Origin: an uncultured Armatimonadia bacterium
GTDB taxonomy: Bacteria; Armatimonadota; Zipacnadia; CAZGSV01
Assembly: GCA_964528605.1 (NCBI GenBank)
Contig: CAZGSV010000007.1
Span: 62 to 64,061, forward strand
DNA: 64,000 nucleotides
Direction: 5' to 3'
Shown here: positions 1-64,000 of the stretch, one piece after another
Position numbering within the stretch: the first letter of the stretch is position 1
Layout: every line of letters starts with the position of its first letter
Made by a program: the position numbers and the translations under genes
The notes under the pieces: generated by a model
Seen by the model: the letters and a program-made list of their open reading frames with translations, nothing else
What the model was told of the DNA's origin: nothing
Databases searched by the model: none

Positions 1-213
1 TGCCGGCCTCCTCATGCGCCGCGGTCGTAGGTATCAGGGGAACATCTCCGCGCGCGAAATCCACGCTGGAGTTCGTAGCGCCGAGCGCAGCATCGCGTCC
101 CGCCCTGCTTACCGTACTCCCCCAACTTCCTCAACCCCCCTCCCGCGCGGTGCCTTTACCCGTGTAGGCACCGCAGGTTCACCTCGGCCCGCGACGCCGT
201 CAGGCGTCGAATG

Positions 214-237
214 GTAGGGGCGACCGGGCGGGTCGCC
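214..237 (+). repeat. GTAG-headed REP-like palindrome
   Basis: GTAGGGGCGACC-GGGCG-GGTCGCC, intergenic. Confidence 0.5.
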
Positions 238-313
238 TGCGGCTCGGGCGGCTCCCGAATCCCGGGCTTGCCGAACACCGCCTGCGCCCGATAACGTCAA
301 CCTGCCAGGAATA

Positions 314-2905
314 ATGGAGGCCTGTCCCATGCACGGATTCGAAACGCCGCTGTTTCTATGCCTGTGCTCCTGCATGCTGATCGCGTCGGCCACTTTCTGC
401 GCCGCCGGCACGCCCGAGCCCGCCCCCTTCATAAACACCTGGCTGCTCGCCGGCACCTTCGACAATGACGCGCAGAACTCAGGCTATGAGCGCGACTGGA
501 TTGACGAGGCCAATGTGGCGCCGCGCTTGGGGATGGTATCCGCCGGCAAGGCGTGGCGCTACTTCGACGACCGCCTCTTCTCGCGCAACTACGACGACTA
601 CCAAGACCTCTTCAGCTACTTTCGAGTCAAACGGGGAGAGTCCGTGGCGGCCAAGGTCGCCTACGCCCACATCTACGTTCACAGCGCCCGCGCACAGTCG
701 GCCCAACTCCGCGTTGGAGCCGACAACGAGTTCAAAGCCTGGCTCAACGGCTCGTTGGTGGCCTCAAGTGTGGAAGGCGCCCCTTACCGGGACACGATCA
801 AGGCTCCCGTGGTCCTGCAAGCCGGCTGGAACCGCCTGCTGCTCGAGGTCGCCAATCAAGAGAACGGCCGCTTCGGTTTCTACGCGCGCCTTTGCGACGA
901 GCACGGAGGTCGCCTTGCAGGTGTTACGCTGTCCCTCAACGGCGGCAACGGGCTGCTGAAGATCGCCACGGCAGACATGCCCGACGCGCCTAGCGGGAAC
1001 ATGCCGGTGGGTTACCGCGAGTGGCCCTACGTCGGCGCGAGCGCAGCCGAGAGCGCGAACCGGCACGAACACCAGGGCCTCTACCTGCGCAAGCCGGAAC
1101 TCGCCTTGCAGTCCTCCGACTTCGCCCTTCTCGCCGACGGCGGCGCGCCTCCTTATCGCTGGACGCTGGCCGAGGGCAACCTCCCTCAGGGGCTCAGGCT
1201 CGACGAGGACGGCACGATCAGAGGCACCATCGCCGGCGAAGCCGACCTGGGTGACTACGCACTGCGCGGGAAGGTGACCGACAGCGCCGGCGCCTCCGCC
1301 ACCAAGCGCCTCACGCTCACTGTCAACGAGAGGCCCAACAAGTGGTACGAAGAGGCGCGCCTGACCGCCCTCATTCACTCGCCCGAGAGCATGCCCGACG
1401 GCGAGTTCTCCCGCTTCGCCACACTGATGAAACGCCAAGGCTACGGCATCGGCATGGTCATCTCCTACAACAACGGCGACTACCGCTACCGCTGGCCCTC
1501 TGTATACGAATCCGACAACCCGCTCGGCGACCTGCTCGGAAAGTACAAGGCCGCCCTGGAGGCCGAAGGCATCAAGTTCGGCATGTACATCGGCAGCCTG
1601 AACGGCCCTAACCACGGTGGCGAGAACGGCACGATCCTGATGCTCGAGGACGCCATGCGCAGATACCGCCCGGCCGCCCTGTGGTTCGACTGGGCCGGGT
1701 GGGACGGCTTCTCCCTCGATGCCCTCTACAGCATGATCAGGTCCTACAGCCCCGAGACGGTGATCGTGCTCAATGGCCTGCCCACCATCAGCAACGGCGA
1801 CTGGGACGTCATCGTCCTGGAAGGGTGGGGCGCTTGGGGCGACCGCCGCTGGGACCTCTGGCCCTTCCCGGTCGCTTGGCCCAAGAGGCAGTCCGTGGAA
1901 ACGTGGCGACTCGTGGCCGACCCCGATTTCGAGTACTCCAAGGACGTCTGGCCAGACTGGCAGGAATACCTGCGCATCCAGATCTCGCTCATCGGCGAAG
2001 GCTATGTCGCCAACATTGACCACAGCCCCACCATCCGCCACCCCATCTCCACCCTGAGCGATTCCTACACGCTTCAGTGCCACGAGAAGATGGCCGACTG
2101 GGCCAATCCGCCTGGGGCGCCGCCACTGCACGAATCCTACACCAAGGTGGACCCCGGCCCGCTCCCGGAAGCCGATTGGGGCTACAACACCATCAACCTC
2201 AGCCGCGACGTCATCTACTTGCACATGCTGGAGAATCCCCACGGGAAGACGGGCAAGCCTGCTGGCGAGGTGCTTTCCCTCGGGCCGATCAAGCAGGCGG
2301 TGAGACGCGTCGTCTGGATGAACTCAAGCAAGCCCCTTCCATTTCACCAGCGTGGCAGCGATCTCACCATCCGCCTGAACGGCGTCACCGCCGACCTGGT
2401 TGACACCATCATCAAGATCGAGTTGGCGGGCCCGCATCCCTTCGTTGAAACCGCGAGTGCGCCGCCCAGGCAAGTCCCGCCCGGCAATCTCGCCACTCAC
2501 AAGCCCGCCCGCCTGCTCAGCTCGAGCGGCACCGCGCTGCTTCCTGCCGCCGGCTTCCAGTTCGCGCCCTACGGAGTTGACGGCGTCGCCTTCACCTACG
2601 CCGAGGCTGGCGACGAGTGGGCGTGGACCTACCAAGTGGACCTAGAGCAGGTCTATCCTCTCCATCGCGTCGTCATTCATTTCGGGCCGGGCTTCGCGAC
2701 CGAGTACAAGTTGCACCTCTCCGCCGACGGCACCCACTGGACGACAGTTGACCATATGGTGGGGTGCACCGGCGGTACCCGGCAACACGTGTTCTCGCCA
2801 GTCGAAGCCCGCTACGTCGGCGTTCAGGCCATCAAGCCGGACGCGCCCGACCAGGAAGGCGTCCAGATGTCCATCGCAGAACTTGAGGTGTACGGGGCGG
2901 AATGA
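314..2905 (+). CDS. Secreted multidomain GH29 (alpha-L-fucosidase)-like protein: jelly-roll module + putative Ig (He_PIG-like) repeat + TIM barrel + C-terminal F5/8 type C (discoidin) domain
   Basis: 863-aa ORF with an N-terminal hydrophobic signal. GH29-like motifs 'KAALEAEGIKFGMY' and 'ALWFDW'. Ig-like 'GGAPPYRWTLAEGNLPQGL'. Discoidin-like 'QVDLEQVYPLHRVVI...EARYVGVQ...SIAELEVY'. The start could also be ATG 329. Confidence 0.7.
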   Translation: MEACPMHGFETPLFLCLCSCMLIASATFCAAGTPEPAPFINTWLLAGTFDNDAQNSGYERDWIDEANVAPRLGMVSAGKAWRYFDDRLFSRNYDDYQDLFSYFRVKRGESVAAKVAYAHIYVHSARAQSAQLRVGADNEFKAWLNGSLVASSVEGAPYRDTIKAPVVLQAGWNRLLLEVANQENGRFGFYARLCDEHGGRLAGVTLSLNGGNGLLKIATADMPDAPSGNMPVGYREWPYVGASAAESANRHEHQGLYLRKPELALQSSDFALLADGGAPPYRWTLAEGNLPQGLRLDEDGTIRGTIAGEADLGDYALRGKVTDSAGASATKRLTLTVNERPNKWYEEARLTALIHSPESMPDGEFSRFATLMKRQGYGIGMVISYNNGDYRYRWPSVYESDNPLGDLLGKYKAALEAEGIKFGMYIGSLNGPNHGGENGTILMLEDAMRRYRPAALWFDWAGWDGFSLDALYSMIRSYSPETVIVLNGLPTISNGDWDVIVLEGWGAWGDRRWDLWPFPVAWPKRQSVETWRLVADPDFEYSKDVWPDWQEYLRIQISLIGEGYVANIDHSPTIRHPISTLSDSYTLQCHEKMADWANPPGAPPLHESYTKVDPGPLPEADWGYNTINLSRDVIYLHMLENPHGKTGKPAGEVLSLGPIKQAVRRVVWMNSSKPLPFHQRGSDLTIRLNGVTADLVDTIIKIELAGPHPFVETASAPPRQVPPGNLATHKPARLLSSSGTALLPAAGFQFAPYGVDGVAFTYAEAGDEWAWTYQVDLEQVYPLHRVVIHFGPGFATEYKLHLSADGTHWTTVDHMVGCTGGTRQHVFSPVEARYVGVQAIKPDAPDQEGVQMSIAELEVYGAE

Positions 2906-5211
2906 AGGCCGAGGCCGAGCCAATCTCGGCGATCAGCATGGCGAGGCCCAGGCGTGCCTGGCAGATGCCGACAGTCCTTGCGGTCTTGGCCGCGTTCTGT
3001 CCTGGCGCGCAGGGCATAGCCCACAGCGAGGTTGATTTCATGGATCGCTACAACGTTGTCTGGGACACGCCCAGCGCTGATTCCTCCGGCTCGATGCCGC
3101 TGGGGAATGGTGACATAGGGCTCAACGTCTGGGTTGAGGGAGGCGGCGACCTGCTCTGCTACCTGAGCAAGACCGACGCCTGGAGCGAGAACGTGCGGCC
3201 GCTCAAGTTGGGCCGCGTGCGGATTCGCCTCTCGCCAAACCCTTTTCTCGCGGGCGCGCCCTTCGCCCAGACGCTGCGGCTGAGACAGGGCGAGATCGAG
3301 ATTAGGGCCGGCGCAGCCCCGGCGGAGGTCGTCGCGAGGATCTGGGTGGACGCTAACCAACCGGTCGTCCGGGTCGAGGTCGAAGGGAACGGCCCTGTGG
3401 GCCTCACGGTCACGCTGGAATCATGGCGCACGGAACCTCGCACCCTATCCGGTCGGGAACTCCACAGCGCCTACGGCGCTGAGGACGGCCCCAAGCCGGT
3501 CGTTGTCATGCCCGACACCATCCTGCCGGCCAGCGACAATCGCATCGTCTGGTTTCACCGAAACGCCGAATCCATCTGGCCCGACACCATGACCCTCCAA
3601 GGCATGCCTTCCTGGGCTGAGTGCGCGTCGGACCTTCTCCTTAACCGCACCTTCGGCGGCGTCATCAAAGGCGAGGGCCTCGTCAGCGACGGCCCGTCGG
3701 CGCTCAGGTCCTCTGAGAGCCGCTCGCACCACCTCGTGTCCATCTACGTGTTGACCGCACCAACGCCGACGCCCGAAGAGTGGCTACGCGCCATGGACTC
3801 CCTGATGGCGCGGGTCGAGAACACCGATATCCAGCAGGCCCGCACGCTCCACCACAAGTGGTGGAATGACTTCTGGAACCGCAGTTGGATACGTGTTACC
3901 GGCGCGGAAGATGCCGAAGTCGTCACCCGCGGCTACATCCTTCAACGCTTCATCACCGCCTGCGCCGGCCGCGGCGCCTATCCCGTCAAGTTCAACGGTT
4001 CCATCTTCACCGTGGACGCGCGCGAGCCGGAGGAGAACTACGACGCCGACTATCGCCGCTGGGGCGGGCCGTATTGGCTCCAGAACACCCGCCTCATCTA
4101 CTGGCCACTGCTCGCCTCGGGAGACTTCGACATGATGCAGCCGCTCTTCCGCATGTTCGTCGAGGCCATGCCGCTGGCCCGCGAGCGCACGTGCATCTAC
4201 TTCGGCCACGAGGGCGTCTTCTTCCCCGAGACCATGTACTTCTGGGGCGCGTACGCTAACACCAACTACGGCTGGAACCGTGAAGGCAAACATGTCTCCG
4301 AAGTGGATAACACCTTCATCCGCTGCTATTGGTCGGGCGCGCTCGAACTCCTCGCCCTCGCCTTGGACTACTACGCCTACACCAGCGAGGAACACTTCGC
4401 GCGCGATACGCTGCTGCCGCTGGCCGATGGCATCATCCGTTTCTACGACCAGCATTATCCGCGCGACGAAGAGGGCAAGATCCTCTTCCAGCCCGCGCAG
4501 GCGCTCGAGACCTGGCACGAGGCGGTCAACCCTCTGCCGGAGATCGCCGGCCTGACGTTCGTGTTGCAGGGCCTGCTCTCGCTTCCGGACGCTCTCACCA
4601 CCTCGGAGGAACGCGCCCTCTGGCAGCGCCTGCTCACCGAACTGCCGCCTACGCCCACGACGACACTGGACAGCCAGCCCATCCTCGCGGCCGCGCAGCA
4701 GTTGATCGGCCCCATCCGCAACTCGGAAAACCCCGAACTCTACGCGGTTTTCCCCTACAGGCTCTACGGCGTTCTCAGGCCTGACCTCGAGATGGCGCGC
4801 CGCACCTTCGCTGCCCGGCGCGTCAAGGGCCATGTCGGGTGGCAACAGGATGACACCCAGGCGGCGCTGCTCGGCCTCGCGCAGGAGGCGCGAGAAGGCA
4901 TCGTCCAGCGCTTCTCAGCCAAGCATCCCGGCAGCCGGTTCCCCGCCTTCTGGGGGCCGAACTTCGATTGGATACCCGACCAAGACCATGGCTGTAACGG
5001 CGTCATGGCCCTCCAGACCATGCTGCTTCAGTCCGTGGGGAGCAAGATCGCGCTATTCCCCGCTTGGCCCAAGGACTGGGACGTGGAGTTCAAGTTGCAC
5101 GCCCCCGCCAACACTGCCGTCGAAGGCGTGTACCGCGCCAGCGAACTCGAATCCCTGGAGGTCACGCCGGAGCACAGAGCGCGCGACCTCGTTGTGCTTG
5201 GGCCCCAGTGA
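2902..5211 (+). CDS. GH95-like / DUF5703-type six-hairpin glycoside hydrolase
   Basis: 769 aa, ATGA overlap with the upstream gene. Motifs 'SMPLGNGDIGLNVW', 'KFNGSIF', 'WLQNTRLIYW', 'NSENPELYAVFPY', 'WIPDQDHG', 'LFPAWPKDWDVEFKLHAP'. Confidence 0.75.
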   Translation: MKAEAEPISAISMARPRRAWQMPTVLAVLAAFCPGAQGIAHSEVDFMDRYNVVWDTPSADSSGSMPLGNGDIGLNVWVEGGGDLLCYLSKTDAWSENVRPLKLGRVRIRLSPNPFLAGAPFAQTLRLRQGEIEIRAGAAPAEVVARIWVDANQPVVRVEVEGNGPVGLTVTLESWRTEPRTLSGRELHSAYGAEDGPKPVVVMPDTILPASDNRIVWFHRNAESIWPDTMTLQGMPSWAECASDLLLNRTFGGVIKGEGLVSDGPSALRSSESRSHHLVSIYVLTAPTPTPEEWLRAMDSLMARVENTDIQQARTLHHKWWNDFWNRSWIRVTGAEDAEVVTRGYILQRFITACAGRGAYPVKFNGSIFTVDAREPEENYDADYRRWGGPYWLQNTRLIYWPLLASGDFDMMQPLFRMFVEAMPLARERTCIYFGHEGVFFPETMYFWGAYANTNYGWNREGKHVSEVDNTFIRCYWSGALELLALALDYYAYTSEEHFARDTLLPLADGIIRFYDQHYPRDEEGKILFQPAQALETWHEAVNPLPEIAGLTFVLQGLLSLPDALTTSEERALWQRLLTELPPTPTTTLDSQPILAAAQQLIGPIRNSENPELYAVFPYRLYGVLRPDLEMARRTFAARRVKGHVGWQQDDTQAALLGLAQEAREGIVQRFSAKHPGSRFPAFWGPNFDWIPDQDHGCNGVMALQTMLLQSVGSKIALFPAWPKDWDVEFKLHAPANTAVEGVYRASELESLEVTPEHRARDLVVLGPQ

Positions 5212-5242
5212 CATCCAGAGATGCTGCCCTAGGAGGTCCGCG

Positions 5243-5404
5243 ATGGCCTACAAGATGATTCAGGTCGGCGCCGCTGGCTGGGGCGCGCGGCACGCGCCGC
5301 TCACTCGGACGCCGTTTCGGTATCCAGCGTGTGCGGGCTCACGATCGGCTCCTGCAAGTCGGCCGCTACTTGAGCCGGAACGGGTAGGGTGGGGCGACGC
5401 CTGA
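5243..5404 (+). pseudogene. Probable truncated remnant of a Gfo/Idh/MocA-type Rossmann oxidoreductase
   Basis: Perfect RBS AGGAGG (5231-5236) before ATG 5243. MAYKMIQVGAAGWGA resembles a Rossmann beta1/Gly loop, then the sequence degenerates and overlaps the convergent MATE 3' end. Confidence 0.4.
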
Positions 5405-6803
5405 CCACCGGCCGCTTCCAGCGCCCCGAGAAGTAGTACATCAGGCTGATGACCATCGAAGTGGCGAAACTCGCCGACATCGCGTACCACACGCCCACGA
5501 CATTCTGCAGGCTTCTCGAAAGGTAGGTGGCCAGCGGCACCCGCACGATCCACAGGCTGAAAACCGTGATCACCGTCGTGATGAACGTGTGCCCTGCGCC
5601 GTTGATGACCCCGTTGCTGGCGAACATCACCGCGAACAGCACGTAGCAGGCGCCCACGATGTGCAGGTACCGGACGCCCAGGGCGATCACCTCGGGATCG
5701 TTGATGAACAGGTGAAGCAGCGCCCCCGGCAGGCTCACCACCAACGCGGAACAGGCCAGGGTTATCCCCGCGCTCATCAACACCGCCGACGCGAAGACTC
5801 TGCGCACCCGCGCGTAGCGGTTGGCACCAATGTTCTGCCCCGCCACCGTCGCCACTGCCATCCCAATCGTCATCGCCGGCAGAAAGGCGACCTGGTCAAT
5901 CCGCATCGCCGCACCAAAGGCCGCCACCGCGGTCTCCCCGAAACCGTTCACCAGACCAATCACGAACAACTGCCCAAGCGAGACCACCGACTGCTGAATG
6001 GCAACGGGCAGGCCGATCTTGACGTTAAGCCAAACCGTCTCGGCATCCGCCCGTAGGTGCCTCCAGTCGGGCGCAACCGTGTGTTGCTTCCGCTGGATGT
6101 AGATCAGCAGCGCCGCCAGTGCCACCACTTGTGACACCACCGTGGCCACCGCGGTACCGTTCAGATCAAGCCTCGGCATCCCCAGCCATCCGAACATCAG
6201 GATGGGATCAAGCACCGCGTTGAGTCCCACGGATACCACCTGAAAGTACAGAGGCGTGGCCGAGTCGCCCACGCCGCGCAGCATCGCCGCGATAAGGAAG
6301 AACCCGAACGACGGCGGTATGCTGAAGAGGAAAATGCGCAGGTAGTGCGACGCCAGCGGCAGCACCTCGGCCGGCGTGTTCATCAGGCGCAGCAGCGACT
6401 CCGCGAACAGCAAGCCCATGCCCAGGATCACCAAGGCCAAGCCGCCGCTGAGCACCGTGGCCGACTGCACCACTCGCCGCATCCGCGCCCAATCGCGCGC
6501 GCCCGCCGCTTGCGAGATCAGTATGTTCGTGGCCATGGTGAGCCCGCCCGCTACCGCCACCAGCACGAACACCGTCGGAAAACTCACCGTCACCGCGGCC
6601 AGGGCCGTCGTGCCCAGAAACTTGCCCACCCAAACGGCGTTGATCAGGCTGTAGGCGGTCTGCAGCACGTTCCCAGCCAGCATGGGCAGCGAGAACGCCA
6701 CCAGGTGCCTGGGTATGCTACCGGTCGTCAGGTCACGGCCGTTTCTGAACGCGCCCTGCTTGAGCGTCGTCGAGGATTTCTTGTTGTCTGGAGGGTCCGC
6801 CAA
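5301..6803 (-). CDS. MATE family efflux transporter
   Basis: 500 aa, about 12 TM segments. Motifs 'DLTTGSIPRHLVAFSLPM', 'LRGVGDSATP', 'NAVLDPILMFG', 'GQNIGA'. Confidence 0.92.
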   Translation of the reverse strand: MADPPDNKKSSTTLKQGAFRNGRDLTTGSIPRHLVAFSLPMLAGNVLQTAYSLINAVWVGKFLGTTALAAVTVSFPTVFVLVAVAGGLTMATNILISQAAGARDWARMRRVVQSATVLSGGLALVILGMGLLFAESLLRLMNTPAEVLPLASHYLRIFLFSIPPSFGFFLIAAMLRGVGDSATPLYFQVVSVGLNAVLDPILMFGWLGMPRLDLNGTAVATVVSQVVALAALLIYIQRKQHTVAPDWRHLRADAETVWLNVKIGLPVAIQQSVVSLGQLFVIGLVNGFGETAVAAFGAAMRIDQVAFLPAMTIGMAVATVAGQNIGANRYARVRRVFASAVLMSAGITLACSALVVSLPGALLHLFINDPEVIALGVRYLHIVGACYVLFAVMFASNGVINGAGHTFITTVITVFSLWIVRVPLATYLSRSLQNVVGVWYAMSASFATSMVISLMYYFSGRWKRPVVRRRPTLPVPAQVAADLQEPIVSPHTLDTETASE

Positions 6804-6986
6804 TGCCTCTCGCCACCGACTGCGGAAAGGGTATCTTTAGCACCCGGACCGCCTAGGTGGCAAGCGCCCCGTTGTGCATCGTGGCCGCCCGGAAGCCTAC
6901 TAACTGATGACAACGAACGGCCCCCCGCCCGTTCCCACCTTGCCGCGCAACCGCCGCCCCGCTCGGGCGCGCTGCCCCCTCCCCCC

Positions 6987-8255
6987 CTAGAGCATCTCCA
7001 AGAACGCCTCGATCCGCGTTCTCAGTTGCCCGGTATCCTCCTGGGAATAGTCCGTCTCAATCTTCAGACTCGGAATGCCCTTTTGTTTCAGGGCTGATGC
7101 CACGCGAATGGCCTCCAGATTGTAGCCGTGGCAATACTGCAGCACGTATTGCACCGCACCGGCCACACGGTACTCCTCAGCCAGCCTGAGCACGCTCTCG
7201 ATGCGCTCGTCGTTCGGCGAGAAGCAGGCGCACTCGGTCTTGAGATACCGATCGGCGATGGCCCTGAGTTGCGCCTCCAGGTCTCCATCCGCCTCAGGCA
7301 CCAGGTTCTCAAAGTACCGCGTCCCGGTGCACGTCTCATCGCACACCACGAGCGCGCCGCTCGACTCAAGAAGGTGGTGCAGTTTCCAGTTCCCCGCCAC
7401 CGAAGGACAGCCGGTGATCATGATCCGCTTCGCGCCCTCGCGGCCCACGCTCAGGCCGCGCGCCACCCGCTCCTCCAGGTCCTGGTTCAGCCGCTCCAGG
7501 CTCACAGCGAAGCGCTCGGCATCGTCGGTGAAGGCCGCCTGCGTGACCACCAAAGTGTCCAGGCCGCTTAGTGGCGGCGCCGCCAGGTTGCGGAACGAGT
7601 GCAACCGCGCAAGCCCCCGTCGCCTGCGATTCAATAGCCTCACGGCCTCCGACAGGCTGTCGGCCTCCAGCCTCTTCCCGGTCAAGTCCTCGAGCCGCTC
7701 CTTGAAAGCAAGCACCTCCTCATACCAGAGCGCCGCGTCACGCGGCGACTTCTTCTGCGGCACCTCCATCACGTGGAAGTCGGCTCTCTCGGCCAAAACG
7801 TCCCACGTCTTCTTCTTCGCGTCGCACGTCGTCTCGCCTACGGACATGTCCTCGAGCGGCGCGTAAGGGCACGTCTTCGAAAACGCAAGCCCCAGCGTGG
7901 ATTTGACCAGCGGGCACATGTCCCGCGGAAAGACCCTCTCCGCGTAGGGGACGGAGAACGCCGTGCCCCCGCACAAGGCCAGCGGCAGCACCCCAAGCGC
8001 CACGGCTATCTCCTCGGGCACATACACGCAGAAGGTGCCGATGAACTTGCCCCCCGCCTCCTTGTGGGCGATTATCTCGCGCACCCGCCCGCTGTGCGCC
8101 CGATGGATGACCTCGTCAAAGTACCCCATCGCTCGCGGCCGGTTCTCCTGCCACAGGACCTGCTCGCGGAACTGGGCAGCCGTGTGTTCCGCCAGAGCCC
8201 TGTGACGCTCGACGTCCAGCCCCAGCCCCCGCCACATCTCCTCGTATTCGGTCAC
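6987..8255 (-). CDS. Double-cubane-cluster-containing anaerobic reductase (DCCP; 2-hydroxyacyl-CoA dehydratase HgdB/FldC superfamily)
   Basis: True start is GTG 8255 (RBS AAGGAGG, GTGA overlap with the activator gene), 422 aa. Six cluster-Cys contexts 'TFCVYVPEE', 'DMCPLVKS', 'GETTCDAKKK', 'DETCTG', 'ECACF', 'QYCHGY'. C-terminus 'QLRTRIEAFLEML'. Confidence 0.88.
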   Translation of the reverse strand: MTEYEEMWRGLGLDVERHRALAEHTAAQFREQVLWQENRPRAMGYFDEVIHRAHSGRVREIIAHKEAGGKFIGTFCVYVPEEIAVALGVLPLALCGGTAFSVPYAERVFPRDMCPLVKSTLGLAFSKTCPYAPLEDMSVGETTCDAKKKTWDVLAERADFHVMEVPQKKSPRDAALWYEEVLAFKERLEDLTGKRLEADSLSEAVRLLNRRRRGLARLHSFRNLAAPPLSGLDTLVVTQAAFTDDAERFAVSLERLNQDLEERVARGLSVGREGAKRIMITGCPSVAGNWKLHHLLESSGALVVCDETCTGTRYFENLVPEADGDLEAQLRAIADRYLKTECACFSPNDERIESVLRLAEEYRVAGAVQYVLQYCHGYNLEAIRVASALKQKGIPSLKIETDYSQEDTGQLRTRIEAFLEML

Positions 8256-9028
8256 GAGTCCCCCTCCTTGCCTCGCGCACTCTCGGCGGCAATCAACGCC
8301 GCCCCAATCGCGGGAACGATCTGCGGGTTCTCGGGCACGAACACAGGGATTCCGAGCCGCTCGCCCAGCAGACCAACGATGCATCCGTTCTTCGCTCCCC
8401 CGCCGACGAGGAGAATCTCGGCCCCAGGTTCGACTCTGGATATCAGGCTTTCCAGTCGCACGACTATCGCGTGATGCAGACCGAGAGCAATCCTTCTCCG
8501 ATCGCCGCCCGAGGTAACCAGGGAGACGACCTCCGACTCGGCGAACACCGTGCACATGCTGCTGATCGGAACCGCCGCGTCGGCAGCCAGCGCCTCGCGC
8601 CAGAACTGCTCAATCTCCCAACCCAGCGCGCGCGCCATCAACTCCATGAACCGCCCGGTGCCGGCCGCGCAGCGATCGTTCATCTCAAAGTCATCGAAGT
8701 CCCCGTCCGGTGCCACGCGAATCGCCTTGCAGTCCTGGCCCCCGATGTCCACCACGGTCGTGCAGCCCGGCCGCACGAATGCCGCGCCCCGCGCGCACGC
8801 CTTGATCTCGCTCACCACGCCGTCGGCGAACTCCACTTTCAGCAGGTGTCGCCCGTAGCCGGTCGCGGTCACGGCCTCGAACTTCAGTCCCTCCATGGCC
8901 TGGCGCACCTTGCGCATCGGATCGTGGTCGGTGTCGAAGATGCGAAAACTCTCAACCCGCTCGCCGTCCAGCGTCACCATCTTGGTGGTGCGGGAGCCTA
9001 GATCAATCCCAAGCACGAGGCCGTTCAT
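8252..9028 (-). CDS. ASKHA-family ATP-dependent [4Fe-4S] activator/reductase (DCCP-R; HgdC/BadG-like)
   Basis: Motifs 'GIDLGSRTTK', 'ATGYGR', 'DIGGQDCK', 'MNDRCAAGTGRF', 'SMCTVFAESEV', 'GGGAKN'. ATG 9028 overlaps the PAP2 stop (TGATG); GTG 9031 is an alternative start. Confidence 0.9.
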   Translation of the reverse strand: MNGLVLGIDLGSRTTKMVTLDGERVESFRIFDTDHDPMRKVRQAMEGLKFEAVTATGYGRHLLKVEFADGVVSEIKACARGAAFVRPGCTTVVDIGGQDCKAIRVAPDGDFDDFEMNDRCAAGTGRFMELMARALGWEIEQFWREALAADAAVPISSMCTVFAESEVVSLVTSGGDRRRIALGLHHAIVVRLESLISRVEPGAEILLVGGGAKNGCIVGLLGERLGIPVFVPENPQIVPAIGAALIAAESARGKEGDS

Positions 9029-9549
9029 CACGGCCGCTTCCAGCGCGCCTCAAGCAGGAGGACCACCGCCCCGGCCAGCATTCCGGTCCCCAGGCCGCCG
9101 AGCACGTCGGTGGGCCAGTGCATGCCCAGGTAAGGGCGAGACACGCACGAGAGCAATCCGTAAAAGCCTGCCGCTATCGCCGCCCTCCGGCTCAGCCGCG
9201 CCAACACGGTCGTGGCCGCCGCCGCCGAACTCGCGTGTCCCGACGGGAAAGACCCGTTCTGCCACACGCGCCCGATGACGTTCAGATGCTCCAAGAGCAT
9301 ATAGGGTCGCGGCCTGAACCAGAGATCTTCGATGGCGCCATCGAACGCTACTGAAACTACTATCGCCGCCACCACCCAGAAGGCGATGCGACGCCCCTCC
9401 CGTCCCCCGACCAACACCAGCCCCACGCAGATCAGCCACCACACCAGGCTCCAATCGCCCGCAGTGCTCGAGGCGACCATCAGTGAGTCAATGCCCCGCC
9501 CCCACGAGCGGCTCAGCCACTGGACAATGTGGGCCTCCGTCCCGTACAC
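9028..9549 (-). CDS. PAP2-family membrane phosphatase
   Basis: Catalytic motifs 'RPRPY', 'SFPSGHA', 'SRPYLGMHWPTDVLGG'. GTG 9549 is preferred over TTG 9600 because of its upstream purine-rich RBS. Confidence 0.85.
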   Translation of the reverse strand: MYGTEAHIVQWLSRSWGRGIDSLMVASSTAGDWSLVWWLICVGLVLVGGREGRRIAFWVVAAIVVSVAFDGAIEDLWFRPRPYMLLEHLNVIGRVWQNGSFPSGHASSAAAATTVLARLSRRAAIAAGFYGLLSCVSRPYLGMHWPTDVLGGLGTGMLAGAVVLLLEARWKRP

Positions 9550-9629
9550 CTTGCGACCCCCTGACCATTCCAATCTACCCGCTCCAAACGCTCCGCACAA
9601 GCCCCACAGCCATCCCGCAGACTCTCCCC

Positions 9630-9658
9630 TTGAGCGCCGCGTCGCCCGGTGCTAGCAT
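9630..9658 (+). promoter_or_regulatory. Putative sigma70 promoter of the selenoprotein/sel cluster
   Basis: TTGAGC (9630-9635), 17-nt spacer, TAGCAT (9653-9658) with an extended -10 TG at 9650-9651; 60 nt upstream of ATG 9718. Confidence 0.55.
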
Positions 9659-9717
9659 GGTCCTTGGGCCACCCGGCCTCTGAACACCGAGCTCCTTCCA
9701 CGCGCTGTGACACTGGA

Positions 9718-9969
9718 ATGACCAGAAAGAACAGGCTACGGCTCCTGCTGCTCATCGCCGCCGTCCTTCTCTCCGGCGCGCTCATAGCGTTCTCCACGCT
9801 CAAGGTCAGATACCCTGTTCAGGACACCGTCAAAACGGAGCCGGACATTACCCGCCTCAGCCTCACCCACAGTGTGGAGCGCGGCCCCGACGGCCGTCTG
9901 ACGATGCCTGCGGGAGCGCCCGCCGCTGGCGCCGGCGGGGCCGCCCAGCCGTGCCCTACCTGACTCTAG
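9718..9969 (+). CDS. Small membrane-anchored candidate selenoprotein ending C-P-T-U-L (CxxU)
   Basis: MTRKNRLRLLLLIAAVLLSGALIAFSTL...AAQPCPT, then TGA(9961-9963) CTC TAG(9967-9969). A 9-bp hairpin has its loop 23 nt after the TGA. If TGA is a stop the protein is 81 aa ending CPT. Confidence 0.55.
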
Positions 9970-9976
9970 GGCGAAC

Positions 9977-10762
9977 ATGATTATGGGTTCCATAATCAAG
10001 GCAAAACGAACGATCAGGGCGCGGGTGGTAACTCAGTGGGCAGCGTTGGGCCTCTTCAACTTGCACTTCCTCTCTCTGCGTTCGGTGTGCGCCCCCGTCC
10101 TCAACTGTCATTCCTGCCCTCTCGCCGTCTTCGCCTGCCCCGTCGGCGTCCTGGTCAACTTCTCCGTGCTGCGCCTGGTCCCGTTCATCACGCTAGGCGT
10201 GCTCGGCTTAGCCGGCGCGCTCGGCGGCCGCTTCGTCTGCGGCTGGCTCTGCCCCTTCGGCCTCCTTCAGGACTGGGCCAAGAAGATCAGAAGCAGGAAC
10301 GCCAGCCTGTCCCGCCGCTTCGTTTATCTGAAGTACGCCCTCCTTGCCGGCCTCGTCTTCGCCGTGCCGTTCTTCCTTCCTAAGTCAACCTACGCCTTCT
10401 GCAATCTGTGCCCGGCCGGAACCCTCGAGTCCGCCATACCCTGGGCCGTCATGGGCCTTTCGTCTCCGTGGCGCTGGAGTTTCGGCCTCAGGGCGGCCCT
10501 CCTCCTCGGCACGGTTGTCCTTGCCATCGCCGTCAGCAGGGGATTCTGTCGGACCCTCTGTCCCCTCGGCGCCATACTGGGCGTCTTCAACAAAGTCTCC
10601 TTGCTCAGGCTCAGGCTGACCAAGGAGGACTGCAACCACTGCGGCGCCTGCGCGCGCCGATGCCCTGTGGGCATTGACCCCGCCCGCCAGATCAACCACC
10701 CCGAGTGCATCCGCTGCCTTGAGTGCACCAGAACCGGCCACTTGCAGTTAGGGCCTAGATAG
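9977..10762 (+). CDS. Membrane 4Fe-4S binding protein (NapH/MauN/RdxA-like polyferredoxin)
   Basis: Motifs 'NCHSCPLAVFACPVG', 'CGWLCPFG', 'CNLCPAG', 'FCRTLCPLG', 'CNHCGACARRCP', 'ECIRCLEC', with TM segments between them. Confidence 0.88.
   Translation: MIMGSIIKAKRTIRARVVTQWAALGLFNLHFLSLRSVCAPVLNCHSCPLAVFACPVGVLVNFSVLRLVPFITLGVLGLAGALGGRFVCGWLCPFGLLQDWAKKIRSRNASLSRRFVYLKYALLAGLVFAVPFFLPKSTYAFCNLCPAGTLESAIPWAVMGLSSPWRWSFGLRAALLLGTVVLAIAVSRGFCRTLCPLGAILGVFNKVSLLRLRLTKEDCNHCGACARRCPVGIDPARQINHPECIRCLECTRTGHLQLGPR
9978..9998 (+). promoter_or_regulatory. SECIS-like hairpin 1
   Basis: TGATTATGG-GTT-CCATAATCA, a perfect 9-bp AU-rich stem with a G-first loop, inside the known 16-37 nt UGA-to-loop window. 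Confidence 0.55.
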
Positions 10763-10800
10763 GTCTGTCATGTAGCTAGTGGCGAGGAGGGGAGCGCCAA

Positions 10801-11616
10801 ATGTTGATCGTGACCATACTGGCCGCTATGCTCGCGGGGGTGTTGGGCCTGGGGTGGCTTGTCCCTTTGATCATGGGCATCGTCTACCTCAGGAGGAGGA
10901 CGGGCGGAACGGTCCTCACTGTTCTGGGAGGAGTCTGGCTCCTCGGAGTCGTCGCCATTGTCGCGCTCGGGGCCCTGAGTGCCCGCGAGTGGCACCGTAG
11001 TTACGACTACTCGCCGAAGATCGAGCAATTCGACGCAGCGAAGTACACTGGACCGACAGGGACTATCGCCCTGACCTACAAGGGCCGTTCGAGACTTGAG
11101 GTCTACCAGCACGAGCAGCGCAAGCGGTTGCGCCTCTCAACGGACGACGGCACGATCAAGGCGCCCGTCGGTATCTACTCCGTCCTGAGTTACGAGGCCA
11201 TCGCCAAGGACGCCAAGAGAGCCCAATGGGTCGCCACGTACCGCCCCGATTCTCTCAAAGCCGCCGTCAGCGCCGGCGCCACGACCAAACTCGACCTCGG
11301 CCCGCCACTCACCGCCTCAATCACCGTCAAGAAGGCGCCCAACGACAGCGTAACCATGGACTTCAGCCTTACCGGAGCCACCGCCGGGCAGTACACAATC
11401 ACCAAGGCCCACGGTGTCCAGGTAGCCCCCTCTTTCGTGGCCCTCGACCAGTCGGGCCGCACCGTCTGGCGCGGCCGGTTCGAGTATGGCTGAGGGGGCA
11501 CCTGTGGGTATTCCGGGCGAATACCAAAGGAAGTCAAGGGAAAGGTCACCATCCGTCCGGTCGTCGAGGCGGGGCCCTTTTCCATCAAGGCCAAAGACAC
11601 GATCTGGTCAAGGTGA
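10801..11616 (+). CDS. Membrane-anchored candidate selenoprotein (U231 in F-E-Y-G-U-G-G-T-C)
   Basis: RBS AGGAGG and two N-terminal TM helices. The in-frame TGA 11491-11493 is followed by 40 open codons (GGTCGYSGRIPKEVKGKVTIRPVVEAGPFSIKAKDTIWSR) to TGA-TAG at 11614-11619. A SECIS-like hairpin loop lies 20 nt after the TGA. Confidence 0.8.
11507..11525 (+). promoter_or_regulatory. SECIS-like hairpin 2
   Basis: GGTATTC-CGGGC-GAATACC, 7-bp perfect stem, G in the second loop position. Confidence 0.75.
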
Positions 11617-11677
11617 TAGAATTGGGTGGTGATGGCTGGGTTATGCCTGGCCGATCAAGAGATGGGGGTGCGCCAAC

Positions 11678-12616
11678 ATGACGCGCAGTAGGACACTGAA
11701 GGCTGCCGCTTTGGCGCTTGTCTTCCTAACGGGACTGGCGTGTGTCGCGTTCCTGGGCTCCTGCCGGCAACCACCGACCACCAGCCCTCCTCCGCGTACG
11801 GTCGTTACGCCACCTAGCACGTTTCCCCTCGCTCGGCCGGCCGCGGTCCGCGACGACGGCAAGCCGCGCTACGGCAAGATCGTTCTCAACCAGGACGCCT
11901 CGAAGGTCCTGCTGGTCTCCTTCGAGCGCTCGCCTGAGGCCCGCGCGGGCTACGACCTCATCCGCGCAGACACCAAGTTCACAGGCTCCCTCAAGAACGC
12001 CGAGCAGATACCAGGTACTCTCACCGCATCGGGTACTGTCTTCTCGGCCCGCTTCCCCATTATCAACCTGCAGGTGCCCTTCAACCAGAAGGGCAGCGGC
12101 ATCCCGAACCCTTCGTCCGTTCAGTTCAGGTACTACGGCTCCGGCTCGGACCCGCGGGTCAACGTATCCGTCAGAACTCGCCTCCGCGAGGGCGCTACCT
12201 ACTGGGACTACTCCTTCCGGGGCATGCTCAAACCCTCGGCTAGCCCGCAGACCGCTCCCGTGCTCGACCTGAGCCGTGCGGCCAAACCAAACATCGAGAT
12301 CACGACCCAGCCGGACCCCGCGAAGAAAGGGTACACAGGCATCGGCCTCCAGTTGGGCGTCGCGGACATGGAGGTGGATTTCTGGAAAGGAACGATGCCC
12401 TCCACCGCACCGTCCGCCACCATCGTGTTCACCGCTGAAGGCGGTCGCGTCGCGCACCGCAGTACCGCCTCACTCGACAAGTTTACCTTTGGCTGAAGCG
12501 GCTCATGTGGGTATTCCGTGCGAATACCAAAGGGCAAATACACCCTTACCGCCAGCGTGGACACGGGCCCGCTGGCCGGAGTGGTCAAGGGCACCAAGGC
12601 TGTTGTCCTCAACTAA
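11678..12616 (+). CDS. Lipoprotein candidate selenoprotein (U273 in F-T-F-G-U-S-G-S-C)
   Basis: Signal peptide with lipobox 'LGSC' and a Pro/Thr linker. The in-frame TGA 12494-12496 is followed by 39 open codons (SGSCGYSVRIPKGKYTLTASVDTGPLAGVVKGTKAVVLN) to TAA 12614-12616. A SECIS-like hairpin loop lies 20 nt after the TGA. Confidence 0.8.
12510..12528 (+). promoter_or_regulatory. SECIS-like hairpin 3
   Basis: GGTATTC-CGTGC-GAATACC, the same stem and spacing as hairpin 2 with one loop substitution. Confidence 0.75.
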
Positions 12617-12736
12617 TCCCTAACTTCGCGGTCTCCGCTCGCCGGCCTTGGGCGGCGCCTCGCCACAGCCCAACCTGCTGCGCCCTGACCACCTCCGTTT
12701 GGGCCAGACCTTGGCTTGTCGCGTGGGAGGCAGCGT

Positions 12737-14158
12737 TTGGATAGCGAGATCCTGCGGCAGCTGCCCTCCGTTGACCAACTCCTGAACGCCGCCGAACGCG
12801 CCGGCCTCATCGGCGAGCACGGCCGTGAGATGGTGCTCAATGCGGCGCGCGCCGTGCTCGACCAGGCCCGGGCCCAGATCGCGCACGGCTCAGCCGCGCT
12901 GCCCGATTCCCGGGAGCATGCTACCGACCTTATCGTCGGCCAGATCGCGGGCTATCTGCAAGAAGCGGCCAGTCGCTCCCTCGGTCGTGCCGTGAACGCA
13001 ACCGGCATCATCATCCACACCGGCCTAGGCCGAGCCCTGTTGCCCCGCACCGCCGCCGAGGCCGTAGCCGAGGTCCTGGGTGGCTACTGCAACCTCGCGG
13101 TTGACCCGGACACGGGCCAGCGCGGACACCGAGACTCGCACCTCGTCGGCCTCCTCTGTGAACTCACCGGCGCCGAGGCCGCCACCATGGTCAACAACAA
13201 CGCCGCCGCCACCATGATCATCCTCAACACGCTGGCCAAGGGGAAAGAGGTCATCGTCTCCCGTGGCCAACTGGTCGAGATCGGCGGCTCCTTCCGCATG
13301 CCGGAGGTCATGGAGGCCAGTGGCGCCATCCTCCGGGAAGTGGGCACTACCAACAAGACCTACCTGAGCGACTACCTCAACGCTATCGGCGACAACACCG
13401 GAGCCATCCTGCGCGTCCACCAGAGCAACTACCGCATCATCGGTTTCACCGAACAGCCGGCCCTCGAAGGCCTCGTGCGCGTCGGCCACGAGCACAACCT
13501 GCCCGTCATTGACGACCTCGGCAGCGGCGCGCTCCTCGACATGAAGGACTTCGGCCTGGCGCACGAGCCCATGGTGCAAGAGAGCATTCGCGCGGGCGCG
13601 GACGTCGTCTGCTTCAGCGGCGACAAACTTATCGGCGGCCCACAGGCCGGCGTCATCGTTGGCCAGGCCGCTGTCATCGAGAAGATCAAGAAGAACCCGC
13701 TGGCCCGCGCCCTGCGAGTCGGCAAGATGACCATAAGCGCCCTGGAAGCGACGCTGCGCCTGTTCCTCAGCCGCGACAGACTCCTCAGCGAGAATCCGAC
13801 CTATCGCATGTTGTCCCTCCCCCTCTCCGAACTCGACGAGCGGGCCAAGTCCGTCGCCGAGGCGCTGCGCGAAGTCCTCTCAGGCGTCGCCGAAATCGCC
13901 GTCATTGACGGCGCCTCCGAGGTCGGCAGCGGCTCCGTGCCCGCGGAGGCGATTCCCACGCGCCTCCTGAGCGTCAGGCCCACAGCGGTGTCCACTCAGA
14001 CCCTGGCCCGATCACTCCGCCACTACGCCCCCCCCATTTTCGCCCGCGTCCACAAGGACGCGGTGCTCTTCGACTTCCGCACCCTGCAAGCCGAGGAAGA
14101 TGCGATCGTCTGTGCCGCGCTGCGGGCGCTCCTGGCAAATGAGGCGACGTCCGAATGA
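12737..14158 (+). CDS. selA: L-seryl-tRNA(Sec) selenium transferase
   Basis: Motifs 'VNATGIIIHTGLGRA', 'VNNNAAA', 'SRGQLVEIGGSFRMPEVM', PLP-Lys 'FSGDKLIGGPQAG'. TTG 12737 has RBS GGGAGG; TTG 12716 is an alternative. Confidence 0.97.
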   Translation: MDSEILRQLPSVDQLLNAAERAGLIGEHGREMVLNAARAVLDQARAQIAHGSAALPDSREHATDLIVGQIAGYLQEAASRSLGRAVNATGIIIHTGLGRALLPRTAAEAVAEVLGGYCNLAVDPDTGQRGHRDSHLVGLLCELTGAEAATMVNNNAAATMIILNTLAKGKEVIVSRGQLVEIGGSFRMPEVMEASGAILREVGTTNKTYLSDYLNAIGDNTGAILRVHQSNYRIIGFTEQPALEGLVRVGHEHNLPVIDDLGSGALLDMKDFGLAHEPMVQESIRAGADVVCFSGDKLIGGPQAGVIVGQAAVIEKIKKNPLARALRVGKMTISALEATLRLFLSRDRLLSENPTYRMLSLPLSELDERAKSVAEALREVLSGVAEIAVIDGASEVGSGSVPAEAIPTRLLSVRPTAVSTQTLARSLRHYAPPIFARVHKDAVLFDFRTLQAEEDAIVCAALRALLANEATSE

Positions 14159-15741
14159 TAGACCCGGAGAAGAGACGGCGCGTGATGGAGCGGTCCATGA
14201 AGTTGGGCCACTGCATCTGCAACCCCAAGCAGGCCTGCCCGTGTGACCTTTTCAAGGAGCAAGACGTCTGCACCTGCGCCGGCGAGCGCCCTCACCATCT
14301 CTCCTCCGAGGTCCGACTCACCACCCTGGTCGAGAACCCCGGCTGCGCCTCGAAGATCAGCCAGCAGGACCTGAAGCAGATCCTCGTAGGCCTCCCGCAC
14401 GAGACCGACCCGAACGTCCTCGTGAGCGCAAGCACCTGCGACGACGCCGGCATATACCAACTGGACGAGGACCGTGCGCTCGTCCAATCCGTGGACGTCT
14501 TCGCGCCCAGCGTGGACGACCCCTATACCTTCGGCCAGATAGCCGCCGCCAACTCGCTCAGCGACATCTACGCCATGGGCGGCCGGCCCCAAACGGCCCT
14601 CGCCATCATCGGCTTCCCCACCGACAGTCTGAGCGCCGACATCATGACCGAGATCGTCCGCGGCGGCATTGACAAGATGCGCGAGGCCGGCGTCCCCGTC
14701 ATTGGCGGCCACAGCATCAACGACCGCGAGATCAAGTTTGGCTTCGCCGTCACCGGCGTCATCAACCCCTCCACAATCGTCACCAATGCCAATGCCCAGC
14801 CCGGCGACCTCCTGCTGCTAACCAAGCCCCTGGGTGTCGGCGCCATCGCCTTCGCCGCGCAACTGGGGAAGGCGTCGTCGCTCGCGCTCACGGCTTCGGC
14901 CCGCGCCATGAGCCAACTCAACAATACGGCCGCCGAAGTGATGCTCGAAATCGGTGTCAACTCCGCCACCGACGTCACCGGCTTCGGCCTCCTCGGCCAC
15001 CTCACCGAGATGGCCGTCCAGAGCGGCGTCACAGTCGAGGTCTACCCGGAACAGATCCCGACGTTCCCGGAAGCCCTCGATTACCTCTCCCAGGGCATCA
15101 TCTCTGGGGCGGCCGAGCGCAACAAAGAGTACGTCTCGCGCTACGTCACCTTCGCCCCGGGCGTGAGCGAAGCCATGCAGTATCTGCTCTGCGATCCTCA
15201 AACCTCGGGCGGCCTGCTCATGGCCGTCCCGGCCGAGAAGGCCCAGGCGCTGCTCGCCGCGCTTCGCAATCGCGGCGTGGAGGCTGCCTCGATCATCGGC
15301 GCAGTGAGCGCCAAGTCGGAGGCACATATCGTGATCAAGAACAACCAACCTTGCTGTGCGGAAGAAGCCTCGGCTGAGGAGGCAGCGGCCGCGCCGGAGG
15401 AATCCCCCGCCGCTTGCTGTGCCTCCGTCGCTCACGCGGAGTGCTGCGCCACTCCCGACGAGGCTCCCCCAGAGACCGCCGATACTCCCGCCAAGGAGAG
15501 CTTCATGGCCTTCATGGGTGAGGTCATGCGCGAGGGGGGCATCAGCCTCCACAACAAGGAACTCATGGCCATCGCGCTCTCCCTGCTCGCCAAGTGCGAG
15601 CCCTGCGCCAGAATCCACCTGAGCAAGGCCCGCGCCGCCGGCGCCCGCGAGGACGAGATCACCGAGGCCGTCTGGATGGCCGTCGCCTTCGGCGGCGCGC
15701 CCACGCTGATGTTCTATGAATCGCTCAAGGGAAGCGATTGA
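14155..15741 (+). CDS. selD: Selenide, water dikinase (Cys-type) fused to an N-terminal Cys-rich FTR-like domain and a C-terminal AhpD/CMD domain
   Basis: Core 'GCASKI', 'DDAGIY', 'QSVDVF', 'FGQIAAANSLSDIYAMGG', 'GGHS', 'TDVTGFGLLGHL', 'DPQTSGGLL'. Extra N-terminal CIC/CPC/CTC motifs and C-terminal 'KELMAIALSLLAKCEPCARIH'. Confidence 0.95.
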   Translation: MIDPEKRRRVMERSMKLGHCICNPKQACPCDLFKEQDVCTCAGERPHHLSSEVRLTTLVENPGCASKISQQDLKQILVGLPHETDPNVLVSASTCDDAGIYQLDEDRALVQSVDVFAPSVDDPYTFGQIAAANSLSDIYAMGGRPQTALAIIGFPTDSLSADIMTEIVRGGIDKMREAGVPVIGGHSINDREIKFGFAVTGVINPSTIVTNANAQPGDLLLLTKPLGVGAIAFAAQLGKASSLALTASARAMSQLNNTAAEVMLEIGVNSATDVTGFGLLGHLTEMAVQSGVTVEVYPEQIPTFPEALDYLSQGIISGAAERNKEYVSRYVTFAPGVSEAMQYLLCDPQTSGGLLMAVPAEKAQALLAALRNRGVEAASIIGAVSAKSEAHIVIKNNQPCCAEEASAEEAAAAPEESPAACCASVAHAECCATPDEAPPETADTPAKESFMAFMGEVMREGGISLHNKELMAIALSLLAKCEPCARIHLSKARAAGAREDEITEAVWMAVAFGGAPTLMFYESLKGSD

Positions 15742-17707
15742 GAGCGCCGCCGCGGACGCCGAGCAGATAATCGTCGGCACCGCAGGCCACATTGACCACG
15801 GCAAGACCGCGCTCGTCAAGGCCCTAACCGGCGTAGACGCCGACACCCTAGCCGAGGAAAAGCGCCGCGGCATCACCATCGAACTCGGCTTCGTCTTCAT
15901 GGAGACGCCCGACCCGCGCAAGCACCTGGTCTTCATTGACGTCCCGGGCCACGAGCGCCTTATCAAGACCATGGTGGCCGGCGCCAGCAGCATTGATGCC
16001 GCTCTGCTCGTGGTCGCCGCAGACGAAGGCGTCAGCGCCCAGACCCGAGAGCATCTCGACATCCTGCGTTTGCTCGAAGTGCCGGCAGGCGTCGTGGCGC
16101 TCACCAAGGCGGACCTGGTTGACGACGAGCGTCTCGCCTTCGTCGCGCAAGAGACCCGTGACTCCCTCGCCGACACCTTCCTCAGCGACGCGCCGATCAT
16201 ACCCGTATCCTCGGTCACGGGCTGCGGCGTCGAGGACATCAGGTCTGCCGTGCTGGCGTTGGCAGACCGCGTGCGCCCGCGGCCCGACAGTGGCATCTTC
16301 CGCATGCCCGTTGACCGCGTCTTCACCATGCACGGCTTCGGCACCGTCATCGCCGGCACCATCCTCTCAGGCTCAGTCGCGGTCGCTGACACCATCGAGT
16401 TGTTCCCCGACGGGATGCTCGCCCATGTGCGCGGCATACAGGTCCACCGCCAGAACACGAAGCGCTCCAACATCGGCAAGCGCACCGCAATCAACCTTCA
16501 GGACATTGAGAAGGAGAGACTGCGGCGTGGCCAGTGCGCCGCGGCACCCGGCTCGCTCACGCCGACGAACCGCCTCGACGTCCGGCTTCGGCTGATGGAG
16601 CATTGCCGTCAAAGCCTGAAGAACCGCGCCAGGCTCCGCCTCCACCTGGGCACGGACGAGGTCATCTGCCGTCTGGCGCTTCTCGACCGCGAAGACTTGG
16701 CGCCCGGTGCCGAAGCGCCGGTGCAACTCGTGCTCGAAAGCCCGACCGTGGCCGTCCGCAGCGAGCGTTTCCTCGTCCGCACCTTCTCGCCGCAAGTGAC
16801 TATCGGTGGTGGCGCCGTGCTCGACCCATTGCCCCCGCGACACAAACGCTTCGACCCGGCAACGGTCGAGGACCTCGCCCGCCTCGACCGCGGCCTCGAA
16901 GAGGCAGTTGAGCAGGCCTTCCTCAAGTCGGGCTTCATCCCTCGGACGCCGCAGCAGGTCGCCCTCGCCCTTGCGGAGCGAGAGGAAGAGGTCACGCCAG
17001 CCGTGGAGGGCCTCTGCCAGGCGCGACGGCTCGTCAAGATCGCCGCAAGTGGCGAGCCAAGTCCGCCCTCGGCCTCACCGCAACAAACGTACCTGCACGC
17101 CGACGCCTTCGCGTCGCTCGGTCAGCGCCTGCTCACCCTCATCGAAGAGTACTACGCGCGGCACCCGTATCGGCTCTTGATGCCGCTCGCGGACCTCCAG
17201 TCGCGCTTCCTCAGATGGGCCGAGCGGCCCCTGTTGGACGCGGCGCTCGCCGACCTGCGCAAAGCCGGGCGCATCTACTCCCAGGAAGGCGCCGTCGGCC
17301 TGAGCGGCTACGAGATACCGCTCAAGCCCTCCGAACGCCAGTTGGCCGAACGCATCGAGGCGGCCTTCAGCGGGGCCGGCCTTGCCGCGCCCCTGGAGGA
17401 GGAAGTGCGCCAGCACCTGGGCGCGCGCCCCGAGACCTTCCAGAGCATCCTCACAGGTTTGATTGACCAAGGGCGCTTGGTTAGACTCAGCGACAAGGTG
17501 ACCTATCACCGAGAGCATCTGGACGCGGCGCGCGCCATGGTGACCGACCACCTCAAGACCCATCAGCGCCTCTCCGTCGCCGAACTACGCGACCAACTCG
17601 GCGTCTCGCGCAAGTACGCCCTCGCGCTCATGGAGTACTTCGACAAGGTCGGCCTCACCCGGCGCGAAGGCGACGCCCACGTCCTCAAGCAGCCAGCGGG
17701 AAGGTGA
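15716..17707 (+). CDS. selB: Selenocysteine-specific translation elongation factor
   Basis: 'GTAGHIDHGKT', 'EEKRRGITIELGF', 'DVPGHE', 'TKAD', C-terminal winged helix 'RDQLGVSRKYALALMEYFD...TRREGD'. Confidence 0.97.
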   Translation: MNRSREAIESAAADAEQIIVGTAGHIDHGKTALVKALTGVDADTLAEEKRRGITIELGFVFMETPDPRKHLVFIDVPGHERLIKTMVAGASSIDAALLVVAADEGVSAQTREHLDILRLLEVPAGVVALTKADLVDDERLAFVAQETRDSLADTFLSDAPIIPVSSVTGCGVEDIRSAVLALADRVRPRPDSGIFRMPVDRVFTMHGFGTVIAGTILSGSVAVADTIELFPDGMLAHVRGIQVHRQNTKRSNIGKRTAINLQDIEKERLRRGQCAAAPGSLTPTNRLDVRLRLMEHCRQSLKNRARLRLHLGTDEVICRLALLDREDLAPGAEAPVQLVLESPTVAVRSERFLVRTFSPQVTIGGGAVLDPLPPRHKRFDPATVEDLARLDRGLEEAVEQAFLKSGFIPRTPQQVALALAEREEEVTPAVEGLCQARRLVKIAASGEPSPPSASPQQTYLHADAFASLGQRLLTLIEEYYARHPYRLLMPLADLQSRFLRWAERPLLDAALADLRKAGRIYSQEGAVGLSGYEIPLKPSERQLAERIEAAFSGAGLAAPLEEEVRQHLGARPETFQSILTGLIDQGRLVRLSDKVTYHREHLDAARAMVTDHLKTHQRLSVAELRDQLGVSRKYALALMEYFDKVGLTRREGDAHVLKQPAGR

Positions 17708-17794
17708 AGGTTCCGGTGAACCTTCTGGACTTCAAACCCAGTATGGGGCTTGGATAAAGTCCCGGGTGGGTTCGACTCCCACACCTTCCCGCCA
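17698..17794 (+). tRNA. selC: tRNA-Sec (anticodon TCA)
   Basis: 8-bp acceptor GGGAAGGT/ACCTTCCC, 6-bp D stem AGGTTC-CGGT-GAACCT, loop CTTCAAA with TCA at 17732-17734, long variable arm GGGGCTT/AAGTCCC, T arm GTGGG-TTCGACT-CCCAC, encoded GCCA end. Confidence 0.97.
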
Positions 17795-17829
17795 GGCCTG
17801 GCGCACGACATCGCCCAGGGGGCACTCTT

Positions 17830-19881
17830 ATGCCTTCGAATGACAGACTACCGCGAGTTTGGGTGCGGCCGGTTGAGCCGGAGGAGTATCCCGGCTTCGA
17901 GGAGCGCCGCCTCAAACCCGTCACCCGCGCCGACCTCGACCAGCAGTTCCACACCGTCGCCCTTCGCGGCTTCAGTTACGACCGCTCGCCCGCCGAGCCT
18001 CCCCACAAGTTCCGCGTCGTCAACCTCAAAGAGACCCTCGATCTCTACACCGTGGAGTACGACTTCGGCCGCGTGGTCTGGCCGATGTGGCCCTTCCTCT
18101 TCGCGGAGAACTGGCGCGAGGTCATCGATGAGTTGTTCGCGCGCCGACTCTACCTCTTCGACATCTGGGCCTACTGCCCCTCTGGCGTCTTCGAGCGCTT
18201 CGAGTGGTCCGAATACCGCGTGCCCGACGAGGTCCACCAGTACATCCTCCGGAAGCTGGGCCCGCGCTTCCTCGGCTACGACAACGGCGAGCAAGACGGG
18301 CGCTACATCGGCGGCTACGCTAAGTCAGTCTGCCCCGCGCCCGCGACTCGCCCGCAGGGGTTCGAGGCCTTCTGCCAGTACTTCCGCCAACTGGGCGACG
18401 ACCTCCAGAATCATCTGACGGCGCTCAACTCCCTCACCTTCTCCCACTACTTCGCCCACCTCGGCAACCACCGCCTGCTCGGCGCCGAGTGCGCCCAAGC
18501 CCTCCCCAGCGTCCCCATGTGGTACGCCTTCATCAGAGGCGCGGGCAGGCAATACGGCATCCTCTGGTTCGGCAACGCCAGTGTGTGGAACCGCTGGGGC
18601 GCTAAGTCGCTGGCCGATCCCAGCGCCGAGGACACCAACGCCCCCGGCTTCTTCTCCGGCCCCACCGCCGGCACCAGCCTCAGTCTCCTGCGCCGCCTCT
18701 GGTACGTGCTGACCATGTACGGCAGCGTCATCATGGGCTACGAAGCGGGGCAACTCGCCAGCGGCACGGTCGAGCGCACCGTCAACGGCCTCACCAAGCA
18801 GGTCCCGGACCTCACCGACATCGGCCGCGAGCATATGAGGGGCGCTCAATGGTGCGCCGATCATCCGGATCGCGGCGTGCAGCACACCCCTGTAGCCCTG
18901 CTCTGGGACTTCTACGCCGGCTGGGCGCCGCCGCGCCACCTCTACACCGGCGACACCTACCTCGTGTGGGGCAACATGCCCTACCAGAAGGGCGACCACC
19001 AGATTGACCTCCTGCTGCGCGAACTCTACCCCGACTACCCCGACGCCGGCTTCTTCCACAACGAGCGCGGCTTCCTCACCGCCACCCCCTGCGGCGACTC
19101 CTTCGATGTCATCCTCTCCAACGCGCCGCGCGAGGTCCTCGACCGCTACGCGTGCATCGTCGCGTTGGGCGAGACCGCTATCGAAGGCGAACTCCTCGAG
19201 AAGCTGTCCTGGTGCCTGCAAAGAGGCGCCCACGTGGTCGCGTGCGCAAACCAACTCTCGCCCGAGGCCGCTGCCCTCTTCGGCGTCACAGTAGGCGACC
19301 AAGGGGAAGCCTACCACGCCGTTATTGCCGACCATCCCTGGCCCATCAACGAGCCCCGCTTCACCTTCCACAGGCTGACCTGTCAGCCCGACGCCGAAGT
19401 GCTCGCCCACACGCGTCAAGGCTCGCCCCTGGTTGTGCGCCGCCAGCACCAAGCCGGCGGCTTCACGCTCCTCTTTGCTGCCGACTTCTTCCTCAGCGAG
19501 CGCCTGCTCTCGCCTGACAAGATCGCGAATGAGGTTGACGAACCGCTGGCCTCTCCCTTCGCGACGCTCGAGCATGCCAAAGCCATCCTCCTTCCCTACC
19601 TGCGCTCCTTCAACCTCGTTACTGTGGACGGCCCCCCCGTGCAGCTCCTCGTCAACGTCAGCTCGCGGACCGACCGACTCCTGGTCACCTTGTGCAACAA
19701 CAGCCCTCAACCCTGGGAGGGTACCGTCCGCCCGAAACGCGCCGGCCTCACCTCCGCGCGCAACTGGATGACGGGCGAGGAAATCCCCGGTAAGGAGTCC
19801 ATCCGCGTGCTCGTTCCGCCCCTCGATGTCGCAGTCGTGGAACTCCTGCTCGACGCCCCGGCATTCGAGGCCCGGCCATGA
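17830..19881 (+). CDS. Hypothetical protein, possibly glycoside-hydrolase-like (TIM barrel + class-I GATase-like C-terminal domain)
   Basis: 683-aa ORF with coding-like codon bias. 'YDNGEQD' and 'LGAECAQ' resemble clan-A acid/base and nucleophile contexts. 'PVALLWD...' C-terminal part is GH42-like. Confidence 0.5.
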   Translation: MPSNDRLPRVWVRPVEPEEYPGFEERRLKPVTRADLDQQFHTVALRGFSYDRSPAEPPHKFRVVNLKETLDLYTVEYDFGRVVWPMWPFLFAENWREVIDELFARRLYLFDIWAYCPSGVFERFEWSEYRVPDEVHQYILRKLGPRFLGYDNGEQDGRYIGGYAKSVCPAPATRPQGFEAFCQYFRQLGDDLQNHLTALNSLTFSHYFAHLGNHRLLGAECAQALPSVPMWYAFIRGAGRQYGILWFGNASVWNRWGAKSLADPSAEDTNAPGFFSGPTAGTSLSLLRRLWYVLTMYGSVIMGYEAGQLASGTVERTVNGLTKQVPDLTDIGREHMRGAQWCADHPDRGVQHTPVALLWDFYAGWAPPRHLYTGDTYLVWGNMPYQKGDHQIDLLLRELYPDYPDAGFFHNERGFLTATPCGDSFDVILSNAPREVLDRYACIVALGETAIEGELLEKLSWCLQRGAHVVACANQLSPEAAALFGVTVGDQGEAYHAVIADHPWPINEPRFTFHRLTCQPDAEVLAHTRQGSPLVVRRQHQAGGFTLLFAADFFLSERLLSPDKIANEVDEPLASPFATLEHAKAILLPYLRSFNLVTVDGPPVQLLVNVSSRTDRLLVTLCNNSPQPWEGTVRPKRAGLTSARNWMTGEEIPGKESIRVLVPPLDVAVVELLLDAPAFEARP

Positions 19882-20750
19882 GAATCAGCCGCCGACAGTT
19901 CATCTCCGCCGGAGGCGCGCTCTTGGGCGCCGCTGCTCTCGGCGTCAGGATCGGCGAGGCTCAGGAAGGAGACGACTCGATGTCACCCGCCATCAACCCC
20001 GAGTACCTCACTGGCTCCGCCGAAGATTGGCCGCTCAACGAACTGGCGAGCCTCGGTTACCGCGGCCTCGAAGTCTCTCCGCAGGCCATGGCCGACCTCG
20101 CGGCCTGGAAGCCCGCCGCCGATCGCGCACGCCTCCGCATCTTGTGCGTGAACGCGCTCCCCGAATTGCGCCCGTACCTGACAGGCAGCCTGTCGGACGC
20201 CGTCGAACGCCGCCGCCGCGACACGCTGCGCCGCCTGCTGGCGACGCTCGAACGTACCCGCCAGGAAGGGATTCCCTTTCTCGTCGTCGCCCCCAGCCGC
20301 CTGGCGGAGAACTACCAGACTCCTGACGAGGCGCGGGCACTCCTCGTGGCCGGCCTCCGAGAACTCGCCTCCGTCGGCGACACAACCATACTCCTCGAAG
20401 GCGCGCCGTTCCGCATGTTCTCCTCCTCTGAGGCGCTCGCCGGCATCGTGGACGAGGTCGCTTGCCCCAATGTGGCCGCGGCCCTCAACGTGGGCCATGC
20501 ACTCCTTAACGGGTCCAATCCTGCAGAGGCGGCCAAGGCGCTGGGCCCACGCCTCCGCTACCTCCAGGCGCACGACGCCGATCTGCGTCCTGGCGTCCCG
20601 CGCCTAGACCGCCACCTGCCGCTCGGCACTGGCATGGCGCAGAAAGAGGACGTGCGCAGCGCCCTGGGCGAACTGCCCTTCGCCGTGACCGTCACGGCTC
20701 CGGCCGATCCCCTCGCGGCCGCCCGCGACGCGCTCGAGTGGCTCTCCTAG
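19878..20750 (+). CDS. Sugar-phosphate isomerase/epimerase (xylose-isomerase-like TIM barrel) with Tat signal
   Basis: 'SRRQFISAGGALLGAAALG' twin-arginine leader; 'ILLEG', 'LNVGH', 'QAHDAD', 'HLPLGTG'. Confidence 0.75.
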   Translation: MRISRRQFISAGGALLGAAALGVRIGEAQEGDDSMSPAINPEYLTGSAEDWPLNELASLGYRGLEVSPQAMADLAAWKPAADRARLRILCVNALPELRPYLTGSLSDAVERRRRDTLRRLLATLERTRQEGIPFLVVAPSRLAENYQTPDEARALLVAGLRELASVGDTTILLEGAPFRMFSSSEALAGIVDEVACPNVAAALNVGHALLNGSNPAEAAKALGPRLRYLQAHDADLRPGVPRLDRHLPLGTGMAQKEDVRSALGELPFAVTVTAPADPLAAARDALEWLS

Positions 20751-20825
20751 CCCGCGCTGATTGCATTGCGCCGCGCAATCGTGTATCCCACTCCCGCGGC
20801 GCATCTCTTACCAGGAGGAACGCAA

Positions 20826-21833
20826 ATGCCAAGCAAGGTCAAACTGGGTTTCATTGGCTCCGGCGGCATCGTCCACGGCCACCTCGAACACGGCCTCAAG
20901 AACTTCCCTGACGTCGTCTTCGCGGGCTGGTGCGACCTCAATGCCCAAACGGCGGAAGCCCGTCGCCAGGAGGTCGGCGGCCACGGCAAGGTCTACACCG
21001 ATGCCGAGAAGATGCTCGACGAGGCCAAGCCTGACGCCGTGTATATCATGCTCCCTCCCTTCGCCCACGGCCCGGCCGAGGACCTGGTCCTCGCCCACAA
21101 ACTCCCGTTCTTCATTGAGAAGCCCGTCGCCATAGATATGAAGACCGCCACCAGAGTCGCCGAGGGCATCAAGAAGCACAAACTCATCACCTCGGTCGGC
21201 TACATGACGCGCTACCGCAATTCCGTCCAGCGCGTTAAGCAACTGCTCGCGAAGCAGACTCCCGTGCTCATGCACGGCGGCTGGATAGGCGGCGGGCCCT
21301 CCAACTACGAGGGCATCTGGGGTTGGTGGGTGCAAAAGGACAAGTCCGGAGGCCAGTTCCTGGAGCAGACCACCCACACCATTGACCTTGCCCGCTATCT
21401 CTACGGCGACGCCGTCAGCGTTTACGCCGTCGCTGTGAAGGGGCGCCGCAAGCGTCCCGACTTCTACACCATCGAGGACGCCTCCATGGTCCAACTCAAG
21501 TTCGCCAACGGCGCCGCGGCCAACCTCTACAGTTCCTGCAGCACCTCCGTGGGCGGCGGTGTCCTCCTTACCCTGTGGGCCACCGACATGAGGGCCGACT
21601 TCACCGGCTGGGAAGCCAGCGTCAAGATCCAACTCCCCGGCGGCGAAGAGATCGTCGTCCCCGGCGAACAGAACATCTTCGCGCGCGAAGACCGTGCCTT
21701 CATTGACTCCGTTAAGGCGGGCAAGAACAAGGGCATCCTCGCCACCTACGAGGAGGACGGCCTTAAGGCCACCGCCATCGCCTGCGCCGCGAACGAGTCC
21801 ATGGCAACCGGCAAGGTGATCCCTCTGGCCTAG
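20826..21833 (+). CDS. Gfo/Idh/MocA family oxidoreductase
   Basis: RBS AGGAGG before ATG 20826. 'LGFIGSGGI', 'LPPFAH', 'FIEKPVA', 'VGYMTRY', 'GGQFLEQTTHTID'. Confidence 0.9.
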   Translation: MPSKVKLGFIGSGGIVHGHLEHGLKNFPDVVFAGWCDLNAQTAEARRQEVGGHGKVYTDAEKMLDEAKPDAVYIMLPPFAHGPAEDLVLAHKLPFFIEKPVAIDMKTATRVAEGIKKHKLITSVGYMTRYRNSVQRVKQLLAKQTPVLMHGGWIGGGPSNYEGIWGWWVQKDKSGGQFLEQTTHTIDLARYLYGDAVSVYAVAVKGRRKRPDFYTIEDASMVQLKFANGAAANLYSSCSTSVGGGVLLTLWATDMRADFTGWEASVKIQLPGGEEIVVPGEQNIFAREDRAFIDSVKAGKNKGILATYEEDGLKATAIACAANESMATGKVIPLA

Positions 21834-21872
21834 TGCCACGCCCGCGTTCCCCAGCGTCCCCTGGTACATAAT

Positions 21873-21906
21873 CTTGCCCCGGATCGAAGCCTCGGCCCGG
21901 GGCAAG
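21873..21906. terminator. Hairpin between convergent genes, possible bidirectional terminator
   Basis: CTTGCCCCGG...CCGGGGCAAG 10-bp outer stem plus an inner stem, between stops at 21833 and 21946; no clear U-tract. Confidence 0.45.
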
Positions 21907-21945
21907 TCGTTCTCCCGACATTCTAGCCAGACGGCCTAAGCGCTG

Positions 21946-23661
21946 CTACCTACGCGCCAGTGCGATCTTCGTCGCCGTCTCTCCGCCGTTGAGCAGATAG
22001 AGCAGCGGCGTCGGCCGGTCGGTGCCCTCAATGTACGCAGGACGCGCCTGCCAAGGCGCGACCGAGAGCACGTTCCCCAAGTCCATCCAGTACTGGAGCC
22101 GCGCAGGCGCCAAGTCCCAGATCATGTGGAAGTGATTGGCGGGCGCGAACTGCTTGTACTCGCCCATGGTCGCGTACTTGGGCACCACAAAGGTGTGCGG
22201 CCAGGTGGGGTTGGAAGTCGCGCAGACTGCATCGGACAGTCTCTTGGGGAGCGACACTGTCGTCGCCTCGTCCCACACGAGCGAGAACATGCCGCTGACC
22301 GAACTATACGCCATCCGCGCCGCGATGCCGTCAATGCCCGCGGGCGACACGAAGGTCACCGAGTTCCCCCCCCCGGGGAAGTAGAATGCGTCGGCCAAGG
22401 GGAGATTGACGTTGGCCATGATCTCCTCGACGCTCGCGCCCGGCTTGGCCGCCCAGTCCAGAGCCGCGCTGCCGGAGTTGTCCCCGTCAACCAAGCCCTT
22501 CTTCCGCCAGAGCGCGTTGGGCTGCACCTTGCCCATGCCAATGCTCTCCGCCTTCGCGCTAATCTCCCACGGCTCCCACACCTTGCGGAAGTCCATGAAC
22601 AGCGGCGGGTTGCCGGCCGTCAGCCAGGTGAACACCAGCATCGTCAGCAACCCCTGCACGTCGGCCTCTGTCGCGTAGGGCATCGGCGCCTTCCTGCCCT
22701 TGTGGTCGAAGGTGGAGTTGAAGAGCGACTCCATCACGTCGGCTACCGGTGACGGCACGCCGCGCAAGTCCGAGCCCCACTCTAACTGGCTCATGAAGCC
22801 GCCACCGACGGCGTTCAGGTCCGCCAGCAAGTCGCGCACGATCAGGTACATCGCCAGGCTCTGATTGCAGCGCTCGCTGTCCGCCTCATCCCGCAACTCA
22901 ATGCGCTTCCCACACAATCTGTCGAGCCACCCGCGCAGCGCCCTCAGTTCCCTCTGGTCATAGGCCCTCTTCGCCAGCATGTCCGCCAGCAGTTTCATGT
23001 CGAGCCGCGTGATCTCGATCCCCAACGCATTGCGGGTCGGGATGATGTGCGCCAGCGCCGTCTCCATGCCCATGCTGTCGTGGCCGAAGATGACCACCCG
23101 CCGCCCTTTGAGCCCCACCTTGGTCACCGCCGCGTAGGCCCAGTCGACCAGCGCCTCCGCCGTCGCCTCCGTCATCACCGGCTTCATCCCGGTGTCCGGC
23201 CAAGTGCCCACGTTGATGTGCACCAGTTTCCCGTACTGGCTGATGGCGCCGCTGGCCGCGTGCGTGAAAACCACGCCCGGCTTGGGCCCGGCGTTGCCGC
23301 AGGTCAGGTTGATCGGCGTGTCCGCCGGAAACTGCGACAGCAGCGAAATCAGCCCCAACTGCGGAAACGCCCAGGTGTCGGGCACGCATACCAGAAGGTT
23401 CACGCCCTCGGCCTGAAACTGCCGGGCCACCATGTCCGCCTGCTTCTCCCCGTCCACGAGAATCGGCGAGTACACCACCCTCACCGCTTTGCCGCCCGGC
23501 AACTTCATCCTATCGGCCAGCATGTCCGCCGCCATCTTGACGATGTTGACGCCGCGGGCGCGCGTCGGCTTATCCACGCGAGGGTCGCCCGTGGCAAACA
23601 CCCCTATGGTCGGGAGGCTGGCTACTGCCGGCTGATCACCAGCAAGTCTCTTTGCATTCAT
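21946..23661 (-). CDS. L-fucose/D-arabinose isomerase-like protein
   Basis: 571 aa. 'ATEADVQG' and 'FMDFRKVW' align with the FucI metal/catalytic Glu and Asp contexts; 'PTWPHTF' and 'ANHFH' are also present. Confidence 0.75.
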   Translation of the reverse strand: MNAKRLAGDQPAVASLPTIGVFATGDPRVDKPTRARGVNIVKMAADMLADRMKLPGGKAVRVVYSPILVDGEKQADMVARQFQAEGVNLLVCVPDTWAFPQLGLISLLSQFPADTPINLTCGNAGPKPGVVFTHAASGAISQYGKLVHINVGTWPDTGMKPVMTEATAEALVDWAYAAVTKVGLKGRRVVIFGHDSMGMETALAHIIPTRNALGIEITRLDMKLLADMLAKRAYDQRELRALRGWLDRLCGKRIELRDEADSERCNQSLAMYLIVRDLLADLNAVGGGFMSQLEWGSDLRGVPSPVADVMESLFNSTFDHKGRKAPMPYATEADVQGLLTMLVFTWLTAGNPPLFMDFRKVWEPWEISAKAESIGMGKVQPNALWRKKGLVDGDNSGSAALDWAAKPGASVEEIMANVNLPLADAFYFPGGGNSVTFVSPAGIDGIAARMAYSSVSGMFSLVWDEATTVSLPKRLSDAVCATSNPTWPHTFVVPKYATMGEYKQFAPANHFHMIWDLAPARLQYWMDLGNVLSVAPWQARPAYIEGTDRPTPLLYLLNGGETATKIALARR

Positions 23662-23793
23662 TCCGCGACGCTCCTTTCTCAGCGCCAGGCGGCGCCACGT
23701 GACAGCGCCAGGGGGCTAGTCTGCACGCTCCCTCGGACCGCCACTCCCCCGGCGTGTCCATCCTCTTTAGCACTTGCGCGGGGCCTCAGGCAA

Positions 23794-25287
23794 CTACCCT
23801 TGCCCCCGTTGCCTGTCCTCACAAATGCACGCGCCCTCCCAAGCCCAGCACCTCGGGCAAACAGGCACGTTGTCCCCCGCTGGGTAACCCTTAGCCTCCT
23901 CGGGGCCGAGCACCGTGAAGGAAGCCTTGTACGACCGACCCGAGGCCCGACCCGAGACCACAATCGTGTTGCGCGCGGGCACCTTCTGTGCCTGCACCTC
24001 AAACCGGTGCCTCGCGCCCTCCTTCTTCACGGGAGACACTTGCCAGCCCTTCGGCGCCTGCACCTTGGCCGTGCCCTCCACTGACGTTTCTCCCGACCTC
24101 AGGGAAACGCTCCACGTGCGCGCTATCCCCGGCCATAGGACCGGCTCCCCGCCGTAGTGCAGAATCACCTCTAAGTCGCCATCGGCCATCACCGCCGCGT
24201 GTACGTCCTGCGACAGCGCCGCCGTCGCCCCCTCGTTGCGGAACAGCAGCGAGGACACCTCAGGCGGTGTCTTGCTCCTCTGCCCCAGAGCCACCGTATC
24301 GGACCTGTCCGCGAGGCAGCGCTCACCTAGCGCCACCGTCCGCTTCGTCAGTTCCCCAATCGTCTTGGGCGCGTTGAACTTGCCCGTGAACTTGTGCAGC
24401 ACGATGGCCTCGCCTATCGGCTCCACCCACTTCTTGGGGATCGCCTTCGTCCCGCCGCAGATGCCCAGGACGGAACCCAGCGTCGCGCCCGTGCAGTCGG
24501 TGTCGTAGCCGCAGTTCACCGCCTTGCACAGGCGGTCGCCGTAGTCCTTCCCATACAGCCAGCCCAGAATCATGAAACCGTGATTCGGGATCGCGTTGCA
24601 CGGCTGCAAGTGCCCGAACCGCGTTGCGATGCGTTCGCGCGCCTCGGCCCAGCAGAGCCCGTTCTGCCAACACCACATCGCCTCCCGAATCACACGCGAA
24701 ATGTGACTCGGCACCGAAATCATCCGCAGCCCTATCCGGATCAGCGTTGCTGGGTCGTCAATCACGAACGCCGCGCTCTCCACCGCCGCCCAGAACATCT
24801 CCCCGTACATCCCCTCGCCGCCCGCGTGGTCCATCGCGGCGTCATTCCACGCCATCGCTGCGGCCAGTTGCGGATCGCCAGGCGCAATGCACGCCCAGAT
24901 CTCGCTGCGAATCGGCGCTCCCATCTCGTCCACAAAGTAGTTCTCAAAGCATCCGGAAATCGGCGGCATGAGCCCGCGCCCAAGGTTCCTGCGGCAGAAG
25001 CCGTACTCGTTCCACGGATACGCCGACAGGTATCGGACCCAGTACTCGGCGAAATCGGGCAGCCTCGGACGCACTCCCTTGTCCTCAAGCATCTTCAGCC
25101 ACACCAACTGGAGGTCCAGGTCGTCGTTCGCGGCCGCCTCTTTCGGCACGGGGTGGTAGAAGTCCAGGTCGTTCACATACTTCCGCCCCTCATACGGCGC
25201 GCCCAGTGTTCCCCCGATGTTCTTCCCCAGCCAGCAGGCAAAGACCTTGTCCCGATACTCCGCCTTGCTCAATACGATGGCACGCAT
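23794..25287 (-). CDS. ADP-ribosylglycohydrolase family protein with C-terminal extension
   Basis: 'WLGKNIGGTLGAP', 'NDDLD', 'GAPIRSEIW', 'GYDTDCTGAT'. RBS AAGGAGG before ATG 25287. Confidence 0.85.
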   Translation of the reverse strand: MRAIVLSKAEYRDKVFACWLGKNIGGTLGAPYEGRKYVNDLDFYHPVPKEAAANDDLDLQLVWLKMLEDKGVRPRLPDFAEYWVRYLSAYPWNEYGFCRRNLGRGLMPPISGCFENYFVDEMGAPIRSEIWACIAPGDPQLAAAMAWNDAAMDHAGGEGMYGEMFWAAVESAAFVIDDPATLIRIGLRMISVPSHISRVIREAMWCWQNGLCWAEARERIATRFGHLQPCNAIPNHGFMILGWLYGKDYGDRLCKAVNCGYDTDCTGATLGSVLGICGGTKAIPKKWVEPIGEAIVLHKFTGKFNAPKTIGELTKRTVALGERCLADRSDTVALGQRSKTPPEVSSLLFRNEGATAALSQDVHAAVMADGDLEVILHYGGEPVLWPGIARTWSVSLRSGETSVEGTAKVQAPKGWQVSPVKKEGARHRFEVQAQKVPARNTIVVSGRASGRSYKASFTVLGPEEAKGYPAGDNVPVCPRCWAWEGACICEDRQRGQG

Positions 25288-25442
25288 CTCGTATTCCTCC
25301 TTGAACCGCGGCACACTCTATCCGACACCCGCAGGTGCGGCAACTGAAGCCGGTGACGGCGGCTAGCGGAGACTTCGCCACGGCATGCGTGGTAGAGTAG
25401 CAGGCCGTTGGTGGTAGCCCCACTCCGAAGGAGGCCGGCCTC

Positions 25443-26828
25443 ATGAATTGCGTCCTCATCATCGTCGACTCTTGGCGCAAGGACCATTGCGGCTGCTACG
25501 GCAACGAATGGATCCACACTCCCAACCTCGACGCCCTGGCCTCGGAGTCCGTTCTCTTCACCCGCGCCTACCCCGAATCGCTGCCCACTCTTCCCGTCCG
25601 TCGCGCCCTTCAGACCGGCAAGCGCGTTTACCCCTTCCACAGCCACTCGCAGTACAAGGGCGACTTCCAAGGTTCTCCAGGCTGGGGCCCGGTCGAAGAG
25701 GAACTCGACACCATGGCCGAACTCGTGCGCGCCCAGGGCTACCGCACCGCCTTCTTCACGGACACCTACCACCAGTTCAAGCCTTCGAAGAACTTCCACC
25801 GCGGCTTCGACGAGTGGGCCTGGATCCGCGGCCAGGAGCACGACCCCTATCGCTCCGGCCCCCCCGTCTCGGATGAGGAGATCAACAGGCATCTGCCCGC
25901 CGATGCCCGCGTCGCCTGGCGCCGCGAAAGCCACCGCAAGTACCTTATCAACGTCTCCGGCCGCCGAAGCGAAGAGGACTACTTCCCCGCCCAGGTGTTC
26001 CGGGGCGGAGCCGACTGGCTTGCCCGCAACCAGGACGCCGAGCGCTTCTTCCTGGTTCTCGATTCCTTCGATCCCCACGAGCCTTGGGACCCGCCCGTTT
26101 ACTACCGCAAGATGTACGACCCTGACGACGACGTGGCTGACGTCATCTGGAGCAACTACGGCGCGGCGGACGAGTACAGTCCTCGCGAACTACAGCGCAT
26201 GAGAGCCAACTACGCCGGCGAGTGTACCCTCGTGGACCGCTGGCTCGGCCATTTCCTCAACGCCCTCTCGACCTCAGGCCGCCTGGAAGACACCGTGGTT
26301 GCCCTCATCTCCGACCACGGCCACAACCTCGGCGACCACAACCTCACCGGCAAGCAGGGACACCCTCTCACCCGCGCCGTCGCCGACCTCGTCATGATGA
26401 TCCGCCACCCCGGCGCCGAAGCCACGGGCGCCACGTGCGACGCCCTCTGCTACAACTTCGACCTCACCACTACGCTGATGACGATGCTGGGCGAGCAAGT
26501 GCCCGCGCAGATGGAGGGCATTGATCTCTGGCCCGTGGTCCGCGGCGAACGTCCAGGCCGCGACCATGTCACTGTCGCCTGGGGACCTGAGGTCACTCTG
26601 ATAGACGACCGCTGGTGGTGCAACGCCACCTTCTGGGGCGCCAAGCCGCTGCTCTACGACCTCACCCGCGACCCCGACCTCACCACCGACCTCGCGGCCG
26701 AGCATCCCGACCTTGTCGAGCGCGCGGTCGCCACCTTCCACGCCGACGCCGGCGGCGACATCCCCGAATGGCTCCGCAATCAGCCCGGCGCGCCCGGCTG
26801 CACCCCCATCTTGTCCGAGGAGGAGTGA
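25443..26828 (+). CDS. Sulfatase-like hydrolase (alkaline phosphatase superfamily)
   Basis: 'IIVDSWRKDH', 'TPNLDALA', 'PTLPVRRALQTG', 'FDPHEPWDPP', 'SDHG', 'LYDLTRDP'. Confidence 0.85.
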   Translation: MNCVLIIVDSWRKDHCGCYGNEWIHTPNLDALASESVLFTRAYPESLPTLPVRRALQTGKRVYPFHSHSQYKGDFQGSPGWGPVEEELDTMAELVRAQGYRTAFFTDTYHQFKPSKNFHRGFDEWAWIRGQEHDPYRSGPPVSDEEINRHLPADARVAWRRESHRKYLINVSGRRSEEDYFPAQVFRGGADWLARNQDAERFFLVLDSFDPHEPWDPPVYYRKMYDPDDDVADVIWSNYGAADEYSPRELQRMRANYAGECTLVDRWLGHFLNALSTSGRLEDTVVALISDHGHNLGDHNLTGKQGHPLTRAVADLVMMIRHPGAEATGATCDALCYNFDLTTTLMTMLGEQVPAQMEGIDLWPVVRGERPGRDHVTVAWGPEVTLIDDRWWCNATFWGAKPLLYDLTRDPDLTTDLAAEHPDLVERAVATFHADAGGDIPEWLRNQPGAPGCTPILSEEE

Positions 26829-26889
26829 CCCGGCCTCACCTGTCCGGCGGAGACCAAGCCACCCGACTCGCCTAAGGACAGCGCGTCCC

Positions 26890-26915
26890 GTAGGGGCGGC
26901 CCCCCGTAGCCGCCC
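26890..26915 (+). repeat. GTAG-headed REP-like palindrome
   Basis: GTAG-GGGCGGC-CCCCCGTA-GCCGCCC between convergent genes. Confidence 0.55.
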
Positions 26916-26939
26916 GCGCCGCGAGCACCCGAGGCGCCG

Positions 26940-29432
26940 CTACGCGTGCGAGTGCCCGTGCAGTCGGCCCTGCAGTTCGCGGCGTGCCTTGTCGAAGATC
27001 GCCTTCATCTGGCGGTGCCGGTCCTCCTGGTAGCGAACCGAGAGCGTGTCCAGGTAGGTCAGGCCGCCGTCAATCAGCGTCAGCATGTAGGTCGCATCGC
27101 CCGGGCTGAACATCTCCTCGCCGCCCACCACCACGTACACCGGCGAGGTGTGCGCGCCCAGCCGAATCGGCCAGCAGTGGTTCACCCGCAGCCTGCTGCC
27201 GCACCGCGCCGTAATCCAGGAACTCTTCTTCACCGGAACCTTCGCCTTGAGTGTCAGTCTGTTCGCGCCTCTCTCGTCCGCCGCCTTCGCCACCACCTGG
27301 CCGTTCACCACCAGTTCCAACAGGTGTATCGGCCACTGGCACGCAGCCTCGGAGACGACCTCCAGTGTGCCTCCCGTGCTGGGCAGCGAGATCTCGTCCC
27401 CGATGTCATGCCCCTCGGCCTTGAGGGTTATGAGAGGCCCCGAAGTCGTGAAGGTGCGCCCGGCGCGCACCGCCTTCCCCCAGTTCTCAAACGTGAACTC
27501 ATCGTTCGGATCGAGCAACGCGTAGGTGCGCGCCCCCCCCACCGGCATCCCGGCGCTCATCTTGTCCGTCCCGCCTACGGCGGCCACCCGGTAGCCGCAG
27601 TTCAGGTAGCGATACCACTCCCGGTAGCAGAACTCGTCCAACGAGCCCGAGTCTGGGTCTCCGTAGTTGCGCAGTTCCGTCCCGTCCAACTGCCCCAGCA
27701 CGAAGTAGACCGGCTCCTCGCAGATGGGGTGGGGGAAGTGAGGTCGCACCACCACGCCCTCCCGCTTGCGACACGTCTCCGCCCACTCCGTCAGCGTGGT
27801 CACATCGGGATCGCCGATATAGGCTTCGAACGGCCCACCCGCGCACATGGGGAACACCGGATCGCCGTGCGTCCCCAGCATCGAGATGTGGCCCAGCAGA
27901 TGATGGCGGTTCTCCGTGCCGACCCACACGATGGTGTCGTCCCGCGAGCAGCCTGATGCCTCTCCCGTGATGTCAGCCGCGTTCGTGAATAGCCTGCCCC
28001 ACTGCGACGCGAGCAGGTTTATCAGATTCAGCCCCTCCGCCTGTCCCTCCAGCCACGCCGTCTGCGGGCTGATGAAGTGGACGTGCGTGTCAGCGGTCAC
28101 CCAGCCCTGCCGGCGCCAATCCGCCCCGCGCTGCACCCGAATCTCCAGTTCCCGCTGCCCAGGCCTTATCTCCAGCCTGCGCCGCAGCGGCGCGTACTCG
28201 AATCCCTTCGTGATTTCGCAATAGGCCTCTCCCACCGGCAACTCTATCTGGAACCGCCCGGGCACATACGCGTAACTCGTGCCGCCCAGTTGCAGGTCCC
28301 CCGCGTAGTCCTCGAACCACCGATCGTTCACTACCTCGTGGTGCCCATAGGGCGGCAGGTACTCTCCGTGAGAGCCACAGAAATGCACGCGAGTCGGCGT
28401 CGGCTTGCCCGTCGCCTCGTCAACCACCGTGACGTGCAGCCACGTAGTCCGCGGCTGGAGCAACTCCAGTCGCGCCTCTCCCTTCGCGCTCTTCGCCTTC
28501 CCCTTCGCGAACGCCTCGCCGAAAGGAATCTGGTAGGACCTCTTTGCGGCCTTCACGTGCAGCGTGGCGCCCTCGGCGCCGGTTGCGTGCAGCAAGAAGT
28601 CGCGGCTCGGCTTGTCCTGCGCCCGGGGCGTGCCCAGGCCGCGCTCCTCGTCCTGCACCCACTTCTCCCCAATGTTCGCCGGCACTGCATACGCCCGCGT
28701 CACAAAGCCCATGTCCAGCGTCGCCTTGAGTTCCGAGGGCTTCACTTTCCCCGCGGCCGGTAGCACCAGGCGATAGACGCGCCGCGGAACGTGCCGCAAC
28801 GGGTGTCCCGGCCCCTCATACAGCGTCACCCCAAGGACTGCCACGGGCATCTTGCCGCTCGCCCTCAGTGCGATTGCCGCCAACGGCGCCTCTGGACGCG
28901 GGTTCTCCAAAGCGTACACCCAAGTCGCACACGGCACCCATTCCCCGATGATGCCCGTCTGGTACATGCCCCAGGCCTCCGCCGCGAACTTGGGCTCCGG
29001 TATCTGCGGCATGTGGGCCTCCATCGCCGCGTAGGGATACGACCCCCAGTCCACTCGGAACGGGTTGATCTCGAACCGCAGGCGGATCGGCTGCGAGTGC
29101 TCCGTGCCGTCCGCGTATCGCAGCGTGTACTCGGCCAGGCGTTCGCCGACTGCCTCCGGGAATCTCGCGCGGTCACAGAAGTGCAGCACGCACACGTGCG
29201 TGGCCTGGCCCCCCAGGGGAATCACCGCCTCCTTCGCCGCACCCGCGAGCACGATCAGCCCTTTTTTGCTGGCGTCCTTCGGCCCGAGCCGGAAGGGAAT
29301 TCCCCAAAACTGCTGCGAACCGCGGGGCAAGTGCTGCCAGCGCTCGCGCGCCGAAGCGTCCCATCTCCTCGCAACAGGCTTGGCATTGGCGTTGAAGTGA
29401 CGGCTCAGACTGACTGCGCGAAACTTGGGCAT
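26940..29432 (-). CDS. CehA/McbA-type (PHP-like) metallohydrolase with N-terminal beta domains
   Basis: 'WVTADTHVH', 'GTENRH', 'RPHFP', 'WYRYLNCGYR..AVGGTD', 'AVRAGRTFTTSGP'. Confidence 0.75.
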   Translation of the reverse strand: MPKFRAVSLSRHFNANAKPVARRWDASARERWQHLPRGSQQFWGIPFRLGPKDASKKGLIVLAGAAKEAVIPLGGQATHVCVLHFCDRARFPEAVGERLAEYTLRYADGTEHSQPIRLRFEINPFRVDWGSYPYAAMEAHMPQIPEPKFAAEAWGMYQTGIIGEWVPCATWVYALENPRPEAPLAAIALRASGKMPVAVLGVTLYEGPGHPLRHVPRRVYRLVLPAAGKVKPSELKATLDMGFVTRAYAVPANIGEKWVQDEERGLGTPRAQDKPSRDFLLHATGAEGATLHVKAAKRSYQIPFGEAFAKGKAKSAKGEARLELLQPRTTWLHVTVVDEATGKPTPTRVHFCGSHGEYLPPYGHHEVVNDRWFEDYAGDLQLGGTSYAYVPGRFQIELPVGEAYCEITKGFEYAPLRRRLEIRPGQRELEIRVQRGADWRRQGWVTADTHVHFISPQTAWLEGQAEGLNLINLLASQWGRLFTNAADITGEASGCSRDDTIVWVGTENRHHLLGHISMLGTHGDPVFPMCAGGPFEAYIGDPDVTTLTEWAETCRKREGVVVRPHFPHPICEEPVYFVLGQLDGTELRNYGDPDSGSLDEFCYREWYRYLNCGYRVAAVGGTDKMSAGMPVGGARTYALLDPNDEFTFENWGKAVRAGRTFTTSGPLITLKAEGHDIGDEISLPSTGGTLEVVSEAACQWPIHLLELVVNGQVVAKAADERGANRLTLKAKVPVKKSSWITARCGSRLRVNHCWPIRLGAHTSPVYVVVGGEEMFSPGDATYMLTLIDGGLTYLDTLSVRYQEDRHRQMKAIFDKARRELQGRLHGHSHA

Positions 29433-29666
29433 TCCTAGCCCCCCTGTCCAGTGAAGTGGGCGCTGATGACCACGCTTCCTGCGGCCATCGTCTCTCGGGC
29501 CGAAGTATGCACACGTGGACCGCGCATTGGCAACCTCACGCCGACCCGCTCTGCGTACCCTCCGGTTTGCGCCTGTGCCCGGTTAGTGTACCCTTGACAC
29601 CATGGTCGCGCTCGCGCCTGCTCCCAGCGGCCCGGCGACGAGAGTCCGGGCAAAGGAGGGCCTCGC

Positions 29667-30146
29667 ATGACTCCGCTTCGCTCATTCCTCGGGCTAGTAG
29701 TGTGGCTCGCCGTCTGCTTCGGCGCTGCCGCCATCGGCTCGCTCTTCACCGGCGCCTCTGTGGGCAGTTGGTACCAGAGCCTCAAGAGACCGGCCTGGAC
29801 GCCCCCTAACTGGCTCTTCGGCCCCGTCTGGACGCTGCTCTACGCCATGATGGCAGTGGCCGCCTGGCTGGTCTGGCGGCGTGCGGGCCTGGCGGCCGCC
29901 CCACTGCCCATCGCTCTCTTCGCCCTCCAACTCGCCTTCAACGTCGGCTGGTCCGCCCTCTTCTTCGGCCTACACCGGCCCGGCCCCGCCTTCGCCGAGA
30001 TAGTTGCCCTATGGGCGCTCATACTGGCCACGCTGCTCACCTTCTGGCGCGTCAGTGCTCCCGCCGGCGCACTCCTCGTGCCTTACCTCCTTTGGGTCAC
30101 CTTCGCCGCCTGCCTCAACTTCGCCATCTGGCGCATGAACGCCTGA
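29667..30146 (+). CDS. tspO: TspO/MBR family protein
   Basis: 'WYQSLKRPAWTPPNWLFGPVWT', 'LAFNVGWSALFFG', 'LLVPYLLWVTFA..LN'. Confidence 0.93.
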   Translation: MTPLRSFLGLVVWLAVCFGAAAIGSLFTGASVGSWYQSLKRPAWTPPNWLFGPVWTLLYAMMAVAAWLVWRRAGLAAAPLPIALFALQLAFNVGWSALFFGLHRPGPAFAEIVALWALILATLLTFWRVSAPAGALLVPYLLWVTFAACLNFAIWRMNA

Positions 30147-30233
30147 GCCGCGGCGCGACCAACCTCAATATGCCCGTAGTCCGGGCACCTAGTCCTCTCT
30201 GCCAGCGTTACTAGCAGTAGAGGTCCATAAGCA

Positions 30234-32249
30234 ATGCCCCGCCGCTACGACGTCAGGCGCTCGATTCTCCTCCTGCTGGCAGTGGGCCTCGTCACCTGGG
30301 CGGCCTCGTCCCTGAAGCCGTGGCTGGGGCATGACAAGGAGGTCAGCGGCGTGTTCGCATTCGGCGATACCGTGCGCGCACCCGATTTCCCCGCCGGGCT
30401 CGAGTGGCTCAACACCGACCGGCCTCTTTCCCTCTCCGCCCTCCGGGGCAAGGTGGTGCTGCTCGACTTCTGGACTTACTGCTGCATCAACTGCATGCAC
30501 GTCATCCCCGACCTGAAGCGGCTCGAAGCCAAGTACGGGGACGCGCTCGTCGTCATCGGCGTCCACTCCGCCAAGTTTACCGGCGAGAAGGACACCGACA
30601 ACATTCGCCAGGCCATCCTGCGCTACGAGATCGGACACCCGGTCGTCAATGATCGCGACATGGTCGTCTGGAACCTCTACGGCGTCCGCGCCTGGCCTAC
30701 TGCCGTTCTCATTGACCCCACCGGCAAGATCGTCGAGACCAGGCCGGGCGAGGGCGTCTATGAGGCGTTCGACCAGGGGATTGCGCGCCTCATCTCCGAG
30801 TTCGAGGGGAAAGGCCTCGTCTCCAGAGAGCCGCTGAACCTGGTCCTCGAGCGCGAACGCGCGCCCGAAGGAGTGCTGTCCTTTCCCGGCAAGGTGCTGG
30901 CGGACGGATCATCCGGCCGCCTCTTCATCGCCGACTCCAACCACAATCGCATACTCGTCGCCGACCTGGCCACCAGCGCCGTGACGCAGATCGTCGGCAG
31001 CGGAGAGGTCGGCTTGGCGGACGGTCCCTTCGCCCAGGTCCGCCTCAACCACCCACAGGGCATGGCATTCGACGGCGAGAGCCTCTACATTGCCGACACC
31101 GAGAACCATGCCATCCGCAAGGCCAACCTCACCTCCGGCCAACTCACGACCATAGCAGGCACCGGCCGCCAAGCCTCGTTCGTGCGTTCCGGCAGGATAG
31201 GCGCCAAGCCCGACCTGAGTTCGCCCTGGGACGTAACCCTCGTGCAGGGCAAACTCTACGTCGCCATGGCCGCTGTGCATCAGTTGTGGGTCCTCGACCT
31301 GCAAACCGGTGGCATCGGCCCCTACGCCGGCAGCGGCGCCGAGGGCAGGCTCGACGGTCCTTTGATGAGCGCCGCGCTCGCCCAACCGAGCGGCCTCACT
31401 AGCGACGGCCGCCGCCTCTACTTCGCGGACAGCGAAAGCAGTTCCATCCGCTACGCCGACCTTGACCCCAGCGGAAGGGTAGGGACCATCGTCGGCCTCG
31501 ACCTCTTCGAGTTCGGCGACCACGACGGAGTCGGGGACAAGGCGCGGCTCCAGCACCCCTTGGGTGTCGTGAGCCACCGAGGCGTGGTCTACGTGGCGGA
31601 CACCTACAACAACAAGATCAAGCGCATAGACCCGAACACCCGCCGCGCCGAGACCGTCTTCGGCTCGCACCAGGCCGGCTATCGCGACGGCGCCCAAGCG
31701 CTCTTCGACGAGCCGGGAGGCATCTCCGCGGCCGGAGATCTCCTCTACATCGCCGACACCAACAACCACGCCATCCGCGTCGCGGACCTGGTTACTGGAG
31801 AGGTCACCACGCTCGAGTTAACCGGCCTAGGCGCATTGCAGGCCGAGCGGCCGTCGCCGGCGCCGCGCGCGGAGGTCGTAAGGCTTGCACGACAGGTAGT
31901 CGCGCCAGGGGCCGCGAGCCTGGTGGTGAGACTGGTCTTGCCAGAAGGCTACGCACTGACCCCAGGCGCCCCCTCCAAGGTAACCGCCTTCAGCGACAAC
32001 ACTAACGTGGCTGACTTTGGCCAGGGCCTGGACCGTGCGACCGCGCAGGTTGAAGAGCCCACGCTCTCTATCCCGCTTTCACTGAGCGAGGGCAAGGCCA
32101 CGCTTACCCTGGAATTGTCCGTCTACTACTGCCGCGGCGGCCCACAAGGGCTCTGCTTCTTCAAAGACGTCCGCGTGCTCGTCCCACTGGCCGTCGAGGC
32201 AGAGGCGCGACGGAAGAACGTCAGCGTCGAATACAGAGTGCCCGGCTAG
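30234..32249 (+). CDS. Thioredoxin-like + NHL-repeat beta-propeller protein (NHLRC2/SOQ1-like)
   Basis: 'LLDFWTYCCINCMH', 'IGVHSAKF', repeated 'YIADTENHAIR/YVADTYNNKIK/YIADTNNHAIR'; N-terminal TM/signal. Confidence 0.88.
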   Translation: MPRRYDVRRSILLLLAVGLVTWAASSLKPWLGHDKEVSGVFAFGDTVRAPDFPAGLEWLNTDRPLSLSALRGKVVLLDFWTYCCINCMHVIPDLKRLEAKYGDALVVIGVHSAKFTGEKDTDNIRQAILRYEIGHPVVNDRDMVVWNLYGVRAWPTAVLIDPTGKIVETRPGEGVYEAFDQGIARLISEFEGKGLVSREPLNLVLERERAPEGVLSFPGKVLADGSSGRLFIADSNHNRILVADLATSAVTQIVGSGEVGLADGPFAQVRLNHPQGMAFDGESLYIADTENHAIRKANLTSGQLTTIAGTGRQASFVRSGRIGAKPDLSSPWDVTLVQGKLYVAMAAVHQLWVLDLQTGGIGPYAGSGAEGRLDGPLMSAALAQPSGLTSDGRRLYFADSESSSIRYADLDPSGRVGTIVGLDLFEFGDHDGVGDKARLQHPLGVVSHRGVVYVADTYNNKIKRIDPNTRRAETVFGSHQAGYRDGAQALFDEPGGISAAGDLLYIADTNNHAIRVADLVTGEVTTLELTGLGALQAERPSPAPRAEVVRLARQVVAPGAASLVVRLVLPEGYALTPGAPSKVTAFSDNTNVADFGQGLDRATAQVEEPTLSIPLSLSEGKATLTLELSVYYCRGGPQGLCFFKDVRVLVPLAVEAEARRKNVSVEYRVPG

Positions 32250-32301
32250 CCGTGACAGCAGGCGAGCGCCGGCCCTGTCCCCGGCGCCGCCTCGCGCCTC
32301 G

Positions 32302-33336
32302 TCACTCCTCCGCCGAGATTATGCCGGCCGCCCGCGCGCGCCAGTAACACCAGAGGAACCAGTCCTTCTCTATGCCGCTCTTGCCCTCGATGGTCCACTC
32401 TTGCAGGTACTGGCGCACCTTGTCCTCGCCGCCGAGACCAAGCACCGCCGTGCACAGGTGGCTGTGGAAGGTCGTGTCGGGCGCGGCCGCCATCTCAAAC
32501 AGCCCCTCCCTCAGTGCCTCGCGCCGGCGCGGGTCCCTGTCGTACTTGATGAGCAGTTCAAACTCAGGCGCGGCCAACTCCCAGTCATAGGCCGCAGCCC
32601 AAGCCCGCCGCTCCACTCCTAGCCTGTGACAGTGTACCGCTTGGTAGAAGTACTCCTCATCGCGCACATACTCATCGTACGCGTCCGCGAAGCGCTCGTC
32701 GCACGCGTACAACTCCCCGCGCTTGAGGTATCCCAAGCCGTGCAAGCAGAAGAGCGGCTCCTTTGGCGTGGCTCGCGAGCAGTCACCCCAGGTCGTCGTC
32801 GTGCCGTCCGCGTACACGATGCGCATCCCATGGTCGAGCATGCGTCCCAACGCCCGCCGCAACGCCCCGGCTGCCCGCCGCCGATGCTCCCCCTCCGCGC
32901 ACAGCGCGATGTACTCCCCAAGGGTGTGCAGGTAGTAAGTCATCTCGTCAGTACTTAGGTTGTCTTGCCAGCGGTAGAAGCGGCACTGGTGCCACTTGTC
33001 CTCCAGCCAACCCGCCTCGTCGTGCCCTGGCCCTTGCATGAACTTGTACTGCCGGCATGTCATCCCGGGCACCCCGGCCACCTGCTCCAGCATCTCAACC
33101 GCGGCCGCGATCTGATGCGCCCGCTGGCGAGCCGCCAGATCGCCCGTCGCGGTCCACTTGTTGACCATTGAGGACATCACGATGGCCGTATAGGACCCGG
33201 CGTTCTCGTTCGTGTAGCGCACCTTGCCCGTCGGGTCCGCCTTCTGCGAGATCAGCAGCCCATCCTGAAAATGAAACTGGAAGATCTCCTGCTCACACTC
33301 TTGCGCCTTCTGTGCCACTGTCATTGCGTCCATCAC
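32302..33336 (-). CDS. Uncharacterised protein, paralog 1 of tandem triplet A
   Basis: 344 aa; shares 'QDGL', 'RYTNEN', 'STDEMT', 'WGDCS', 'YDWELAAP', 'ARAAGI' with the next two genes. Confidence 0.7.
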   Translation of the reverse strand: MMDAMTVAQKAQECEQEIFQFHFQDGLLISQKADPTGKVRYTNENAGSYTAIVMSSMVNKWTATGDLAARQRAHQIAAAVEMLEQVAGVPGMTCRQYKFMQGPGHDEAGWLEDKWHQCRFYRWQDNLSTDEMTYYLHTLGEYIALCAEGEHRRRAAGALRRALGRMLDHGMRIVYADGTTTTWGDCSRATPKEPLFCLHGLGYLKRGELYACDERFADAYDEYVRDEEYFYQAVHCHRLGVERRAWAAAYDWELAAPEFELLIKYDRDPRRREALREGLFEMAAAPDTTFHSHLCTAVLGLGGEDKVRQYLQEWTIEGKSGIEKDWFLWCYWRARAAGIISAEE

Positions 33337-33393
33337 CTCTTCACTCTCCGCAGTTCAACTTGACCGGGGCCCGTCATCCAGGCCGCCTCGAAT

Positions 33394-34641
33394 CTACTCG
33401 CCCTCGCCCACGATCCCCGCCGCCCGGGCCTTCCAATACACCCACACGTACCAGCCCTTGCTCACGCCGTCCGCGCCTTCCGCGTCAAAGCCTACCAGCC
33501 AGTCGCGCACCTTCTCATCGCCGCCCAGCCGGAGCACCGCCGTGCACAGGTGCGAGAAGACGTTGGTGTGCCGCGCCTGCGCCATCTCCAGCAGGCCCTC
33601 TTTCAGCGCCGCCCGCCGCTGGGGGTCTTTGTCGAACTTGATGAGCAACTCATATCCCGGCGCCGCCAATTCCCAGTCGTAGTCGGCCCAGGTGTGCTCC
33701 GCCACGCCCAACCTGCAACAGTGAACCGACCGGTAGAGGTAATCCTGGTCGCTGGCGTGCTGCTCGTACGCGTCCGCAAAGCGCTCGTCAAAGGCGCACA
33801 ACTCGCCAACCTTCAAGTAGTGCAGGCCGTGCAGAGAGAAAAGCGGCTCCCGTGAGGACTCCAGAGAGCAATCGCCCCAATCAGTGACCGTGCCGTCAGC
33901 CTCTGTGATGCGCATTCCGTACTTCAACATGCGGCCCAACACGCGCCGTACCAGGGCAGAGGCAAGACGGCGATCCTCGCCCTCGGCGCACAGCATCACG
34001 TAGTCCCCCAGGCCGGTTAGGTACCACGTCATCTCGTCCGTGCTCACATTGCCGAGCCACCGATACTCCTCGCCCTGGTGCCAGTAGTCCTGGAGCCAAT
34101 CGTTCTCGTCGTCACCGGGCCCTTGCATCCGCTTGTACTGCCGTGAAGTAAGGCCGGGAACCCCCGTTACTCGCTCCAGCATCTCCAGCGCGCCCGTAAC
34201 CTGTCGTGCCCGCTCGCGTGCATTTGCCTCGCCCGTGACCGCCCACCGATGCGCAAGCGCCGACAGCAGGCAGCCGGTGCGATACCCGGCGTTGTCGTTC
34301 GTGTAACGCGCCTGCCCCGTGGGGTCCACCCGCTGAAAGATCACCAGGCCGTCCTGCAGGTGATAGGTGAATACCTGCTCCTCGCAGTACCGCGCCTTCT
34401 GCTCCAGGGGGCCGGGCCCGCTCGCGCCGGCGCCCGGCTGACTGTTGCCGGTCGCCACGCCGGACCGCGCGCAACACAGGCACATGCCCGCTATCAGCAG
34501 CAGGGATGTCGCCACCAGAATCCGTCCTCGCCTCAACCGCGCCGCCTCCACAAGCCGGGCGATCACGGTAATGCCCCGTCTCGGGCGCCGAGCGGGTCTC
34601 CACGCCCACCATACGCCAGGGGGCGACATGCGAAGCGCCAA
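33394..34641 (-). CDS. Uncharacterised protein, paralog 2 of tandem triplet A (with signal peptide)
   Basis: Same motifs as paralog 1. Likely start GTG 34566 ahead of 'RRGRILVATSLLLIAGMCLCCA'. Confidence 0.7.
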   Translation of the reverse strand: MALRMSPPGVWWAWRPARRPRRGITVIARLVEAARLRRGRILVATSLLLIAGMCLCCARSGVATGNSQPGAGASGPGPLEQKARYCEEQVFTYHLQDGLVIFQRVDPTGQARYTNDNAGYRTGCLLSALAHRWAVTGEANARERARQVTGALEMLERVTGVPGLTSRQYKRMQGPGDDENDWLQDYWHQGEEYRWLGNVSTDEMTWYLTGLGDYVMLCAEGEDRRLASALVRRVLGRMLKYGMRITEADGTVTDWGDCSLESSREPLFSLHGLHYLKVGELCAFDERFADAYEQHASDQDYLYRSVHCCRLGVAEHTWADYDWELAAPGYELLIKFDKDPQRRAALKEGLLEMAQARHTNVFSHLCTAVLRLGGDEKVRDWLVGFDAEGADGVSKGWYVWVYWKARAAGIVGEGE

Positions 34642-34701
34642 TCTCCTAAACCGGTGCGAAGCACTTACCCTACGACCACAGGCAGCGAGGGCCAGGGGGG
34701 C

Positions 34702-35805
34702 CTAGTCGTTCTCCGTAATGATGCCGGCCGCGCGCGCCTTCCAGTAGACCCAGTGATACCAGCCCTTGTCTATGCCGTTATCCCGCGTGTCGAAGTTGGT
34801 CAGCCACTCGCGCACCTTGTCCGCGCCGCCCAGACCAAGAATCGCCGCGCACAAGTGAGGAAACACGTTGCAGTCAGGGGCCGCCGTCATCTCCAGCACG
34901 CCCTGCTTCAGCGTGTCGCGCCGACGTGGGTCCTTATCGAACTTGATGACCCTCTCGAAATCCGGCGCCGCCAGTTGCCAGTCATAGGTGGCCCACTGTC
35001 TCGCGGCCGCACCCAACTTGTAGCAGTGCACCGCCGTGTCCAGATACACTTCGTCGGCCACATACTCCTCATAGGCGTCCGCAAACCGCTCCTCCAGGCC
35101 AAACGCCTCGCCGGCCTTCAGGTAGGCGAGCCCGTGCAGGCAGAAGATGGGCTCCTTCGGGGTCGAGCGCGAGCAGTCACCCCAGGTAGTCGTGGTGCCG
35201 TCCGCGTAGCAGATTCGCATCCCGTGATCGAGCATGCGCCCAACGACGCGCCGTACCGTGCCCGAGGCGCGGCGCCGGTGCTCTCCCTCCGCGCACAAGC
35301 CCACGTAGTCGCCCAGCCCGGTCAGATACCAGGTCATCTCGTCCGTGCTAACGTTGTCCTGCCAGCGGTATAGGCCCACCTGATGCCACTTGTCCTCCAG
35401 CCATCCCGCCTCGTCCTGTCCGGGGCCCTGCATCATCTTGTACTGCCGCGTGGTCATCCCCGGAACACCGGTGATCTGCTCCAGCATCCCCACCGCCGCC
35501 GCCACCTGATGCGCGCGCTGACGCACCTTCAAGTCCGCCGTCAGGCTCCACTTGTGCGCGAGCGAGGACAGCAAGCAACCGGTGCGGTAACCCGAGTTCT
35601 CGTTCGTGTAGCGGACCTTCCCGGTCGGGTCCACTCGCTGCCCAATCAGCAGCCCGTCCTGCAAGTGATAGGCGAAGATGTCATCCTCGCACTGCTCCGC
35701 CTTGTCGCGAAAGGCCGGCACCTCGCTCACCTCTCTTGTAGTCCATCCCGCACTTCCAGTCTTGCGGGGCGCCTGAGTCTGCACGAAAGGGGCGCCACGC
35801 GTCAA
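34702..35805 (-). CDS. Uncharacterised protein, paralog 3 of tandem triplet A
   Basis: Same motifs; the start is uncertain and probably shorter than the track ORF. Confidence 0.7.
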   Translation of the reverse strand: MTRGAPFVQTQAPRKTGSAGWTTREVSEVPAFRDKAEQCEDDIFAYHLQDGLLIGQRVDPTGKVRYTNENSGYRTGCLLSSLAHKWSLTADLKVRQRAHQVAAAVGMLEQITGVPGMTTRQYKMMQGPGQDEAGWLEDKWHQVGLYRWQDNVSTDEMTWYLTGLGDYVGLCAEGEHRRRASGTVRRVVGRMLDHGMRICYADGTTTTWGDCSRSTPKEPIFCLHGLAYLKAGEAFGLEERFADAYEEYVADEVYLDTAVHCYKLGAAARQWATYDWQLAAPDFERVIKFDKDPRRRDTLKQGVLEMTAAPDCNVFPHLCAAILGLGGADKVREWLTNFDTRDNGIDKGWYHWVYWKARAAGIITEND

Positions 35806-35835
35806 ACGGCCCGCCGACCTGCGCGCGCGCCGCGC

Positions 35836-35864
35836 TGGTCAAGGCGCTCGCCTAACGGTACACT
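35836..35864 (+). promoter_or_regulatory. Putative sigma70 promoter for the lyase-like pair
   Basis: TGGTCA-N17-TACACT upstream of RBS GGAGG and ATG 35892. Confidence 0.35.
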
Positions 35865-35891
35865 GCCTGCCGCTCGACGGAGGTACACACG

Positions 35892-37118
35892 ATGGCATTG
35901 CGCGTTGCCTTGCTGACCCTGTGCGCCACCCTCGCGGGCCTCGGGCCCGCCTCGGCCGACAGCGTTTACCCGCTCACCGTTCTGCCGCCCGAACACAAGA
36001 CCATCACCGACCCTCTCACGGGCGCCCAGTTGCTCTTCGTGACCACCCACCCGGCCGAGGACCGCGCGCTCTACTTCCATCAGCGCTCCTTCCTCGCCGA
36101 CAACTCGGCAGTCATCTTTCACTCCTGGCGTCCCGACGGCGGCCTGTTCGCCTACCTGTTCGCCACCGGAGAACTCGTGCGCCTCGTCGGCCCCGAGGGC
36201 CGCCCCATGGGCCCAACCGCAGCCCGCGACGGCAGCCGCATTCTCGGCTACATCGGCCGCAAGGTCATCGAGTGGACGCTGGACGTCCAGTTGTCACCCG
36301 ACCTCAGCGCCGCGCCCTCCAAGGCCACAGCCACTGAGCGCGTCATCGCCACGCTGCCCGACTTCATGGGGCCGCACATGGAGGTCAACGAAAACTCCGA
36401 CGGCACGCTCCTCGCCGTCCCCGTGGACCTGAACGACAAGCCCCAACCTGACCGCGGCATAGCCATCGTCAACATTCGCACCGGTGACGTCCGCCTCCTC
36501 CGCGGCATCTGGCACGCCGGCCACATCCAGTTCAGCCGCCAAAGCCCCTATCTCCTCAGTTACGCGGGCATGAAGGAGCGGCTCTGGGTCATTGACCTCC
36601 GCGACGGCGAGCCGCGCCTCATCCATCCGGAGGCGCCGCGCGAACTGGTCGCGCATGAGTGCTGGTGGATCAACGACACCCTGACTTTCTGCGGCGGCTA
36701 CCGCAAGGGCGAGTCTCACGTGAAAGTCATTGACCCTCGGACGGGCGAGGTCCGCATCGTGGGACCGGGAGTCTGGGTTCCCTGGCGCGATCCCGGCGAC
36801 GACGTGCTCAACCGCTGGAACTGGTGGCACGCCGCTGGCTACCAGGGCGGCGCCTGGATCGTCGCCGACAACTGGTACGGCGACCTCGTCCTCTTCGACG
36901 GCCACACCACCCAGATGCGGCGCCTCACGCTAGGCCATCGCAAGTACGGCCTGGGGCAGCACCCCGAGCCCGGCTGGGATCGCACGGGCAGAAAGATCGT
37001 ATTCTCCTCGCAGATGCTCGGGCCCTCCGACGTCTGCGTGGCCACCATCCCCGACTCCTGGCAGCCTGATGCCGCCGACGAAGGCTTCTTCGTGCAATCC
37101 CTCTCTCGCCAGTGGTGA
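35892..37118 (+). CDS. Secreted oligogalacturonate lyase (PL22/Ogl)-like beta-propeller, paralog 1
   Basis: Signal peptide; 'TDPLTGAQLLFVT', 'LYFHQRSF', 'GHIQFS', 'HECW', 'WHA', 'HPEPGWD..G.KIVFSS'. Confidence 0.7.
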   Translation: MALRVALLTLCATLAGLGPASADSVYPLTVLPPEHKTITDPLTGAQLLFVTTHPAEDRALYFHQRSFLADNSAVIFHSWRPDGGLFAYLFATGELVRLVGPEGRPMGPTAARDGSRILGYIGRKVIEWTLDVQLSPDLSAAPSKATATERVIATLPDFMGPHMEVNENSDGTLLAVPVDLNDKPQPDRGIAIVNIRTGDVRLLRGIWHAGHIQFSRQSPYLLSYAGMKERLWVIDLRDGEPRLIHPEAPRELVAHECWWINDTLTFCGGYRKGESHVKVIDPRTGEVRIVGPGVWVPWRDPGDDVLNRWNWWHAAGYQGGAWIVADNWYGDLVLFDGHTTQMRRLTLGHRKYGLGQHPEPGWDRTGRKIVFSSQMLGPSDVCVATIPDSWQPDAADEGFFVQSLSRQW

Positions 37119-37123
37119 GCCAT

Positions 37124-38326
37124 ATGAGGGCACTTCAGGCGATCCTGCTTGTGGGCATCTCGCTCGCCCTTGGCGCCGCGGCATTGGCACAAACCACTTA
37201 TCCTCTGGCCGTCTTTCCGCCCGAGCACAAGTTCGTCACGGACCCTCTGACCGGCGCCCAGTTGCTCTTCATAACCACCGATCCCGCCGAGGACCATAAT
37301 CTCTACTTTCACGAACGGTCCTTCCTGTCGGACAACTCCGCCGTCCTCTTCTACTCCAAACGCGCTCATGGCGGACTGATGGCCTACCTCTTCCAGACAG
37401 GGGAACTCGTGCGCCTCGTGACCCCACAGGGAGGGGTAGGGGGGGCGACCGCCGCCCGTGAGGGCAACCGCGTCTACGGCGTGCGCGGCGACCAGGTAAT
37501 CGAACTCACCCTTCATCTCGAACCTTCACCCGACCCAAGCCGCGGCCCCTCGAAGGTCACCGCCACCGAGCGCGTGATCTGCACCTTGCCCCAGGGGATG
37601 GGGCTGGGCACCGCCCTCAACGAAAACTCGGACGGCACCTTGCTCGCGGCCTCCGCCGGCCCTGCCATCGTCGTCATCAACACTCGCACCGGGGAGATTC
37701 GCGAAGTCTGTCAGGTCGAGCACGCCGGCCACGTCCAATTCTCGCGCCAGTCTCCGTACCTGCTGAGTTTCGCCGGTAGGAACGACCGTCTCTGGGTCGT
37801 GGACGTCCGCCGGGGCAAGCCCCGCTGCATCCACCACCAAGCGCCGGACGAACTGGTGACGCACGAGTGCTGGTGGATCAACGACACGCTCACCTTCTGC
37901 GGCGGCTATCGCGACAAGGAGTCCGACGTCAAGGTCATTGACCCGCGCACCGGCGAGATCCGCATTGTAGGCGTGGGCGCCTGGGTGCCCTTTCGCTCCC
38001 CGGGCGAGGATGTGCTCGACCGCTGGAACTGGTGGCACGCCGCTGGCTTCGAAGGCGGCGGCTGGATAGTCGCCGACAACTGGTACGGCGACCTCGTGCT
38101 GTTCGATCCTCTCACCACCCAGATGCACCGCCTCACCTTGGGCCATCGCAAGTATGGCGCCGGCACCCACCCCGAGCCCGGCTGGGACCGAACCGGCACC
38201 AAGATAGTGTTTAACTCCCAGATGCTCGGCCCTGCGGACGTCTGCGTCGTGACCGTACCGGACACCTGGCAGGCCGATCCGGGAGACGAGGGCTTCGTCG
38301 TCAAATCTCTCTCCCGCGACTGGTAA
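37124..38326 (+). CDS. Secreted oligogalacturonate lyase (PL22/Ogl)-like beta-propeller, paralog 2
   Basis: Signal peptide and the same motifs; shares the C-terminal 'EGF.V.SLSR.W'. Confidence 0.7.
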   Translation: MRALQAILLVGISLALGAAALAQTTYPLAVFPPEHKFVTDPLTGAQLLFITTDPAEDHNLYFHERSFLSDNSAVLFYSKRAHGGLMAYLFQTGELVRLVTPQGGVGGATAAREGNRVYGVRGDQVIELTLHLEPSPDPSRGPSKVTATERVICTLPQGMGLGTALNENSDGTLLAASAGPAIVVINTRTGEIREVCQVEHAGHVQFSRQSPYLLSFAGRNDRLWVVDVRRGKPRCIHHQAPDELVTHECWWINDTLTFCGGYRDKESDVKVIDPRTGEIRIVGVGAWVPFRSPGEDVLDRWNWWHAAGFEGGGWIVADNWYGDLVLFDPLTTQMHRLTLGHRKYGAGTHPEPGWDRTGTKIVFNSQMLGPADVCVVTVPDTWQADPGDEGFVVKSLSRDW

Positions 38327-38340
38327 CCATTCCCCGGACC

Positions 38341-38399
38341 CGTAGGGGACGGCCGCCTGGTTTACCCGCCGAAGGAGGGCCGTCCCGCAATCCTGTACG
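38341..38399 (+). repeat. GTAG-headed palindromic (REP-like) element, copy A
   Basis: CGTAGGGGACGGCCGCCTGG + 19-nt insert + CCGTCCCGCAATCCTGTACG; matches 41217-41256 with one substitution apart from the insert. Confidence 0.7.
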
Positions 38400-38563
38400 T
38401 GCCCCGCCTTTGGCGGGGCGACACACTCGATCACCCGGCCAACGGCCGGGCGACACCCGCCCATCCGGCCCCACTCCGACCTCGCACCTGCCCACTCCGC
38501 GCGCTACAATCGCGGCCAGTGCCCGGTCGCCCGGCTTTGCCCGACGACAAGGGGTGAATGGTC

Positions 38564-39628
38564 ATGCCCAGGATGCTGCAGAAGAGGTCCGCCAAGGCCG
38601 GCCTGCCGCCGGGAGCCCTGATTCACATCGGCGAGAAGAAGAGCGACACCACCAAGATCACCGTCATGGCCTACGACGCCGAGCGCCTCGAGCAGGCGCA
38701 CCTACAGACCGCCGACGAGTGTCTGCTCTTTCGCAAGCCCGGCAGGGTCACCTGGACCAACGTGGACGGCCTCCACGAGGTCGCGCTGCTCGGGAAACTA
38801 GGCGAGTGCTTCGGCCTGCACCCGCTGGTCCTGGAAGACATCCTCAACACCGATCAGCGCCCCAAGGTGGAGGACTTCGGGGACTACGTGTACATCGTGC
38901 TCAAGATGCTCTACCAGGACAAGGCCGAGAACGAGATTGTCGCCGAGCAAGTCAGCCTGGTGCTGGGCGCTGATTTCCTGCTCTGCTTTCAGGAGGCGGA
39001 GGGCGATGTCTTCGACCTCATCAGGGAACGCATCAGGACCGGCAAAGGCCGCCTGCGGGAGTTCGGCGCCGACTACCTGATGCATGCGCTGCTTGACGCC
39101 GTCGTGGACGGCTACTACAGCGTGCTCGAGGAGCTGGGAGAGGAGATCGAACTGCTCCAAGAAAGCGTGGTCGCCAGTCCTACTCGCGAGACGCTGGAGG
39201 CCATTCACCAGTTGAAGACGGAGATGCTGTTCGTCCGCCGGTGCATCTGGCCCCTGCGCGAGGTGGTCGCGAGCCTCGAGCGCAGAGAGTCACCGCTGAT
39301 TCAGGAAGCCACCGACGCCTACCTCAGGGACGTCTTCGACCACGTCGTGCAGGTGGTCGACACCATAGAGACATTCCGCGAGATGCTCTCCGGCATGCTC
39401 GACATCTATCTCTCCAGCGTCAGCAACCGCATGAACGAGGTGATGAAGGTCCTCACCATTATCGCTACCATCTTCATGCCGCTGACGTTCCTGGCCGGCC
39501 TCTACGGCATGAACTTCGACTACATGCCCGAACTGAGGTGGCGTTACGGCTATCCGCTGCTCTTGATCGTCATGGCCTCCGTTGCCGCCGGCATGGTCGC
39601 CTACTTCCGAAAGCGGCAATGGATATAG
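38564..39628 (+). CDS. corA: Magnesium/cobalt transporter CorA
   Basis: 'GLPPGALIHIG', 'LHPLVLEDILNTDQRPK', 'MNEVMKVLTII', 'YGMNF..MPEL'. Confidence 0.96.
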   Translation: MPRMLQKRSAKAGLPPGALIHIGEKKSDTTKITVMAYDAERLEQAHLQTADECLLFRKPGRVTWTNVDGLHEVALLGKLGECFGLHPLVLEDILNTDQRPKVEDFGDYVYIVLKMLYQDKAENEIVAEQVSLVLGADFLLCFQEAEGDVFDLIRERIRTGKGRLREFGADYLMHALLDAVVDGYYSVLEELGEEIELLQESVVASPTRETLEAIHQLKTEMLFVRRCIWPLREVVASLERRESPLIQEATDAYLRDVFDHVVQVVDTIETFREMLSGMLDIYLSSVSNRMNEVMKVLTIIATIFMPLTFLAGLYGMNFDYMPELRWRYGYPLLLIVMASVAAGMVAYFRKRQWI

Positions 39629-39736
39629 CGGGGCAGCGAGCGAGCATCGCTGCGCTTGAATCCATCTGCCGTGCCTCGCCGCTGCACGGTGCGAGCGGAG
39701 ACGCGCACTCTCATCGCCTAATCTCGGGCGCCCGCG

Positions 39737-41170
39737 TTGTCTAACCTCGACCTCGCCATCATTCTGGCCTACATCGGGCTGCTCGCGGTCCTGGGCACCG
39801 CCGCCCGCTCCAAAAGCGTCTCCGTGGAGGAATACGCCCTCGCCGGGCGCAACGTGCGTTGGTGGATGGCGGCCATCACCATCTTCACCGCGGACCTGTC
39901 CGCCATTAGCCTGCTCGGTTCTCCCGCTTGGACCTTCCAGAAGGACCTGGGCCTCGCGTTCGGCCTGGTCATCTTCCCCTTTGCCGCCGTTGCGGTGGCA
40001 ATGACCCTAATCCCGGCCATCGTGCGCCGCGGCACCGTGTCCGTCTATGAGTACTTGGAGCGGCGGTTCAACCGATCCGCACGGCGCTTCGGCGCGGCCA
40101 TCTTCCTCCTTCTCAGAGGCGGCTGGGCGGCGACCGCGGTCTACGCCACGGCGCTCGCGCTCGCGGAAACCACCTCCTTGCCGCGTCCGGCGGCCACGCT
40201 GCTCTTGGGCGCGGCAACCACGGGATACGTCTTCCTGGGCGGCGCGCGCAGCGTCGTGTGGGTGGGGATTGCGCAGTTCGCCGTCATGCTCATGGCCCTC
40301 ACCTCGATCGCAGGGGCCGTCACGCACGTGAGCAACGGCAATCTGCACGCGCTCTGGCAGGCTGCAGCCCTGGGCGGACATACCCGCTTCGCCGACCTGA
40401 GCCTGTCGCCTTTCCAAGAGGTCACCATATGGGGCGTCACCGTCTACATCATGGTCTACTCCGTCACCGCCTTCGGCACCGACCAGGCTCTGGCGCAGCG
40501 GTATCTGGCGACACCCTCGAGACCCGCGATGCTCAAGGCGATGTTGGGCAACGCCGCCTTGAGCCTGCCTCTCGGCGGCGCGATGTACCTTCTCGGCACG
40601 CTGCTGGCCGGCTACTATGCCTTGCAGCCGGCTCTGAGCGCGTCTCTGACCGAACCGTCGCGTGTGCTGCCACACTTCGTGGCGCACGCGCTGCCGAGTG
40701 GGCTGCGCGGTATGGTGATGGCGGGCGTGTTCGGGGCCACGCTCGCGAGTGTCTCAGCAGGCCTGAACGCGCTCGCCACCTCCACCATCGTGGACTTCAC
40801 CCGGGGCGGAGCGGAGCAGCGCCGCGTCTCTCTCATTCGCCTGGCGACCGTAGCCTGGGGCATCGGCGTCTCAGCCGCCGCGCTTTCCCTCGGACGCCTG
40901 GGCGCCATTCTGGAGATCGCCGGCAAGATCAACGGCTACTTCGCAGGCCCGCTGGCGGGCCTCTTCCTGCTCGGACTCACCTGCCGTCGCGCGCATGCCT
41001 GGCACGCCATTCTGGCCTGCCTGCTCGGCGCGGCCACCACCTTCTCTATCGCCTACCTGCGCGTATCCTGGCTCTGGTACGGCGCGGTCGGCTGCACCGC
41101 CACCCTGTCGCTGGGCTGGGCCCTGGCCCTCCTCTTCCCAGGCCAGCGTGACGCCCCGGATCATCCCTGA
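39737..41170 (+). CDS. Sodium:solute symporter (SSS) family transporter
   Basis: 'EEYALAGRNV.WW', 'SAISLLG.P', 'SVYEYLERRF', 'FGTDQ..AQRYL', 'SAGLNALAT'. TTG start. Confidence 0.9.
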   Translation: MSNLDLAIILAYIGLLAVLGTAARSKSVSVEEYALAGRNVRWWMAAITIFTADLSAISLLGSPAWTFQKDLGLAFGLVIFPFAAVAVAMTLIPAIVRRGTVSVYEYLERRFNRSARRFGAAIFLLLRGGWAATAVYATALALAETTSLPRPAATLLLGAATTGYVFLGGARSVVWVGIAQFAVMLMALTSIAGAVTHVSNGNLHALWQAAALGGHTRFADLSLSPFQEVTIWGVTVYIMVYSVTAFGTDQALAQRYLATPSRPAMLKAMLGNAALSLPLGGAMYLLGTLLAGYYALQPALSASLTEPSRVLPHFVAHALPSGLRGMVMAGVFGATLASVSAGLNALATSTIVDFTRGGAEQRRVSLIRLATVAWGIGVSAAALSLGRLGAILEIAGKINGYFAGPLAGLFLLGLTCRRAHAWHAILACLLGAATTFSIAYLRVSWLWYGAVGCTATLSLGWALALLFPGQRDAPDHP

Positions 41171-41198
41171 CCTCCCGCCCCGCCACCGACGGGCCGAC

Positions 41199-41277
41199 GT
41201 AGGGGCACTCGGCCTCCGTAGGGGACGGCCGCCTGGCCGTCCCGCAGTCCTGTACGGGCGGCCCCGTGTGGTCGCCC
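41199..41277 (+). repeat. Cluster of GTAG/GTAC-headed REP-like palindromes, including copy B
   Basis: GTAGGGGCAC..., CGTAGGGGACGGCCGCCTGGCCGTCCCGCAGTCCTGTACG, GTACGGGCGGCC-CCGTGT-GGTCGCCC between convergent genes. Confidence 0.65.
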
Positions 41278-41340
41278 TCGCTTGCGCATCCTCCCTGACC
41301 GTGGTCGGGCGGCGGTGCTGCTTCTGGCGCCTTCCCTGCC

Positions 41341-41976
41341 TCAGACCGGCCGCTTCACCGTCACGCGAATGATGCGCACGCAATGGTGCGCGTCGTGGCG
41401 CCCGTTGACGAAGTCCGACTGGTCCATGATCATCTGACTGCCGGCCATGAGGGTTATCTTCTTGGCCTCCGGCACCTTGAAGGAGGCGCAACTCATCCCG
41501 GCGTCGAGGTAACCCTCGTCAATCCCCTTCCGCCACGGCTCGATCCGAATGTGCTTGCCCCACAGGCCGTCTATGCGCATCTTCACGCCGCTGCGCGGAT
41601 ACTTCCACTCCAGCGGCTCCGCGAACAGGAGCACGAAGCCGGGCGGCACGCACGCGCTGCCGATGACGTCCACGCCCACGATGGGCTCGTCCTCGACGAA
41701 GGTAATGGCGCCGTAAGGTGGCACGTCCAACTCCACACCGTCGGTGTTGAACTCCGCACCTACGTACGGGTCGGTGCGGCCGAGTTCCACGCAGAAGTTG
41801 GGGTAGTTGAAGGGCGCCCAATACTCGTAGACCACCGGCGTGTAGGCGGTGCGCGTCTGCGGCGTGCCCGCCTCCGCCATGGTCTCTACCTCTTGCTCGA
41901 CCTCCGTCATCTCCCGGGGGTGATCCACGCGGAACGGGTTCTTGAGGATGGTCCTTTCGATCTTCGCCATACCCAT
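41341..41976 (-). CDS. Hypothetical protein (about 210 aa)
   Basis: Strong GC3 codon bias from ATG 41976/41970 (RBS AAGGGAG); no family recognised. Confidence 0.65.
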   Translation of the reverse strand: MGMAKIERTILKNPFRVDHPREMTEVEQEVETMAEAGTPQTRTAYTPVVYEYWAPFNYPNFCVELGRTDPYVGAEFNTDGVELDVPPYGAITFVEDEPIVGVDVIGSACVPPGFVLLFAEPLEWKYPRSGVKMRIDGLWGKHIRIEPWRKGIDEGYLDAGMSCASFKVPEAKKITLMAGSQMIMDQSDFVNGRHDAHHCVRIIRVTVKRPV

Positions 41977-42205
41977 GTCACGCTCCCTTGATTGGATTGG
42001 CCCTCCCTTATACTTCCGCGCCCACCCGCCGTCCAGTGTGATGTTTCCGTTGTTCGCCGCCATGACAACCCGACTGTTGACCGCCCCCACGCGAACGATT
42101 ACCTTAGCGCCCGTCCTCGCGGCCCTCTGCGCGAGGCGCAAGCGCTGCGGGTTCCGACACGCGGGCCCAGGCGGCGTTGGGCCCGGATAGACGGAGGTTG
42201 CTGGT

Positions 42206-42925
42206 ATGCGCAGGCAGAAGCCTTTGATAACAGCCCACCGGGGCCTTTCGGGACGTTACCCGGAGAACACGCTGCTGGCCTTCAGCCAGGCGCTCGAGTT
42301 CGGCCCGGACTTCATCGAGACCGACCTCTGGCGCACTAAGGACGGCGTGCTCGTCTGCATACACGATGAGAACCTGAAGCGAACCACCGATCGTGAGGGC
42401 GACGTGCCCGAGATGCTCTTCGAGGAAGTGCGGCAAGCGCGCTGCGCTGAAGGGGAGAAGGTTCCCAGCCTGCAAGAGGCCCTGGACGTGATAGGCGGCG
42501 CCGCCACCCTGAGCATCGAGATCAAGATGGCCGGCGTTGAAGATCAGGTCCTGGCCACCGTGCGGGCGCACCCGACCATGCGCCTCCGCTGCACGATAGA
42601 CTCCTTCAACTCCGATGTCGTGCGGCGCGCGCGCAGCCTGGCGCCCGAGTTGGCGGGAGAGTGGATCACTTCGCCGGGGCAGCCTCTGGAGGGGCAGTCT
42701 GCGCTGGAAGCAGTCCTGCGCGCGCTCCAGGTTAACGCGACGGTGCTCTCGGTCGCTCACGGTGCGACCACAGAGGAGCTCGTCTATCAAGCGCACCTGC
42801 GCGGCCTTGCGGTGTGCGCCTGGACCGTTAACGACGAGGCGCGCATGTTGGAGTTGGCAGGGATGGGTGTGGACCGCATCACGACCAACCGCTGCGACCT
42901 GGCGGCCTCACTGTTGCGCCGGTAG
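42206..42925 (+). CDS. Glycerophosphodiester phosphodiesterase (GDPD) family
   Basis: 'AHRG', 'PENT', 'IETD', 'IHD', 'IEIK', 'WTVND', 'ITTN'. Confidence 0.92.
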   Translation: MRRQKPLITAHRGLSGRYPENTLLAFSQALEFGPDFIETDLWRTKDGVLVCIHDENLKRTTDREGDVPEMLFEEVRQARCAEGEKVPSLQEALDVIGGAATLSIEIKMAGVEDQVLATVRAHPTMRLRCTIDSFNSDVVRRARSLAPELAGEWITSPGQPLEGQSALEAVLRALQVNATVLSVAHGATTEELVYQAHLRGLAVCAWTVNDEARMLELAGMGVDRITTNRCDLAASLLRR

Positions 42926-42937
42926 CGGTCGCCTTGC

Positions 42938-45538
42938 TTGCCGCATAGAAGGAGGCTGCCGATGCTCGCCGCCCTCTGCTTCTGTCTGCTCGCCACCGCC
43001 CTGCCGCCGGCGGCGCAGATGCCCTTGAACGTCGTCTGGCGCGCGCCGGGGGCGATCGAGATTCCTATCGGAGAGAGGCCGGAGAGCAAATCGGTGGAAT
43101 TGCCTCCGGTGGGGGCGGCTCGCGACGGCGTGCTCTGCCTGCGCTTCGCCGCGCGACTGTACACCGCCGAGCCGGGCGGCTGGAACCAGTATCTTGCCCT
43201 TACCATCAACGGCACGCCGCTAGGGCCAGTGACGCCAGCCGGCCAGTGGCGCGTGCTCAACTGGCCCCGCTTGGTCAGGTCCACCTGGCCGACTGAGCCC
43301 AAGGTGGCGACCATGCGCTCCCGCAGCGGCTTCGATTGCCTGCTCGTCTTCTTCTCTCCGGACGACTCCGCCGGCGACCCTCGCGTGCTCGACAACCAGG
43401 AGCAGGGATGCTGGTATCTGCTTGACGTCTCGGACCTGCTGAGGACCGACGCGCCTAACACGCTCAAGTTGACCAACACGGCCGTGAAGGCCTACTGGCC
43501 GGGTGGGCCCCCGGCGGATTGCCGCCTCATCGTTGGCCTCCTCCAGGCCGGTTACCTTCCAGCCTCGCAGGCACGGCAACTGCGGCGCAGCGAGTGGAAA
43601 GAGAGAAGCCAAGTGCGCGGACCGAGCCTTAGCGAGGGCGCCAGTGCGGTCACGGTGGCCGCAGGCGGCGGCGGGCAAGTGGCCGTGGGCAACGAACTCT
43701 ACTTCCTCGAATCCTCCTACACGTGCCTCAAAAAGCCTCGCAGCCTGTTGTGCGCCGGCGGCGCGGAGGGCTGGTCGCCGAGCGTGAGGCTTCGGGCAGA
43801 TGGCGAACTCGGACTGACGGCGAAATGCGATCAGTTCAGGCTCCGGCGAACCATCCGGCTAAACGGCGGCCGGGTCGAGGTCACTGACGCGCTCACCAAC
43901 ACCGCCGACCGCGTCATCGGAGTCATCATTCGTCACGAGATCATTCTGCCGTCGGGCATTCAGTCCTTCCGGCTGGGAGGCACGCGTGAGGTCGCGCTGG
44001 GGCCGCGCACAACACCCGAAAACCCCACCATCTTCGCGGCGCAGCAGAACACCGGCCTTGGCCTGGTCGCGGAAGACGACATTATGAGGCTCCAGATGGG
44101 CAGCGAGATGACGGGCAACCGGGTCGCCGCTTACCTGGAGAACTTCGGCCTAGCGCCCGGCGCCACCTATCGCCTCAAGTTCGCCCTCTACCCCTGCACC
44201 ACGGACTACTTCGACTTCATCAACCAGGTCCGGCGCGACTGGAACGTCAACTTCACCGTCCTTGGGCCCTTCGAGTTCGTCTCCGCGCGCGAGTACCAGC
44301 AGCCTGCGGACGAGGGCAAACTGCGCGCGCTCCTCGCGCGCAAGAACATCCGCCTCTTCGCGCTCACGCCCTGGTTTGAGTACTACGACCGCGCCAACAT
44401 GACGCGGGATGAGTTCAAGTCCCTCCTCCAGCCGGCGATCCGCCTCATCAAGTCCGTCGAACCCGACGCTTTGTGCCTCGGCCTACTGGAGACCAACCTC
44501 AGCCCCGTGCCCTTGGCCTTCTTCCGCGACACGCTGCCGCAGGACTTGCCCTTCGGCAGGCCGGGTTCTACTTACCCCGTCGGCAAGGTTCCCGGCCAGT
44601 ACGGCTACCCAGCGCCCCCGGCGGCCACCGCCATCGTCAACGAGTCCGTGTGGCGCGACTCGTGCCTGCGCAACGAGCGGGGCAACGTGCTGCTCGACAC
44701 CTGGTACGTGCGCCACTACATAGACCCGCCAGCGCTGAACCTCATGGTCTATCCGGCGGACGGCAACCACCGCTACCGGCTTGGCCTCGACCAACTGGCC
44801 TTCTTGCTCGACGACGTTGGGCTCGACGGCGTCTACATTGACCAGTTCAGCCTCGCCTACGGCTCCACCGACCGCTACACCTACGACTACTGGGACGGTC
44901 ACACGGTGGACATTGATGCGGCGACCGGCGAGGTGGCGCGCAAGTGCGCGGACCTGGGCTGGGTGAGCGCGGGCGCGCGCAAGCAATGGGTGGAGTTCGC
45001 GCTCCAGCGTGGCAAAGTGGTGGTGGCGAACTCGATGCCGGCGGTGATGGAACTCCAGTCGCTCCCCATCTTCCGCTTCATGGAGACGCAGGGGTATGAC
45101 CCGCTGGCTGAGGGCATCCCGGATCAGCCCGGCTGCGCGAAAGGGCAACTCGGAAGCCCGATCGGCCTGGGCCACCAGTGGAACCATCAGGGCGCAGAGT
45201 TCTACCTGCGAACCGTGTGCGCCCACCTGCGCTACGGGCTGCTCTACTATTACTACGCCACCGACTTCTCGGCGGAGGACGGAGAGTATGGGCCGGTGAA
45301 CCACATGTTCCCGTTCACGCCGGTGGCGCTCCACGAGGGCTGGGTCGAGGGGAAGGAGAGGACGATAACGTGCGTGTCTGGCGCCTTCACGCGCCCGGCC
45401 GAGCCCGAGCCGGTGATCCACCTCTTCGACAGCCACGGCCGCGAGAAGCAGAGCGGGGTCAGCGTTGAGCACAGCGGTGACGGTTACCGGGTGCAAGTCC
45501 GACTGGACGACTGGCGAGAGATAGCGGTCATTGAGTAG
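42938..45538 (+). CDS. Large secreted hypothetical protein, glycoside-hydrolase-like
   Basis: 866 aa, signal peptide, beta-rich N-terminal half, then a TIM-barrel-like half with 'LDGVYIDQF'. Confidence 0.6.
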   Translation: MPHRRRLPMLAALCFCLLATALPPAAQMPLNVVWRAPGAIEIPIGERPESKSVELPPVGAARDGVLCLRFAARLYTAEPGGWNQYLALTINGTPLGPVTPAGQWRVLNWPRLVRSTWPTEPKVATMRSRSGFDCLLVFFSPDDSAGDPRVLDNQEQGCWYLLDVSDLLRTDAPNTLKLTNTAVKAYWPGGPPADCRLIVGLLQAGYLPASQARQLRRSEWKERSQVRGPSLSEGASAVTVAAGGGGQVAVGNELYFLESSYTCLKKPRSLLCAGGAEGWSPSVRLRADGELGLTAKCDQFRLRRTIRLNGGRVEVTDALTNTADRVIGVIIRHEIILPSGIQSFRLGGTREVALGPRTTPENPTIFAAQQNTGLGLVAEDDIMRLQMGSEMTGNRVAAYLENFGLAPGATYRLKFALYPCTTDYFDFINQVRRDWNVNFTVLGPFEFVSAREYQQPADEGKLRALLARKNIRLFALTPWFEYYDRANMTRDEFKSLLQPAIRLIKSVEPDALCLGLLETNLSPVPLAFFRDTLPQDLPFGRPGSTYPVGKVPGQYGYPAPPAATAIVNESVWRDSCLRNERGNVLLDTWYVRHYIDPPALNLMVYPADGNHRYRLGLDQLAFLLDDVGLDGVYIDQFSLAYGSTDRYTYDYWDGHTVDIDAATGEVARKCADLGWVSAGARKQWVEFALQRGKVVVANSMPAVMELQSLPIFRFMETQGYDPLAEGIPDQPGCAKGQLGSPIGLGHQWNHQGAEFYLRTVCAHLRYGLLYYYYATDFSAEDGEYGPVNHMFPFTPVALHEGWVEGKERTITCVSGAFTRPAEPEPVIHLFDSHGREKQSGVSVEHSGDGYRVQVRLDDWREIAVIE

Positions 45539-45574
45539 GACCAGGTGCGCCCCACGTGGGGGAAAGGATCGGCC

Positions 45575-46906
45575 ATGAAAGCAGGCTGGAGCGAGATTGA
45601 CATCACGCCCCCCCTGGGCACGGCGCTAGGCGGAGACCCCGGGCGCGACCATGGCTACCAAGTCGTGTACGACCCGGCGATGGCGCAGGTGCTCGCGCTC
45701 GAGGACCAGGCCGGCGCGCGGCTTGAGGTCGTCACCCTCGACGTGACCGGCATAGTGTGGCGCGATCGAGAGAGGATCGCGGCGGCGGTCGAGGAGAGGT
45801 GCGGACTGCCTCCTCATCACCTGCTGCTCAACTGCTCCCACTCGCACAGCGCGCCCGCGCTCGAAGTGGACACCCACAACCATCCCCCCCGCGATCTCTA
45901 CGCGTGCCGCGGCCGCCTCGCGGAGTATCGAACCTGGTTCCTCGAAGCGGTGGCGGGCGCGGTGGGGCAGGCGCTCCGGAGCCTCCGGCCCGCGAAACTG
46001 TTCTTCGGCAAGGGCCAATCCGGCGTGGGCATCAGTCGGCGCTTGGTCGTGGACGGCAAGGCGCAGTTCATGCCCAGCCCTGAAGGCTTCTACGACCGCG
46101 ACCTAGCGGTGGTCGCGGTCGGGCCGTCCGCGGATGACCTGCGCGCGCTCTTGTTCGTCCACGGCTGCCATGCGACCACGCGCTACGGCGGCGAGCACCG
46201 CTATGCTCTATCAGCGGACTACCCGGGCGCGGCCAGGCGTCACCTCAACCAGGCGCTGGGGCAGCGCGTGCTGACAATGTTTGGGCAAGGCGCAGGAGCG
46301 GACATCCGGCCGCCGGCCATTGACGAGAACGGCCGCTTCCGCGCGGGTACCCACGAGGACGTGGAGAAGATGGGCGCGCAGCTGGCGCAGGACGTCGTCT
46401 CGGTGCTCAGAGGGCACCTGCGCGAGATCGAGAACCCTCGTTTCGCCGCCACCCTCTCCTTCGCCGGCATTCCGTTGCAGCCTCCCCCCGCGCCCCAAGA
46501 ACTCGAGCGGCTGAGTCAGGACCCCGAGGCGTATTCCTACCGCCGCCTTTGGGCGGACCGCCTACTGGCGTTTCTCGGACGCGGGGAGTGCGTGCCGGCT
46601 TACCTTCCGCTGCCCATTCAGGTGCTGCGGCTGGACTCGGAGCATCTGGTGGTTGGGCTGGGGCACGAGGTGGTCAGTAAGTTGGGCGCGATGGTCAAGG
46701 AGGCCCTCGCGCCCGCGGAGACGGCTCTGATGGCCTACTGCAACGCCGCGGAGGTTTACATCCCGACGGCTCAGATGCTGAGCGAGGGCGGCTACGAGCC
46801 CGAGGGCTACATGTGGGGCGTCTATCCCGCGCCCGTCGCCGAGTGCGTGGACGAGGTCATACTAGCCAAGGTGCGCGAGATAGTGCGCAAGACCGAGGCA
46901 ACCTGA
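45575..46906 (+). CDS. Neutral/alkaline ceramidase-like metallo-amidohydrolase
   Basis: 'AGWSEIDITP', 'CSHSHSAP', 'GCHATT', 'LSADYPG', 'QGAGADI', 'EGGYEP'. Confidence 0.75.
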   Translation: MKAGWSEIDITPPLGTALGGDPGRDHGYQVVYDPAMAQVLALEDQAGARLEVVTLDVTGIVWRDRERIAAAVEERCGLPPHHLLLNCSHSHSAPALEVDTHNHPPRDLYACRGRLAEYRTWFLEAVAGAVGQALRSLRPAKLFFGKGQSGVGISRRLVVDGKAQFMPSPEGFYDRDLAVVAVGPSADDLRALLFVHGCHATTRYGGEHRYALSADYPGAARRHLNQALGQRVLTMFGQGAGADIRPPAIDENGRFRAGTHEDVEKMGAQLAQDVVSVLRGHLREIENPRFAATLSFAGIPLQPPPAPQELERLSQDPEAYSYRRLWADRLLAFLGRGECVPAYLPLPIQVLRLDSEHLVVGLGHEVVSKLGAMVKEALAPAETALMAYCNAAEVYIPTAQMLSEGGYEPEGYMWGVYPAPVAECVDEVILAKVREIVRKTEAT

Positions 46907-46930
46907 GGACACGGCTGCAAGGAGGCCGCG

Positions 46931-47737
46931 ATGAGCGAAGCAGGAAAGCGGATATGCGTGTTGTGCGATCTGGAGGGCGTGAGCGGGGTAGTCAGCTGGG
47001 ACACGGACACCGGCCGCGGCCAACCGTACTATCAGCGTTCTCTCCGGCTGGCGACTAACGAGTTGGACGCGTTGCTCCGCGGGCTGCGGTGGGGAGGTGC
47101 GACGGAGATACTCGTCCTCGACGGGCACGGCGACGGCGGCCTCGAGTTGGAACTCATCAGCGAGGACGCGGACGTGCTCATCGGACGCCCCATCCAGTAC
47201 CCCTACGGTTTGGATGCCGGCTGGGATGGCGTGGCGTACTTCGCCCATCACTCGATGGCCGGAACGCCTAGCGGCAACCTGGCCCACAGTTGGTCGCACG
47301 AGTCCGTGGTCGAGGTGCGGCTCAATGACCACCCCATTGGCGAGATCGGCTGGTACATCTACACCGCGGGCGACTTCAACTCGCCTGCCATTCTCGTGAC
47401 CGGCGACGACCAGGCCTGCGCCGAGGCGAAGCGGCTGGCGCCGGCGATCGAGACCGCCGTGGTGAAGACCGGCCTCAACGCCACGACCGCCGTCTGCAAG
47501 CCGCCGCGCATCGCGCAGGACATCATCGGTCGGGCGGCGGGACGGGCGATGCAGCGACTGCCCGAGATGGCTCCAGTCGCGCCGCCCGGGCCGCCTTTCC
47601 GGGTGACCTGCACCTACAGCAAGGCGGAGATGGCCGAGGGCTTTTGCAGGGCGAGGGCCTGGGCCCAGAGAGTGGACGAGTGCACCGTCGCCTGCGAGTC
47701 GGACGACTACGCAGAGCTCTCGCGCAAGTTCCTATAA
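46931..47737 (+). CDS. M55 family (DppA-like) D-aminopeptidase
   Basis: 'DLEGVSGV', 'DGHG', 'HHSMAG', 'LAHSWS', 'GEIG', 'VTGDD.AC.EA', 'AVVK'. Confidence 0.88.
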   Translation: MSEAGKRICVLCDLEGVSGVVSWDTDTGRGQPYYQRSLRLATNELDALLRGLRWGGATEILVLDGHGDGGLELELISEDADVLIGRPIQYPYGLDAGWDGVAYFAHHSMAGTPSGNLAHSWSHESVVEVRLNDHPIGEIGWYIYTAGDFNSPAILVTGDDQACAEAKRLAPAIETAVVKTGLNATTAVCKPPRIAQDIIGRAAGRAMQRLPEMAPVAPPGPPFRVTCTYSKAEMAEGFCRARAWAQRVDECTVACESDDYAELSRKFL

Positions 47738-47753
47738 GGGCTGGTCGCGCGGC

Positions 47754-50700
47754 CTACTCCGGGAAGTACGGCTGCACCTCCACGAAGTTGAACATCAGTT
47801 CCTGTCCGATGGGCCCGCCGGGGTCAGTGTCGCTGACCCAGTCGGAGATGCGCAGCGTGGCTTCCGCGCCGGTCGCGCGCAAGACGCGCCAGTGGAAGTT
47901 CATCCAGGCGGGGCGCTGGGAACTGTAGCCTCCCCACGGCGGTGAGACGCCGTTGGCGAACGGCTCTTGGAAGGACCTGTCCGGCAGGGTCTCCGCGCCC
48001 TCCACCTCAACTGACACCGCATGCTTCACCTTCTCCGACATATCGCGGTGGTCACCGGTGATCATCCTCAGGGAGTAGAGACGCCCGGGCTCCAGATTCC
48101 TGATGGTCTGCCGGACCACATTCGGCTTGCGCGCGCTGCGGCGCATGAGCAGGAAGGTATCGCCCTCTTGGTGGCTCGAGAAGCGGCCCTCCAGCCAGGA
48201 GTAGCCGGTCATCGGCGCGGAACCAGGCCAACTGTCCGCGGTCACGGAGTCCGGTTCCGCCGCCTCGACGTTCCAGCCCTTCAGGCCGTCCGCGAAGTCA
48301 GGGTTCTCCAGATGAGTAAGGAGGTACGGGTCCTTGGTCAAGGGTTCCGTGTTGCCCTCGATGCAGTAGTGCCGGTAGAGGCGGGCCCCCCAGCGCACGG
48401 TCTCTTCGTCCGCCCAGCCGGCGCTCCATTCCTGCACGCCATAGAGGCCCCAGAACTGGGGCGAGTTGGCCACCAAGCGGAACTGCATGTCCATCGCGGT
48501 CTTGTAGTCCACCCCCGGGTTCACGTCCATCATCCCCGGCGGCACGTCGAAGTATCCCAAGACCACGACCGTCCGCTGCGTAACGCCCGGCTGCACCTTC
48601 TCCCAGCCGGTGTTCTCGTCGTAGAGCCAGTGCCGGAACTCGCGCCGCGCTTGGGCCTCCGTCGGCTGCTCCGCGAGGTAGCGTATCCACGCGGCGTAGC
48701 CGTCCCCCTCGAAGACAGCGCGCATGAACTCGGTGCTCTGTTCGCCGAAGTACATCGAGTTGCAGTAGGGATAGAAGGTGACTCCCCGGAAGGCGGGGTT
48801 ATCCTTCAGCCGGCGCACGGCGCCCGTCCACCCGGGGTAGTTGCGATTGTAGTCGGAGAAGAACTCGTCAATGATAATGCCGTCCGCCAGGTAGCCGCCC
48901 AGGCGCGCGGTCTGCAGCCAGTGCTCCTCGGCGTCCTCGGCCGCGATGTCGGGGCCGTGCATGCCCGGGACGCCGCCGTGGATGATCCAGCGGCCGCCGT
49001 TCTTCCGCCAGGCCTGCAAGCGATCCATGTCCTCTCCAGCAGGCTCGCCGATGATGGTGCTGATCTGCGGGAGCACGTGCCGACTGAGGAACTGCCAATC
49101 ATAAGGCCCGAACTCGGGATACGGCGTGTTGATGGGGAAGGCGAAGTACTGCAGTTCCGGCACCGCGCGCACGACGATGCGGTCCAGCCGGCACGGCCCG
49201 GCGCGCCTCAGGCGCAGCGTATGCGGCCCTTCCGGTAGGCGGCGCATGGCCTCAGCGACCGGTGGACCGTCGCTGCGGCTGACGATCACCGGCTCCCCGC
49301 CGTCGTCGAGCGTTACCCGGACCTCAGCCCCGCGCTCAGCCTGGGAAGTCAGGGCCAGGAAAACCCAGCCCTCCCGGGGGTTGAAGAACCGGTACTCCTG
49401 TTCGGCAGCCGCGGACGGCTCCACGTTGAGCAGTTCGCTGACGAAGTTGTTGAGCACCTTGATGCCCTGAGGGGCGCTGGGCCACGAGGGCGATTGCGGC
49501 CAGTTGATCGCCTGCCGCAGCGGGGCGCCAATGGATGCGCCGCCGCGCCCCTTGGCAACGGCGCGCACCTCGTAATCCCCGGCGGGCAGATCGCCGACCT
49601 TGAGCACCGCGCTGGCGAGGCTCTCCTTGGGCATTACCGTGGCCGTAGCCCGCGCAAGGGCTTTGCGCCCCTGACTTGCCACGAGTTCGACTTCAACCCT
49701 CGTCCCGCTGGGCAACTCGCCCCAGGGGGTCGTGTCAACGTCCGCGACAATCTCCCTGCTGTGGTAGAAGAGGTCGGCCTCGATGGCCTTCTTGGTCTTG
49801 AACAGGCGCTGGAGCGAATAGAGCGTGGCGCCCGTTGCCTGGTCGCGTATCACCCAGCGGTGCAGGCGCTCGCCGCCCATCTCCACCGGGAAGTCCAAGT
49901 CCAGGCGAGCGCCTTGCCGCGCGCGGAGAGTAACCTCGGCGCTCGCGAGCTCTCTCCCCCCGGTCATGTCGGTCACCTCGATCTTGAGGTCCCGCGGAGT
50001 GGCAGACCGGTTGGAGAGCCGGGCAAAGGCGCCACTCCTGAACCCCGCCTTCAGCAGTGCATGGCCCACCCCTTCGACCACTAGCGGCCGGCCGGGGATG
50101 ATGAGCGTTCCGTAGTTGTCAGGATTCGCCCACTCTCCCGTGGTGTCCTGCCAGTAGTCGTCCTCCTCGCCGCCGGCGGTGCGCAGCCGTTCGAAGTTCA
50201 CCCGCCAGTGCATCTCCACTCCGGGCGAGCGGTCAATCCCCACCGCCGCGAACGGCAGCACCAACTCCGCGGTCCACTCGCGCTCGCCCACTCGGGCGGC
50301 CGCCCGCACTCCCTGCAGGCTCTGATGCCCATACTCCCGCGTGTCCAGTTCCACAGTGCCGATGGAGTTCACCGTAAACTGGTAGATGTCGCCCATTCCG
50401 CCGGCAGGGTCGAAGTTCATCTCGATGCAGTCGTCGCCCCAGATGCTGGCGTTACTGAGGCCGATGTTGGCCTTGAGTTGTCCGGGCTCGGGCTCGGCGC
50501 AGCGAAAGGCGAGGTAGAGATGGTCCGCGTCACTCAGCGCATAGACCAGGCTCGGCTGCGTCGCCGGCGCGCCGTTGGCGTCGTTGCGGAAGCCGCCGCT
50601 GACGCCGGCTTGCCGCCAGACGGGGTCGGAAAGATCGCCGTCCACGACCGGCGGGCTGGCAACGGCAGTGGCCCGGATCACTCTCCGCTCTGTCGAACAC

Positions 50701-50771
50701 AGCGCCGGCTCGACCGCCGCCACAAGCCCCAAAAGGGCAAGAATGAGACACAGCAATCTGCGCATAAGCAC
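47754..50771 (-). CDS. Large secreted protein with N-terminal CBM9-like domain, paralog 1 of tandem triplet B
   Basis: Signal peptide; 'PPVVDGDLSDPVW', 'LYLAFRC', 'DCIEMNFDP', 'WTAEL.LPF', 'WRVNFER'; C-terminus 'FNFVEVQPYF'. Confidence 0.7.
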   Translation of the reverse strand: MLMRRLLCLILALLGLVAAVEPALCSTERRVIRATAVASPPVVDGDLSDPVWRQAGVSGGFRNDANGAPATQPSLVYALSDADHLYLAFRCAEPEPGQLKANIGLSNASIWGDDCIEMNFDPAGGMGDIYQFTVNSIGTVELDTREYGHQSLQGVRAAARVGEREWTAELVLPFAAVGIDRSPGVEMHWRVNFERLRTAGGEEDDYWQDTTGEWANPDNYGTLIIPGRPLVVEGVGHALLKAGFRSGAFARLSNRSATPRDLKIEVTDMTGGRELASAEVTLRARQGARLDLDFPVEMGGERLHRWVIRDQATGATLYSLQRLFKTKKAIEADLFYHSREIVADVDTTPWGELPSGTRVEVELVASQGRKALARATATVMPKESLASAVLKVGDLPAGDYEVRAVAKGRGGASIGAPLRQAINWPQSPSWPSAPQGIKVLNNFVSELLNVEPSAAAEQEYRFFNPREGWVFLALTSQAERGAEVRVTLDDGGEPVIVSRSDGPPVAEAMRRLPEGPHTLRLRRAGPCRLDRIVVRAVPELQYFAFPINTPYPEFGPYDWQFLSRHVLPQISTIIGEPAGEDMDRLQAWRKNGGRWIIHGGVPGMHGPDIAAEDAEEHWLQTARLGGYLADGIIIDEFFSDYNRNYPGWTGAVRRLKDNPAFRGVTFYPYCNSMYFGEQSTEFMRAVFEGDGYAAWIRYLAEQPTEAQARREFRHWLYDENTGWEKVQPGVTQRTVVVLGYFDVPPGMMDVNPGVDYKTAMDMQFRLVANSPQFWGLYGVQEWSAGWADEETVRWGARLYRHYCIEGNTEPLTKDPYLLTHLENPDFADGLKGWNVEAAEPDSVTADSWPGSAPMTGYSWLEGRFSSHQEGDTFLLMRRSARKPNVVRQTIRNLEPGRLYSLRMITGDHRDMSEKVKHAVSVEVEGAETLPDRSFQEPFANGVSPPWGGYSSQRPAWMNFHWRVLRATGAEATLRISDWVSDTDPGGPIGQELMFNFVEVQPYFPE

Positions 50772-50804
50772 TGCCTCCGCAATGCGAGGCTGCCCTTGAT
50801 ACCG

Positions 50805-53800
50805 CTACTCTGAGTAGTAGGGCTGCACCTCGACGAAGTTGCACATCAACTCTTGTCCGATGGGCCCACCCGGGTCCGTGTCGCTCCCCCAGTCGGAGAT
50901 GCGGATCACCGCCTGCTCGCCGGTGGCCCGGAAGACGCGCCAGTGGAAGTTCATCCACGCCGGGTGCTCACGGCTGTAGCCGCCCCAGATGTGGCTGTAG
51001 CAACTGGGGAAGACATGCTGGAACGATTTCTCCGGCAGGACCTCCACTCCCTCGAGTTGGATGGAGACGGCATGTCGCTGCTCGGTCGCGAGGTCCCGGT
51101 AGTCGCCGGTGTACATCTTGAGCGAGTAGAGGCGCCCCGGCTCGAGATCGCGCATGGTCTGCCATACCACATTCGGGCGCTCGGCGCTCCTGCGCATCAA
51201 CAGGAACTTGTCGCCCTCGTGCCGGTCGGCGAGCCGCCCCTCAAGGAAACCATAGCCTGTCATAGGCCCCTCAGCGGTCATGACGCCCGTGCTTACGGAG
51301 CCCTCCTCGGCCGGCTCCACATTCCAGCCTTCAAGGCCGTTCGCAAAGTCGGGGTTCTGGAGATGCGTCAGCACATACGGGTCACGCGTGAGCGGCTCGG
51401 TGTTGCCCTCGATGCAGTAGTGGCGAATCAGACGGGCGGCCCAGCGGACCGACTCCTCGTCGGCATAGCCGGTCGAGTACTCCTCGACACCGTAGATGCC
51501 GCGGAAGGCGGGATCGTTCGCCACCCAGCGGAACTGCATGTCCATCCAGGTCCTGTAGTCCACGCTGGGGTTGACGTTCAGCGTCTCAGGGGGGGCGCAG
51601 AGCCAGTGGCCGAACACCACTATCAGGTGGTTCTCCGATCCCGGCGCCGTCTGGCGCCACTGGAGCATCTCCTCGGTCAAGAACGAGCGCAGGAACCGGC
51701 GCGCCAGGTACTCGCTGGGCTGCTCGGACATATACCGCTCCCAGGCGAAGCGCCAGCCGGCCTGCGTCACGGCGCGCACGAACGCGCTGCTGCGCGCGCC
51801 GACTGAGGTGGAGCCGCAATACGGGTAAAAGGTCTTGCCCTGGAACGCGGGGCTGTTCCGCAGGATGCGAACCGCCTCCGTCCAGGCGGGGTAGTTCGGA
51901 TTGGCGTCGTCGTAGAACTCGTCCACGATGATGCCGCCGAGGGTGTCGTCCGGCGGTGAGAAGGGCTTGAGCCACTCGCCCGCGGCATACTCGGGGGTGA
52001 CGAGCGGCTCGCCGTAGAAGCCCGGCACGCCGGTGTTCAGGATTCGCTTGCCGCCGCGGTGCTCCCACACTTCCCGATAGTCACGGTCGTAACCCATGCC
52101 ACCGATGACGGTGTTGAAGTTGGGCGCCGCGTACCGGGAGAAGAAGGCCCAGTCGAAGGGACCATACGCCGTCACCTGCGGATTGCCCGCAAAGCCGCAA
52201 TAGATGAGCTCCGGCACCGCCCGCACGACCAGCCGTTCTGCCCGAGCTCGACCTCGGCAGGAGAGGTGCAGGGCGTGCTCGCCACTCGGCAGCAGTCGCA
52301 TGGTCTCGCCAACCCTGGGCCCGTCGGCCGACTGCGCCATGACCGCGGACTCAGGGGGTCCGCCGTCGAGGCAGACGCGCATCTCGCCCTCGGCCGCAAC
52401 TGAGGCCGTCGAGGCGATGAAGACCCAACCGTCGCGCGGATTGAAGAAGCGGAAGCCCTGCTCCCCCTCCGCCGTTGGCGCGACGTTGAGCAATTCGGTA
52501 ACGAAGTTGTTGAGCACCTTGAGGCCAGCGGGTGCCCCGGCCCAGGAGGGAGCCTCCGGCCAGGTGACGGGCTGCGTGAACTCGCCCTGCAGGCCCTTGC
52601 CCCCCCTAGTCGTGGCGCGCGCGTTGAGAACATACTCGCCGGGCGGCAGGTCGCCCACCTTGATGACCGTTTCGGCGGTCTTGTCCGCGGGCACGATCTT
52701 CGCTGGCGCCGAACACACCGGCAATCGCTCTCCGGCGCGGAGCAGGCGTGCCTCAACGCGCGCGCCTGCCGGCAGTTCGCCCCAGGCCGAAATGTCCACA
52801 TCCACCTGCAACTCGTGGCTGTGGTACAGAACGGAGGCTGCGATGGCCCTGGCGACCTTCACCGGCCGCTCCAGACAGTAGAGTCGGGTGCCCGTCCGTC
52901 CGTCCCGTAGCGTCCAGCGGAGTTCACGCTCTCCGCCGATGCTGACCGGAAACGCCGCTCTTACAGAGCCTTTGCCGCGTGGCCGCAGCGAGGCGGAACG
53001 GCGGAACAGCGCCGTCCCAAAGGTCAAGTCCTCCGCGACCACTTCAACCTGGCGCTGTACCGCCGAGCGGTTCCACAGGGACACGGAACCTTGGCCCAGC
53101 ACCCCGTCCCGCAATGGCGACAGCCCCAACGCCTCGAGCACCAGCGATCCGCCAGGGATGACGAGCGTGCCATAGCCGGCGGGATCGGCCCAGTCGCCTT
53201 GCACGTGCTGCCAGTAATCATCTTCCTCGCCGCCGATCGTGCGCAAGCGCTCGAAGTTGACCCGCCAATGCATCTCCACCTCCGGCGACCGCTTGATGCC
53301 CACCCCGGCGAACGGAAGTGCCAACTCAGCCGTCCACTCTCGCTTCCCCGCGCGCGCGGCGGCTTGGACGCCGGTCAGGTCTTGATGGCCATAGCCGCGC
53401 AGTTCCAGTTCCTTGGTGCCGATGGAGTTGACGGTGAACTGGTAGATGTCCTGCATGCCGCCCGTGGGGTCGAAGTTCATCTCCGCGCAGTCGTCGCCCC
53501 AGATGTTGGCGTTGTCCACGTCCACCTTTGCCTTTATGAGCGAAGGCTCCGGCTCGGCGCAGCGGAACGCGAGGTAGAGGTGCTCCACGTCACTCAGGAC
53601 ATAGACGACCGTCTGGTTGCGCGCGGCCTTGCCGTCCGCCTCATTGGTCAAGCCTGAGGTGACCCCTGCCTGCCGCCACGCGCCCTCGGACAGGTCCCCG
53701 TCTATCACGGGAGGCGAAGAGACGGGCGTGGCGCGCAGGGTCCGCTGGGCCGCGAAGGAGAGTGCGGGCGCGCAGGCGCACAGCAGCGCCAATGCGGCCG

Positions 53801-53873
53801 TCGCCAGGCAAATGCGTTGTCTCACCGCAATCACCTCAGAGGTGTAGCACAAACCACGAGTGCGCGAGCACAA
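50805..53873 (-). CDS. Large secreted CBM9-like protein, paralog 2 of triplet B
   Basis: Collinear with paralogs 1 and 3; the true start is probably a GTG just before 'RQRICLATAALALLCACAPALS'. Confidence 0.7.
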   Translation of the reverse strand: MCSRTRGLCYTSEVIAVRQRICLATAALALLCACAPALSFAAQRTLRATPVSSPPVIDGDLSEGAWRQAGVTSGLTNEADGKAARNQTVVYVLSDVEHLYLAFRCAEPEPSLIKAKVDVDNANIWGDDCAEMNFDPTGGMQDIYQFTVNSIGTKELELRGYGHQDLTGVQAAARAGKREWTAELALPFAGVGIKRSPEVEMHWRVNFERLRTIGGEEDDYWQHVQGDWADPAGYGTLVIPGGSLVLEALGLSPLRDGVLGQGSVSLWNRSAVQRQVEVVAEDLTFGTALFRRSASLRPRGKGSVRAAFPVSIGGERELRWTLRDGRTGTRLYCLERPVKVARAIAASVLYHSHELQVDVDISAWGELPAGARVEARLLRAGERLPVCSAPAKIVPADKTAETVIKVGDLPPGEYVLNARATTRGGKGLQGEFTQPVTWPEAPSWAGAPAGLKVLNNFVTELLNVAPTAEGEQGFRFFNPRDGWVFIASTASVAAEGEMRVCLDGGPPESAVMAQSADGPRVGETMRLLPSGEHALHLSCRGRARAERLVVRAVPELIYCGFAGNPQVTAYGPFDWAFFSRYAAPNFNTVIGGMGYDRDYREVWEHRGGKRILNTGVPGFYGEPLVTPEYAAGEWLKPFSPPDDTLGGIIVDEFYDDANPNYPAWTEAVRILRNSPAFQGKTFYPYCGSTSVGARSSAFVRAVTQAGWRFAWERYMSEQPSEYLARRFLRSFLTEEMLQWRQTAPGSENHLIVVFGHWLCAPPETLNVNPSVDYRTWMDMQFRWVANDPAFRGIYGVEEYSTGYADEESVRWAARLIRHYCIEGNTEPLTRDPYVLTHLQNPDFANGLEGWNVEPAEEGSVSTGVMTAEGPMTGYGFLEGRLADRHEGDKFLLMRRSAERPNVVWQTMRDLEPGRLYSLKMYTGDYRDLATEQRHAVSIQLEGVEVLPEKSFQHVFPSCYSHIWGGYSREHPAWMNFHWRVFRATGEQAVIRISDWGSDTDPGGPIGQELMCNFVEVQPYYSE

Positions 53874-53901
53874 GGCGACAGGAAGCGGGCGGCTCCCTGA
53901 G

Positions 53902-56900
53902 TCACTCCGCGAAGTAAGGCTCCACCTCCACGAAGTTGAACATCAACTCCTGGCCGATGGGGGCTCCCGGTTCGTTCTCGCTCGCCCAGTCGGAGATGCG
54001 GACGACCGCCTCCTCGTTCTTCGCGCGAAAGACGCGCCAGTAGAAGTTCATCCATGCCGCCCGATTCTCATCGTACTGGCCCACGTAGTGGCCATAGCAG
54101 TTGTTGAAGACGTACTGGAAGCACTTCTCAGGCATCAGTTCGACGCCATCCAACTGGATGGACACCGCGTGCTGTTCTTGCGCCGACAGGTCCTTGTGGT
54201 CGCCAGTGAACATCTTGAGCGAGTACAGCCGTCCCTGCTCCAAGCCCGTTATCCTCTGCGAGACCACGTTGGGTCGCTGTGCGCTCCGCCGCATCACCAG
54301 GAAGGTGTCGCCCTCTTTGGTCTGGGGATAACGGCCCTCTAGGTAACTGTAGCCCTCCATGGCGCCGGTGCTGATGCTGCCCTTCTCGGCCGGCTCGACG
54401 TTCCAACCATTGAGGCCGTCCTCAAAGTCCGGATTGCGAAGGTGCGTGAGGCGGTAGGGGTCCTTGATGAACGGTTCGGTGTTGCCCTCGATGAAGTAGT
54501 GCCGGTACAGGCGCGCGGCCAGTCGCACCGACTCCTCGTCCGCGTAGCCGGAGGTGTACTCCATCACGCCGTAGAGCCCGAAGAAGGTGGGGTCGTTGGC
54601 GATCCAGCGGAACTGCATGTCCATCCAGGTGCGGTAGTCCACCCTCGGATTCACGTTCAGGCTCTCCGGCGGGGCGCACAAGTAGCCGAAGCACATGATC
54701 ATGTGGCGGACGGCGCCCGGGAGCGCCTTTTCCCATTGCACCGTCTCGTCGGTCAGCGTGCTTTGCAGGGACTTCCTCGCCTTTGATTCCGTCGGCTCTT
54801 CCCTCAGGTAACGCTCCCAGGCGAAGCGACTGCCCAGGTCCATGACCTTGCGGATGAACTCCGTGCTGCGGCGCCCTTCGTACATCGAACCGCAGTAGGG
54901 ATAGTAGTTGAAGTTCTGAAGCCGCGGATGCTGGTAAAGGCGCAGCATCGCCTCCTGCCAGGCGGGGTAGTTCTCCGACTCGCCTCCGAAGTACTCATCC
55001 ACGATGGCCCCATCGAAGGCATGGTCAGGGAGCAGCACGCGCTCCAGCCAGAAATCGTAAACCTCGTCGGCGGTGACCTTGTCGCCTTCCAGGCCCTTCA
55101 GGTAGCACTCGATGATGAACCTGCCGCCTTTCTCCCTCCACTCGCGCGCGTTCTTAACCTGCTCCTCGCCGCCGCCGCCCACGATCGTGTTGGCGTGCGG
55201 CAGCACGTAGCGGGACAGGAAGTCCCAGTCGTACGGCCCGTAAGGGGCCACGTGCGGGTTGTACTGGTAGTGGCAGAAGATCAGTTCGGGCACGGCGCGC
55301 ACGACCAAACGCTGCAGGCTGTAGGGCTGCGTGCATAAGAGGCGCAGCACGTGGTCGCCCTTCTTCAGGTAGCGCATGGTCTCAGCCACGCCAGGAGAGG
55401 TCTCAGATTGGACAAGGGTGGGAGCCTGCGCTGGGTGTCCGTCCACGGAGATGCGAATTTCGCCGCCGGAGCCCACGTTCGCGGTGGAGGCGAGGTAGAC
55501 CCAACCGTCGCGCGGGTTGTAGAAGGCCAGGTCCTGTGACGCGGCCGAGCCGGGCTGGACGTTGAGGAGCTCCGTCACCAGGTTGTTGAGCACCTTGAGG
55601 CCCTTGGGCGCGCCAGGCCAGGAGAGTTCCTTGGGCCAGGTCACGGACTCGCTAAGCGCCGACCCGACGGACTTGCCGGATCGGTCCCTCGCTTGGGCGC
55701 GGACCTCGTAATCTCCGCCTTCGAGCCCCTCGCACTTGAAGGTGGCTACAGCGACGGGCTCGTCGGGTGACTGCCTGCCGTGGACCGTCAGCACGGGTGA
55801 CTGGGTGCCCGCACGTATCAGGTCGAACTGCACTGTCGCGTCCGGCGGCAGTTCGCCCAAGACGCCGGTGTCGGCCTCAACCAGAAGTTGGCGGCTGTGG
55901 TAGTAGACGTAGGCGCGGATGGTCTTCTCCACCTGAACCACCCTTTCGTAGGAGTAAAGGAGCGCGCCCGTAGCCAGGTCGCGCACAAGCCATCTGTAGC
56001 GGCGCTCACCGCCAGTGCGGAAAGAGAAGTCAACCGGCACGCGCGCGGTCTGTCTCGGGCTCAGCGTCACCCGATCGCAGGCCAGTTGCGCGCCAACGGT
56101 AACGTCCGTGACCGCCACCTCGAGGTCCAGAGGTTCGCTGGAGTGGTTTGACAGACTCGCAAAGCCCCCGCTCGGCAGGCCGGCGGCCAGGGGGGGATGC
56201 CCGAAAGCCTCCAAGGTCAGCGGGGCGCCCGGAATGACCACCTGACCGTAGACGTTCGGGTTGGCCCAATCCCCGGCCGTGTATTGCCAGTCGAGGTCCT
56301 CGTCCTTGCCCTCCACGGTGCGGAGGCGCTCGAAGTTGACGCGCCAGTGCATCTCCACTTGCGGCGAGCGCGAAATGCCGACCGCGGCGAAGGGCAGGGC
56401 TATCTCGAGGGTCCACTGGTCTGCTGTCACGCGCGCCCCGGCCCGTATGTCCTTGACCTCGAGATGGCTGGCCCCGCGCAAGCGGAACTCCTTGGTGCCG
56501 ATGGAGTTGACCAGCAACTGATGGATTTGCTCGCTGCCGCCCGTGGGGTCGAAGTTCATCTCCAGGCAATCATCTTCCCAGACCGAGGCGTTGTCAGTGG
56601 TTGCGCCGGCGTGCATCTTCTCCGGGTTGGGCTCGGCACACCGGAAGCCCAGATACAAGTGGTCGGCGTCGCTCAAAGCGTACACCAGGGTCGGCTGCGA
56701 GGGTGCCGCCCCCGTGTCCTCATTCCGAAAGCCGCCTGACACACCCGCGGAGCGCCACACGGAGTCGGACAGGTCGCCGTCAATCACCGGGGCCGAGGAG
56801 ACCGCCGTTGCCCTAAGTGACTTCTTCTCCTCCGCGCCCCACGCGCAAGCGCATCCACACCCCACAATCAGGCAAAGCACAAGCAGAACCCAGCGCACTC

Positions 56901-56913
56901 TCATCCTTATCAC
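53902..56913 (-). CDS. Large secreted CBM9-like protein, paralog 3 of triplet B
   Basis: Collinear; signal 'MRVRWVLLVLCLIVGCGCACAWG'. Confidence 0.7.
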   Translation of the reverse strand: MIRMRVRWVLLVLCLIVGCGCACAWGAEEKKSLRATAVSSAPVIDGDLSDSVWRSAGVSGGFRNEDTGAAPSQPTLVYALSDADHLYLGFRCAEPNPEKMHAGATTDNASVWEDDCLEMNFDPTGGSEQIHQLLVNSIGTKEFRLRGASHLEVKDIRAGARVTADQWTLEIALPFAAVGISRSPQVEMHWRVNFERLRTVEGKDEDLDWQYTAGDWANPNVYGQVVIPGAPLTLEAFGHPPLAAGLPSGGFASLSNHSSEPLDLEVAVTDVTVGAQLACDRVTLSPRQTARVPVDFSFRTGGERRYRWLVRDLATGALLYSYERVVQVEKTIRAYVYYHSRQLLVEADTGVLGELPPDATVQFDLIRAGTQSPVLTVHGRQSPDEPVAVATFKCEGLEGGDYEVRAQARDRSGKSVGSALSESVTWPKELSWPGAPKGLKVLNNLVTELLNVQPGSAASQDLAFYNPRDGWVYLASTANVGSGGEIRISVDGHPAQAPTLVQSETSPGVAETMRYLKKGDHVLRLLCTQPYSLQRLVVRAVPELIFCHYQYNPHVAPYGPYDWDFLSRYVLPHANTIVGGGGEEQVKNAREWREKGGRFIIECYLKGLEGDKVTADEVYDFWLERVLLPDHAFDGAIVDEYFGGESENYPAWQEAMLRLYQHPRLQNFNYYPYCGSMYEGRRSTEFIRKVMDLGSRFAWERYLREEPTESKARKSLQSTLTDETVQWEKALPGAVRHMIMCFGYLCAPPESLNVNPRVDYRTWMDMQFRWIANDPTFFGLYGVMEYTSGYADEESVRLAARLYRHYFIEGNTEPFIKDPYRLTHLRNPDFEDGLNGWNVEPAEKGSISTGAMEGYSYLEGRYPQTKEGDTFLVMRRSAQRPNVVSQRITGLEQGRLYSLKMFTGDHKDLSAQEQHAVSIQLDGVELMPEKCFQYVFNNCYGHYVGQYDENRAAWMNFYWRVFRAKNEEAVVRISDWASENEPGAPIGQELMFNFVEVEPYFAE

Positions 56914-57050
56914 CTCTAGCCGGTGTGGTCTTCCGGGGCGTTCTTAGATAACGCTACGCCTTGCGCTTCGCCTCGGGCAAGTGCCCGGATACAGCCTCCG
57001 TGCGCGCGGCCGGCGGAGCAGACCGCGCAGGGAGCGACACCGGCCCTCCG

Positions 57051-60000
57051 CTAGGACTTCTTTCTCGTTCGGCCGGCGCGGATGTCCTCCCACATCATGC
57101 CGGAGCGCCAGACGTGGGGACGACCGCGCTCCTCGACCATGCGCAGGTAGAGGCGGCCGTTGGTCATCAACTTGCCCACGGCCCACCACGAGGCCAGCAC
57201 GGGCAGCGAACGGCGGCTGATGTCGAAGACCACCTGGCGCCGTTCGCCCGGCGCCAGCGAAACGCCGACCGTCCGCGGCGAGATCTCCAGCAGCGCTACG
57301 CCCCACATGTCCGCCTCGGGCCAAGTCTCGACGGGGGAAGCGATCGCCAACTCCGCCTCGAGCGACTCGGAGGAAGGATTGCCGAGCGTGGCGACGATTG
57401 CTCCGCCCTCGATCTTCAGAGTGAAGTCAGGCTCCACCGCCTTGCCCACTTCCAGGATGTCTTGGAACTCCTGCTCGCCGTGACCGAAGCGCAGTTTGAT
57501 CTGGCCCACCGCGTCGGGCGCAAGCGGGCGGACGGTGACGGGGAACACTTGATGCCCCAGGGCCGACAGCCGGTAGTGCAGCAGCGCCTGGTCGCAGTGC
57601 CAGCCTTCCGGCAGCACGAGCCGCAGGTCGCCCTCGGCCTCCGCGTCGAGAGAGTCGTTGACCACGTTGACCTTCAGGCGGAGCGCGCCGCCATTCAGCG
57701 TCTCGATGTCGCGCCCAATCGAAGCCACCACCGCTTCGTAGCCCAACGGCATCGTGCCGGCGTCGTGCTCCCACGAGCGCACGAACACCGGCTGCGCCGC
57801 CTCGGCCTGCGCGCCCAACGGCGTGGGCCGCCCGGCTGCCAAGCCCTCGGTCAAGAGGCCAATGGTCTCCACGGAGAACGGGCCCGCTTCGAATGGCACG
57901 CTGTTGCCGCTGATGGGAAGCGTTGAGCCGCGCTCCTCCAAGAGATCGGTCTTGAAGGCCTCGCGCACCTTGACCGGAAGCGACAGGGCCCCGGAGACGC
58001 GCCGTCCGCATGGCTCGTAGAAGCGCACCGCGATCCCGCGCTCGGGCAATTCCTTGCGCTCCGCACGCAGGCCGGCGAGCGGATTGCCGAGCCCTTTGAC
58101 TGCGGTCACGGCCACGGGGCCGCCTTCGACGCGCAGCAGCGAGAACTCCTCCGGCACTGCCTCGCCCGCCTCCTCCGCGGGAACCGCCATCAGAGGATCG
58201 TTGACCTCAAAGGCCACGCGGTAGGACTCGGCCTCGCGCCACGAGCCCGCGTGCGGGTACAGCGAGTAGGCGTAGGCGTGCGTGCGCTGCTCGGGAACGT
58301 AGTTGCGGCCTTCGATGTTCCCGGTGGCGCCGTACCAGCGCGCGGTGTGGAAGAGCAGCATCGTGGGCACGCCGCCCCTCTCCACGCTGCACGCGATGTT
58401 GCCGGTGTTGACTAGCGTCACGCCGTAGTCGTCAACGGCGCCGGGATCCGCGGCCCTCAGCGCGCAAGAGGCGTCCAGTGTCTCGCCCGTCGCCAGTTGT
58501 GCCTCGATCTCCGACACCAGGGCCTGCATGCCCGCGACGTCACGCGCGCCGAGCACTACCACCTTCATCGGCTTGCGCTCGTCGTTGTCGTCGTCAATGG
58601 CGAAGAGGATCGCGGTGCCTTCCTGGCTGACTTGCCGCTTGAAGGCCGCGCCTGCCGCGCCGTACGGCGGGCCTGCCCCCCCCGCCGCCTCCAGCACGCG
58701 CGTGGCATAGGCGTTGGGGATGTCCTCGGTGGTCAGCGCGACGCGCGTGTCCGTGTAGAGCAAGTCATCATTGAGGTCCTCGAGCAGGCTGCCGATGGCC
58801 GGATTCTTGCTGTCGCTCCACGGGGTCACGGGCACGCCCTTCTTGGTGAGCGCCAGTAGCAGTTGCTCGGCCACGGGGCGCAGGCGCTCGTTCTCGGGCG
58901 CGACCAAGGCCGTCATCCCGATGCAGAACGCACGCCCCTGCCCGAAGTCAACCTTCACCGTCGGGCCGAAGTCCATCCACCGCTCCGTCGGGTAGACCGC
59001 GCAGCCGCTGAACATGAAGGTCTGGTGGGTACGGAAGTCCAGCAGCCGCTTGCTCTGCCGCCGAACGATGGCGGCAAAGCGATCATCGAAGGTGGGCACG
59101 GCGCCCTGCAAAGCCGTCGGCAAAGTGACCGCAAACAGGTCGTCTTCGCCCTGGTAATCCACGATGTAGACGCGGCAGTCAATGCGCTCGAGCCCGTTGA
59201 CGAGCACGGCCTCTTGCCGCGTCGGGCAGATGTCGCCCAACTCGTTCTCCACTACGAGGCGTGTGAGCACCTCGCCTCTCTCCACGCTGACGCGAGCCGG
59301 GTAGTCGCGGGCGTAGAGGCCCTGCCCGGTGGTGTACATCTCGTGCTGCGTCTCGGCGCGGTTCGCCACCTCGCGATGGATCGAGATCTCGTTCCCGACC
59401 ATTCCCTTGCTGGTGTCCAGCAGTTCGCGCTTCTGCCGCTTGTCGAAGAGGGATACCAGGCCGCCGCCGCGCTGGGGGTCGGCCTCGAGGCGGAAGAACT
59501 CGTTCTCTACCACGTTGCCGGGCGCCTGCTCGCCCGGGCGCGCGGGCTTCTCCGGGTTAGGCGTCAGGTAGTAGGTCGTGTAACCGAGCGAGGGCACCTG
59601 AGCTAGGAAGGCGATCTCCTTCCGCTTGCCCTCCTGGCTCAGAATCTGGCAGGCCACCGCCCTGCCCTCGCGGTCGCGCACGCCGAACTGGGCCCAGCCT
59701 TCGGGCACCTCAACCCAAGTGCGGCAGAGGTCCCTGCGATCCCAGGCATGGGGGTTGAACACACGCAGAGGAATCTCTCCGGCCTTGGCGTTCGCCTTGG
59801 CGGCGCGGCTGATATAGCGCATCGCGTCGCGCAGCGCGCCGGCGCCTAGTTCCGCGGCCTCGCGGTAACCGGTCATCAAGTCCGCGAAGGAAATCTCGTT
59901 GTGCGTGCCGGTGAGGGAGTCGTGGTGCTGGCCGCAGAGGAGTTGGCGCCAGCCTTTGTCCACCGCCAACTCGGGGTATTTCGCGCCCAGCAGCCCGGCG

Positions 60001-61724
60001 AGCACCGAAAACTTCTCCGCGCTGATGAGCAGGTTCTCGGCCAGCCGGTTCCCTATCTTCAGTTCGATGCGGCTGAGCGCGGTGCCGGCGTGATAGAGGG
60101 ACATGTCGCGGGAGGTCAGCGGCAAGTGCACCTCCGGTTTCTTGCTCTCCTCCTCGACCGCGCGATGGAAGTCGCTGGGCACCGCCAGCCGCAGTTGCGG
60201 CTCGAGCGACCACAGCCATTCCGTGGGCGCCGTCTTGTCCGCTCCCGCCAGGAAGCAAGACAGCCCCATCGCGCGCGCCTCGTACCGGTGCACGCTCCCT
60301 CGGCGGTGAATGAGCACGGTGCCGTCGGGCGAGGCGTAGCGGAAGAGCGGCGGGAAGCCGAGTATGTGCTTGTCCCAGGCACAGGCGATACATCCGCCCT
60401 TCGAGGTCAACTGGGACAACTGCGCCGGGTGGCCGAAGACGTCGCCGGGAGTGTAGACGTAGCACTTCCTGCCGAGCACGTCGCCGTGGAAGAGTTGCCC
60501 GTAGACCAGGTTGCGCACGAAGCCTTCGCCGGAGGCGTTGACTTCCTGCGGCTGGTTGTAAAGCACGTCCGATTCCGCGCGCCCGGAAGAGAACGCCTGC
60601 CGCAGCGTCTCCCGATCCGCGGGGAACATGTCGAAGTAGGGCTTGAGGTAGTCCACCTCGGAGATGGTGGCCTTGAAGTACGGGTCCGCCCGCAACTGCT
60701 CGCAATAGCGCCGGCAGATGTCGAGCGCGCCCATGGCATACACCCGCTGCTCTTCGTGATACGTAGTGTCGAAGTGGAAGTCGGTGTACACGTAGCCGAC
60801 GGCTGGAGCGTCGGGCGGCGCCTCGCCCTGATAGGCGAAACTCGCCTGCGCGCTCTGCGCACCCACCTCCACCCTAACTACGCCTTGGCCCTCGCGCGGG
60901 CCGCAGGGAGGAGCGCCGACTCGTATCAACTGGGCCTGCCCCGGCTGCAGGTCCTCCACCTGACTCGCCTCCGCCCCCAGGCTCACTTTGGCCTTCGCCG
61001 GCGCGCGACCCCAGTTGCCGACGCGCACGGCGAAAGCCTCGCTTGGGGCCGAGACGGGCCCGAAGAACCCGTCCTGCTTTTGCGGCGGCGAAACATAGAC
61101 CTCCGCGACCCCGACCAAGGCAGGAACCACTCGGAAGGCGCCAAACTGGAAGTCAATGCCATCCGCGATGAAGCCCGGGCGCACCTTGACCATGAGCAGG
61201 TTCACGCCCTTGCGGAGCAGAAGCGGCAGATTCACCTGCCGCACCCACAACCCCTTGGTGAGCCCATAGGGCTGCGCCAACACCGACTCGCCATTGAGCA
61301 ACAGTTGCGCGCCCGAGTGATAGAAATCAACAAATACGGGGGTGTCTTCCTCGGCCTCGACGTAGGTGGCCGCGTACCAGACGGCGTTGCGCTGCACGGT
61401 CCGGTAGAGCAGCGGGCCGCTCGGGCCCGTGAAACCGAAATGATTGCCTGTGCGCCGCTGCCAGCGCAGACGGTCAGGACCCAGGAACGGATTAGGCTGC
61501 TCCGCGCCCTCGAGGGGTTTGACCGCCCTCTCCCCGCCAGTGCTCTCGAGATAGTCAATCGCGAGTATCTTCTCGCGCTCGAAGAAGTGCTCCTTCTCGA
61601 ACGAGGCGCCGGTCTCAACAACCCACGGGCCCAGCACCAGCCAGTCCTCAATCACGGGATGGGCGCGCAGCGCCTGCACGGTCGCAATCGGCATAAGTTC
61701 TCTTTCGCGCGGGCTCGGGTTCAT
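57051..61724 (-). CDS. Large GH38 alpha-mannosidase-like protein
   Basis: RBS GGAGG before ATG 61724. Zn/catalytic motifs 'DFHFDTTY', 'PGDVFGHP', 'QHHDSLTGT'; 'RAYEVN.PL'-like 'RVAFEVNDPL'. Confidence 0.85.
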   Translation of the reverse strand: MNPSPRERELMPIATVQALRAHPVIEDWLVLGPWVVETGASFEKEHFFEREKILAIDYLESTGGERAVKPLEGAEQPNPFLGPDRLRWQRRTGNHFGFTGPSGPLLYRTVQRNAVWYAATYVEAEEDTPVFVDFYHSGAQLLLNGESVLAQPYGLTKGLWVRQVNLPLLLRKGVNLLMVKVRPGFIADGIDFQFGAFRVVPALVGVAEVYVSPPQKQDGFFGPVSAPSEAFAVRVGNWGRAPAKAKVSLGAEASQVEDLQPGQAQLIRVGAPPCGPREGQGVVRVEVGAQSAQASFAYQGEAPPDAPAVGYVYTDFHFDTTYHEEQRVYAMGALDICRRYCEQLRADPYFKATISEVDYLKPYFDMFPADRETLRQAFSSGRAESDVLYNQPQEVNASGEGFVRNLVYGQLFHGDVLGRKCYVYTPGDVFGHPAQLSQLTSKGGCIACAWDKHILGFPPLFRYASPDGTVLIHRRGSVHRYEARAMGLSCFLAGADKTAPTEWLWSLEPQLRLAVPSDFHRAVEEESKKPEVHLPLTSRDMSLYHAGTALSRIELKIGNRLAENLLISAEKFSVLAGLLGAKYPELAVDKGWRQLLCGQHHDSLTGTHNEISFADLMTGYREAAELGAGALRDAMRYISRAAKANAKAGEIPLRVFNPHAWDRRDLCRTWVEVPEGWAQFGVRDREGRAVACQILSQEGKRKEIAFLAQVPSLGYTTYYLTPNPEKPARPGEQAPGNVVENEFFRLEADPQRGGGLVSLFDKRQKRELLDTSKGMVGNEISIHREVANRAETQHEMYTTGQGLYARDYPARVSVERGEVLTRLVVENELGDICPTRQEAVLVNGLERIDCRVYIVDYQGEDDLFAVTLPTALQGAVPTFDDRFAAIVRRQSKRLLDFRTHQTFMFSGCAVYPTERWMDFGPTVKVDFGQGRAFCIGMTALVAPENERLRPVAEQLLLALTKKGVPVTPWSDSKNPAIGSLLEDLNDDLLYTDTRVALTTEDIPNAYATRVLEAAGGAGPPYGAAGAAFKRQVSQEGTAILFAIDDDNDERKPMKVVVLGARDVAGMQALVSEIEAQLATGETLDASCALRAADPGAVDDYGVTLVNTGNIACSVERGGVPTMLLFHTARWYGATGNIEGRNYVPEQRTHAYAYSLYPHAGSWREAESYRVAFEVNDPLMAVPAEEAGEAVPEEFSLLRVEGGPVAVTAVKGLGNPLAGLRAERKELPERGIAVRFYEPCGRRVSGALSLPVKVREAFKTDLLEERGSTLPISGNSVPFEAGPFSVETIGLLTEGLAAGRPTPLGAQAEAAQPVFVRSWEHDAGTMPLGYEAVVASIGRDIETLNGGALRLKVNVVNDSLDAEAEGDLRLVLPEGWHCDQALLHYRLSALGHQVFPVTVRPLAPDAVGQIKLRFGHGEQEFQDILEVGKAVEPDFTLKIEGGAIVATLGNPSSESLEAELAIASPVETWPEADMWGVALLEISPRTVGVSLAPGERRQVVFDISRRSLPVLASWWAVGKLMTNGRLYLRMVEERGRPHVWRSGMMWEDIRAGRTRKKS

Positions 61725-61912
61725 CGTGACCTCCAGATACACATCGGCGGCCACGCTTCGTGCCCGTGGCCGCGTCAGTAGGACTTTGCCCAAAACGGGC
61801 GTGCCCGTCAAGCACCACGCAGCCACCTGCCCAGGGCGGATGCGCGCCGTCGTGACTTGGCTCCTAGCCTGTGCTAGTCTCCGCCAAACCTGCCGAAAGC
61901 AGAATCTGTGTC

Positions 61913-64000
61913 ATGCGTAGGAAACCGAGAAACATCGGCAAGCGCGACGCCATCACCCGCCGCCGCTTCCTAGGCCTTTCGGCGGCAGCGTTGGGGGGCG
62001 CGCTCACCGGCCTCCGCTGGGCCGACCAGCCGGGCTATGGCCAGCCTATTGTGGAACAGAGGGATGAACGAGAGATGCAGATCAAGCGCGTTGACACCGC
62101 GGAACTGATAGGGCTGGAAAGCGAGGAGGCCCGCATAGCCTTCGACCGAGCCACCGGGCGGCTGGTCAGCCTGCGCAACAACATCGTCCAGGATGAGTAC
62201 CTGAAGGAGTTCCAGGAGGCCGGCAACCCCTTCCGCGTTTACACCGACTTCGTTCGGCCCTTCGAGTTGGCCGACGACCCCGCGGACATTGCCCGGACCG
62301 CGCTGGATCCGTTCTGCTGCCGCCTGGTTTCTGCGGCTTGCGAGCAGCGCCAGGGTGGGCAGGCGGTGGTGCTGATCTACAGGGACCGGGCCGAGAAGTG
62401 GGAGCTTCGGCTTGAGGTGGCGTTGGCCGCGGGTGGCTCGTCCGAATGGAATCTACAGGTCACCAATGTAGGCACAGAGGCGGGCCAGGTCATCGTTGAG
62501 TTCCCCTACCTCGACCGGGTTTGTCTGGGCGCCTCGCGACGGAAGAACCTCGCCACCGTACTTGAACAGGCGGGCTACATCGCGCCCTCGTACCATCACC
62601 CCGGCGGCATCCACGGCAACGGCGGGGAGTGGTCCATGCAGTGGCACTGCGTCTACGACCCGGACTCGGGGGGGGCACTGGGGCTCATCGTGAAGGACTC
62701 CGAGGTGCGCAACAAGCAGCTGCGCGCCGACTCGCCTTCCCTCCGCATCAGCACCTTCCCCGAGCAAGAAGTCAAGCCTGGGGACGGGCTCGCGCTGCCG
62801 CCGGTGCAGTTGCTCGTTTACCGGGGCGACTGGCGCGCCACCGCGCGCGCCTACCGCGCCTGGTTTGCGGTGGCGATGCAACCGGTGGCGCCGGCGGAGT
62901 GGCTGCGCCGCTGCGACGGCTGGGCCGGCCGGTGGTTCGGCAAGCGCGGCGGCGCGGCGATGGGCGGCTCCACCCAGATGGACAGTTTCCGCGACCTGCC
63001 CAACGCCTACCTGGACTCACCCATTGATAACCAGGAGTACGCGTTCCACGACCGCGGCTGCCAGTTCCCCGTCTCCCCGCCGGGTGTCACGCCGCTCCAC
63101 TACATTCACACCACGGGAGACAACATTCTGCGCGAGGACTTGGGCGGCGCGGAGGCGCTGCGCGAGGGCGTGGCGGCGGTGCACGCTCTCGGGTTTCACT
63201 TCACCTTCTACGTCGAGGGCTACATCGTCCACGAGACCAGCGAGTTGGCCCAGGACGGCCGCGCCCAGCGCTGGTCAGTGATGCACAAGAATGGGACCAT
63301 CAGCGGCAACTACACCCGCGAGGGCTTCTTCCACATGTGTCCCGCCTGCGAGGAGTGGCAGGACCATCTCGCGAGCGTCTGTGCTCGCCTCCTCCGCGAG
63401 ACGGGCGCCGACGGCGTGCGCCTCGACTCCCTCGGCTTCTACTTCCTTCCCTGCTACAACCCTGCCCACAACCACCCTCATCCCTTCGTCTACAACGATG
63501 GCGTGCGCCGACTGCTCGCCAAGGTCAGCAAGGCCGTGCGCGAGGCGAACCCGAACGCGGTCCTCACCACCGAGGGCGCCGTGGACTTCTACGCCCGCTA
63601 TATGAATGGCGCCCTGACCAGCGTCTGCTCGCGGCAGGCGCCGCCGATGCGCATGGCGCTGCCTAACTACCGCTGCTACGTGTACGGGGCGTTGGGGCCG
63701 GTGTGGGAGTCGCTCAGCGGCTACGCAGGGGGGGGCGACGTCAACTGGCGTTGCGTGCGCTTCCCGATCGAAGAGACCTTCATCTGGGGCGAAGTCGAGG
63801 AGGACCCAGAGGCCCCTGAGAGTCGCGTGATCTGCCGCCTCTTCCGGAGCGAGGACCACTGGGCTCTGGTGGGCGCTTGGGTGGATTCTGACGAGCCCTG
63901 GCTGCTGCCCAGGGGACTCGACGGCCAGCCCACGCTTGGGCTGGACCCCAACGCGGGGCCCGTGCAGGTCCGCGTGCGTGGGCTCGCGCCGCTGGTCGAG
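61913..64000 (+). CDS. Tat-exported hypothetical glycoside-hydrolase-like protein (DUF6259-like), truncated by the window end
   Basis: Absent from the ORF track because no stop lies in the window. MRRKPRNIGKRDAITRRRFLGLSAAALGG twin-arginine leader; later in the same frame 'FTFYVEG', 'HMCP', 'DGVRLDSLG'. Confidence 0.7.
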   Translation, partial: MRRKPRNIGKRDAITRRRFLGLSAAALGGALTGLRWADQPGYGQPIVEQRDEREMQIKRVDTAELIGLESEEARIAFDRATGRLVSLRNNIVQDEYLKEFQEAGNPFRVYTDFVRPFELADDPADIARTALDPFCCRLVSAACEQRQGGQAVVLIYRDRAEKWELRLEVALAAGGSSEWNLQVTNVGTEAGQVIVEFPYLDRVCLGASRRKNLATVLEQAGYIAPSYHHPGGIHGNGGEWSMQWHCVYDPDSGGALGLIVKDSEVRNKQLRADSPSLRISTFPEQEVKPGDGLALPPVQLLVYRGDWRATARAYRAWFAVAMQPVAPAEWLRRCDGWAGRWFGKRGGAAMGGSTQMDSFRDLPNAYLDSPIDNQEYAFHDRGCQFPVSPPGVTPLHYIHTTGDNILREDLGGAEALREGVAAVHALGFHFTFYVEGYIVHETSELAQDGRAQRWSVMHKNGTISGNYTREGFFHMCPACEEWQDHLASVCARLLRETGADGVRLDSLGFYFLPCYNPAHNHPHPFVYNDGVRRLLAKVSKAVREANPNAVLTTEGAVDFYARYMNGALTSVCSRQAPPMRMALPNYRCYVYGALGPVWESLSGYAGGGDVNWRCVRFPIEETFIWGEVEEDPEAPESRVICRLFRSEDHWALVGAWVDSDEPWLLPRGLDGQPTLGLDPNAGPVQVRVRGLAPLVE

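What the first reader, a model, noticed from the sequence alone, without database searches (positions are those of the whole stretch)
6987..9028. Double-cubane [8Fe-9S] reductase (DCCP) with its ATP-dependent activator
The 422-aa protein follows the DCCP pattern of Carboxydothermus hydrogenoformans along its length, as I recall that sequence, with all six cluster-Cys contexts. It is coupled to an ASKHA [4Fe-4S] ATPase. Established: that pair reduces acetylene, azide and hydrazine in vitro with ATP-driven electron transfer, and its physiological substrate is unknown. The ORF track overextends this gene to 8555.
Basis: established knowledge. Interest (0 to 1): 0.6.

Follow-up and report, generated by a model that had tools for sequence, protein, structure and literature searches.

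The report
Double-cubane reductase pair beside selenium genes
The two genes are an ordinary, intact member of the known double-cubane iron-sulfur reductase family with its ATP-driven electron donor. Their position next to the selenocysteine genes adds one more example to an already reported link between this enzyme, whose natural substrate is unknown, and selenium.

Summary

**The two genes**
- Minus strand 6987-8255 encodes a 422-aa protein. It matches C. hydrogenoformans DCCP (PDB 6ENO) end to end (E 1.8e-125) and passes NCBI's curated equivalog model NF040772 (453 bits, cut-off 350).
- It falls far below the cut-offs for BzdN, HadC and BcrC.
- All seven motif cysteines, including the six cluster ligands, are present (C76/95/114/144/309/342/375).
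- The gene upstream (8252-9031) is the ASKHA [4Fe-4S] ATPase, with both cluster cysteines. Its stop overlaps the DCCP start in a GTGA.
- The ORF running to 8555 is indeed an over-extension.
- The genome holds only this one HGD-D-family gene, as expected for a homodimeric DCCP rather than an alpha/beta dehydratase.

**Standing**
This is routine annotation: thousands of homologs exist, and many are already named this way.

**The more interesting part is the context**
- The pair lies divergent from a selenoprotein-selA-selD-selB string. In a same-class relative it follows selB directly.
- About 18 of 80 DCCP loci from many phyla carry sel genes within 6 kb.
- In a 151-genome sample, all 20 DCCP-positive genomes have SelD.
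- This link is already in print (Haft 2022, Lin 2015), and this scan has noted it on other DNA about 61 times.
- In four relatives, outside the window, Cys129 is replaced by an in-frame TGA.

The parts
6987..8255 (-). DCCP: double-cubane [8Fe-9S] cluster protein, 422 aa, long (class I) form with the N-terminal helical extension. Inferred cluster ligands are C76, C309, C342 and C114, C144, C375. C95 is the seventh motif Cys. C129 is conserved and is Sec in some relatives.
   Evidence: PDB 6ENO E 1.8e-125 over the full length. NF040772 452.9 bits against a cut-off of 350. PF06050. Foldseek TM 0.88. Cys conservation. Start codon and RBS. Exact protein on record as P0005.
8252..9031 (-). DCCP-R: ATP-dependent ASKHA [4Fe-4S] reductase ('archerase'), 259 aa from GTG 9031 or 258 aa from ATG 9028. 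Cluster Cys are C121 and C160. The DLGS and GGQD phosphate-binding motifs are present.
   Evidence: TIGR00241 220 bits (cut-off 125) and PF01869. PDB hits: 7YYL_E DCCP-R 1.2e-42, MbdQ 5e-46, HadI 1e-43, HgdC 1.4e-43. C121 and C160 align with DCCP-R C115 and C152 (PMC9351452).
8256..8555 (-). Non-coding over-extension of the DCCP frame. It lies out of frame inside the activase gene.
   Evidence: The same spurious extension appears in same-class relatives L003 and L004, which share the activase-then-DCCP order.
9028..9600 (-). PAP2-family membrane phosphatase. It is co-oriented with the pair, and its stop overlaps the activase start. It is probably co-transcribed but is not a conserved partner.
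   Evidence: PF01569 7.7e-20. Found in 0 of 80 DCCP loci.
9977..10762 (+). NapH/MauN-like membrane polyferredoxin (Fer4_5 plus a dicluster domain), divergent from the DCCP operon. It recurs near DCCP and selA in other phyla.
   Evidence: Found near DCCP in L014, L050, L055, L073, L076 and L090 and in L099.
10801..11616 (+). Exported protein whose annotated stop is a TGA after '...FEYG'. The frame continues as 'U-GGTCGYS...', so it is a likely selenoprotein (context only).
   Evidence: No Pfam or NCBIfam hit. A homolog is present in L099. Matches the earlier scan note e1-1123003.
11678..12616 (+). Paralogous lipoprotein-like protein with TGA after '...FTFG' and continuation 'U-SGSCGYS...'. It is a likely selenoprotein (context only).
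   Evidence: A homolog is present in L099.
12716..14158 (+). [quoted passage not shown]
   Evidence: TIGR00474 570 bits. PF03841.
14155..15741 (+). selD (Cys type), with an N-terminal Cys-rich extension and a C-terminal AhpD/CMD CxxC domain
   Evidence: TIGR00476 373 bits and PF02627.
15716..17707 (+). selB, selenocysteine-specific elongation factor
   Evidence: TIGR00475 380 bits.

Best explanation
**Identity.** Genes 8252-9031 and 6987-8255 (minus strand) encode a two-component, ATP-driven, very-low-potential reductase of the DCCP/DCCP-R type.

**How it works, by homology to the solved C. hydrogenoformans system (inferred, not measured here).**
1. A DCCP-R homodimer holds one [4Fe-4S] cluster between its subunits, through C121 and C160 of each.
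2. It is reduced by a ferredoxin or flavodoxin, binds MgATP, and docks on the DCCP homodimer.
3. The ATP hydrolysis and product-release cycle drives an electron uphill into the [8Fe-9S] double cubane.
4. That cluster is held by C76/C309/C342 and C114/C144/C375. A small substrate, entering through a narrow channel closed by the N-terminal helices, is reduced there.

**Most likely physiological role (inference, about 45% likely).** The pair serves selenium metabolism. It probably makes or releases selenide, or a protein-bound perselenide, for SelD from a more oxidised or bound selenium species. Conserved Cys129 would act as a substrate-handling thiol.
For: **Identity**
- 6ENO E 1.8e-125 over the full length.
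- NF040772 equivalog 452.9 bits, above the 350 cut-off.
- Foldseek TM 0.88 to 6ENO.
- Tree clade support 97.
- The seven motif Cys are invariant or 79/80 across 80 DCCPs, and all are present here.
- Five of the six published BzdN [8Fe-9S] ligands (Cys36/73/100/263/293/327, PMC11971306) align exactly with window Cys. The sixth is one column off in a gapped stretch.
- HadC keeps only the C114/C144/C375 set.
- The activase has the two ligand Cys and the nucleotide motifs. The two genes overlap in a GTGA.
- There is only one HGD-D gene in the genome.

**Selenium link**
- The window has selA-selD-selB and two putative selenoprotein genes divergent from the pair.
- Same-class relative G037 has one string: NapH-like, FEYG-U-like x2, selA, selD, selB, activase, DCCP.
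- SelD, SelB and SelA are the most frequent conserved neighbours after the activase. About 18 of 80 loci from at least 8 phyla carry them.
- In a 151-genome Fibrobacterota sample, 20 of 20 DCCP-positive genomes have SelD, against 33 of 151 overall.
- Among the 14 control genomes, NF040772 and SelD pass their cut-offs in the same two only.
- Published support: 955 of 970 NF040772 proteins lie in SelD-positive assemblies (Haft, bioRxiv 10.1101/2022.07.06.499078).
- Cys129 is an in-frame TGA in four relatives.
Against: **Identity**
- Nothing substantial argues against it.
- The activase scores as well against HAD and BCR activators as against DCCP-R. Its assignment therefore rests on adjacency.
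- The printed 7-Cys regex of the review does not match literally. The solved protein has the same spacing over the gapless part of the alignment, so the printed numbers appear to be off.
- The AF2 model is poor (pLDDT below 50) over residues 95-143, the cofactor-binding stretch.

**Selenium role**
- Most DCCP loci (about 60 of 80) show no sel gene within 6 kb.
- In this window the pair is on the opposite strand from the sel genes and is co-transcribed with an unrelated PAP2 gene.
- Co-occurrence with SelD could reflect shared anaerobic niches.
- No selenium substrate has ever been tested on a DCCP.
- The genome counts are not corrected for kinship.
Confidence: 0.93

Rival explanations
1. The 422-aa protein is the beta subunit of a 2-hydroxyacyl-CoA dehydratase (HgdB/HadC/FldC type). 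It would carry a single cubane and be activated once by the ATPase.
For: It belongs to the same Pfam family, PF06050. Older annotations of homologs read '2-hydroxyacyl-CoA dehydratase' or 'BcrC/BadD/HgdB'. The activase scores equally well against HadI and HgdC.
Against: HadC model 105 bits against a cut-off of 700. No alpha-subunit gene, and only one HGD-D gene in the whole genome. All six ligand Cys are present, whereas HadC keeps three. HadC-like proteins form a separate clade (99) on long branches. The N-terminal extension typical of long DCCPs is present.
Confidence: 0.02
2. It is a BzdN-like electron-storage subunit of a class I aromatic-ring (benzoyl-CoA-type) reductase.
For: BzdN also carries an [8Fe-9S] cluster on the same six Cys positions (PMC11971306). 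It is the second-best PDB hit.
Against: TIGR03190 126 bits against a cut-off of 454. There is no BzdO-like partner. There is one stand-alone activase gene rather than a BzdP/BzdQ pair. No aromatic-degradation genes are nearby.
Confidence: 0.02
3. It is a true DCCP, but its substrate has nothing to do with selenium. It could be a small unsaturated or N-N/N-O compound, or a detoxification target. The proximity to sel genes would reflect a shared anaerobic lifestyle, co-regulation, or a selenoprotein partner elsewhere in the pathway.
For: The only measured activities are on acetylene, azide and hydrazine (PMC9351452). About three quarters of DCCP loci show no sel gene nearby. In this window the pair is on the other strand from the sel genes and is coupled to PAP2.
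Against: sel genes are by far the commonest conserved neighbours across phyla, and they often lie in one same-strand string with the pair. DCCP presence is nested inside SelD-positive genomes (Haft 2022). Other conserved neighbours are selenium/sulfur carriers: TusA-DsrE and NifS-like genes.
Confidence: 0.35
4. The SelD link exists because the cofactor itself contains selenium: a Se-bridged double cubane, 2x[4Fe-4S]-Se, made with SelD's product. Haft raised this as a formal possibility.
For: The near-absolute DCCP/SelD co-occurrence (Haft 2022).
Against: The recombinant E. coli-produced enzyme was modelled with a bridging sulfide and is active (PMC7317905). This reading does not explain co-operonic selA and selB, or the Sec/Cys alternation at residue 129.
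Confidence: 0.07

Closest known systems
DCCP / DCCP-R of Carboxydothermus hydrogenoformans (CHY_0487/CHY_0488; PDB 6ENO, 7YYL, 7YZM, 7YZQ; Jeoung & Dobbek 2018, 2022)
   Same: Same length (422 vs 421 aa) and collinear, with one 1-residue gap. 45% identity in the structural alignment. All seven motif Cys are present, plus Cys129 and Cys344. The N-terminal helical extension (class I) is present. An adjacent activase carries both cluster Cys and the nucleotide-binding motifs.
   Different: The gene order is reversed here: activase first, with overlapping stop and start. The residue equivalent to DCCP N111, which H-bonds to the DCCP-R cluster Cys, is Asp here. There are extra Cys at 283 and 305. 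The source is a mesophile-type, 65% GC uncultured lineage. The pair sits next to the sel operon.
NCBIfam NF040772 'double-cubane-cluster-containing anaerobic reductase', including E. coli YjiM with YjiL
   Same: Scores above the curated cut-off, so NCBI's pipeline would give it this name. Many close homologs already carry it.
   Different: According to the review, YjiM is a short form (388 aa) without the channel-closing N-terminal helices. The window protein is the long form.
BzdN of class I benzoyl-CoA reductase (PDB 8S02)
   Same: The same fold, and an [8Fe-9S] cluster on equivalent Cys positions.
   Different: BzdN is an electron-storage subunit in a heterodimer with BzdO. It lacks the seventh Cys (Leu at the C95 position) and the N-terminal extension. 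Identity is 27%.
DCCP/DCCP-R genes listed as 'putative selenium metabolism' genes (Haft & Gwadz 2022/2023; Lin et al. 2015, Table 1, Slackia; mlp-cluster preprint PMC10418091, Fig. 5)
   Same: The same association of this enzyme pair with selD, selA and selB.
   Different: Here the partners are selA-selD-selB, a NapH-like polyferredoxin and FEYG-U-type exported proteins. The SAO cassette and the YedE/YedF/DUF3343 carriers are not seen within the stretch annotated.

Membership tests
DCCP (double-cubane cluster protein; NF040772) | Full-length sequence and fold similarity to the solved DCCP (6ENO) | tested here: met
   phmmer E 1.8e-125 over residues 5-422. Foldseek TM 0.88, 45% identity.
DCCP (double-cubane cluster protein; NF040772) | Score above the curated equivalog cut-off, and well above sister families | tested here: met
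   452.9 bits against a cut-off of 350. The next best is BzdN at 126.
DCCP (double-cubane cluster protein; NF040772) | Seven-Cys motif: six [8Fe-9S] ligands plus one nearby Cys | tested here: met
   C76, C95, C114, C144, C309, C342 and C375 align gaplessly with the Cys of 6ENO. They are conserved in 79-80 of 80 DCCPs. They map onto the published BzdN ligands, five exactly and one a column off. The review's literal spacing string does not match. It cannot match 6ENO either, because 6ENO has the same spacing.
DCCP (double-cubane cluster protein; NF040772) | Homodimer without a distinct alpha subunit | tested here: met
   Only one PF06050 gene in the 95.7%-complete genome. The oligomeric state itself was not measured.
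DCCP (double-cubane cluster protein; NF040772) | Partner ATP-dependent [4Fe-4S] reductase encoded next to it | tested here: met
   Activase at 8252-9031, overlapping by GTGA. An activase is adjacent in 69 of 80 homologous loci.
DCCP (double-cubane cluster protein; NF040772) | Actually binds [8Fe-9S] and reduces acetylene, azide or hydrazine with ATP | not testable with these tools
   Needs anaerobic expression, metal analysis, EPR and activity assays.
DCCP-R / archerase (TIGR00241, PF01869) | ASKHA ATPase with two Cys that bridge a [4Fe-4S] cluster in the dimer, plus phosphate-binding motifs | tested here: met
   220 bits against a cut-off of 125. C121 and C160 align with C115 and C152 of 7YYL_E. 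DLGS and GGQD are conserved.
DCCP-R / archerase (TIGR00241, PF01869) | Specific for DCCP rather than for a dehydratase or BCR | tested here: inconclusive
   The scores to MbdQ, HadI, HgdC and DCCP-R are all within E 1e-42 to 5e-46. The assignment rests on adjacency, and on DCCP being the only HGD-D gene in the genome.
2-hydroxyacyl-CoA dehydratase beta subunit (HadC/HgdB) | Family HMM cut-off, paired alpha subunit, single three-Cys cubane | tested here: not met
   105 bits against 700. No second HGD-D gene. Six ligand Cys present. Separate clade.
BzdN / BcrC (class I benzoyl-CoA reductase) | Family HMM cut-off, BzdO/BcrB partner, two different ATPase subunits | tested here: not met
   126 against 454 and 56 against 421 bits. 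No partner subunit. A single stand-alone activase gene lies beside it.

The most novel reading that the evidence does not exclude
This DCCP/DCCP-R pair, and the long DCCP family in general, is the unassigned enzyme that delivers reduced selenium to SelD. ATP-energised electrons at the double cubane would reduce a selenium species bound to Cys129 (selenocysteine in some lineages). That species could be elemental or polymeric Se, a selenotrisulfide or perselenide, or a methylated Se compound. The products would be selenide or a protein perselenide. If so, the family's long-unknown physiological substrate is a selenium compound.
Probability: 0.3. Interest if true: 0.75.

Novelty: new member of a known kind. 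Interest (0 to 1): 0.35.

Why it matters
The physiological substrate of DCCPs has been unknown since their discovery in 2018. The gene pair in this window adds nothing new about the enzyme itself. Its setting is a clean, intact example of the DCCP-selenium linkage in a poorly known, uncultured lineage.

- In the window the pair is divergent from the selA-selD-selB genes.
- In a same-class relative it follows selB directly.

Two further results support direct experiments with selenium substrates and a C129 variant. One is the cross-phylum neighbourhood and co-occurrence counts made here. The other is the Sec/Cys alternation at residue 129 seen in relatives. The selenium link itself is already in print and has been found many times by this scan, so the added value is incremental.

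Tried and rejected
- **Literal 7-Cys motif.** A regex of the motif printed in PMC7317905 gave no match. I rejected this as evidence against membership, because the solved protein has the same Cys spacing over the gapless part of the alignment.
- **The 2018 PNAS paper and the J Bacteriol version of Haft & Gwadz.** Neither is held. Ligand numbering was therefore inferred from alignments and from the BzdN paper.
- **Promoter and terminator scan of 5000-10500.** It found no promoter-like site and fewer terminator-like sites than the shuffled sequences, so it is uninformative.
- **PAP2 and MATE as functional partners.** They occur in 0 of 80 and 1 of 80 homologous loci, so I rejected them.
- **Crude ORF clustering.** It produced a spurious 20-locus 'family' of antisense ORFs across DCCP in high-GC loci (cluster 2), which I ignored.
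- **A very negative Se(0)/HSe- potential recalled from memory.** I could not source it. [quoted passage not shown]
- **The Methanococcus selenium proteomics paper.** It does not mention this enzyme.
- **Complex prediction.** Not run. This is a textbook pair with solved complexes, so a pass would only reflect that likeness.
- **Tree rooting.** With the remote HGD-D outgroup, the HadC-like clade nests inside the DCCPs on very long branches. I use the tree only to show that the window protein is not in that clade, not to infer the order of evolution.
Full report
**What is in the sequence**

On the minus strand three ORFs follow each other with overlapping stops and starts.
- 9028-9600 is a PAP2 phosphatase (Pfam 7.7e-20).
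- 8252-9031 is a 259-aa protein.
- An ORF ending at 6987 has its longest form starting at GTG 8555.

The 8555 start would place 100 codons of the last gene inside the preceding gene, in another frame. The GTG at 8255 gives 422 aa and is preceded by AAGGAGG. It overlaps the upstream stop as GTGA. The exact 422-aa protein is on record in the large protein collection (P0005). Same-class relatives show the same spurious upstream extension. The upstream gene may start at GTG 9031 or at the next codon, ATG 9028. I could not decide between them.

**Identity of the 422-aa protein**

- phmmer against all PDB chains gives 6ENO and 7YYL (C. hydrogenoformans DCCP) at E 1.8e-125. The alignment covers residues 5-422 with one single-residue gap. 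BzdN (5e-36), HadC (2e-21) and MbdN (1e-17) follow far behind.
- NCBIfam gives NF040772 'double-cubane-cluster-containing anaerobic reductase', an equivalog model, at 452.9 bits (cut-off 350). BzdN scores 126 (cut-off 454), HadC 105 (cut-off 700) and BcrC 56 (cut-off 421).
- An AlphaFold model built on 24 homologs has pTM 0.83 and mean pLDDT 78.5. Residues 95-143, which wrap the missing cofactor, are poor. The model matches 6ENO/7YZM at TM 0.87-0.88 and 45% identity, against 0.72 for BzdN and 0.71 for HadC.
- In a 43-sequence tree the protein lies in a six-member clade of long DCCPs (SH-aLRT 97). The clade includes proteins from Aminicenantes, a 'WS1' record and two same-class relatives. Five HadC-like proteins fetched from Clostridia form their own clade (99) on long branches.

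**Cluster ligands**

The protein has Cys at 76, 95, 114, 129, 144, 283, 305, 309, 342, 344 and 375.
- The review (PMC7317905) defines a seven-Cys motif. Six are ligands of the [8Fe-9S] cluster and one (Cys94) sits next to it.
- The motif as printed does not match by regex. Over residues 5-316 the alignment to 6ENO has no gap, and the Cys coincide. The printed spacings therefore cannot fit the solved protein either.
- Paper numbering is chain numbering minus one, since Cys94 is chain C95 and N111 is chain N112.
- The BzdN paper names its six ligands as Cys36/73/100/263/293/327 (PMC11971306). In the phmmer alignment five of them fall exactly on window C76, C114, C309, C342 and C375. Cys100 falls one column from C144, beside a gap.
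- HadC, which has a single cubane, keeps Cys only at the C114, C144 and C375 positions. C76/C309/C342 therefore form the second, distal set.
- Across the window protein plus 79 homologous loci, C76, C95, C114, C144 and C375 are 80/80. C309, C342 and C344 are 79/80.

By sequence, the protein has everything needed for a double cubane. Cluster content itself cannot be tested here.

**The partner ATPase**

The 259-aa protein scores 220 bits against TIGR00241 (cut-off 125) and carries PF01869. It matches MbdQ, HadI, HgdC and DCCP-R (7YYL_E) about equally, at E 5e-46 to 1e-42. C121 and C160 align with DCCP-R C115 and C152, the two [4Fe-4S] ligands named in PMC9351452. The DLGS and GGQD nucleotide-binding stretches are conserved.

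Sequence alone does not say which acceptor it serves. Adjacency does: the genome has only one HGD-D family gene. It has one stand-alone activase, plus an unrelated 1435-aa double-activase protein on another contig. A single HGD-D gene also fits a homodimeric DCCP and excludes an alpha/beta dehydratase or a BzdNO-type enzyme.

**How common it is**

The protein search returned 4379 hits at E <= 1e-20 among the 8000 candidates scored. The best are 61-71% identical, and many are already named 'double-cubane-cluster-containing anaerobic reductase' by NCBI. A scan of species-representative genomes found more than 580 loci across Aminicenantes, WOR-3, Planctomycetota, Clostridia, Eggerthellaceae, Bathyarchaeia and others. 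As an annotation this is routine.

Two details differ from most relatives.
- The gene order is activase then DCCP, as in same-class relatives and L030/L035. Elsewhere DCCP almost always comes first.
- A PAP2 gene is coupled upstream. It is found in none of the 80 loci.

**Context**

Divergent from the pair, on the plus strand, lie:
- a small ORF ending in TGA (9718-9963);
- a NapH-like polyferredoxin (9977-10762);
- two paralogous exported proteins whose 'stops' are TGA after FEYG/FTFG, with frames that continue as U-G/S-x-x-C-G-Y-S (10801-11616 and 11678-12616);
- selA (12716-14158);
- selD with extra N- and C-terminal Cys-rich domains (14155-15741);
- selB (15716-17707).

In G037, a genome of the same class but another family, one plus-strand string runs NapH-like, the two exported-protein homologs, selA, selD, selB, activase, DCCP. 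The linkage is therefore conserved within the lineage. The window shows an inverted version of it.

**Is the selenium linkage general?**

- tblastn of the window's neighbours against the 80 loci found SelA, SelB or SelD within 6 kb in about 18 of them. They often share a strand with the pair. Examples are L013/L014 (selA-selD-selB-DCCP-activase), L076/L090 (NapH-like-selA-selB-DCCP-activase-selD), and L035, L044, L050, L055, the WOR-3 loci and Eggerthella.
- An annotation-free clustering of flanking ORFs ranked SelD (16 loci) and SelB (12 loci) as the commonest conserved neighbours after the activase. SelA appeared in 8 loci.
- Further conserved neighbours include a SAM methyltransferase (11 loci), an FTR-beta-like protein (6), a TusA-DsrE fusion (5) and a NifS-like enzyme (5).
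- A rough estimate (my inference): a random 12-kb window should hit the sel genes in well under 1% of cases.
- Among 41 same-class genomes, the four with a DCCP above the cut-off all have SelD, against 17 of 41 overall.
- In a 151-genome Fibrobacterota sample all 20 DCCP-positive genomes are SelD-positive, against 33 of 151 overall. Fisher's exact test gives 1.4e-16, not corrected for kinship.
- Among the tool's 14 control genomes, both families pass their cut-offs in the same two only, E. coli and M. jannaschii.

**This link is not new**

- Haft's preprint (10.1101/2022.07.06.499078) built NF040772. It reported that 955 of 970 such proteins lie in SelD-containing assemblies.
- It proposed a role in processing selenium compounds, or in pathways with selenium-dependent steps. 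As a formal possibility it raised a Se-bridged cofactor.
- Lin et al. 2015 (PMC5322559) list a 'dehydratase subunit' and an 'activase' among the neighbours of selA/B/D in Slackia.
- PMC10418091 draws DCCP/DCCP-R as putative selenium-metabolism genes.
- This scan has noted the same pairing on other DNA in 61 findings from at least 56 genomes.
- The SelD fusions and the FEYG-U family were also noted before.

**A side observation outside the window**

In four of the 80 loci the DCCP frame carries an in-frame TGA exactly at the residue aligned with window Cys129, and the frame continues to full length. The loci are L069, L070 and L080 (Fibrobacterota/Chitinivibrionales) and L071 (a Planctomycetota-labelled MAG).

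- The genome search reports '1 TGA' inside above-cut-off matches in these four genomes.
- A 5-7 bp hairpin lies 22-25 nt downstream in all four. It is absent from the window.
- Cys129 is not part of the seven-Cys motif. It is Cys in 74 of the 80 sequences, including 6ENO. The other two are Ser.
- A Sec/Cys alternation usually marks a redox-active catalytic residue (general knowledge of selenoproteins).
- I found no paper in the held library that mentions a Sec-containing DCCP, and no earlier scan note.
- The hairpin overlaps conserved coding sequence (the VGETTCD motif), so its conservation is only weak evidence.

**Mechanism**

Shown by homology: the ATPase dimer with a bridging [4Fe-4S] cluster, ATP-coupled electron transfer to a six-Cys [8Fe-9S] site, and a long-form N-terminus that narrows access to small molecules (PMC9351452, PMC7317905).

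Inferred: the physiological substrate is a selenium species and the product feeds SelD, with Cys129 handling the substrate. I put this at roughly 45% for 'selenium-related' and 30% for the specific selenide-supply version.

Against it:
- most DCCP loci lack sel neighbours;
- the pair here sits on the opposite strand from the sel genes;
- no selenium substrate has been tested;
- the only sourced statement on energetics is that H2Se has a potential close to that of H2 (PMC5187540), which does not by itself demand an ATP-driven reductase.

**Verdict**

This is a new member of a known, automatically annotated family. Its moderate interest comes only from a selenium context that is already published and repeatedly seen in this scan, plus a possibly unreported Sec form in relatives.

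Noticed in passing
L069:6370-6372, L070:421-423, L071:1252-1254, L080:6379-6381 (aligned with window Cys129, codon at 7869-7871 minus strand): Four DCCP homologs (three Fibrobacterota/Chitinivibrionales, one Planctomycetota-labelled MAG) have an in-frame TGA exactly where the window and 73 other sequences have Cys129. The frame stays open to full length, and a small hairpin lies 22-25 nt downstream. These are probably selenocysteine-containing DCCPs. I found no mention of them in the papers searched or in earlier scan notes.
   Followed up: partly
window 10801-11616 and 11678-12616 (+): Two paralogous exported or lipoprotein-like proteins with no Pfam or NCBIfam hit end at TGA after FEYG/FTFG. 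Read as Sec, the frames continue 'U-GGTCGYS...' and 'U-SGSCGYS...' for about 40 more residues. They fit the FEYG-U-G putative selenoprotein family noted earlier by the scan, and homologs lie in the same place in relative L099.
   Followed up: partly
window 9718-9969 (+): A small ORF with a signal-like N-terminus ends '...QPCPT' at a TGA. One more codon and a TAG follow, directly before the NapH-like gene. It may be another UGA-containing gene.
   Followed up: no
window 14155-15741 (+): SelD is the Cys type. It carries an N-terminal Cys-rich stretch of about 45 residues and a C-terminal AhpD/CMD domain with CxxC. The long fused form (530-600 aa open frames, no TGA) occurs in six same-class genomes: G000 (the window's own), G021, G022, G030, G031 and G037. 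Three of them (G000, G021, G037) carry a DCCP above the cut-off. Most other relatives have a shorter SelD with one TGA.
   Followed up: partly
L099:3826-14576 (G037, same class): One co-directional string runs NapH-like, two FEYG-type proteins, selA, selD, selB, activase, DCCP. The window's arrangement is an inversion of the activase-DCCP end of this string.
   Followed up: yes
L017, L021, L028, L029, L033, L040, L041, L044, L045, L049, L080 (e.g. L028:2717-3559): A SAM-dependent methyltransferase (UbiE/Methyltransf_11 type) recurs near the DCCP/activase pair in 11 loci, and in L028 it starts directly after the activase. An FTR-beta-like small protein recurs near DCCP in 6 loci, and in L041 it lies directly upstream. 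TusA-DsrE and NifS-like genes occur in 5 loci each. None of them is in the window.
   Followed up: partly
G164:C76:16765-17835, G166:C13:14139-15206, G167:C7:5754-6824, G212:C318, G257:C738: Fibrobacterota genomes carry DCCP matches inside open frames of 873-930 aa, which suggests fused forms, possibly with the activase. In G164 and G166 such a gene lies 3-5 kb from the TGA-containing DCCP.
   Followed up: no
L061:3252-4517: A DCCP homolog in a Thermosediminibacteraceae MAG has an in-frame TAG at the position of window residue 349. It is either a broken gene or a sequencing error.
   Followed up: no
L004 (G021) versus L030: The DCCP of same-class genome G021 is identical to that of a record titled 'candidate division WS1 bacterium'. 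This hints at the lineage to which the window's class belongs. The window's own genome is the only member of its family among the species representatives.
   Followed up: no
PMC7317905 motif versus window 6987-8255: The seven-Cys motif as printed in the review (and copied by Haft) has spacings (X19, X166-170) that fit neither this protein nor the solved one. The spacing here is 18/18/29/164/32/32. The solved protein shares the first four values over the gapless part of the alignment, and a one-residue gap makes its fifth 31.
   Followed up: yes

What the first reader, a model, noticed from the sequence alone, without database searches (positions are those of the whole stretch)
9630..17794. Candidate undescribed selenoprotein redox system encoded with its own Sec machinery
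One putative promoter (9630-9658) is followed by co-directional genes: a CxxU membrane peptide, a membrane polyferredoxin, a TM-anchored U-x-G-x-C protein, a lipoprotein U-x-G-x-C protein, selA, selD fusion, selB and selC. Seen in sequence: three in-frame TGAs, each beside a Cys and followed by a SECIS-like hairpin, next to a complete Sec pathway. Inference: the polyferredoxin passes electrons across the membrane to extracytoplasmic Sec/Cys redox centres. Standard gene callers truncate all three ORFs, so they would look like unrelated hypothetical proteins.
Basis: partly seen in the sequence, partly recalled or inferred. Interest (0 to 1): 0.95.

Follow-up and report, generated by a model that had tools for sequence, protein, structure and literature searches.

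The report
New membrane selenoprotein operon with Sec machinery
One operon encodes three previously unrecognised selenocysteine proteins, all predicted to face outward from the cell membrane, together with a membrane iron-sulfur protein and every gene needed to make selenocysteine; gene callers cut all three short, and what the system does chemically is still unknown.

Summary
Three in-frame TGAs (9961, 11491, 12494) lie in co-directional genes directly upstream of selA, a selD fusion, selB and tRNA-Sec.

Related contigs show all three are real Sec codons:
- The small peptide always ends CPT-TGA-Leu-stop. The Leu codon varies synonymously and the stop codon varies.
- The two larger proteins share a C-terminal domain, FxFG-U-GGxC-x-YS-x-RIP. 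I found 32 distinct TGA copies of it in 12 sources (the window and 11 loci).
- Each TGA is followed by a hairpin that shows compensatory changes.
- Paralogues without TGA read straight through the domain and have lost the hairpin.
- About 93 of 111 database homologues stop exactly at the TGA. None has Cys at that position.

No Pfam or NCBIfam model, and no family in a 2026 inventory of 119 selenoprotein families, fits these proteins.

The mechanism is inferred, not shown. A NapH-like membrane polyferredoxin has subfamily-specific Cys motifs predicted to face outward. It probably relays electrons through the peptide's CxxU tail to exposed Sec loops on Ig-like proteins. A double-cubane reductase and its activase are conserved neighbours. 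The proposed promoter is not supported. The substrate is unknown.

The parts
9630..9658 (+).
   Evidence: It matches the consensus at 8 of 12 positions and was not reported by the scan. The -10 hexamer is not conserved in L006.
9718..9969 (+). pepA: an 83-residue single-TM peptide ending C79-P-T-U82-L. The Sec codon is at 9961-9963, Leu at 9964-9966 and the TAG stop at 9967-9969.
   Evidence: CPT-TGA-CTN-stop is conserved in the window and 9 non-identical related loci, with all four CTN Leu codons and all three stop codons seen. L020 has CPT-TGA-Val-Lys-stop. Hydropathy puts the N-terminus inside and the tail outside.
9978..9998 (+). SECIS-like hairpin of pepA: UGAUUAUGG-GUU-CCAUAAUCA. It overlaps the polyferredoxin start codon at 9977-9979.
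   Evidence: Folding results are. At least four different stem sequences sit at the same place in 10 loci: GAUUAUGG/CCAUAAUC, GCCAUGG/CCAUGGC, CAGCGGG/CCCGCUG and GGCUGUGG/CCAUAGCC.
9977..10762 (+). Membrane polyferredoxin, NapH-like with two Fer4_5 domains. It has cytoplasmic CX3CP motifs and 4Fe-4S motifs, plus subfamily-specific Cys motifs predicted to face outward: C44xxC47P, C54P and C142xxC145P.
   Evidence: Family scans. Alignment of 29 homologues. E. coli NapH lacks the outward-facing motifs. Hydropathy and charge distribution.
10801..11616 (+). Selenoprotein C: a two-TM hairpin anchor and an outside beta-rich region ending in the Sec domain. U231 is at 11491-11493, C235 follows, and the TGA stop is at 11614-11616.
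   Evidence: The post-TGA extension is conserved in L006, L008, L014, L015, L017, L018 and L026.
11507..11525 (+). SECIS hairpin of C: GGUAUUC-CGGGC-GAAUACC
11678..12616 (+). Selenoprotein D: a predicted lipoprotein (LGSC29 followed by a PT-rich linker) built from Ig/FN3-like sandwiches. The C-terminal Sec domain has U273 at 12494-12496 and C277. The TAA stop is at 12614-12616.
   Evidence: Structure model of the TGA-less homologue P0227.
12510..12528 (+). SECIS hairpin of D: GGUAUUC-CGUGC-GAAUACC
12716..14158 (+). selA (L-seryl-tRNA(Sec) selenium transferase)
   Evidence: TIGR00474 570 bits against a cut-off of 268; PF03841.
14155..15741 (+). selD fusion: a Cys-rich N-terminus of about 50 residues, a Cys-type SelD, and a C-terminal AhpD/CMD domain with CEPC
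   Evidence: TIGR00476 372.7 bits; PF02627 at residues 447-519. The same fusion is found in L011-L015. The N-terminal motif is also present in the L020 SelD.
15716..17707 (+). selB (Sec-specific elongation factor)
   Evidence: TIGR00475 379.8 bits; SelB winged-helix domains.
17698..17794 (+). selC (tRNA-Sec, anticodon TCA). It overlaps the last 10 nt of selB.
   Evidence: ARAGORN; Rfam RF01852 75 bits.
6987..8255 (-). Double-cubane-cluster anaerobic reductase (DCCP), a conserved neighbour
   Evidence: NF040772 452.9 bits against a cut-off of 350. PDB 6ENO E=1.8e-125. Synteny.
8252..9031 (-). ATP-dependent activase of the BcrAD/BadFG (HgdC-like) type, partner of the DCCP
   Evidence: TIGR00241 220 bits. 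In L008 and L024 this gene sits directly upstream of pepA on the same strand.

Best explanation
SHOWN: 9718-17794 is one co-directional gene string. It encodes three genuine selenoproteins (pepA, C and D), a membrane polyferredoxin, and the complete Sec pathway: selA, a selD fusion, selB and tRNA-Sec. C and D share a roughly 65-residue C-terminal beta-sandwich domain. Its exposed loop carries G-U-G-G-x-C. pepA is a single-pass membrane peptide whose tail ends C-P-T-U-L.

INFERRED MECHANISM: The polyferredoxin takes low-potential electrons on the cytoplasmic side, through its 4Fe-4S and CX3CP motifs. The conserved neighbouring DCCP/activase pair or a ferredoxin may be the donor. The polyferredoxin then passes reducing power to its subfamily-specific CxxCP motifs, which are predicted to face outward. 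The flexible CxxU tail of pepA acts as a swinging selenolate/thiolate shuttle, analogous to the GCUG tail of thioredoxin reductase. It keeps the Sec loops of the membrane-anchored C protein and the secreted or lipoprotein D paralogues reduced. Those loops then act on an unknown substrate outside the cytoplasm, either as a reductant/peroxidase-like nucleophile or as a chalcogen/metal ligand.

Keeping the system next to the Sec genes guarantees that Sec can be decoded.

My confidence that these are real selenoprotein genes is about 0.95. My confidence in the electron-relay mechanism is about 0.4.
For: TGA conservation:
- pepA ends CPT-TGA-Leu-stop in the window and 9 non-identical loci, with the Leu codons CTC, CTA, CTG and CTT and the stops TAG, TGA and TAA.
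- There are 32 distinct TGA copies of the C/D domain in 12 sources, the window and 11 loci.

SECIS:
- The C/D stem is paired in 98.6% of cells, with two covarying pairs.
- It is built from codons that are rare in this genome: TAT is 15% of Tyr, ATA 9% of Ile and CGA 6% of Arg. The hairpin is absent from TGA-less paralogues.
- pepA hairpins have at least four different stem sequences at the same distance from the UGA.

The post-TGA sequence is coding:
- C and D resemble each other only across the TGA (BLASTP 1e-8).
- TGA-less paralogues are continuous ORFs through the domain.
- About 93 of 111 HMMER representatives end at ..FG.

Sec genes are adjacent in L006/7, L008/9/24, L011-15 and L026.

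Evidence for the relay:
- The outward-facing Cys motifs are invariant in 29 homologues and absent from E. coli NapH.
- Topology comes from hydropathy and the positive-inside rule.
- Distant polyferredoxin homologues are preceded by a different single-TM peptide ending LCL[SG]C.G.. (a CxxC motif), in one case directly after the ResB/CcsA cytochrome c biogenesis genes.
- The D fold is three Ig/FN3-like sandwiches with the Sec loop between strands (pLDDT 88.6).
- DCCP and its activase are conserved neighbours.
Against: - There is no experimental evidence for selenium incorporation, co-transcription, topology or any redox activity.
- The resolving Cys is missing from several D copies that keep Sec (L014, L015, L026: GGSPGYS, GGAISYS, GGSMSYS). 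A simple intramolecular U-C couple therefore cannot be general.
- In canonical NapH the Fe-S and CX3CP motifs are cytoplasmic, and no route for electrons across the membrane is established. This rests on my own knowledge of NapH studies and was not tested here.
- Sec-domain proteins also occur without a polyferredoxin within 10 kb (L016-L018).
- Foldseek finds only generic Ig/FN3 folds and no enzyme fold.
- The complete absence of Cys-for-Sec homologues is atypical for thiol-type oxidoreductases.
Confidence: 0.5

Rival explanations
1. Metal, metalloid or organometal capture and hand-over, in the manner of the SAO system. The Sec loops of D and C and the CxxU tail of pepA would be soft-ligand binding sites for Hg, Cu, As or an organometallic compound. 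These sites would pass a bound species to the membrane protein. The polyferredoxin would act as a reductase, as CcoG does for Cu(II), and the cytoplasmic DCCP would reduce the imported compound.
For: - DCCP and its activase are conserved neighbours. Haft & Gwadz (bioRxiv 10.1101/2022.07.06.499078, read) link the same DCCP family (NF040772) to SelD-containing genomes and to the multi-selenoprotein SAO locus, whose C-terminal Cys/Sec motifs are proposed metal ligands.
- Sec is kept while the nearby Cys can be lost, which fits a ligand better than a redox pair.
- Ig-like scaffolds without an enzyme fold fit binding proteins.
- Several tandem D paralogues are present, up to six in L012.
Against: - No SAO, Mer, Cop or Ars family model matches A, C or D, even at E<=10.
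- No transporter or efflux pump is conserved in the cassette.
- Metal-ligand selenoproteins normally have Cys homologues, and none was found here.
Confidence: 0.2
2. Selenium acquisition or trafficking. The outward-facing selenols would capture or reduce environmental selenium (Se0, selenite, polyselenides) as Se-Se or Se-S adducts. They would pass it inward to the SelD fusion, whose Cys-rich N-terminus and AhpD-like CxxC tail would accept it. The DCCP would supply low-potential reduction.
For: - The cassette is tightly and repeatedly linked to selD. In L020 the order is DCCP genes, activase, selD, pepA, polyferredoxin, with no selA or selB found elsewhere in the 12.9-kb locus.
- Extra Cys domains on SelD are conserved.
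- Cys never replaces Sec, which is what Se-specific chemistry would predict.
- A link between DCCP and SelD has been reported.
Against: - It would be circular for the cell to need Sec proteins in order to obtain selenium.
- Co-location with the sel genes is equally explained by the need for Sec decoding.
- L010 carries pepA, the polyferredoxin and D with no sel gene within 10 kb.
- There is no similarity to known selenium transporters or binding proteins.
Confidence: 0.12
3. The TGAs are ordinary stop codons, or are read through as a standard amino acid. On this view the downstream conservation reflects separate small ORFs or a regulatory hairpin.
For: - No protein-level data exist.
- TGA is the commonest normal stop codon in the window.
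- Gene callers and the databases treat these sites as stops.
Against: - The frame and length after the TGA are conserved, and the domain spans the TGA.
- TGA-less paralogues are continuous through the domain.
- The Leu codon after the pepA TGA varies synonymously, and a varying stop codon follows it.
- The hairpin is tied to the presence of TGA and covaries.
- selA, selB, selC and selD are adjacent.
Confidence: 0.03

Closest known systems
SAO (selenocysteine-assisted organometallic) locus of Clostridioides difficile and other anaerobes (Haft & Gwadz, bioRxiv 10.1101/2022.07.06.499078; J Bacteriol 2023)
   Same: - Several selenoprotein genes lie in one conserved neighbourhood.
- Cys/Sec motifs sit at or near C-termini and are truncated in the databases.
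- The proteins are membrane-associated or outside the cytoplasm.
- The locus is frequently adjacent to an NF040772 double-cubane reductase and its activase.
- The chemistry is unknown.
   Different: - None of the Sao family models matches.
- There is no ABC transporter, MerB-like lyase or efflux pump.
- Instead there is a NapH-like polyferredoxin, a CPTU-L peptide and Ig-like Sec-loop proteins.
- Here the Sec biosynthesis genes are part of the same gene string.
- The lineage is different: named relatives are mostly Armatimonadota, and some MAGs are labelled Verrucomicrobiota.
NapH / MauN / NosR-type membrane ferredoxins (TIGR02163, PF12801 Fer4_5)
   Same: - Four predicted TM segments.
- Two CX3CP motifs after the even-numbered helices.
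- C-terminal ferredoxin-type Cys clusters.
- These proteins are thought to connect membrane or cytoplasmic redox pools with periplasmic enzymes.
   Different: - The score is 68 bits against a cut-off of 213 for NapH/MauN.
- There are no nap, nos or mau partner genes.
- Extra invariant CxxCP and CP motifs lie in both predicted outer loops, and E. coli NapH lacks them.
- The protein is paired with a small peptide that carries a redox motif on its tail.
Selenoproteins with Sec at the extreme C-terminus (UXX-star and KCU-star families; the GCUG tail of thioredoxin reductase)
   Same: - Sec lies within a few residues of the C-terminus next to a Cys, as in CxxU.
- The bacterial examples must therefore place the SECIS beyond the stop codon.
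   Different: - The NCBIfam star-family models (NF041114, NF041211, NF033934) do not match.
- pepA is a single-TM peptide with no enzyme domain.
- Its SECIS lies in the intergenic region and, in most loci, overlaps the next gene's start codon.
DsbD/CcdA with periplasmic thioredoxin-like proteins (transmembrane thiol-reductant relay)
   Same: This is the functional analogy proposed here: reducing power crosses the membrane to Cys-type redox centres outside the cytoplasm. One distant polyferredoxin homologue lies in a ResB/CcsA cytochrome c biogenesis operon.
   Different: - There is no sequence relationship.
- The input would be Fe-S based, not thioredoxin based.
- The acceptors are Ig-like rather than thioredoxin-fold proteins and use Sec.
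UGSC-containing selenoprotein (NF041046) and 'hypothetical protein DG' (NF049953, GUxG motif)
   Same: These are short Sec motifs that look superficially similar (U-G-S-C; G-U-x-G).
   Different: Neither model matches, even at E<=10. The spacing here is U-x-x-x-C, and the motif is embedded in an FxFG-U-GGxC-x-YS-x-RIP beta-sandwich domain.

Membership tests
Bacterial selenoprotein gene (Sec-UGA plus bacterial SECIS) | An in-frame TGA is conserved among diverged homologues | tested here: met
   pepA: the window and 9 non-identical loci. C/D domain: 32 distinct copies, all TGA.
Bacterial selenoprotein gene (Sec-UGA plus bacterial SECIS) | Coding conservation continues in frame after the TGA | tested here: met
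   Extensions of 39-40 residues are conserved with the stop at the same place. TGA-less paralogues are continuous. The Leu after the pepA TGA varies synonymously.
Bacterial selenoprotein gene (Sec-UGA plus bacterial SECIS) | A stem-loop lies just downstream of the UGA, with G/U in the apical loop (bSECIS model; the spacing of about 16-37 nt is recalled from Zhang & Gladyshev 2005) | tested here: met
   C/D: a 7-bp stem starts 16 nt after the U of UGA, with loop CG(U/G)G(C/A); 98.6% paired and two covarying pairs. pepA: 7-9 bp stems start 15-18 nt after the UGA, with loops GUU, GGU, UGU or CGUGC, and at least four different stem sequences.
Bacterial selenoprotein gene (Sec-UGA plus bacterial SECIS) | The Sec machinery (selA, selB, selC, selD) is present in the genome | tested here: met
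   All four genes are in the same gene string. They are adjacent in at least seven related loci.
Bacterial selenoprotein gene (Sec-UGA plus bacterial SECIS) | Cys-containing homologues align with Sec (the usual supporting criterion) | tested here: not met
   None of the 111 HMMER representatives has Cys at the Sec position. About 12 full-length homologues have unrelated loops, and one has Arg. For pepA, the only Cys-type counterpart is a non-homologous CxxC-tailed peptide next to distant polyferredoxins.
Bacterial selenoprotein gene (Sec-UGA plus bacterial SECIS) | Selenium is demonstrated in the protein | not testable with these tools
   This needs 75Se labelling or mass spectrometry.
NapH/MauN family ferredoxin-type protein (TIGR02163) | The score reaches the curated cut-off | tested here: not met
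   68.4 bits against 213.05. NF007013 NapH scores 54.5 against 234.
NapH/MauN family ferredoxin-type protein (TIGR02163) | Two Fer4_5 (CX3CP) units and C-terminal 4Fe-4S Cys motifs | tested here: met
   PF12801 matches twice. C88x3C92P, C191x3C195P and C219/222/225/229 are present. The second cluster motif has only C244/247/250 in the close subgroup.
NapH/MauN family ferredoxin-type protein (TIGR02163) | The gene lies in a nap, mau or nos context | tested here: not met
   No such genes occur in the window or in the fetched related loci.
SAO system (SaoL, SaoC, SaoB, SaoP, SaoX, SaoT) | Matches to the Sao NCBIfam models (NF040727-NF040735) | tested here: not met
   No hits for A, C or D at E<=10.
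SAO system (SaoL, SaoC, SaoB, SaoP, SaoX, SaoT) | Adjacent to an NF040772 double-cubane protein and its activase | tested here: met
   NF040772 452.9 bits and TIGR00241 220 bits, immediately upstream on the opposite strand. This arrangement is conserved in related loci.
UGSC-containing selenoprotein (NF041046) / hypothetical protein DG (NF049953) | A match to the family model | tested here: not met
   No hit at E<=10.
Double-cubane-cluster anaerobic reductase (the neighbouring gene at 6987-8255) | The score is above the curated cut-off, and there is close similarity to the solved DCCP | tested here: met
   452.9 bits against a cut-off of 350. PDB 6ENO E=1.8e-125 over the full length.

The most novel reading that the evidence does not exclude
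This would be a selenium-obligate redox relay outside the cytoplasm. An ATP-driven double-cubane reductase/activase pair feeds very low-potential electrons into a NapH-like polyferredoxin. The polyferredoxin moves them across the membrane to a CxxU swinging-arm peptide, and from there to Sec loops on Ig-like surface proteins. If so, it would be the first dedicated transmembrane electron conduit to periplasmic selenoproteins. It would also give the double-cubane proteins, whose natural substrates are unknown, a physiological role. It would further be a selenoprotein family in which Cys cannot replace Sec.
Probability: 0.22. Interest if true: 0.9.

Novelty: new variant of a known kind. Interest (0 to 1): 0.78.

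Why it matters
- It adds two sequence families to the known bacterial selenoproteins: the CPTU-tail peptide and the GUGGxC beta-sandwich domain. Current annotation pipelines miss both. More than 100 database clusters (at 50% identity) are truncated 'hypothetical proteins'.
- The proteins are predicted to lie outside the cytoplasm and to have an Ig-like fold rather than a thioredoxin-like one. No Cys-for-Sec homologue was found. All three features are unusual and bear on the open question of why Sec is kept at all.
- pepA shows a bacterial SECIS placed beyond the stop codon and overlapping the next gene's start. This suggests that Sec decoding and polyferredoxin synthesis are translationally coupled.
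- The conserved link to a double-cubane reductase independently strengthens the reported, unexplained association between that enzyme family and selenium. It also offers a defined gene set with which to test that association.

Tried and rejected
- Word-indexed protein searches with read-through D and with pepA returned only the query's own cluster. They were too insensitive, so I replaced them with an exhaustive HMMER search and with neighbourhood walking from polyferredoxin homologues.
I modelled a TGA-less homologue instead.
- Foldseek against the PDB gave only generic Ig/FN3 matches with E>1e-3, so no functional lead. The polyferredoxin profile against PDB sequences matched only generic ferredoxin domains.
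- Pfam and NCBIfam at E<=10 gave nothing for A, C or D. The weak CopC/YobA hit for pepA (E=0.086) covers the signal/TM region, and I dismissed it.
- A pepA alignment that included L020 was too divergent for the metagenome scan. The narrower scan returned only 6 loci.
- The window's own polyferredoxin is not on record in the contig index, so the source organism could not be named.
- The promoter at 9630-9658 is rejected as unsupported. Terminator-like sites inside the string are at chance level, 6 found against 5.2 expected.
- Global UGA reassignment is rejected.
- I looked for a correlation between C142 of the polyferredoxin and the presence of pepA. The loci are too few to conclude anything.

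Full report
**What is there.** Between 9718 and 17794 every gene is on the + strand, and gaps range from -26 to +102 nt.
- pepA (9718-9969) encodes MTRKNR..., one hydrophobic helix, and ends QPCPT-TGA-CTC-TAG.
- A 261-residue membrane polyferredoxin follows at 9977-10762. It has two PF12801 Fer4_5 units and ferredoxin Cys motifs. Its NapH/MauN score is 68 bits against a cut-off of 213.
- Protein C (10801-11616) reads ...RGRFEYG-TGA-GGTCGYSGRIPK... and continues for 40 codons after the TGA.
- Protein D (11678-12616) reads ...DKFTFG-TGA-SGSCGYSVRIPK... and continues for 39 codons.
- selA, selD and selB all score far above their curated cut-offs. selD carries a Cys-rich N-terminus and an AhpD/CMD tail with CEPC.
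- tRNA-Sec (17698-17794) is found by ARAGORN and by Rfam at 75 bits.

TGA is also the most frequent ordinary stop codon in the window (19 of 38 long ORFs, two of which are the truncated C and D ORFs), so the genetic code is not reassigned.

**Are the TGAs read as Sec?** C and D are paralogues only around the TGA: BLASTP finds 50% identity over 36 residues spanning it and nothing elsewhere. I walked out from polyferredoxin homologues of 45-78% identity. I also ran one scan of GTDB species genomes and one of metagenomes. Together these gave related loci with the same order: pepA, polyferredoxin, C, one to several D copies, then selA-selD-selB.
- In the window and nine non-identical loci pepA ends CPT-TGA-Leu-stop. 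The Leu codon is CTC, CTA, CTG or CTT, and the stop is TAG, TGA or TAA. A more distant locus has CPT-TGA-Val-Lys-stop. Synonymous variation at a codon that lies after a 'stop' means that codon is translated.
- For the C/D domain I collected 32 distinct TGA-containing copies from 12 sources, the window and 11 loci. The consensus is FxFG-U-GGxC(G/R)YS(V/G)RIP.
- Two tandem paralogues (L011:2789 and L012:6832) have no TGA and are continuous ORFs through the same domain.
- An exhaustive HMMER search with the truncated D protein against 1.84 billion representatives found 112 proteins. About 93 of the 111 non-self hits end exactly at ...[F/L/P]G, the residue before the TGA. About a dozen are full length with an unrelated loop, one with Arg at the Sec position. 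None has Cys there.

**SECIS.** Sixteen nucleotides after the U of each C/D TGA lies GGUAUUC-CG(U/G)G(C/A)-GAAUACC.
- Over 31 distinct sequences, 98.6% of cells pair. Two pairs covary: U-A to C-G in four sequences and U-A to G-U in one. Slid controls fall to 22-61% pairing.
- The stem is built from the codons TAT-TCC-GNG-CGA-ATA-CC. In other genes of this 66% G+C window, TAT is 15% of Tyr codons, ATA 9% of Ile and CGA 6% of Arg.
- The TGA-less paralogues keep Y-S-x-x-[IV]-P at the protein level but have lost the hairpin.
- The 19-nt element occurs only at these two sites in the window, against 0.01 expected by chance.
- pepA has a 7-9 bp hairpin starting 15-18 nt after its UGA, which puts it beyond the stop codon. 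At least four unrelated stem sequences occupy this position in different lineages, each with G/U in the loop. In most loci, including the window (9978-9998), the 5' arm contains the polyferredoxin start codon.

**Anatomy.**
- Hydropathy and charge distribution put the pepA N-terminus inside and its 53-residue tail, with C79 and U82, outside. C has a two-helix hairpin anchor and about 210 residues outside. D has a signal sequence with LGSC29 followed by a Pro/Thr-rich linker, which looks like a lipoprotein.
- In the polyferredoxin, the loops after the even-numbered helices are rich in Lys and Arg. They carry CX3CP (C88/C92 and C191/C195) and the Fe-S motifs. The other two loops carry C44xxC47P, C54P and C142xxC145P.
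- These motifs are invariant or nearly so in 29 homologues. They are missing from E. coli NapH, which shares only the cytoplasmic motifs.
- An AlphaFold model of the TGA-less D homologue P0227, built with an 87-sequence alignment, is confident (pLDDT 88.6, pTM 0.81). It is all-beta, with three Ig/FN3-like sandwiches. The position equivalent to Sec lies in a loop of 9-10 residues between strands of the last sandwich.
- Foldseek finds only generic FN3/Ig proteins.
- The Sec domain is modular. It is attached to the C-type anchor, to D-type lipoproteins, to different N-terminal regions in L016, and to TPR or DUF3352 regions in database homologues.

**Context.** Immediately upstream on the other strand lie a double-cubane-cluster reductase (NF040772 452.9 bits; PDB 6ENO E=1.8e-125) and its ATP-dependent activase.
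- This pair, or DCCP paralogues, lies within the fetched flanks of the cassette or the sel genes in every lineage with enough sequence. That covers W/L001, L006, L008/L024 (activase directly upstream of pepA on the same strand), L010, L012-L015 and L020.
- Haft and Gwadz reported that this DCCP family is almost confined to SelD-containing genomes and often flanks the SAO multi-selenoprotein locus.
- More distant polyferredoxin homologues (40-47% identity) lack pepA. In three of the five loci inspected they are preceded by another single-TM peptide of about 45 residues ending LCL[SG]C[IM]G[IL]x, a CxxC motif. One of these sits directly after ResB/CcsA, and another has a Redoxin/AhpC-TSA gene about 320 nt upstream.

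**How it probably works.**
- Shown: three Sec-decoding genes in the window, and up to five per locus in relatives, are hard-wired to the Sec machinery. All of their products are predicted to be exposed outside the cytoplasm.
- Inferred: the polyferredoxin is the electron-input module. Its outward-facing CxxCP motifs exchange with the flexible CxxU tail of pepA, and that tail services the Sec loops of C and D.
- The loss of the neighbouring Cys in some D copies suggests that the Sec acts alone, as a nucleophile or ligand, and is resolved by an external partner such as pepA.
- Two explanations for never replacing Sec with Cys are resistance to irreversible over-oxidation outside the cell and Se-specific chemistry. 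Both are speculation.
- Rival functions are metal or organometal hand-over in the SAO manner, and selenium acquisition for the SelD fusion. Neither can be excluded.

**Comparison with what is known.**
- No Pfam-A or NCBIfam (release 20) model matches A, C or D, even at E<=10. NCBIfam includes the curated models for the SAO, Tso, 'star', UGSC and 'DG' selenoprotein families.
- None of the 119 families and subfamilies in the 2026 inventory fits (PMC13188914). That review has no mention of polyferredoxin, NapH, lipoprotein or periplasm.
- BSepDB is built from previously reported families.
- Multi-selenoprotein operons are a known kind, for example grdAB, frhA-frhD-hdrA, SAO and Tso. This one is a new variant of that kind: new families, a new scaffold, a predicted location outside the cytoplasm, and the Sec genes in the same gene string.
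- Haft & Tolstoy 2025 could not be read. Its families are covered only indirectly, through NCBIfam and the review table.

**Limits.**
- Everything is computational.
- The related loci come from MAGs and metagenomes. Named relatives are mostly Armatimonadota, and some MAG titles say Verrucomicrobiota or Victivallales.
- The window's own organism was not identified.
- Co-transcription is inferred only from spacing. The proposed promoter is not supported.

Noticed in passing
window 6987-9031 (- strand): A double-cubane-cluster anaerobic reductase (NF040772, 452.9 bits; PDB 6ENO-like) and its ATP-dependent activase sit divergently next to the cassette. The pairing recurs in nearly all related loci. 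This fits the published but unexplained association between DCCP and SelD/selenium.
   Followed up: partly
window 9977-9998: The pepA SECIS hairpin lies beyond the pepA stop codon, and its 5' arm contains the polyferredoxin ATG. The same arrangement is seen in L006, L008, L010, L014, L015, L025 and L026, but not in L027. It may couple Sec decoding to polyferredoxin translation.
   Followed up: partly
window 14155-15741: SelD is a three-part fusion: a Cys-rich N-terminus of about 50 residues (GHCICNPKQACPCDLFKEQDVCTCAGE), a Cys-type SelD, and an AhpD/CMD domain with CEPC. L011-L015 have the same fusion. The L020 SelD keeps the N-terminal motif but has no AhpD tail. No family model covers the N-terminal motif.
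   Followed up: partly
window 17698-17707: The tRNA-Sec gene starts 10 nt before the selB stop codon, so selC overlaps selB.
   Followed up: no
L019:5856-5996, L028 about 4800-4960, L029 about 4850-4990: Distant polyferredoxin homologues are preceded by a different single-TM peptide of about 45 residues ending LCL[SG]C[IM]G[IL]x, a C-terminal CxxC motif. This looks like a Cys-type analogue of pepA. In L019 the pair follows the ResB/CcsA cytochrome c biogenesis genes.
   Followed up: partly
L008:9736-9860 (also L009:8109-8321 and L024:6626): A short degenerate fragment, ...SGFG-TGA-VATCRYSVRIPRERQD..., sits just before selA. It keeps the TGA and an intact SECIS hairpin but has no recognisable N-terminal domain. 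It is probably a decaying extra D copy.
   Followed up: no
L014:8815-9270: In this Armatimonadia MAG, pepA is followed after about 200 nt by only the last 84 residues of a C-type protein. The polyferredoxin and the N-terminus of C are missing. This is either a deletion or a mis-assembly.
   Followed up: no
L020:2094-3479: One of several HGD-D/DCCP-like genes upstream of selD is split into two gene calls (213 and 195 residues). Stop codons and a frame change lie between them. It is a possible pseudogene or sequencing error and does not look like a Sec site.
   Followed up: partly
P0134 (517 aa), P0239 (602 aa): Some database homologues are tandem fusions of two D-type units. In P0134 the first unit is TGA-less and the second is truncated at ...LRPG. 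This shows that Sec and non-Sec versions of the domain can coexist in one polypeptide.
   Followed up: no
L010:11971-17164: In the Armatimonadota MAG GCA_054604175.1, pepA, the polyferredoxin and D are followed by a SAM methyltransferase, three HGD-D family genes and an activase. There are no sel genes within 10 kb.
   Followed up: no
window 17830-19881: A 683-residue ORF directly after tRNA-Sec has no NCBIfam match. I did not check whether it is conserved beside the cassette.
   Followed up: no

What the first reader, a model, noticed from the sequence alone, without database searches (positions are those of the whole stretch)
10801..11616. TM-anchored protein with in-frame UGA in F-E-Y-G-U-G-G-T-C
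The track ORF stops at TGA 11491, but the frame stays open for 40 codons of beta-strand-like sequence, Cys lies four residues after the TGA, and a perfect hairpin loop sits 20 nt downstream. A U-x-x-x-C motif on a predicted extracytoplasmic beta domain does not match the bacterial selenoprotein families I know (Fdh, SelD, Grd, PrdB, Prx/Trx/Grx, HesB, DsrE, AhpD-like, SelW-like). I cannot search to confirm novelty.
Basis: partly seen in the sequence, partly recalled or inferred. Interest (0 to 1): 0.9.

Follow-up and report, generated by a model that had tools for sequence, protein, structure and literature searches.

The report
New membrane-anchored selenoprotein family, Sec-only
The in-frame UGA is almost certainly read as selenocysteine, and it marks a large family of cell-surface/periplasmic selenoproteins that I found in no catalogue I could check, that has no cysteine version, and that sits at the head of the cell's own selenocysteine-machinery operon.

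Summary
ORF A (10801..11493) stops at TGA 11491. The frame then stays open for 40 codons, and those codons are conserved as protein in orthologs only 55% identical.

The next gene, B (11678..), has the same FG-U-xGxCGYSxRIP module and the same hairpin. selA, selD, selB and tRNA-Sec follow directly.

A DNA-pattern scan of one genome per species found 41 further sites in Verrucomicrobiota, Lentisphaerota, Kiritimatiellia and Armatimonadota. All have TGA and a conserved tail. An exhaustive profile search found 618 clusters, and almost all of the best 150 listed end exactly at the UGA.

Across 170 to 195 distinct sites a 6-7 bp hairpin lies 13 nt after the UGA. It is held by rare synonymous codons (CGA, ATA, GTA) and by compensatory changes.

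An amino-acid-level DNA pattern gave at least 120 metagenome loci with TGA and none with TGY, so no Cys form was found.

An AlphaFold model of a natural Ile variant shows two TM helices and two Ig-like domains, with the Sec position at a beta-hairpin tip.

No Pfam or NCBIfam model matches, and neither does any of the 119 families listed in a 2026 review.

A second uncatalogued selenoprotein lies upstream. It is a small TM protein ending C-P-T-U-L and is paired with a NapH-like ferredoxin. The redox-relay function is inferred, not shown.

The parts
10801..11616 (+). Gene A. A 271-aa selenoprotein with two N-terminal TM helices and two tandem Ig-like domains. Sec231 lies in F-E-Y-G-U-G-G-T-C-G-Y-S-G-R-I-P. 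The true stop is TGA 11614-11616.
   Evidence: Orthologs conserve the post-UGA 40 codons. Profile search found 618 clusters, and nearly all of the best 150 listed are truncated at this point. Fold from the model of natural variant P0098.
11491..11493 (+). UGA read as selenocysteine (U231 of A).
   Evidence: TGA is invariant at this column in all 51 + 125 distinct sites, with never TAA/TAG. The same amino-acid-level pattern with TGY found nothing.
11503..11505 (+). Cys235 codon (U+4), candidate resolving cysteine.
   Evidence: Invariant in 19 A-type sequences. Absent in 8 of 28 B-type copies. In the model it is the first residue of the strand returning from the hairpin loop.
11507..11525 (+). 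SECIS-type hairpin of A: a 7-bp stem and the 5-nt loop CGGGC, starting 13 nt after the UGA.
11678..12616 (+). Gene B. A 312-aa secreted or lipoprotein-like selenoprotein that shares only the C-terminal Sec-bearing Ig-like module with A. Sec is at TGA 12494-12496, Cys at 12506-12508, stop TAA 12614-12616.
12510..12528 (+). SECIS-type hairpin of B (GGTATTC-CGTGC-GAATACC).
9718..9969 (+). Small TM-anchored protein ending ...Q-P-C-P-T-U-L. Sec is at TGA 9961-9963 and the stop is TAG 9967-9969. This is a second uncatalogued selenoprotein with a C-terminal CxxU.
   Evidence: C-[PAS]-T-TGA-x(1-2)-stop is conserved in 14 loci, always just upstream of the NapH-like gene. No significant NCBIfam hit: two chance-level matches only, E 0.07-0.09 and about 13 bits against cut-offs of 129-200.
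9979..9997 (+). Hairpin GATTATGG-GTT-CCATAATC, 15 nt after the small protein's UGA. It lies beyond the real stop and overlaps the NapH-like start codon region. Candidate SECIS.
   Evidence: A hairpin sits at the same distance in the 6 loci folded (L001, L008, which has the window's sequence here, L017, L018, L030, L079), but the stem sequences are unrelated between lineages.
9977..10762 (+). NapH/NosR-type membrane polyferredoxin (Fer4_5 CX3CP motifs plus a 4Fe-4S dicluster).
   Evidence: Adjacent to family members in the window, L001, L008, L017, L018 and 9 metagenome loci, with shadow-ORF evidence only in L030.
12716..14158 (+). selA (L-seryl-tRNA(Sec) selenium transferase).
   Evidence: TIGR00474, E 4e-171. 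Its TGA stop overlaps the selD ATG, so TGA is an ordinary stop here.
14155..15741 (+). selD, Cys-type (GCASK), fused to a C-terminal AhpD/CMD domain with CEPC.
15716..17707 (+). selB (Sec-specific elongation factor).
17698..17794 (+). tRNA-Sec (anticodon TCA).
   Evidence: ARAGORN. Rfam RF01852, 75 bits.
6987..9031 (-). Divergent pair: a double-cubane-cluster anaerobic reductase (about 6987-8255) and its BcrAD/BadFG-type ATPase activase (8252-9031). This is a recurrent neighbour. Whether it belongs to the system is uncertain.
   Evidence: NF040772, 452 bits. Activase TIGR00241. Same pair in L001. HGD-D-like hits in 10 other loci.

Best explanation
**What is shown**

Gene A is a real selenoprotein gene, and so is its neighbour B. 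The UGA at 11491 is decoded as selenocysteine through a SelB-type hairpin that begins 13 nt downstream. The product is 271 aa, not 230.

Both genes belong to a large family that none of the catalogues I could check contains. Its hallmark is a C-terminal Ig-like beta-sandwich domain carrying [FY]-G-U-G-G-x-C-x-Y-S-x-R-[IV]-P. The Sec sits at the tip of a beta-hairpin and the usual Cys is on the return strand.

The domain is hung on different anchors:
- a two-helix TM hairpin (A-type);
- a signal or lipoprotein peptide (B-type);
- a C-terminal TM helix;
- a polytopic membrane domain of about 300 aa ('W-type').

No Cys or Trp form was found, so selenium appears to be obligatory.

In the window the genes head an operon: small C-P-T-U-L tail selenoprotein, NapH-like polyferredoxin, A, B, selA, selD, selB, tRNA-Sec.

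**What is inferred**

- The Sec domains face the periplasm. This rests on the positive-inside rule and on signal peptides in variants.
- U231 and C235 cycle between selenol/thiol and a selenylsulfide that closes the hairpin.
- The system is an extracytoplasmic selenol-based redox relay. The NapH-like protein passes electrons to the flexible CxxU tail of the small protein. That tail reduces the Sec hairpins of A and B, which act on an unidentified periplasmic oxidant or substrate.

**How likely**

- Sec insertion and family status: about 0.95.
- Family absent from the literature as a whole: about 0.8.
- The redox-relay mechanism: about 0.45.
For: **Recoding**
- The post-UGA frame is conserved as protein at 55% ortholog identity.
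- Tail substitutions are biased to the third codon position.
- Two natural non-Sec relatives read straight through with a sense codon or a replaced loop (P0098, P0062).

**SECIS hairpin**
- Six of the 7 stem positions are paired in 99-100% of 170 distinct sites. The seventh, basal pair forms in 55%.
- The central pair covaries: C-G 123, T-A 43, mismatches 2.
- One gene has three compensatory double changes together with changed amino acids (LSWREP).
- Codons that pair are strongly preferred over background:
  - CGA 89% vs 11%
  - GTA 78% vs 8%
  - ATA 98% vs 15%
  - CGC, GTC, GTT and ATC: 0
- The hairpin decays in 2 of 3 paralogs that lost Sec.

**Sec machinery**
- selA, selD, selB and tRNA-Sec are adjacent.
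- sel genes lie within a few kb in 9 of about 30 genome loci and in about 20 of 120 short metagenome loci.

**No Cys form**
- Profile search of 5.8 billion proteins.
- TGY pattern 0 loci vs TGA at least 120 loci.

**Not in the catalogues checked**
- Pfam and NCBIfam give no hit.
- The 119-family table in PMC13188914 has no match.

**Fold**
- pLDDT 88.5, pTM 0.80. Sec position in a 5-residue hairpin loop.
- Tandem Ig-like matches only.
- Weak FlgD_ig, MG2 and Gmad2 hits.

**Redox relay**
- A CxxU tail protein is invariably paired with a NapH-like ferredoxin next to family genes in 14 loci.
Against: - There is no experimental evidence of Se incorporation.
- The hairpin is short and energetically ordinary.
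- The function has no direct support.
- Most A-type genes in Verrucomicrobiota and Lentisphaerota stand alone beside unrelated genes, so the NapH-like/tail module is not an obligate neighbour.
- The Cys at U+4 is missing in 8 of 28 B-type copies. An intramolecular selenylsulfide therefore cannot be universal.
- Obligatory Sec is unusual for plain thiol-type oxidoreductases, nearly all of which have Cys homologs (PMC13188914, section 8).
- The Fe-S clusters of NapH proteins are generally placed on the cytoplasmic side (my recollection of the NapGH and NosR literature, not tested here). A route for electrons to the periplasmic tail is therefore unproven.
- The 3D model is of an Ile variant, and its last 40 residues have thin alignment support (pLDDT 51-83).
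- I could not read Haft & Tolstoy 2025. I relied on the review's list of its families and on NCBIfam.
Confidence: 0.8

Rival explanations
1. Same selenoprotein, but the Sec/Cys hairpin is a high-affinity binding site for a soft metal or metalloid (Hg, Cu(I), Ag, As, Te). The proteins would act as periplasmic chaperones or sinks, like the Ig-like copper chaperones CopC and PCuAC.
For: - The site is an exposed Sec with flanking glycines on an Ig-like periplasmic scaffold.
- Multi-paralog arrays exist.
- Obligatory Sec fits metal affinity better than generic redox does.
- NapH-family proteins include the cupric reductase CcoG (my knowledge).
- Haft argues for metal-binding Sec in SAO proteins and links double-cubane proteins with selenium. 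A double-cubane reductase is a neighbour here.
Against: - No metal transporter, efflux pump or mer/cop gene is conserved nearby.
- Only one or two ligands are present, and no His or Met is conserved around them.
- The CxxU tail protein together with a ferredoxin points to electron transfer.
Confidence: 0.2
2. Same selenoprotein, acting as a covalent carrier. The Sec holds sulfur or selenium species (persulfide, selenotrisulfide or diselenide adducts) for periplasmic S/Se metabolism or for selenium scavenging that feeds SelD. This would be analogous to the SoxY GGCGG carrier arm.
For: - The G-U-G-G context resembles SoxY's glycine-flanked carrier Cys on an Ig-like fold (my knowledge; a resemblance only).
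- There is tight linkage to selD and selA.
- The only family the literature read here cites as lacking Cys homologs, GrdA, forms covalent Se intermediates (the chemistry is my knowledge).
- The Cys at +4 is dispensable in some copies.
Against: - No Sox, rhodanese, or selenite or sulfur-transporter genes are conserved nearby.
- A selenoprotein needed to acquire selenium raises a bootstrapping problem.
- No Pfam SoxY hit.
Confidence: 0.2
3. Same selenoprotein, but the Sec has a structural role. A Se-S or Se-Se cross-link would stabilise the hairpin or link paralogs into a surface lattice or adhesin.
For: - Tandem Ig-like architecture typical of surface proteins.
- Paralog arrays, including Sec-less copies.
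Against: - A disulfide would serve as well, so Cys forms should be common, and none is seen.
- The association with the CxxU tail protein and the ferredoxin is left unexplained.
Confidence: 0.1
4. The TGA is an ordinary stop. Downstream conservation would then reflect a regulatory RNA or terminator, or a separate small ORF.
For: - Gene callers stop there.
- The hairpin alone is not exceptional.
Against: - Forty in-frame codons are conserved as amino acids, with third-position substitutions dominating.
- The tail supplies the last strands of the Ig-like domain in the model.
- The hairpin is not followed by a T-run (visible directly in the sequence).
- In some relatives 270-300 codons follow the UGA in frame.
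Confidence: 0.02
5. UGA is reassigned to Trp or Gly in this lineage. UGA-to-Trp reassignment is reported in some Verrucomicrobiota.
For: The abstract of PMC13462651 mentions UGA-to-Trp reassignment in Verrucomicrobiota.
Against: - selA ends at a TGA that overlaps the selD start, and A itself ends at TGA-TAG.
- This column is always TGA.
- The profile search, which would also have caught Trp or other sense-codon forms through the shared downstream words, found no full-length form. TGG was not scanned directly.
- The SECIS hairpin and sel genes are adjacent.
Confidence: 0.01

Closest known systems
Bacterial SelB/SECIS-dependent selenoproteins in general (FdhA, GrdA/B, Prx/Trx-like families and others)
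   Same: - In-frame UGA followed within about 20 nt by a hairpin with G in the loop.
- selA, selB, selD and tRNA-Sec present.
- Gene truncated in public annotation.
   Different: - The fold is an Ig-like beta-sandwich, not thioredoxin-like or molybdopterin.
- The motif is G-U-G-G-x-C rather than UxxC or CxxU.
- The protein is extracytoplasmic and membrane-anchored.
- No curated model matches.
Glycine reductase selenoprotein A (GrdA)
   Same: PMC12013277 cites it as the one family known to lack Cys homologs. The present family also shows none.
   Different: - GrdA is a small cytoplasmic protein with a CxxU motif and a defined role in the glycine reductase complex.
- It has no sequence or fold relation to this family.
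DsbD N-terminal domain (nDsbD / DsbD-alpha)
   Same: It is a periplasmic Ig-like domain that carries a redox-active pair on neighbouring strands and is fed with electrons from a membrane partner (my knowledge).
   Different: - DsbD-alpha uses Cys-x5-Cys, not U-x3-C.
- Its electrons come through DsbD-beta and thioredoxin, not a polyferredoxin.
- There is no sequence similarity and no Pfam hit.
SoxY sulfur-carrier protein
   Same: An Ig-like periplasmic protein whose reactive residue sits in a glycine-rich exposed peptide (GGCGG) (my knowledge).
   Different: - SoxY's Cys is at the extreme C-terminus and works together with SoxZ.
- No Sox genes occur here.
- No sequence match.
Multi-selenoprotein operons SAO and Tso (Haft and colleagues), and the double-cubane/SelD correlation
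   Same: - Several unrelated selenoprotein genes are co-operonic (three here).
- An NF040772 double-cubane reductase with its activase lies next door.
   Different: - None of the SAO or Tso NCBIfam models hits these proteins.
- The phyla differ (Armatimonadota and PVC).
- Here the operon also contains the Sec machinery itself.
C-terminal penultimate-Sec proteins (thioredoxin reductase GCUG tail; 'UXX-star' and 'KCU-star' families). This comparison is for the small upstream protein.
   Same: The Sec lies one to two residues from the C-terminus in a CxxU context on a presumably flexible tail. The SECIS must therefore lie beyond the stop codon.
   Different: - This is an 82-aa TM-anchored protein with no catalytic domain.
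- No significant NCBIfam hit.
- It is always paired with a NapH-like gene.
NapH / NosR / CcoG (COG0348 membrane polyferredoxins). This comparison is for the partner gene.
   Same: Fer4_5 CX3CP motifs plus a 4Fe-4S dicluster. Sub-threshold matches to napH, NosR and CcoG models.
   Different: - Scores are far below the cut-offs of those equivalogs.
- No nap, nos or cco genes are nearby.

Membership tests
Bacterial selenoprotein (SelB/SECIS recoding) | In-frame UGA conserved at the same column in homologs | tested here: met
   TGA at all 51 + 125 distinct sites, with no TAA/TAG. Nearly all of the best 150 of 618 clusters end at this column.
Bacterial selenoprotein (SelB/SECIS recoding) | Coding conservation continues downstream of the UGA in the same frame | tested here: met
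   Tail conserved at 55% ortholog identity and across phyla. Third-position bias. Sense-codon relatives P0098 and P0062.
Bacterial selenoprotein (SelB/SECIS recoding) | Hairpin shortly after the UGA, with G in the apical loop, maintained by selection | tested here: met
   Stem at +13 nt. Loops are CGGGC, CGUGC, GUGGC and AUGGC. 99-100% pairing at 6 pairs, with covariation and a triple compensatory variant. Synonymous-codon skew. bSECISearch itself was not available.
Bacterial selenoprotein (SelB/SECIS recoding) | Sec machinery present in the organism | tested here: met
   selA, selD, selB and tRNA-Sec at 12716-17794.
Bacterial selenoprotein (SelB/SECIS recoding) | Cys-containing homologs aligned with the Sec (the usual criterion of SECIS-independent methods) | tested here: not met
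   None in the profile search of 5.8 billion proteins. The TGY pattern gave 0 loci against at least 120 for TGA. The only full-length relatives have Ile or a replaced loop. This is a typical feature, not a defining one.
Bacterial selenoprotein (SelB/SECIS recoding) | Selenium demonstrated in the protein | not testable with these tools
   Needs 75Se labelling or mass spectrometry.
Any catalogued prokaryotic selenoprotein family (NCBIfam r20, Pfam, Table 1 of PMC13188914) | Match to the family's curated model or motif | tested here: not met
   No hit for A, B or W-type proteins. No family in the table has a U-x3-C or FGUGG motif or this taxonomy. 'Hypothetical protein DG' (GUxG, NF049953) is listed, but my NCBIfam scans returned no hit at all; I did not confirm that this model is in the release scanned.
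Thioredoxin-fold UxxC/CxxU oxidoreductases, including the UGSC-containing protein | Trx-like fold with the Sec two residues from the Cys | tested here: not met
   Spacing is U-x3-C. The fold is a tandem Ig-like sandwich.
DsbD-alpha Ig-like oxidoreductase | Sequence membership (DsbD N-terminal domain model) and a Cys-x5-Cys pair | tested here: not met
   No Pfam hit. The motif differs. Only the general Ig-like fold is shared.
SoxY | SoxY model match, C-terminal GGCGG, SoxZ partner | tested here: not met
   No Pfam hit. The motif is internal. No Sox genes among the neighbours.
E-set / FlgD_ig-type Ig-like domain | Significant match to the domain model | tested here: inconclusive
   11 of 40 C-terminal domains hit FlgD_ig at E up to 1, best 5e-4; whether any reaches Pfam's gathering score was not shown. 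Foldseek gives only generic tandem-Ig matches, best E 3e-3.
UXX-star / KCU-star C-terminal Sec families (small upstream protein) | Sec within three residues of the C-terminus, and a match to NF041114, NF041211 or NF033934 | tested here: not met
   The position of the Sec fits, but there is no significant NCBIfam hit. It works like them but is not a member.

The most novel reading that the evidence does not exclude
The locus encodes a selenium-only extracytoplasmic electron relay. A NapH-like polyferredoxin would pass electrons to a membrane-tethered C-x-T-U tail protein, and that protein to the Sec-tipped Ig-like proteins.

The chemistry would be something cysteine cannot do, which would explain why no Cys form exists.

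This relay would also be the main reason that Armatimonadota and PVC-group bacteria keep the selenocysteine machinery, just as FdhA is in many other bacteria.
Probability: 0.3. Interest if true: 0.9.

Novelty: new variant of a known kind. Interest (0 to 1): 0.82.

Why it matters
**A gap in the selenoprotein catalogue.** Bacterial selenoprotein catalogues (119 families in a 2026 review, 111 in BSepDB) are built largely by Cys/Sec homology or by known-family models. A family with no Cys homolog is invisible to those methods. Here it is large (618 clusters at 50% identity for the A-type alone) and is truncated or unnamed in every listed entry.

**Sec versus Cys.** The family offers a second example, after GrdA, of apparently obligate selenium use. 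This bears directly on the open question of why Sec is retained when Cys usually suffices.

**New fold and location.** It places Sec on an exposed loop of a periplasmic Ig-like domain, a context not reported in the lists I could read.

**Why these phyla keep Sec.** The position of these genes at the head of the sel operon in several phyla suggests they are what maintains the Sec trait there.

**Genome annotation.** Hundreds of 'hypothetical proteins' in Verrucomicrobiota, Lentisphaerota, Kiritimatiellia and Armatimonadota are about 40 to 300 residues too short. A second small selenoprotein gene is mis-terminated in the same way.

Tried and rejected
- **Single-sequence homolog searches.** Searches with A and B found only 3 and 1 close relatives. 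The word filter hid the family. DNA-pattern scans and the exhaustive profile search were needed to see it.
- **Structure prediction of the read-through protein.** I used a natural Ile variant, P0098, with 108 relatives instead.
- **Structure prediction of truncated B.** With 2 sequences it failed (pLDDT 37).
- **Profile of the C-terminal domain against PDB sequences.** Nothing below E 0.4.
- **Foldseek against PDB.** Only generic tandem-Ig matches.
- **Conserved operon partner for stand-alone A-type genes.** Ten neighbours were scanned. They are heterogeneous: a nucleoside transporter, a TonB_2 protein, a histidine kinase, an AAA protein, a permease and unknowns.
- **Folding energy.** It does not distinguish the hairpin from shuffled sequence. 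I rejected it as evidence and used covariation and codon bias instead.
- **Literature.** Haft & Tolstoy 2025 could not be retrieved, and searching for its gene names gave nothing useful. The Planctomycetes selenoprotein paper was not relevant.
- **Rejected readings.** Ordinary stop, UGA reassignment, and membership of the UGSC or 'hypothetical protein DG' (GUxG) families.
Full report
**1. The observation**

- ORF A starts at ATG 10801, behind a GAGGAGGGGAG ribosome-binding site.
- It ends ...RFEYG at TGA 11491-11493.
- The frame then stays open for 40 codons (GGTCGYSGRIPKEVKGKVTIRPVVEAGPFSIKAKDTIWSR) up to TGA-TAG at 11614-11619.
- Cys lies four residues after the UGA.
- A perfect 7-bp hairpin, GGTATTC-CGGGC-GAATACC, occupies 11507-11525.

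Taken alone this is weak evidence. Forty open codons are common in G+C-rich DNA, and the hairpin folds no better than shuffled sequence (z = -0.8). The case rests on comparison with other sequences.

**2. The surroundings**

The next gene, B (11678..12496 as called), ends ...DKFTFG-TGA. It continues SGSCGYSVRIPKGKYTLTASVDTGPLAGVVKGTKAVVLN to TAA 12614 and has the same hairpin with loop CGTGC. A and B are alike only in this C-terminal module (BLASTP E 1e-8 over 36 residues).

Directly downstream lie:
- selA (TIGR00474, E 4e-171);
- a Cys-type selD fused to an AhpD/CMD domain;
- selB;
- tRNA-Sec.

The selA stop is a TGA that overlaps the selD ATG, so TGA is a normal stop in this organism.

Upstream lie:
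- a NapH-like membrane polyferredoxin (9977..10762);
- a small TM protein;
- on the other strand, a PAP2 phosphatase;
- on the other strand, an NF040772 double-cubane anaerobic reductase with its activase.

**3. Orthologs**

Three protein clusters matched A (94, 56 and 55% identity). All are called as ending ...[FY]G.

Their contigs show TGA followed by a tail conserved as protein: GGTC[GR]YSGR[IV]P..VKG.LTIRPVV..GPF.VK..DT.WSR. The gene order is also the same: double-cubane/activase | small ORF | NapH-like | A | B | selA.

**4. The family in genomes**

I scanned one genome per species with GGNTGANNNGGNNNNTGYNGGTAYTCNGNNMGNRTNCC. This returned 28 loci in MAGs of Verrucomicrobiota, Lentisphaerae/Victivallales, Kiritimatiellia, Armatimonadota (including class Zipacnadia) and unclassified bacteria.
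- Every one of the 41 new sites has an open, conserved tail of 38-45 codons. Two have about 84 codons ending in a TM helix.
- Clustering the ORFs of these loci gave 24 A-type genes in 22 loci and 33 B-type genes in 12 loci.
- B-type genes often form tandem arrays of three to six.
- Members my pattern had missed still carry TGA at the same column.

In B-type copies the Cys at U+4 is sometimes absent (GGSAGYS, GGSMSYS, GGSFRYS, STGFGYS). Two such copies have Cys at U-3.

Three array members have neither Sec nor Cys, because the loop is replaced.

**5. The family in metagenomes, and the Cys question**

I used a purely amino-acid-level pattern for [FY]-G-x-G-G-x-C-x-Y-S-x-R-[IV]-P.
- With TGY at the Sec position it found nothing in 241 million metagenome records.

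A profile of 40 C-terminal domains, with C at the Sec column, was searched against 5.8 billion proteins. It returned only the post-UGA fragment of a Sec form.

A profile of truncated A was searched exhaustively against 1.84 billion cluster representatives. It found 618 at E <= 1e-3 and 231 at E <= 1e-10. Nearly all of the best 150 end exactly at the last profile position, that is, at the UGA.

The two full-length exceptions are P0098 (FG-I-GGVCRFSGEIP, Ile for Sec) and P0062 (loop replaced).

Source names for eight of these proteins are absent or 'hypothetical protein'. I therefore found no Cys or Trp form. The papers I read say nearly all selenoproteins have Cys homologs, and one names GrdA as the single known exception.

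**6. A third subtype**

Most metagenome sites are a 'W-type'...[FY]G-U-GGxCxYSWRVP. Its tail is either about 41 residues or a polytopic membrane domain of about 270-310 residues.

Hybrids exist:
- P0110 has an A-type N-terminus and a B-type Sec domain.
- L036_4695 has a B-like N-terminus with an A-like domain.

The Sec-bearing Ig-like domain is thus a mobile module on varied anchors.

**7. The SECIS hairpin**

*Pairing.* All 51 distinct sites from genomes and orthologs keep 6-7 pairs. Across 170 distinct sites, six of the seven stem positions pair in 99-100% of cases. The seventh, basal pair forms in 55%.

*Covariation.* The central pair covaries: C-G 123, U-A 43, mismatches 2. This links a synonymous Tyr codon change to an Ile/Val change.
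- One gene carries three compensatory double changes together with altered amino acids (GCTCTC...GAGAGC, encoding LSWREP).
- Another swaps U-A to A-U via Ser to Thr and CGA to CGT.

*Codon choice.* The amino-acid-level pattern did not force pairing, yet codon choice at the free positions is extreme:

| Position | At the hairpin | Background in the same genes |
|---|---|---|
| Arg | CGA 174/195 | 11% |
| Arg | CGC 0 | 28% |
| Val | GTA 116/149 | 8% |
| Val | GTC + GTT 0 | 56% |
| Ile | ATA 45/46 | 15% |

*Decay on Sec loss.* In two of three paralogs that lost Sec the hairpin has decayed.

*Coding signal.* Beyond the hairpin the tail evolves as coding sequence. Differences by codon position are 3rd > 1st > 2nd.

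**8. Fold**

Read-through sequences could not be submitted. I therefore modelled P0098 with 108 relatives: mean pLDDT 88.5, pTM 0.80.

The model has two TM helices joined by a short basic loop, followed by two tandem beta-sandwich domains.
- The Sec-equivalent residue is the second residue of a five-residue loop (G-I-G-G-V) between strands 222-230 and 236-240.
- The Cys is the first residue of the return strand.

Foldseek finds only generic tandem Ig-like structures (best E 3e-3). Pfam gives weak FlgD_ig, MG2 and Gmad2 hits for the Sec domain.

The basic inter-helix loop, together with signal peptides in two Victivallales A-types and in the B-types, argues that the Sec domain is extracytoplasmic. 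This is an inference.

**9. A second uncatalogued selenoprotein**

The small ORF upstream of the NapH-like gene (ATG 9718) ends ...AAQPCPT-TGA-CTC-TAG.

The ending C-[PAS]-T-TGA-x(1-2)-stop recurs in all 14 loci where a NapH-like gene accompanies the family and upstream DNA is present. Examples are CPT*L*, CPT*VR*, CAT*GS*, CST*PS* and CPT*T*.

In the 6 loci folded, a hairpin lies 15-20 nt after the TGA. Its stem sequence is unrelated between lineages.

It has one N-terminal TM helix preceded by basic residues, so the CxxU tail should be periplasmic. NCBIfam gives no significant hit.

**10. Genomic associations**

- sel genes lie within the fetched flanks in 9 of about 30 genome/ortholog loci and in about 20 of 120 metagenome loci, whose median length is 3.5 kb.
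- NapH-like genes occur in 5 and 9 loci respectively, with antisense-ORF evidence in a sixth (L030).
- HGD-D/double-cubane genes occur in 10 loci beyond the window and its close orthologs L001-L008 (1 genome, 9 metagenome).
- Many A-type genes of Verrucomicrobiota and Lentisphaerota stand alone among unrelated genes.

**11. Comparison with what is known**

Neither Pfam nor NCBIfam release 20 (June 2026) matches A, B or W-type proteins.

The 119-family table of the 2026 review, which includes the Haft 2023/2025 and deep-Sep families, has no family with this motif, fold or taxonomy. BSepDB catalogues known families only.

Functionally the nearest analogues are:
- DsbD-alpha, an Ig-like periplasmic redox domain;
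- SoxY, an Ig-like carrier with a glycine-flanked Cys;
- GrdA, with obligate Sec;
- for the small protein, the C-terminal Sec tails of thioredoxin reductase and the 'UXX-star' families.

Membership in each was tested by model and motif and was not met.

**12. Interpretation**

*Shown:* a conserved recoded UGA with a selected hairpin, adjacent Sec machinery, a large family truncated in the entries I examined, absence of Cys forms, and an Ig-like fold with Sec at a hairpin tip.

*Inferred:* periplasmic location, a U231-C235 selenylsulfide, and an electron relay from the NapH-like protein through the CxxU tail to the Sec hairpins.

I rate Sec insertion and family status at about 0.95, absence from the literature as a whole at about 0.8, and the relay at about 0.45. 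Metal binding and S/Se carrier roles are at about 0.2 each.

The main weaknesses are:
- there is no experiment;
- the Cys at +4 is absent in some copies;
- the NapH-like module is not always adjacent;
- I could not read one recent paper.

Noticed in passing
window 9718-9969 (+), hairpin 9979-9997: A small TM-anchored ORF ends C-P-T-TGA-CTC-TAG. The ending C-x-T-U-x(1-2)-stop is conserved in 14 loci, always just upstream of a NapH-like gene. In the 6 loci folded a hairpin lies beyond the real stop, with stems unrelated between lineages. This is probably a second uncatalogued selenoprotein with a C-terminal CxxU tail. NCBIfam gives no significant hit.
   Followed up: yes
window 6987-9031 (-): An NF040772 double-cubane-cluster anaerobic reductase (452 bits) and a BcrAD/BadFG activase are divergently transcribed from the selenoprotein operon. 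The same pair occurs in L001, and HGD-D-like hits occur in 10 other loci. This echoes Haft's reported correlation between double-cubane proteins and SelD.
   Followed up: partly
window 14155-15741 (+): SelD is Cys-type (GCASK). It carries a Cys-rich N-terminal extension (CICNPKQACPCDLFKEQDVCTC), a Cys-rich linker and a C-terminal AhpD/CMD domain with CEPC. This fusion recurs in related loci, where SelD ORFs are about 528-535 aa (L009, L025, L030).
   Followed up: partly
L037-L156 (metagenome loci), e.g. L037:3933, L094:7479, L054:4456: The dominant environmental subtype is [FY]G-U-GGxCxYSWRVP. About half of the complete copies continue after the Sec domain into a polytopic membrane domain of about 270-310 aa ending LPF[LM]ILSF..F[YF]R.R. 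This domain has no Pfam or NCBIfam match.
   Followed up: partly
L009, L013+L034 (one contig), L028, L031: Tandem arrays of three to six B-type paralogs in Verrucomicrobiota. They mix Sec+Cys copies, Sec-only copies and copies that lost the whole Sec loop. In two of the three Sec-less copies the hairpin has decayed.
   Followed up: yes
P0098, P0062, P0110: Rare full-length A-type relatives. One has Ile at the Sec position with the Cys retained. One has the loop replaced (an Armatimonadota MAG, MHB1459290.1). One is a hybrid of an A-type N-terminus and a B-type Sec domain.
   Followed up: partly
window 17830-19881 (+): A 683-aa ORF immediately after tRNA-Sec has no Pfam or NCBIfam match.
   Followed up: no
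window 15716-17707 / 17698-17794: The selB ORF as listed overlaps the first 10 nt of the tRNA-Sec gene.
   Followed up: no
window 314-5211 (+): Two large secreted-type glycoside-hydrolase-like genes (F5/8 type C plus He_PIG; DUF5703_N plus GH95 catalytic domain). They fit a polysaccharide-degrading Armatimonadota or PVC-like organism. Operon synteny is closest to L018 (Zipacnadia) and L030 (Armatimonadia).
   Followed up: no
B-type and long W-type N-terminal regions, e.g. window 11870-11990: A shared N-terminal motif, ...VL.LVF[DE]ES.G.G.GYD..YAD.N.NGDLTDD, resembles a calcium-binding loop. It has no Pfam match.
   Followed up: no
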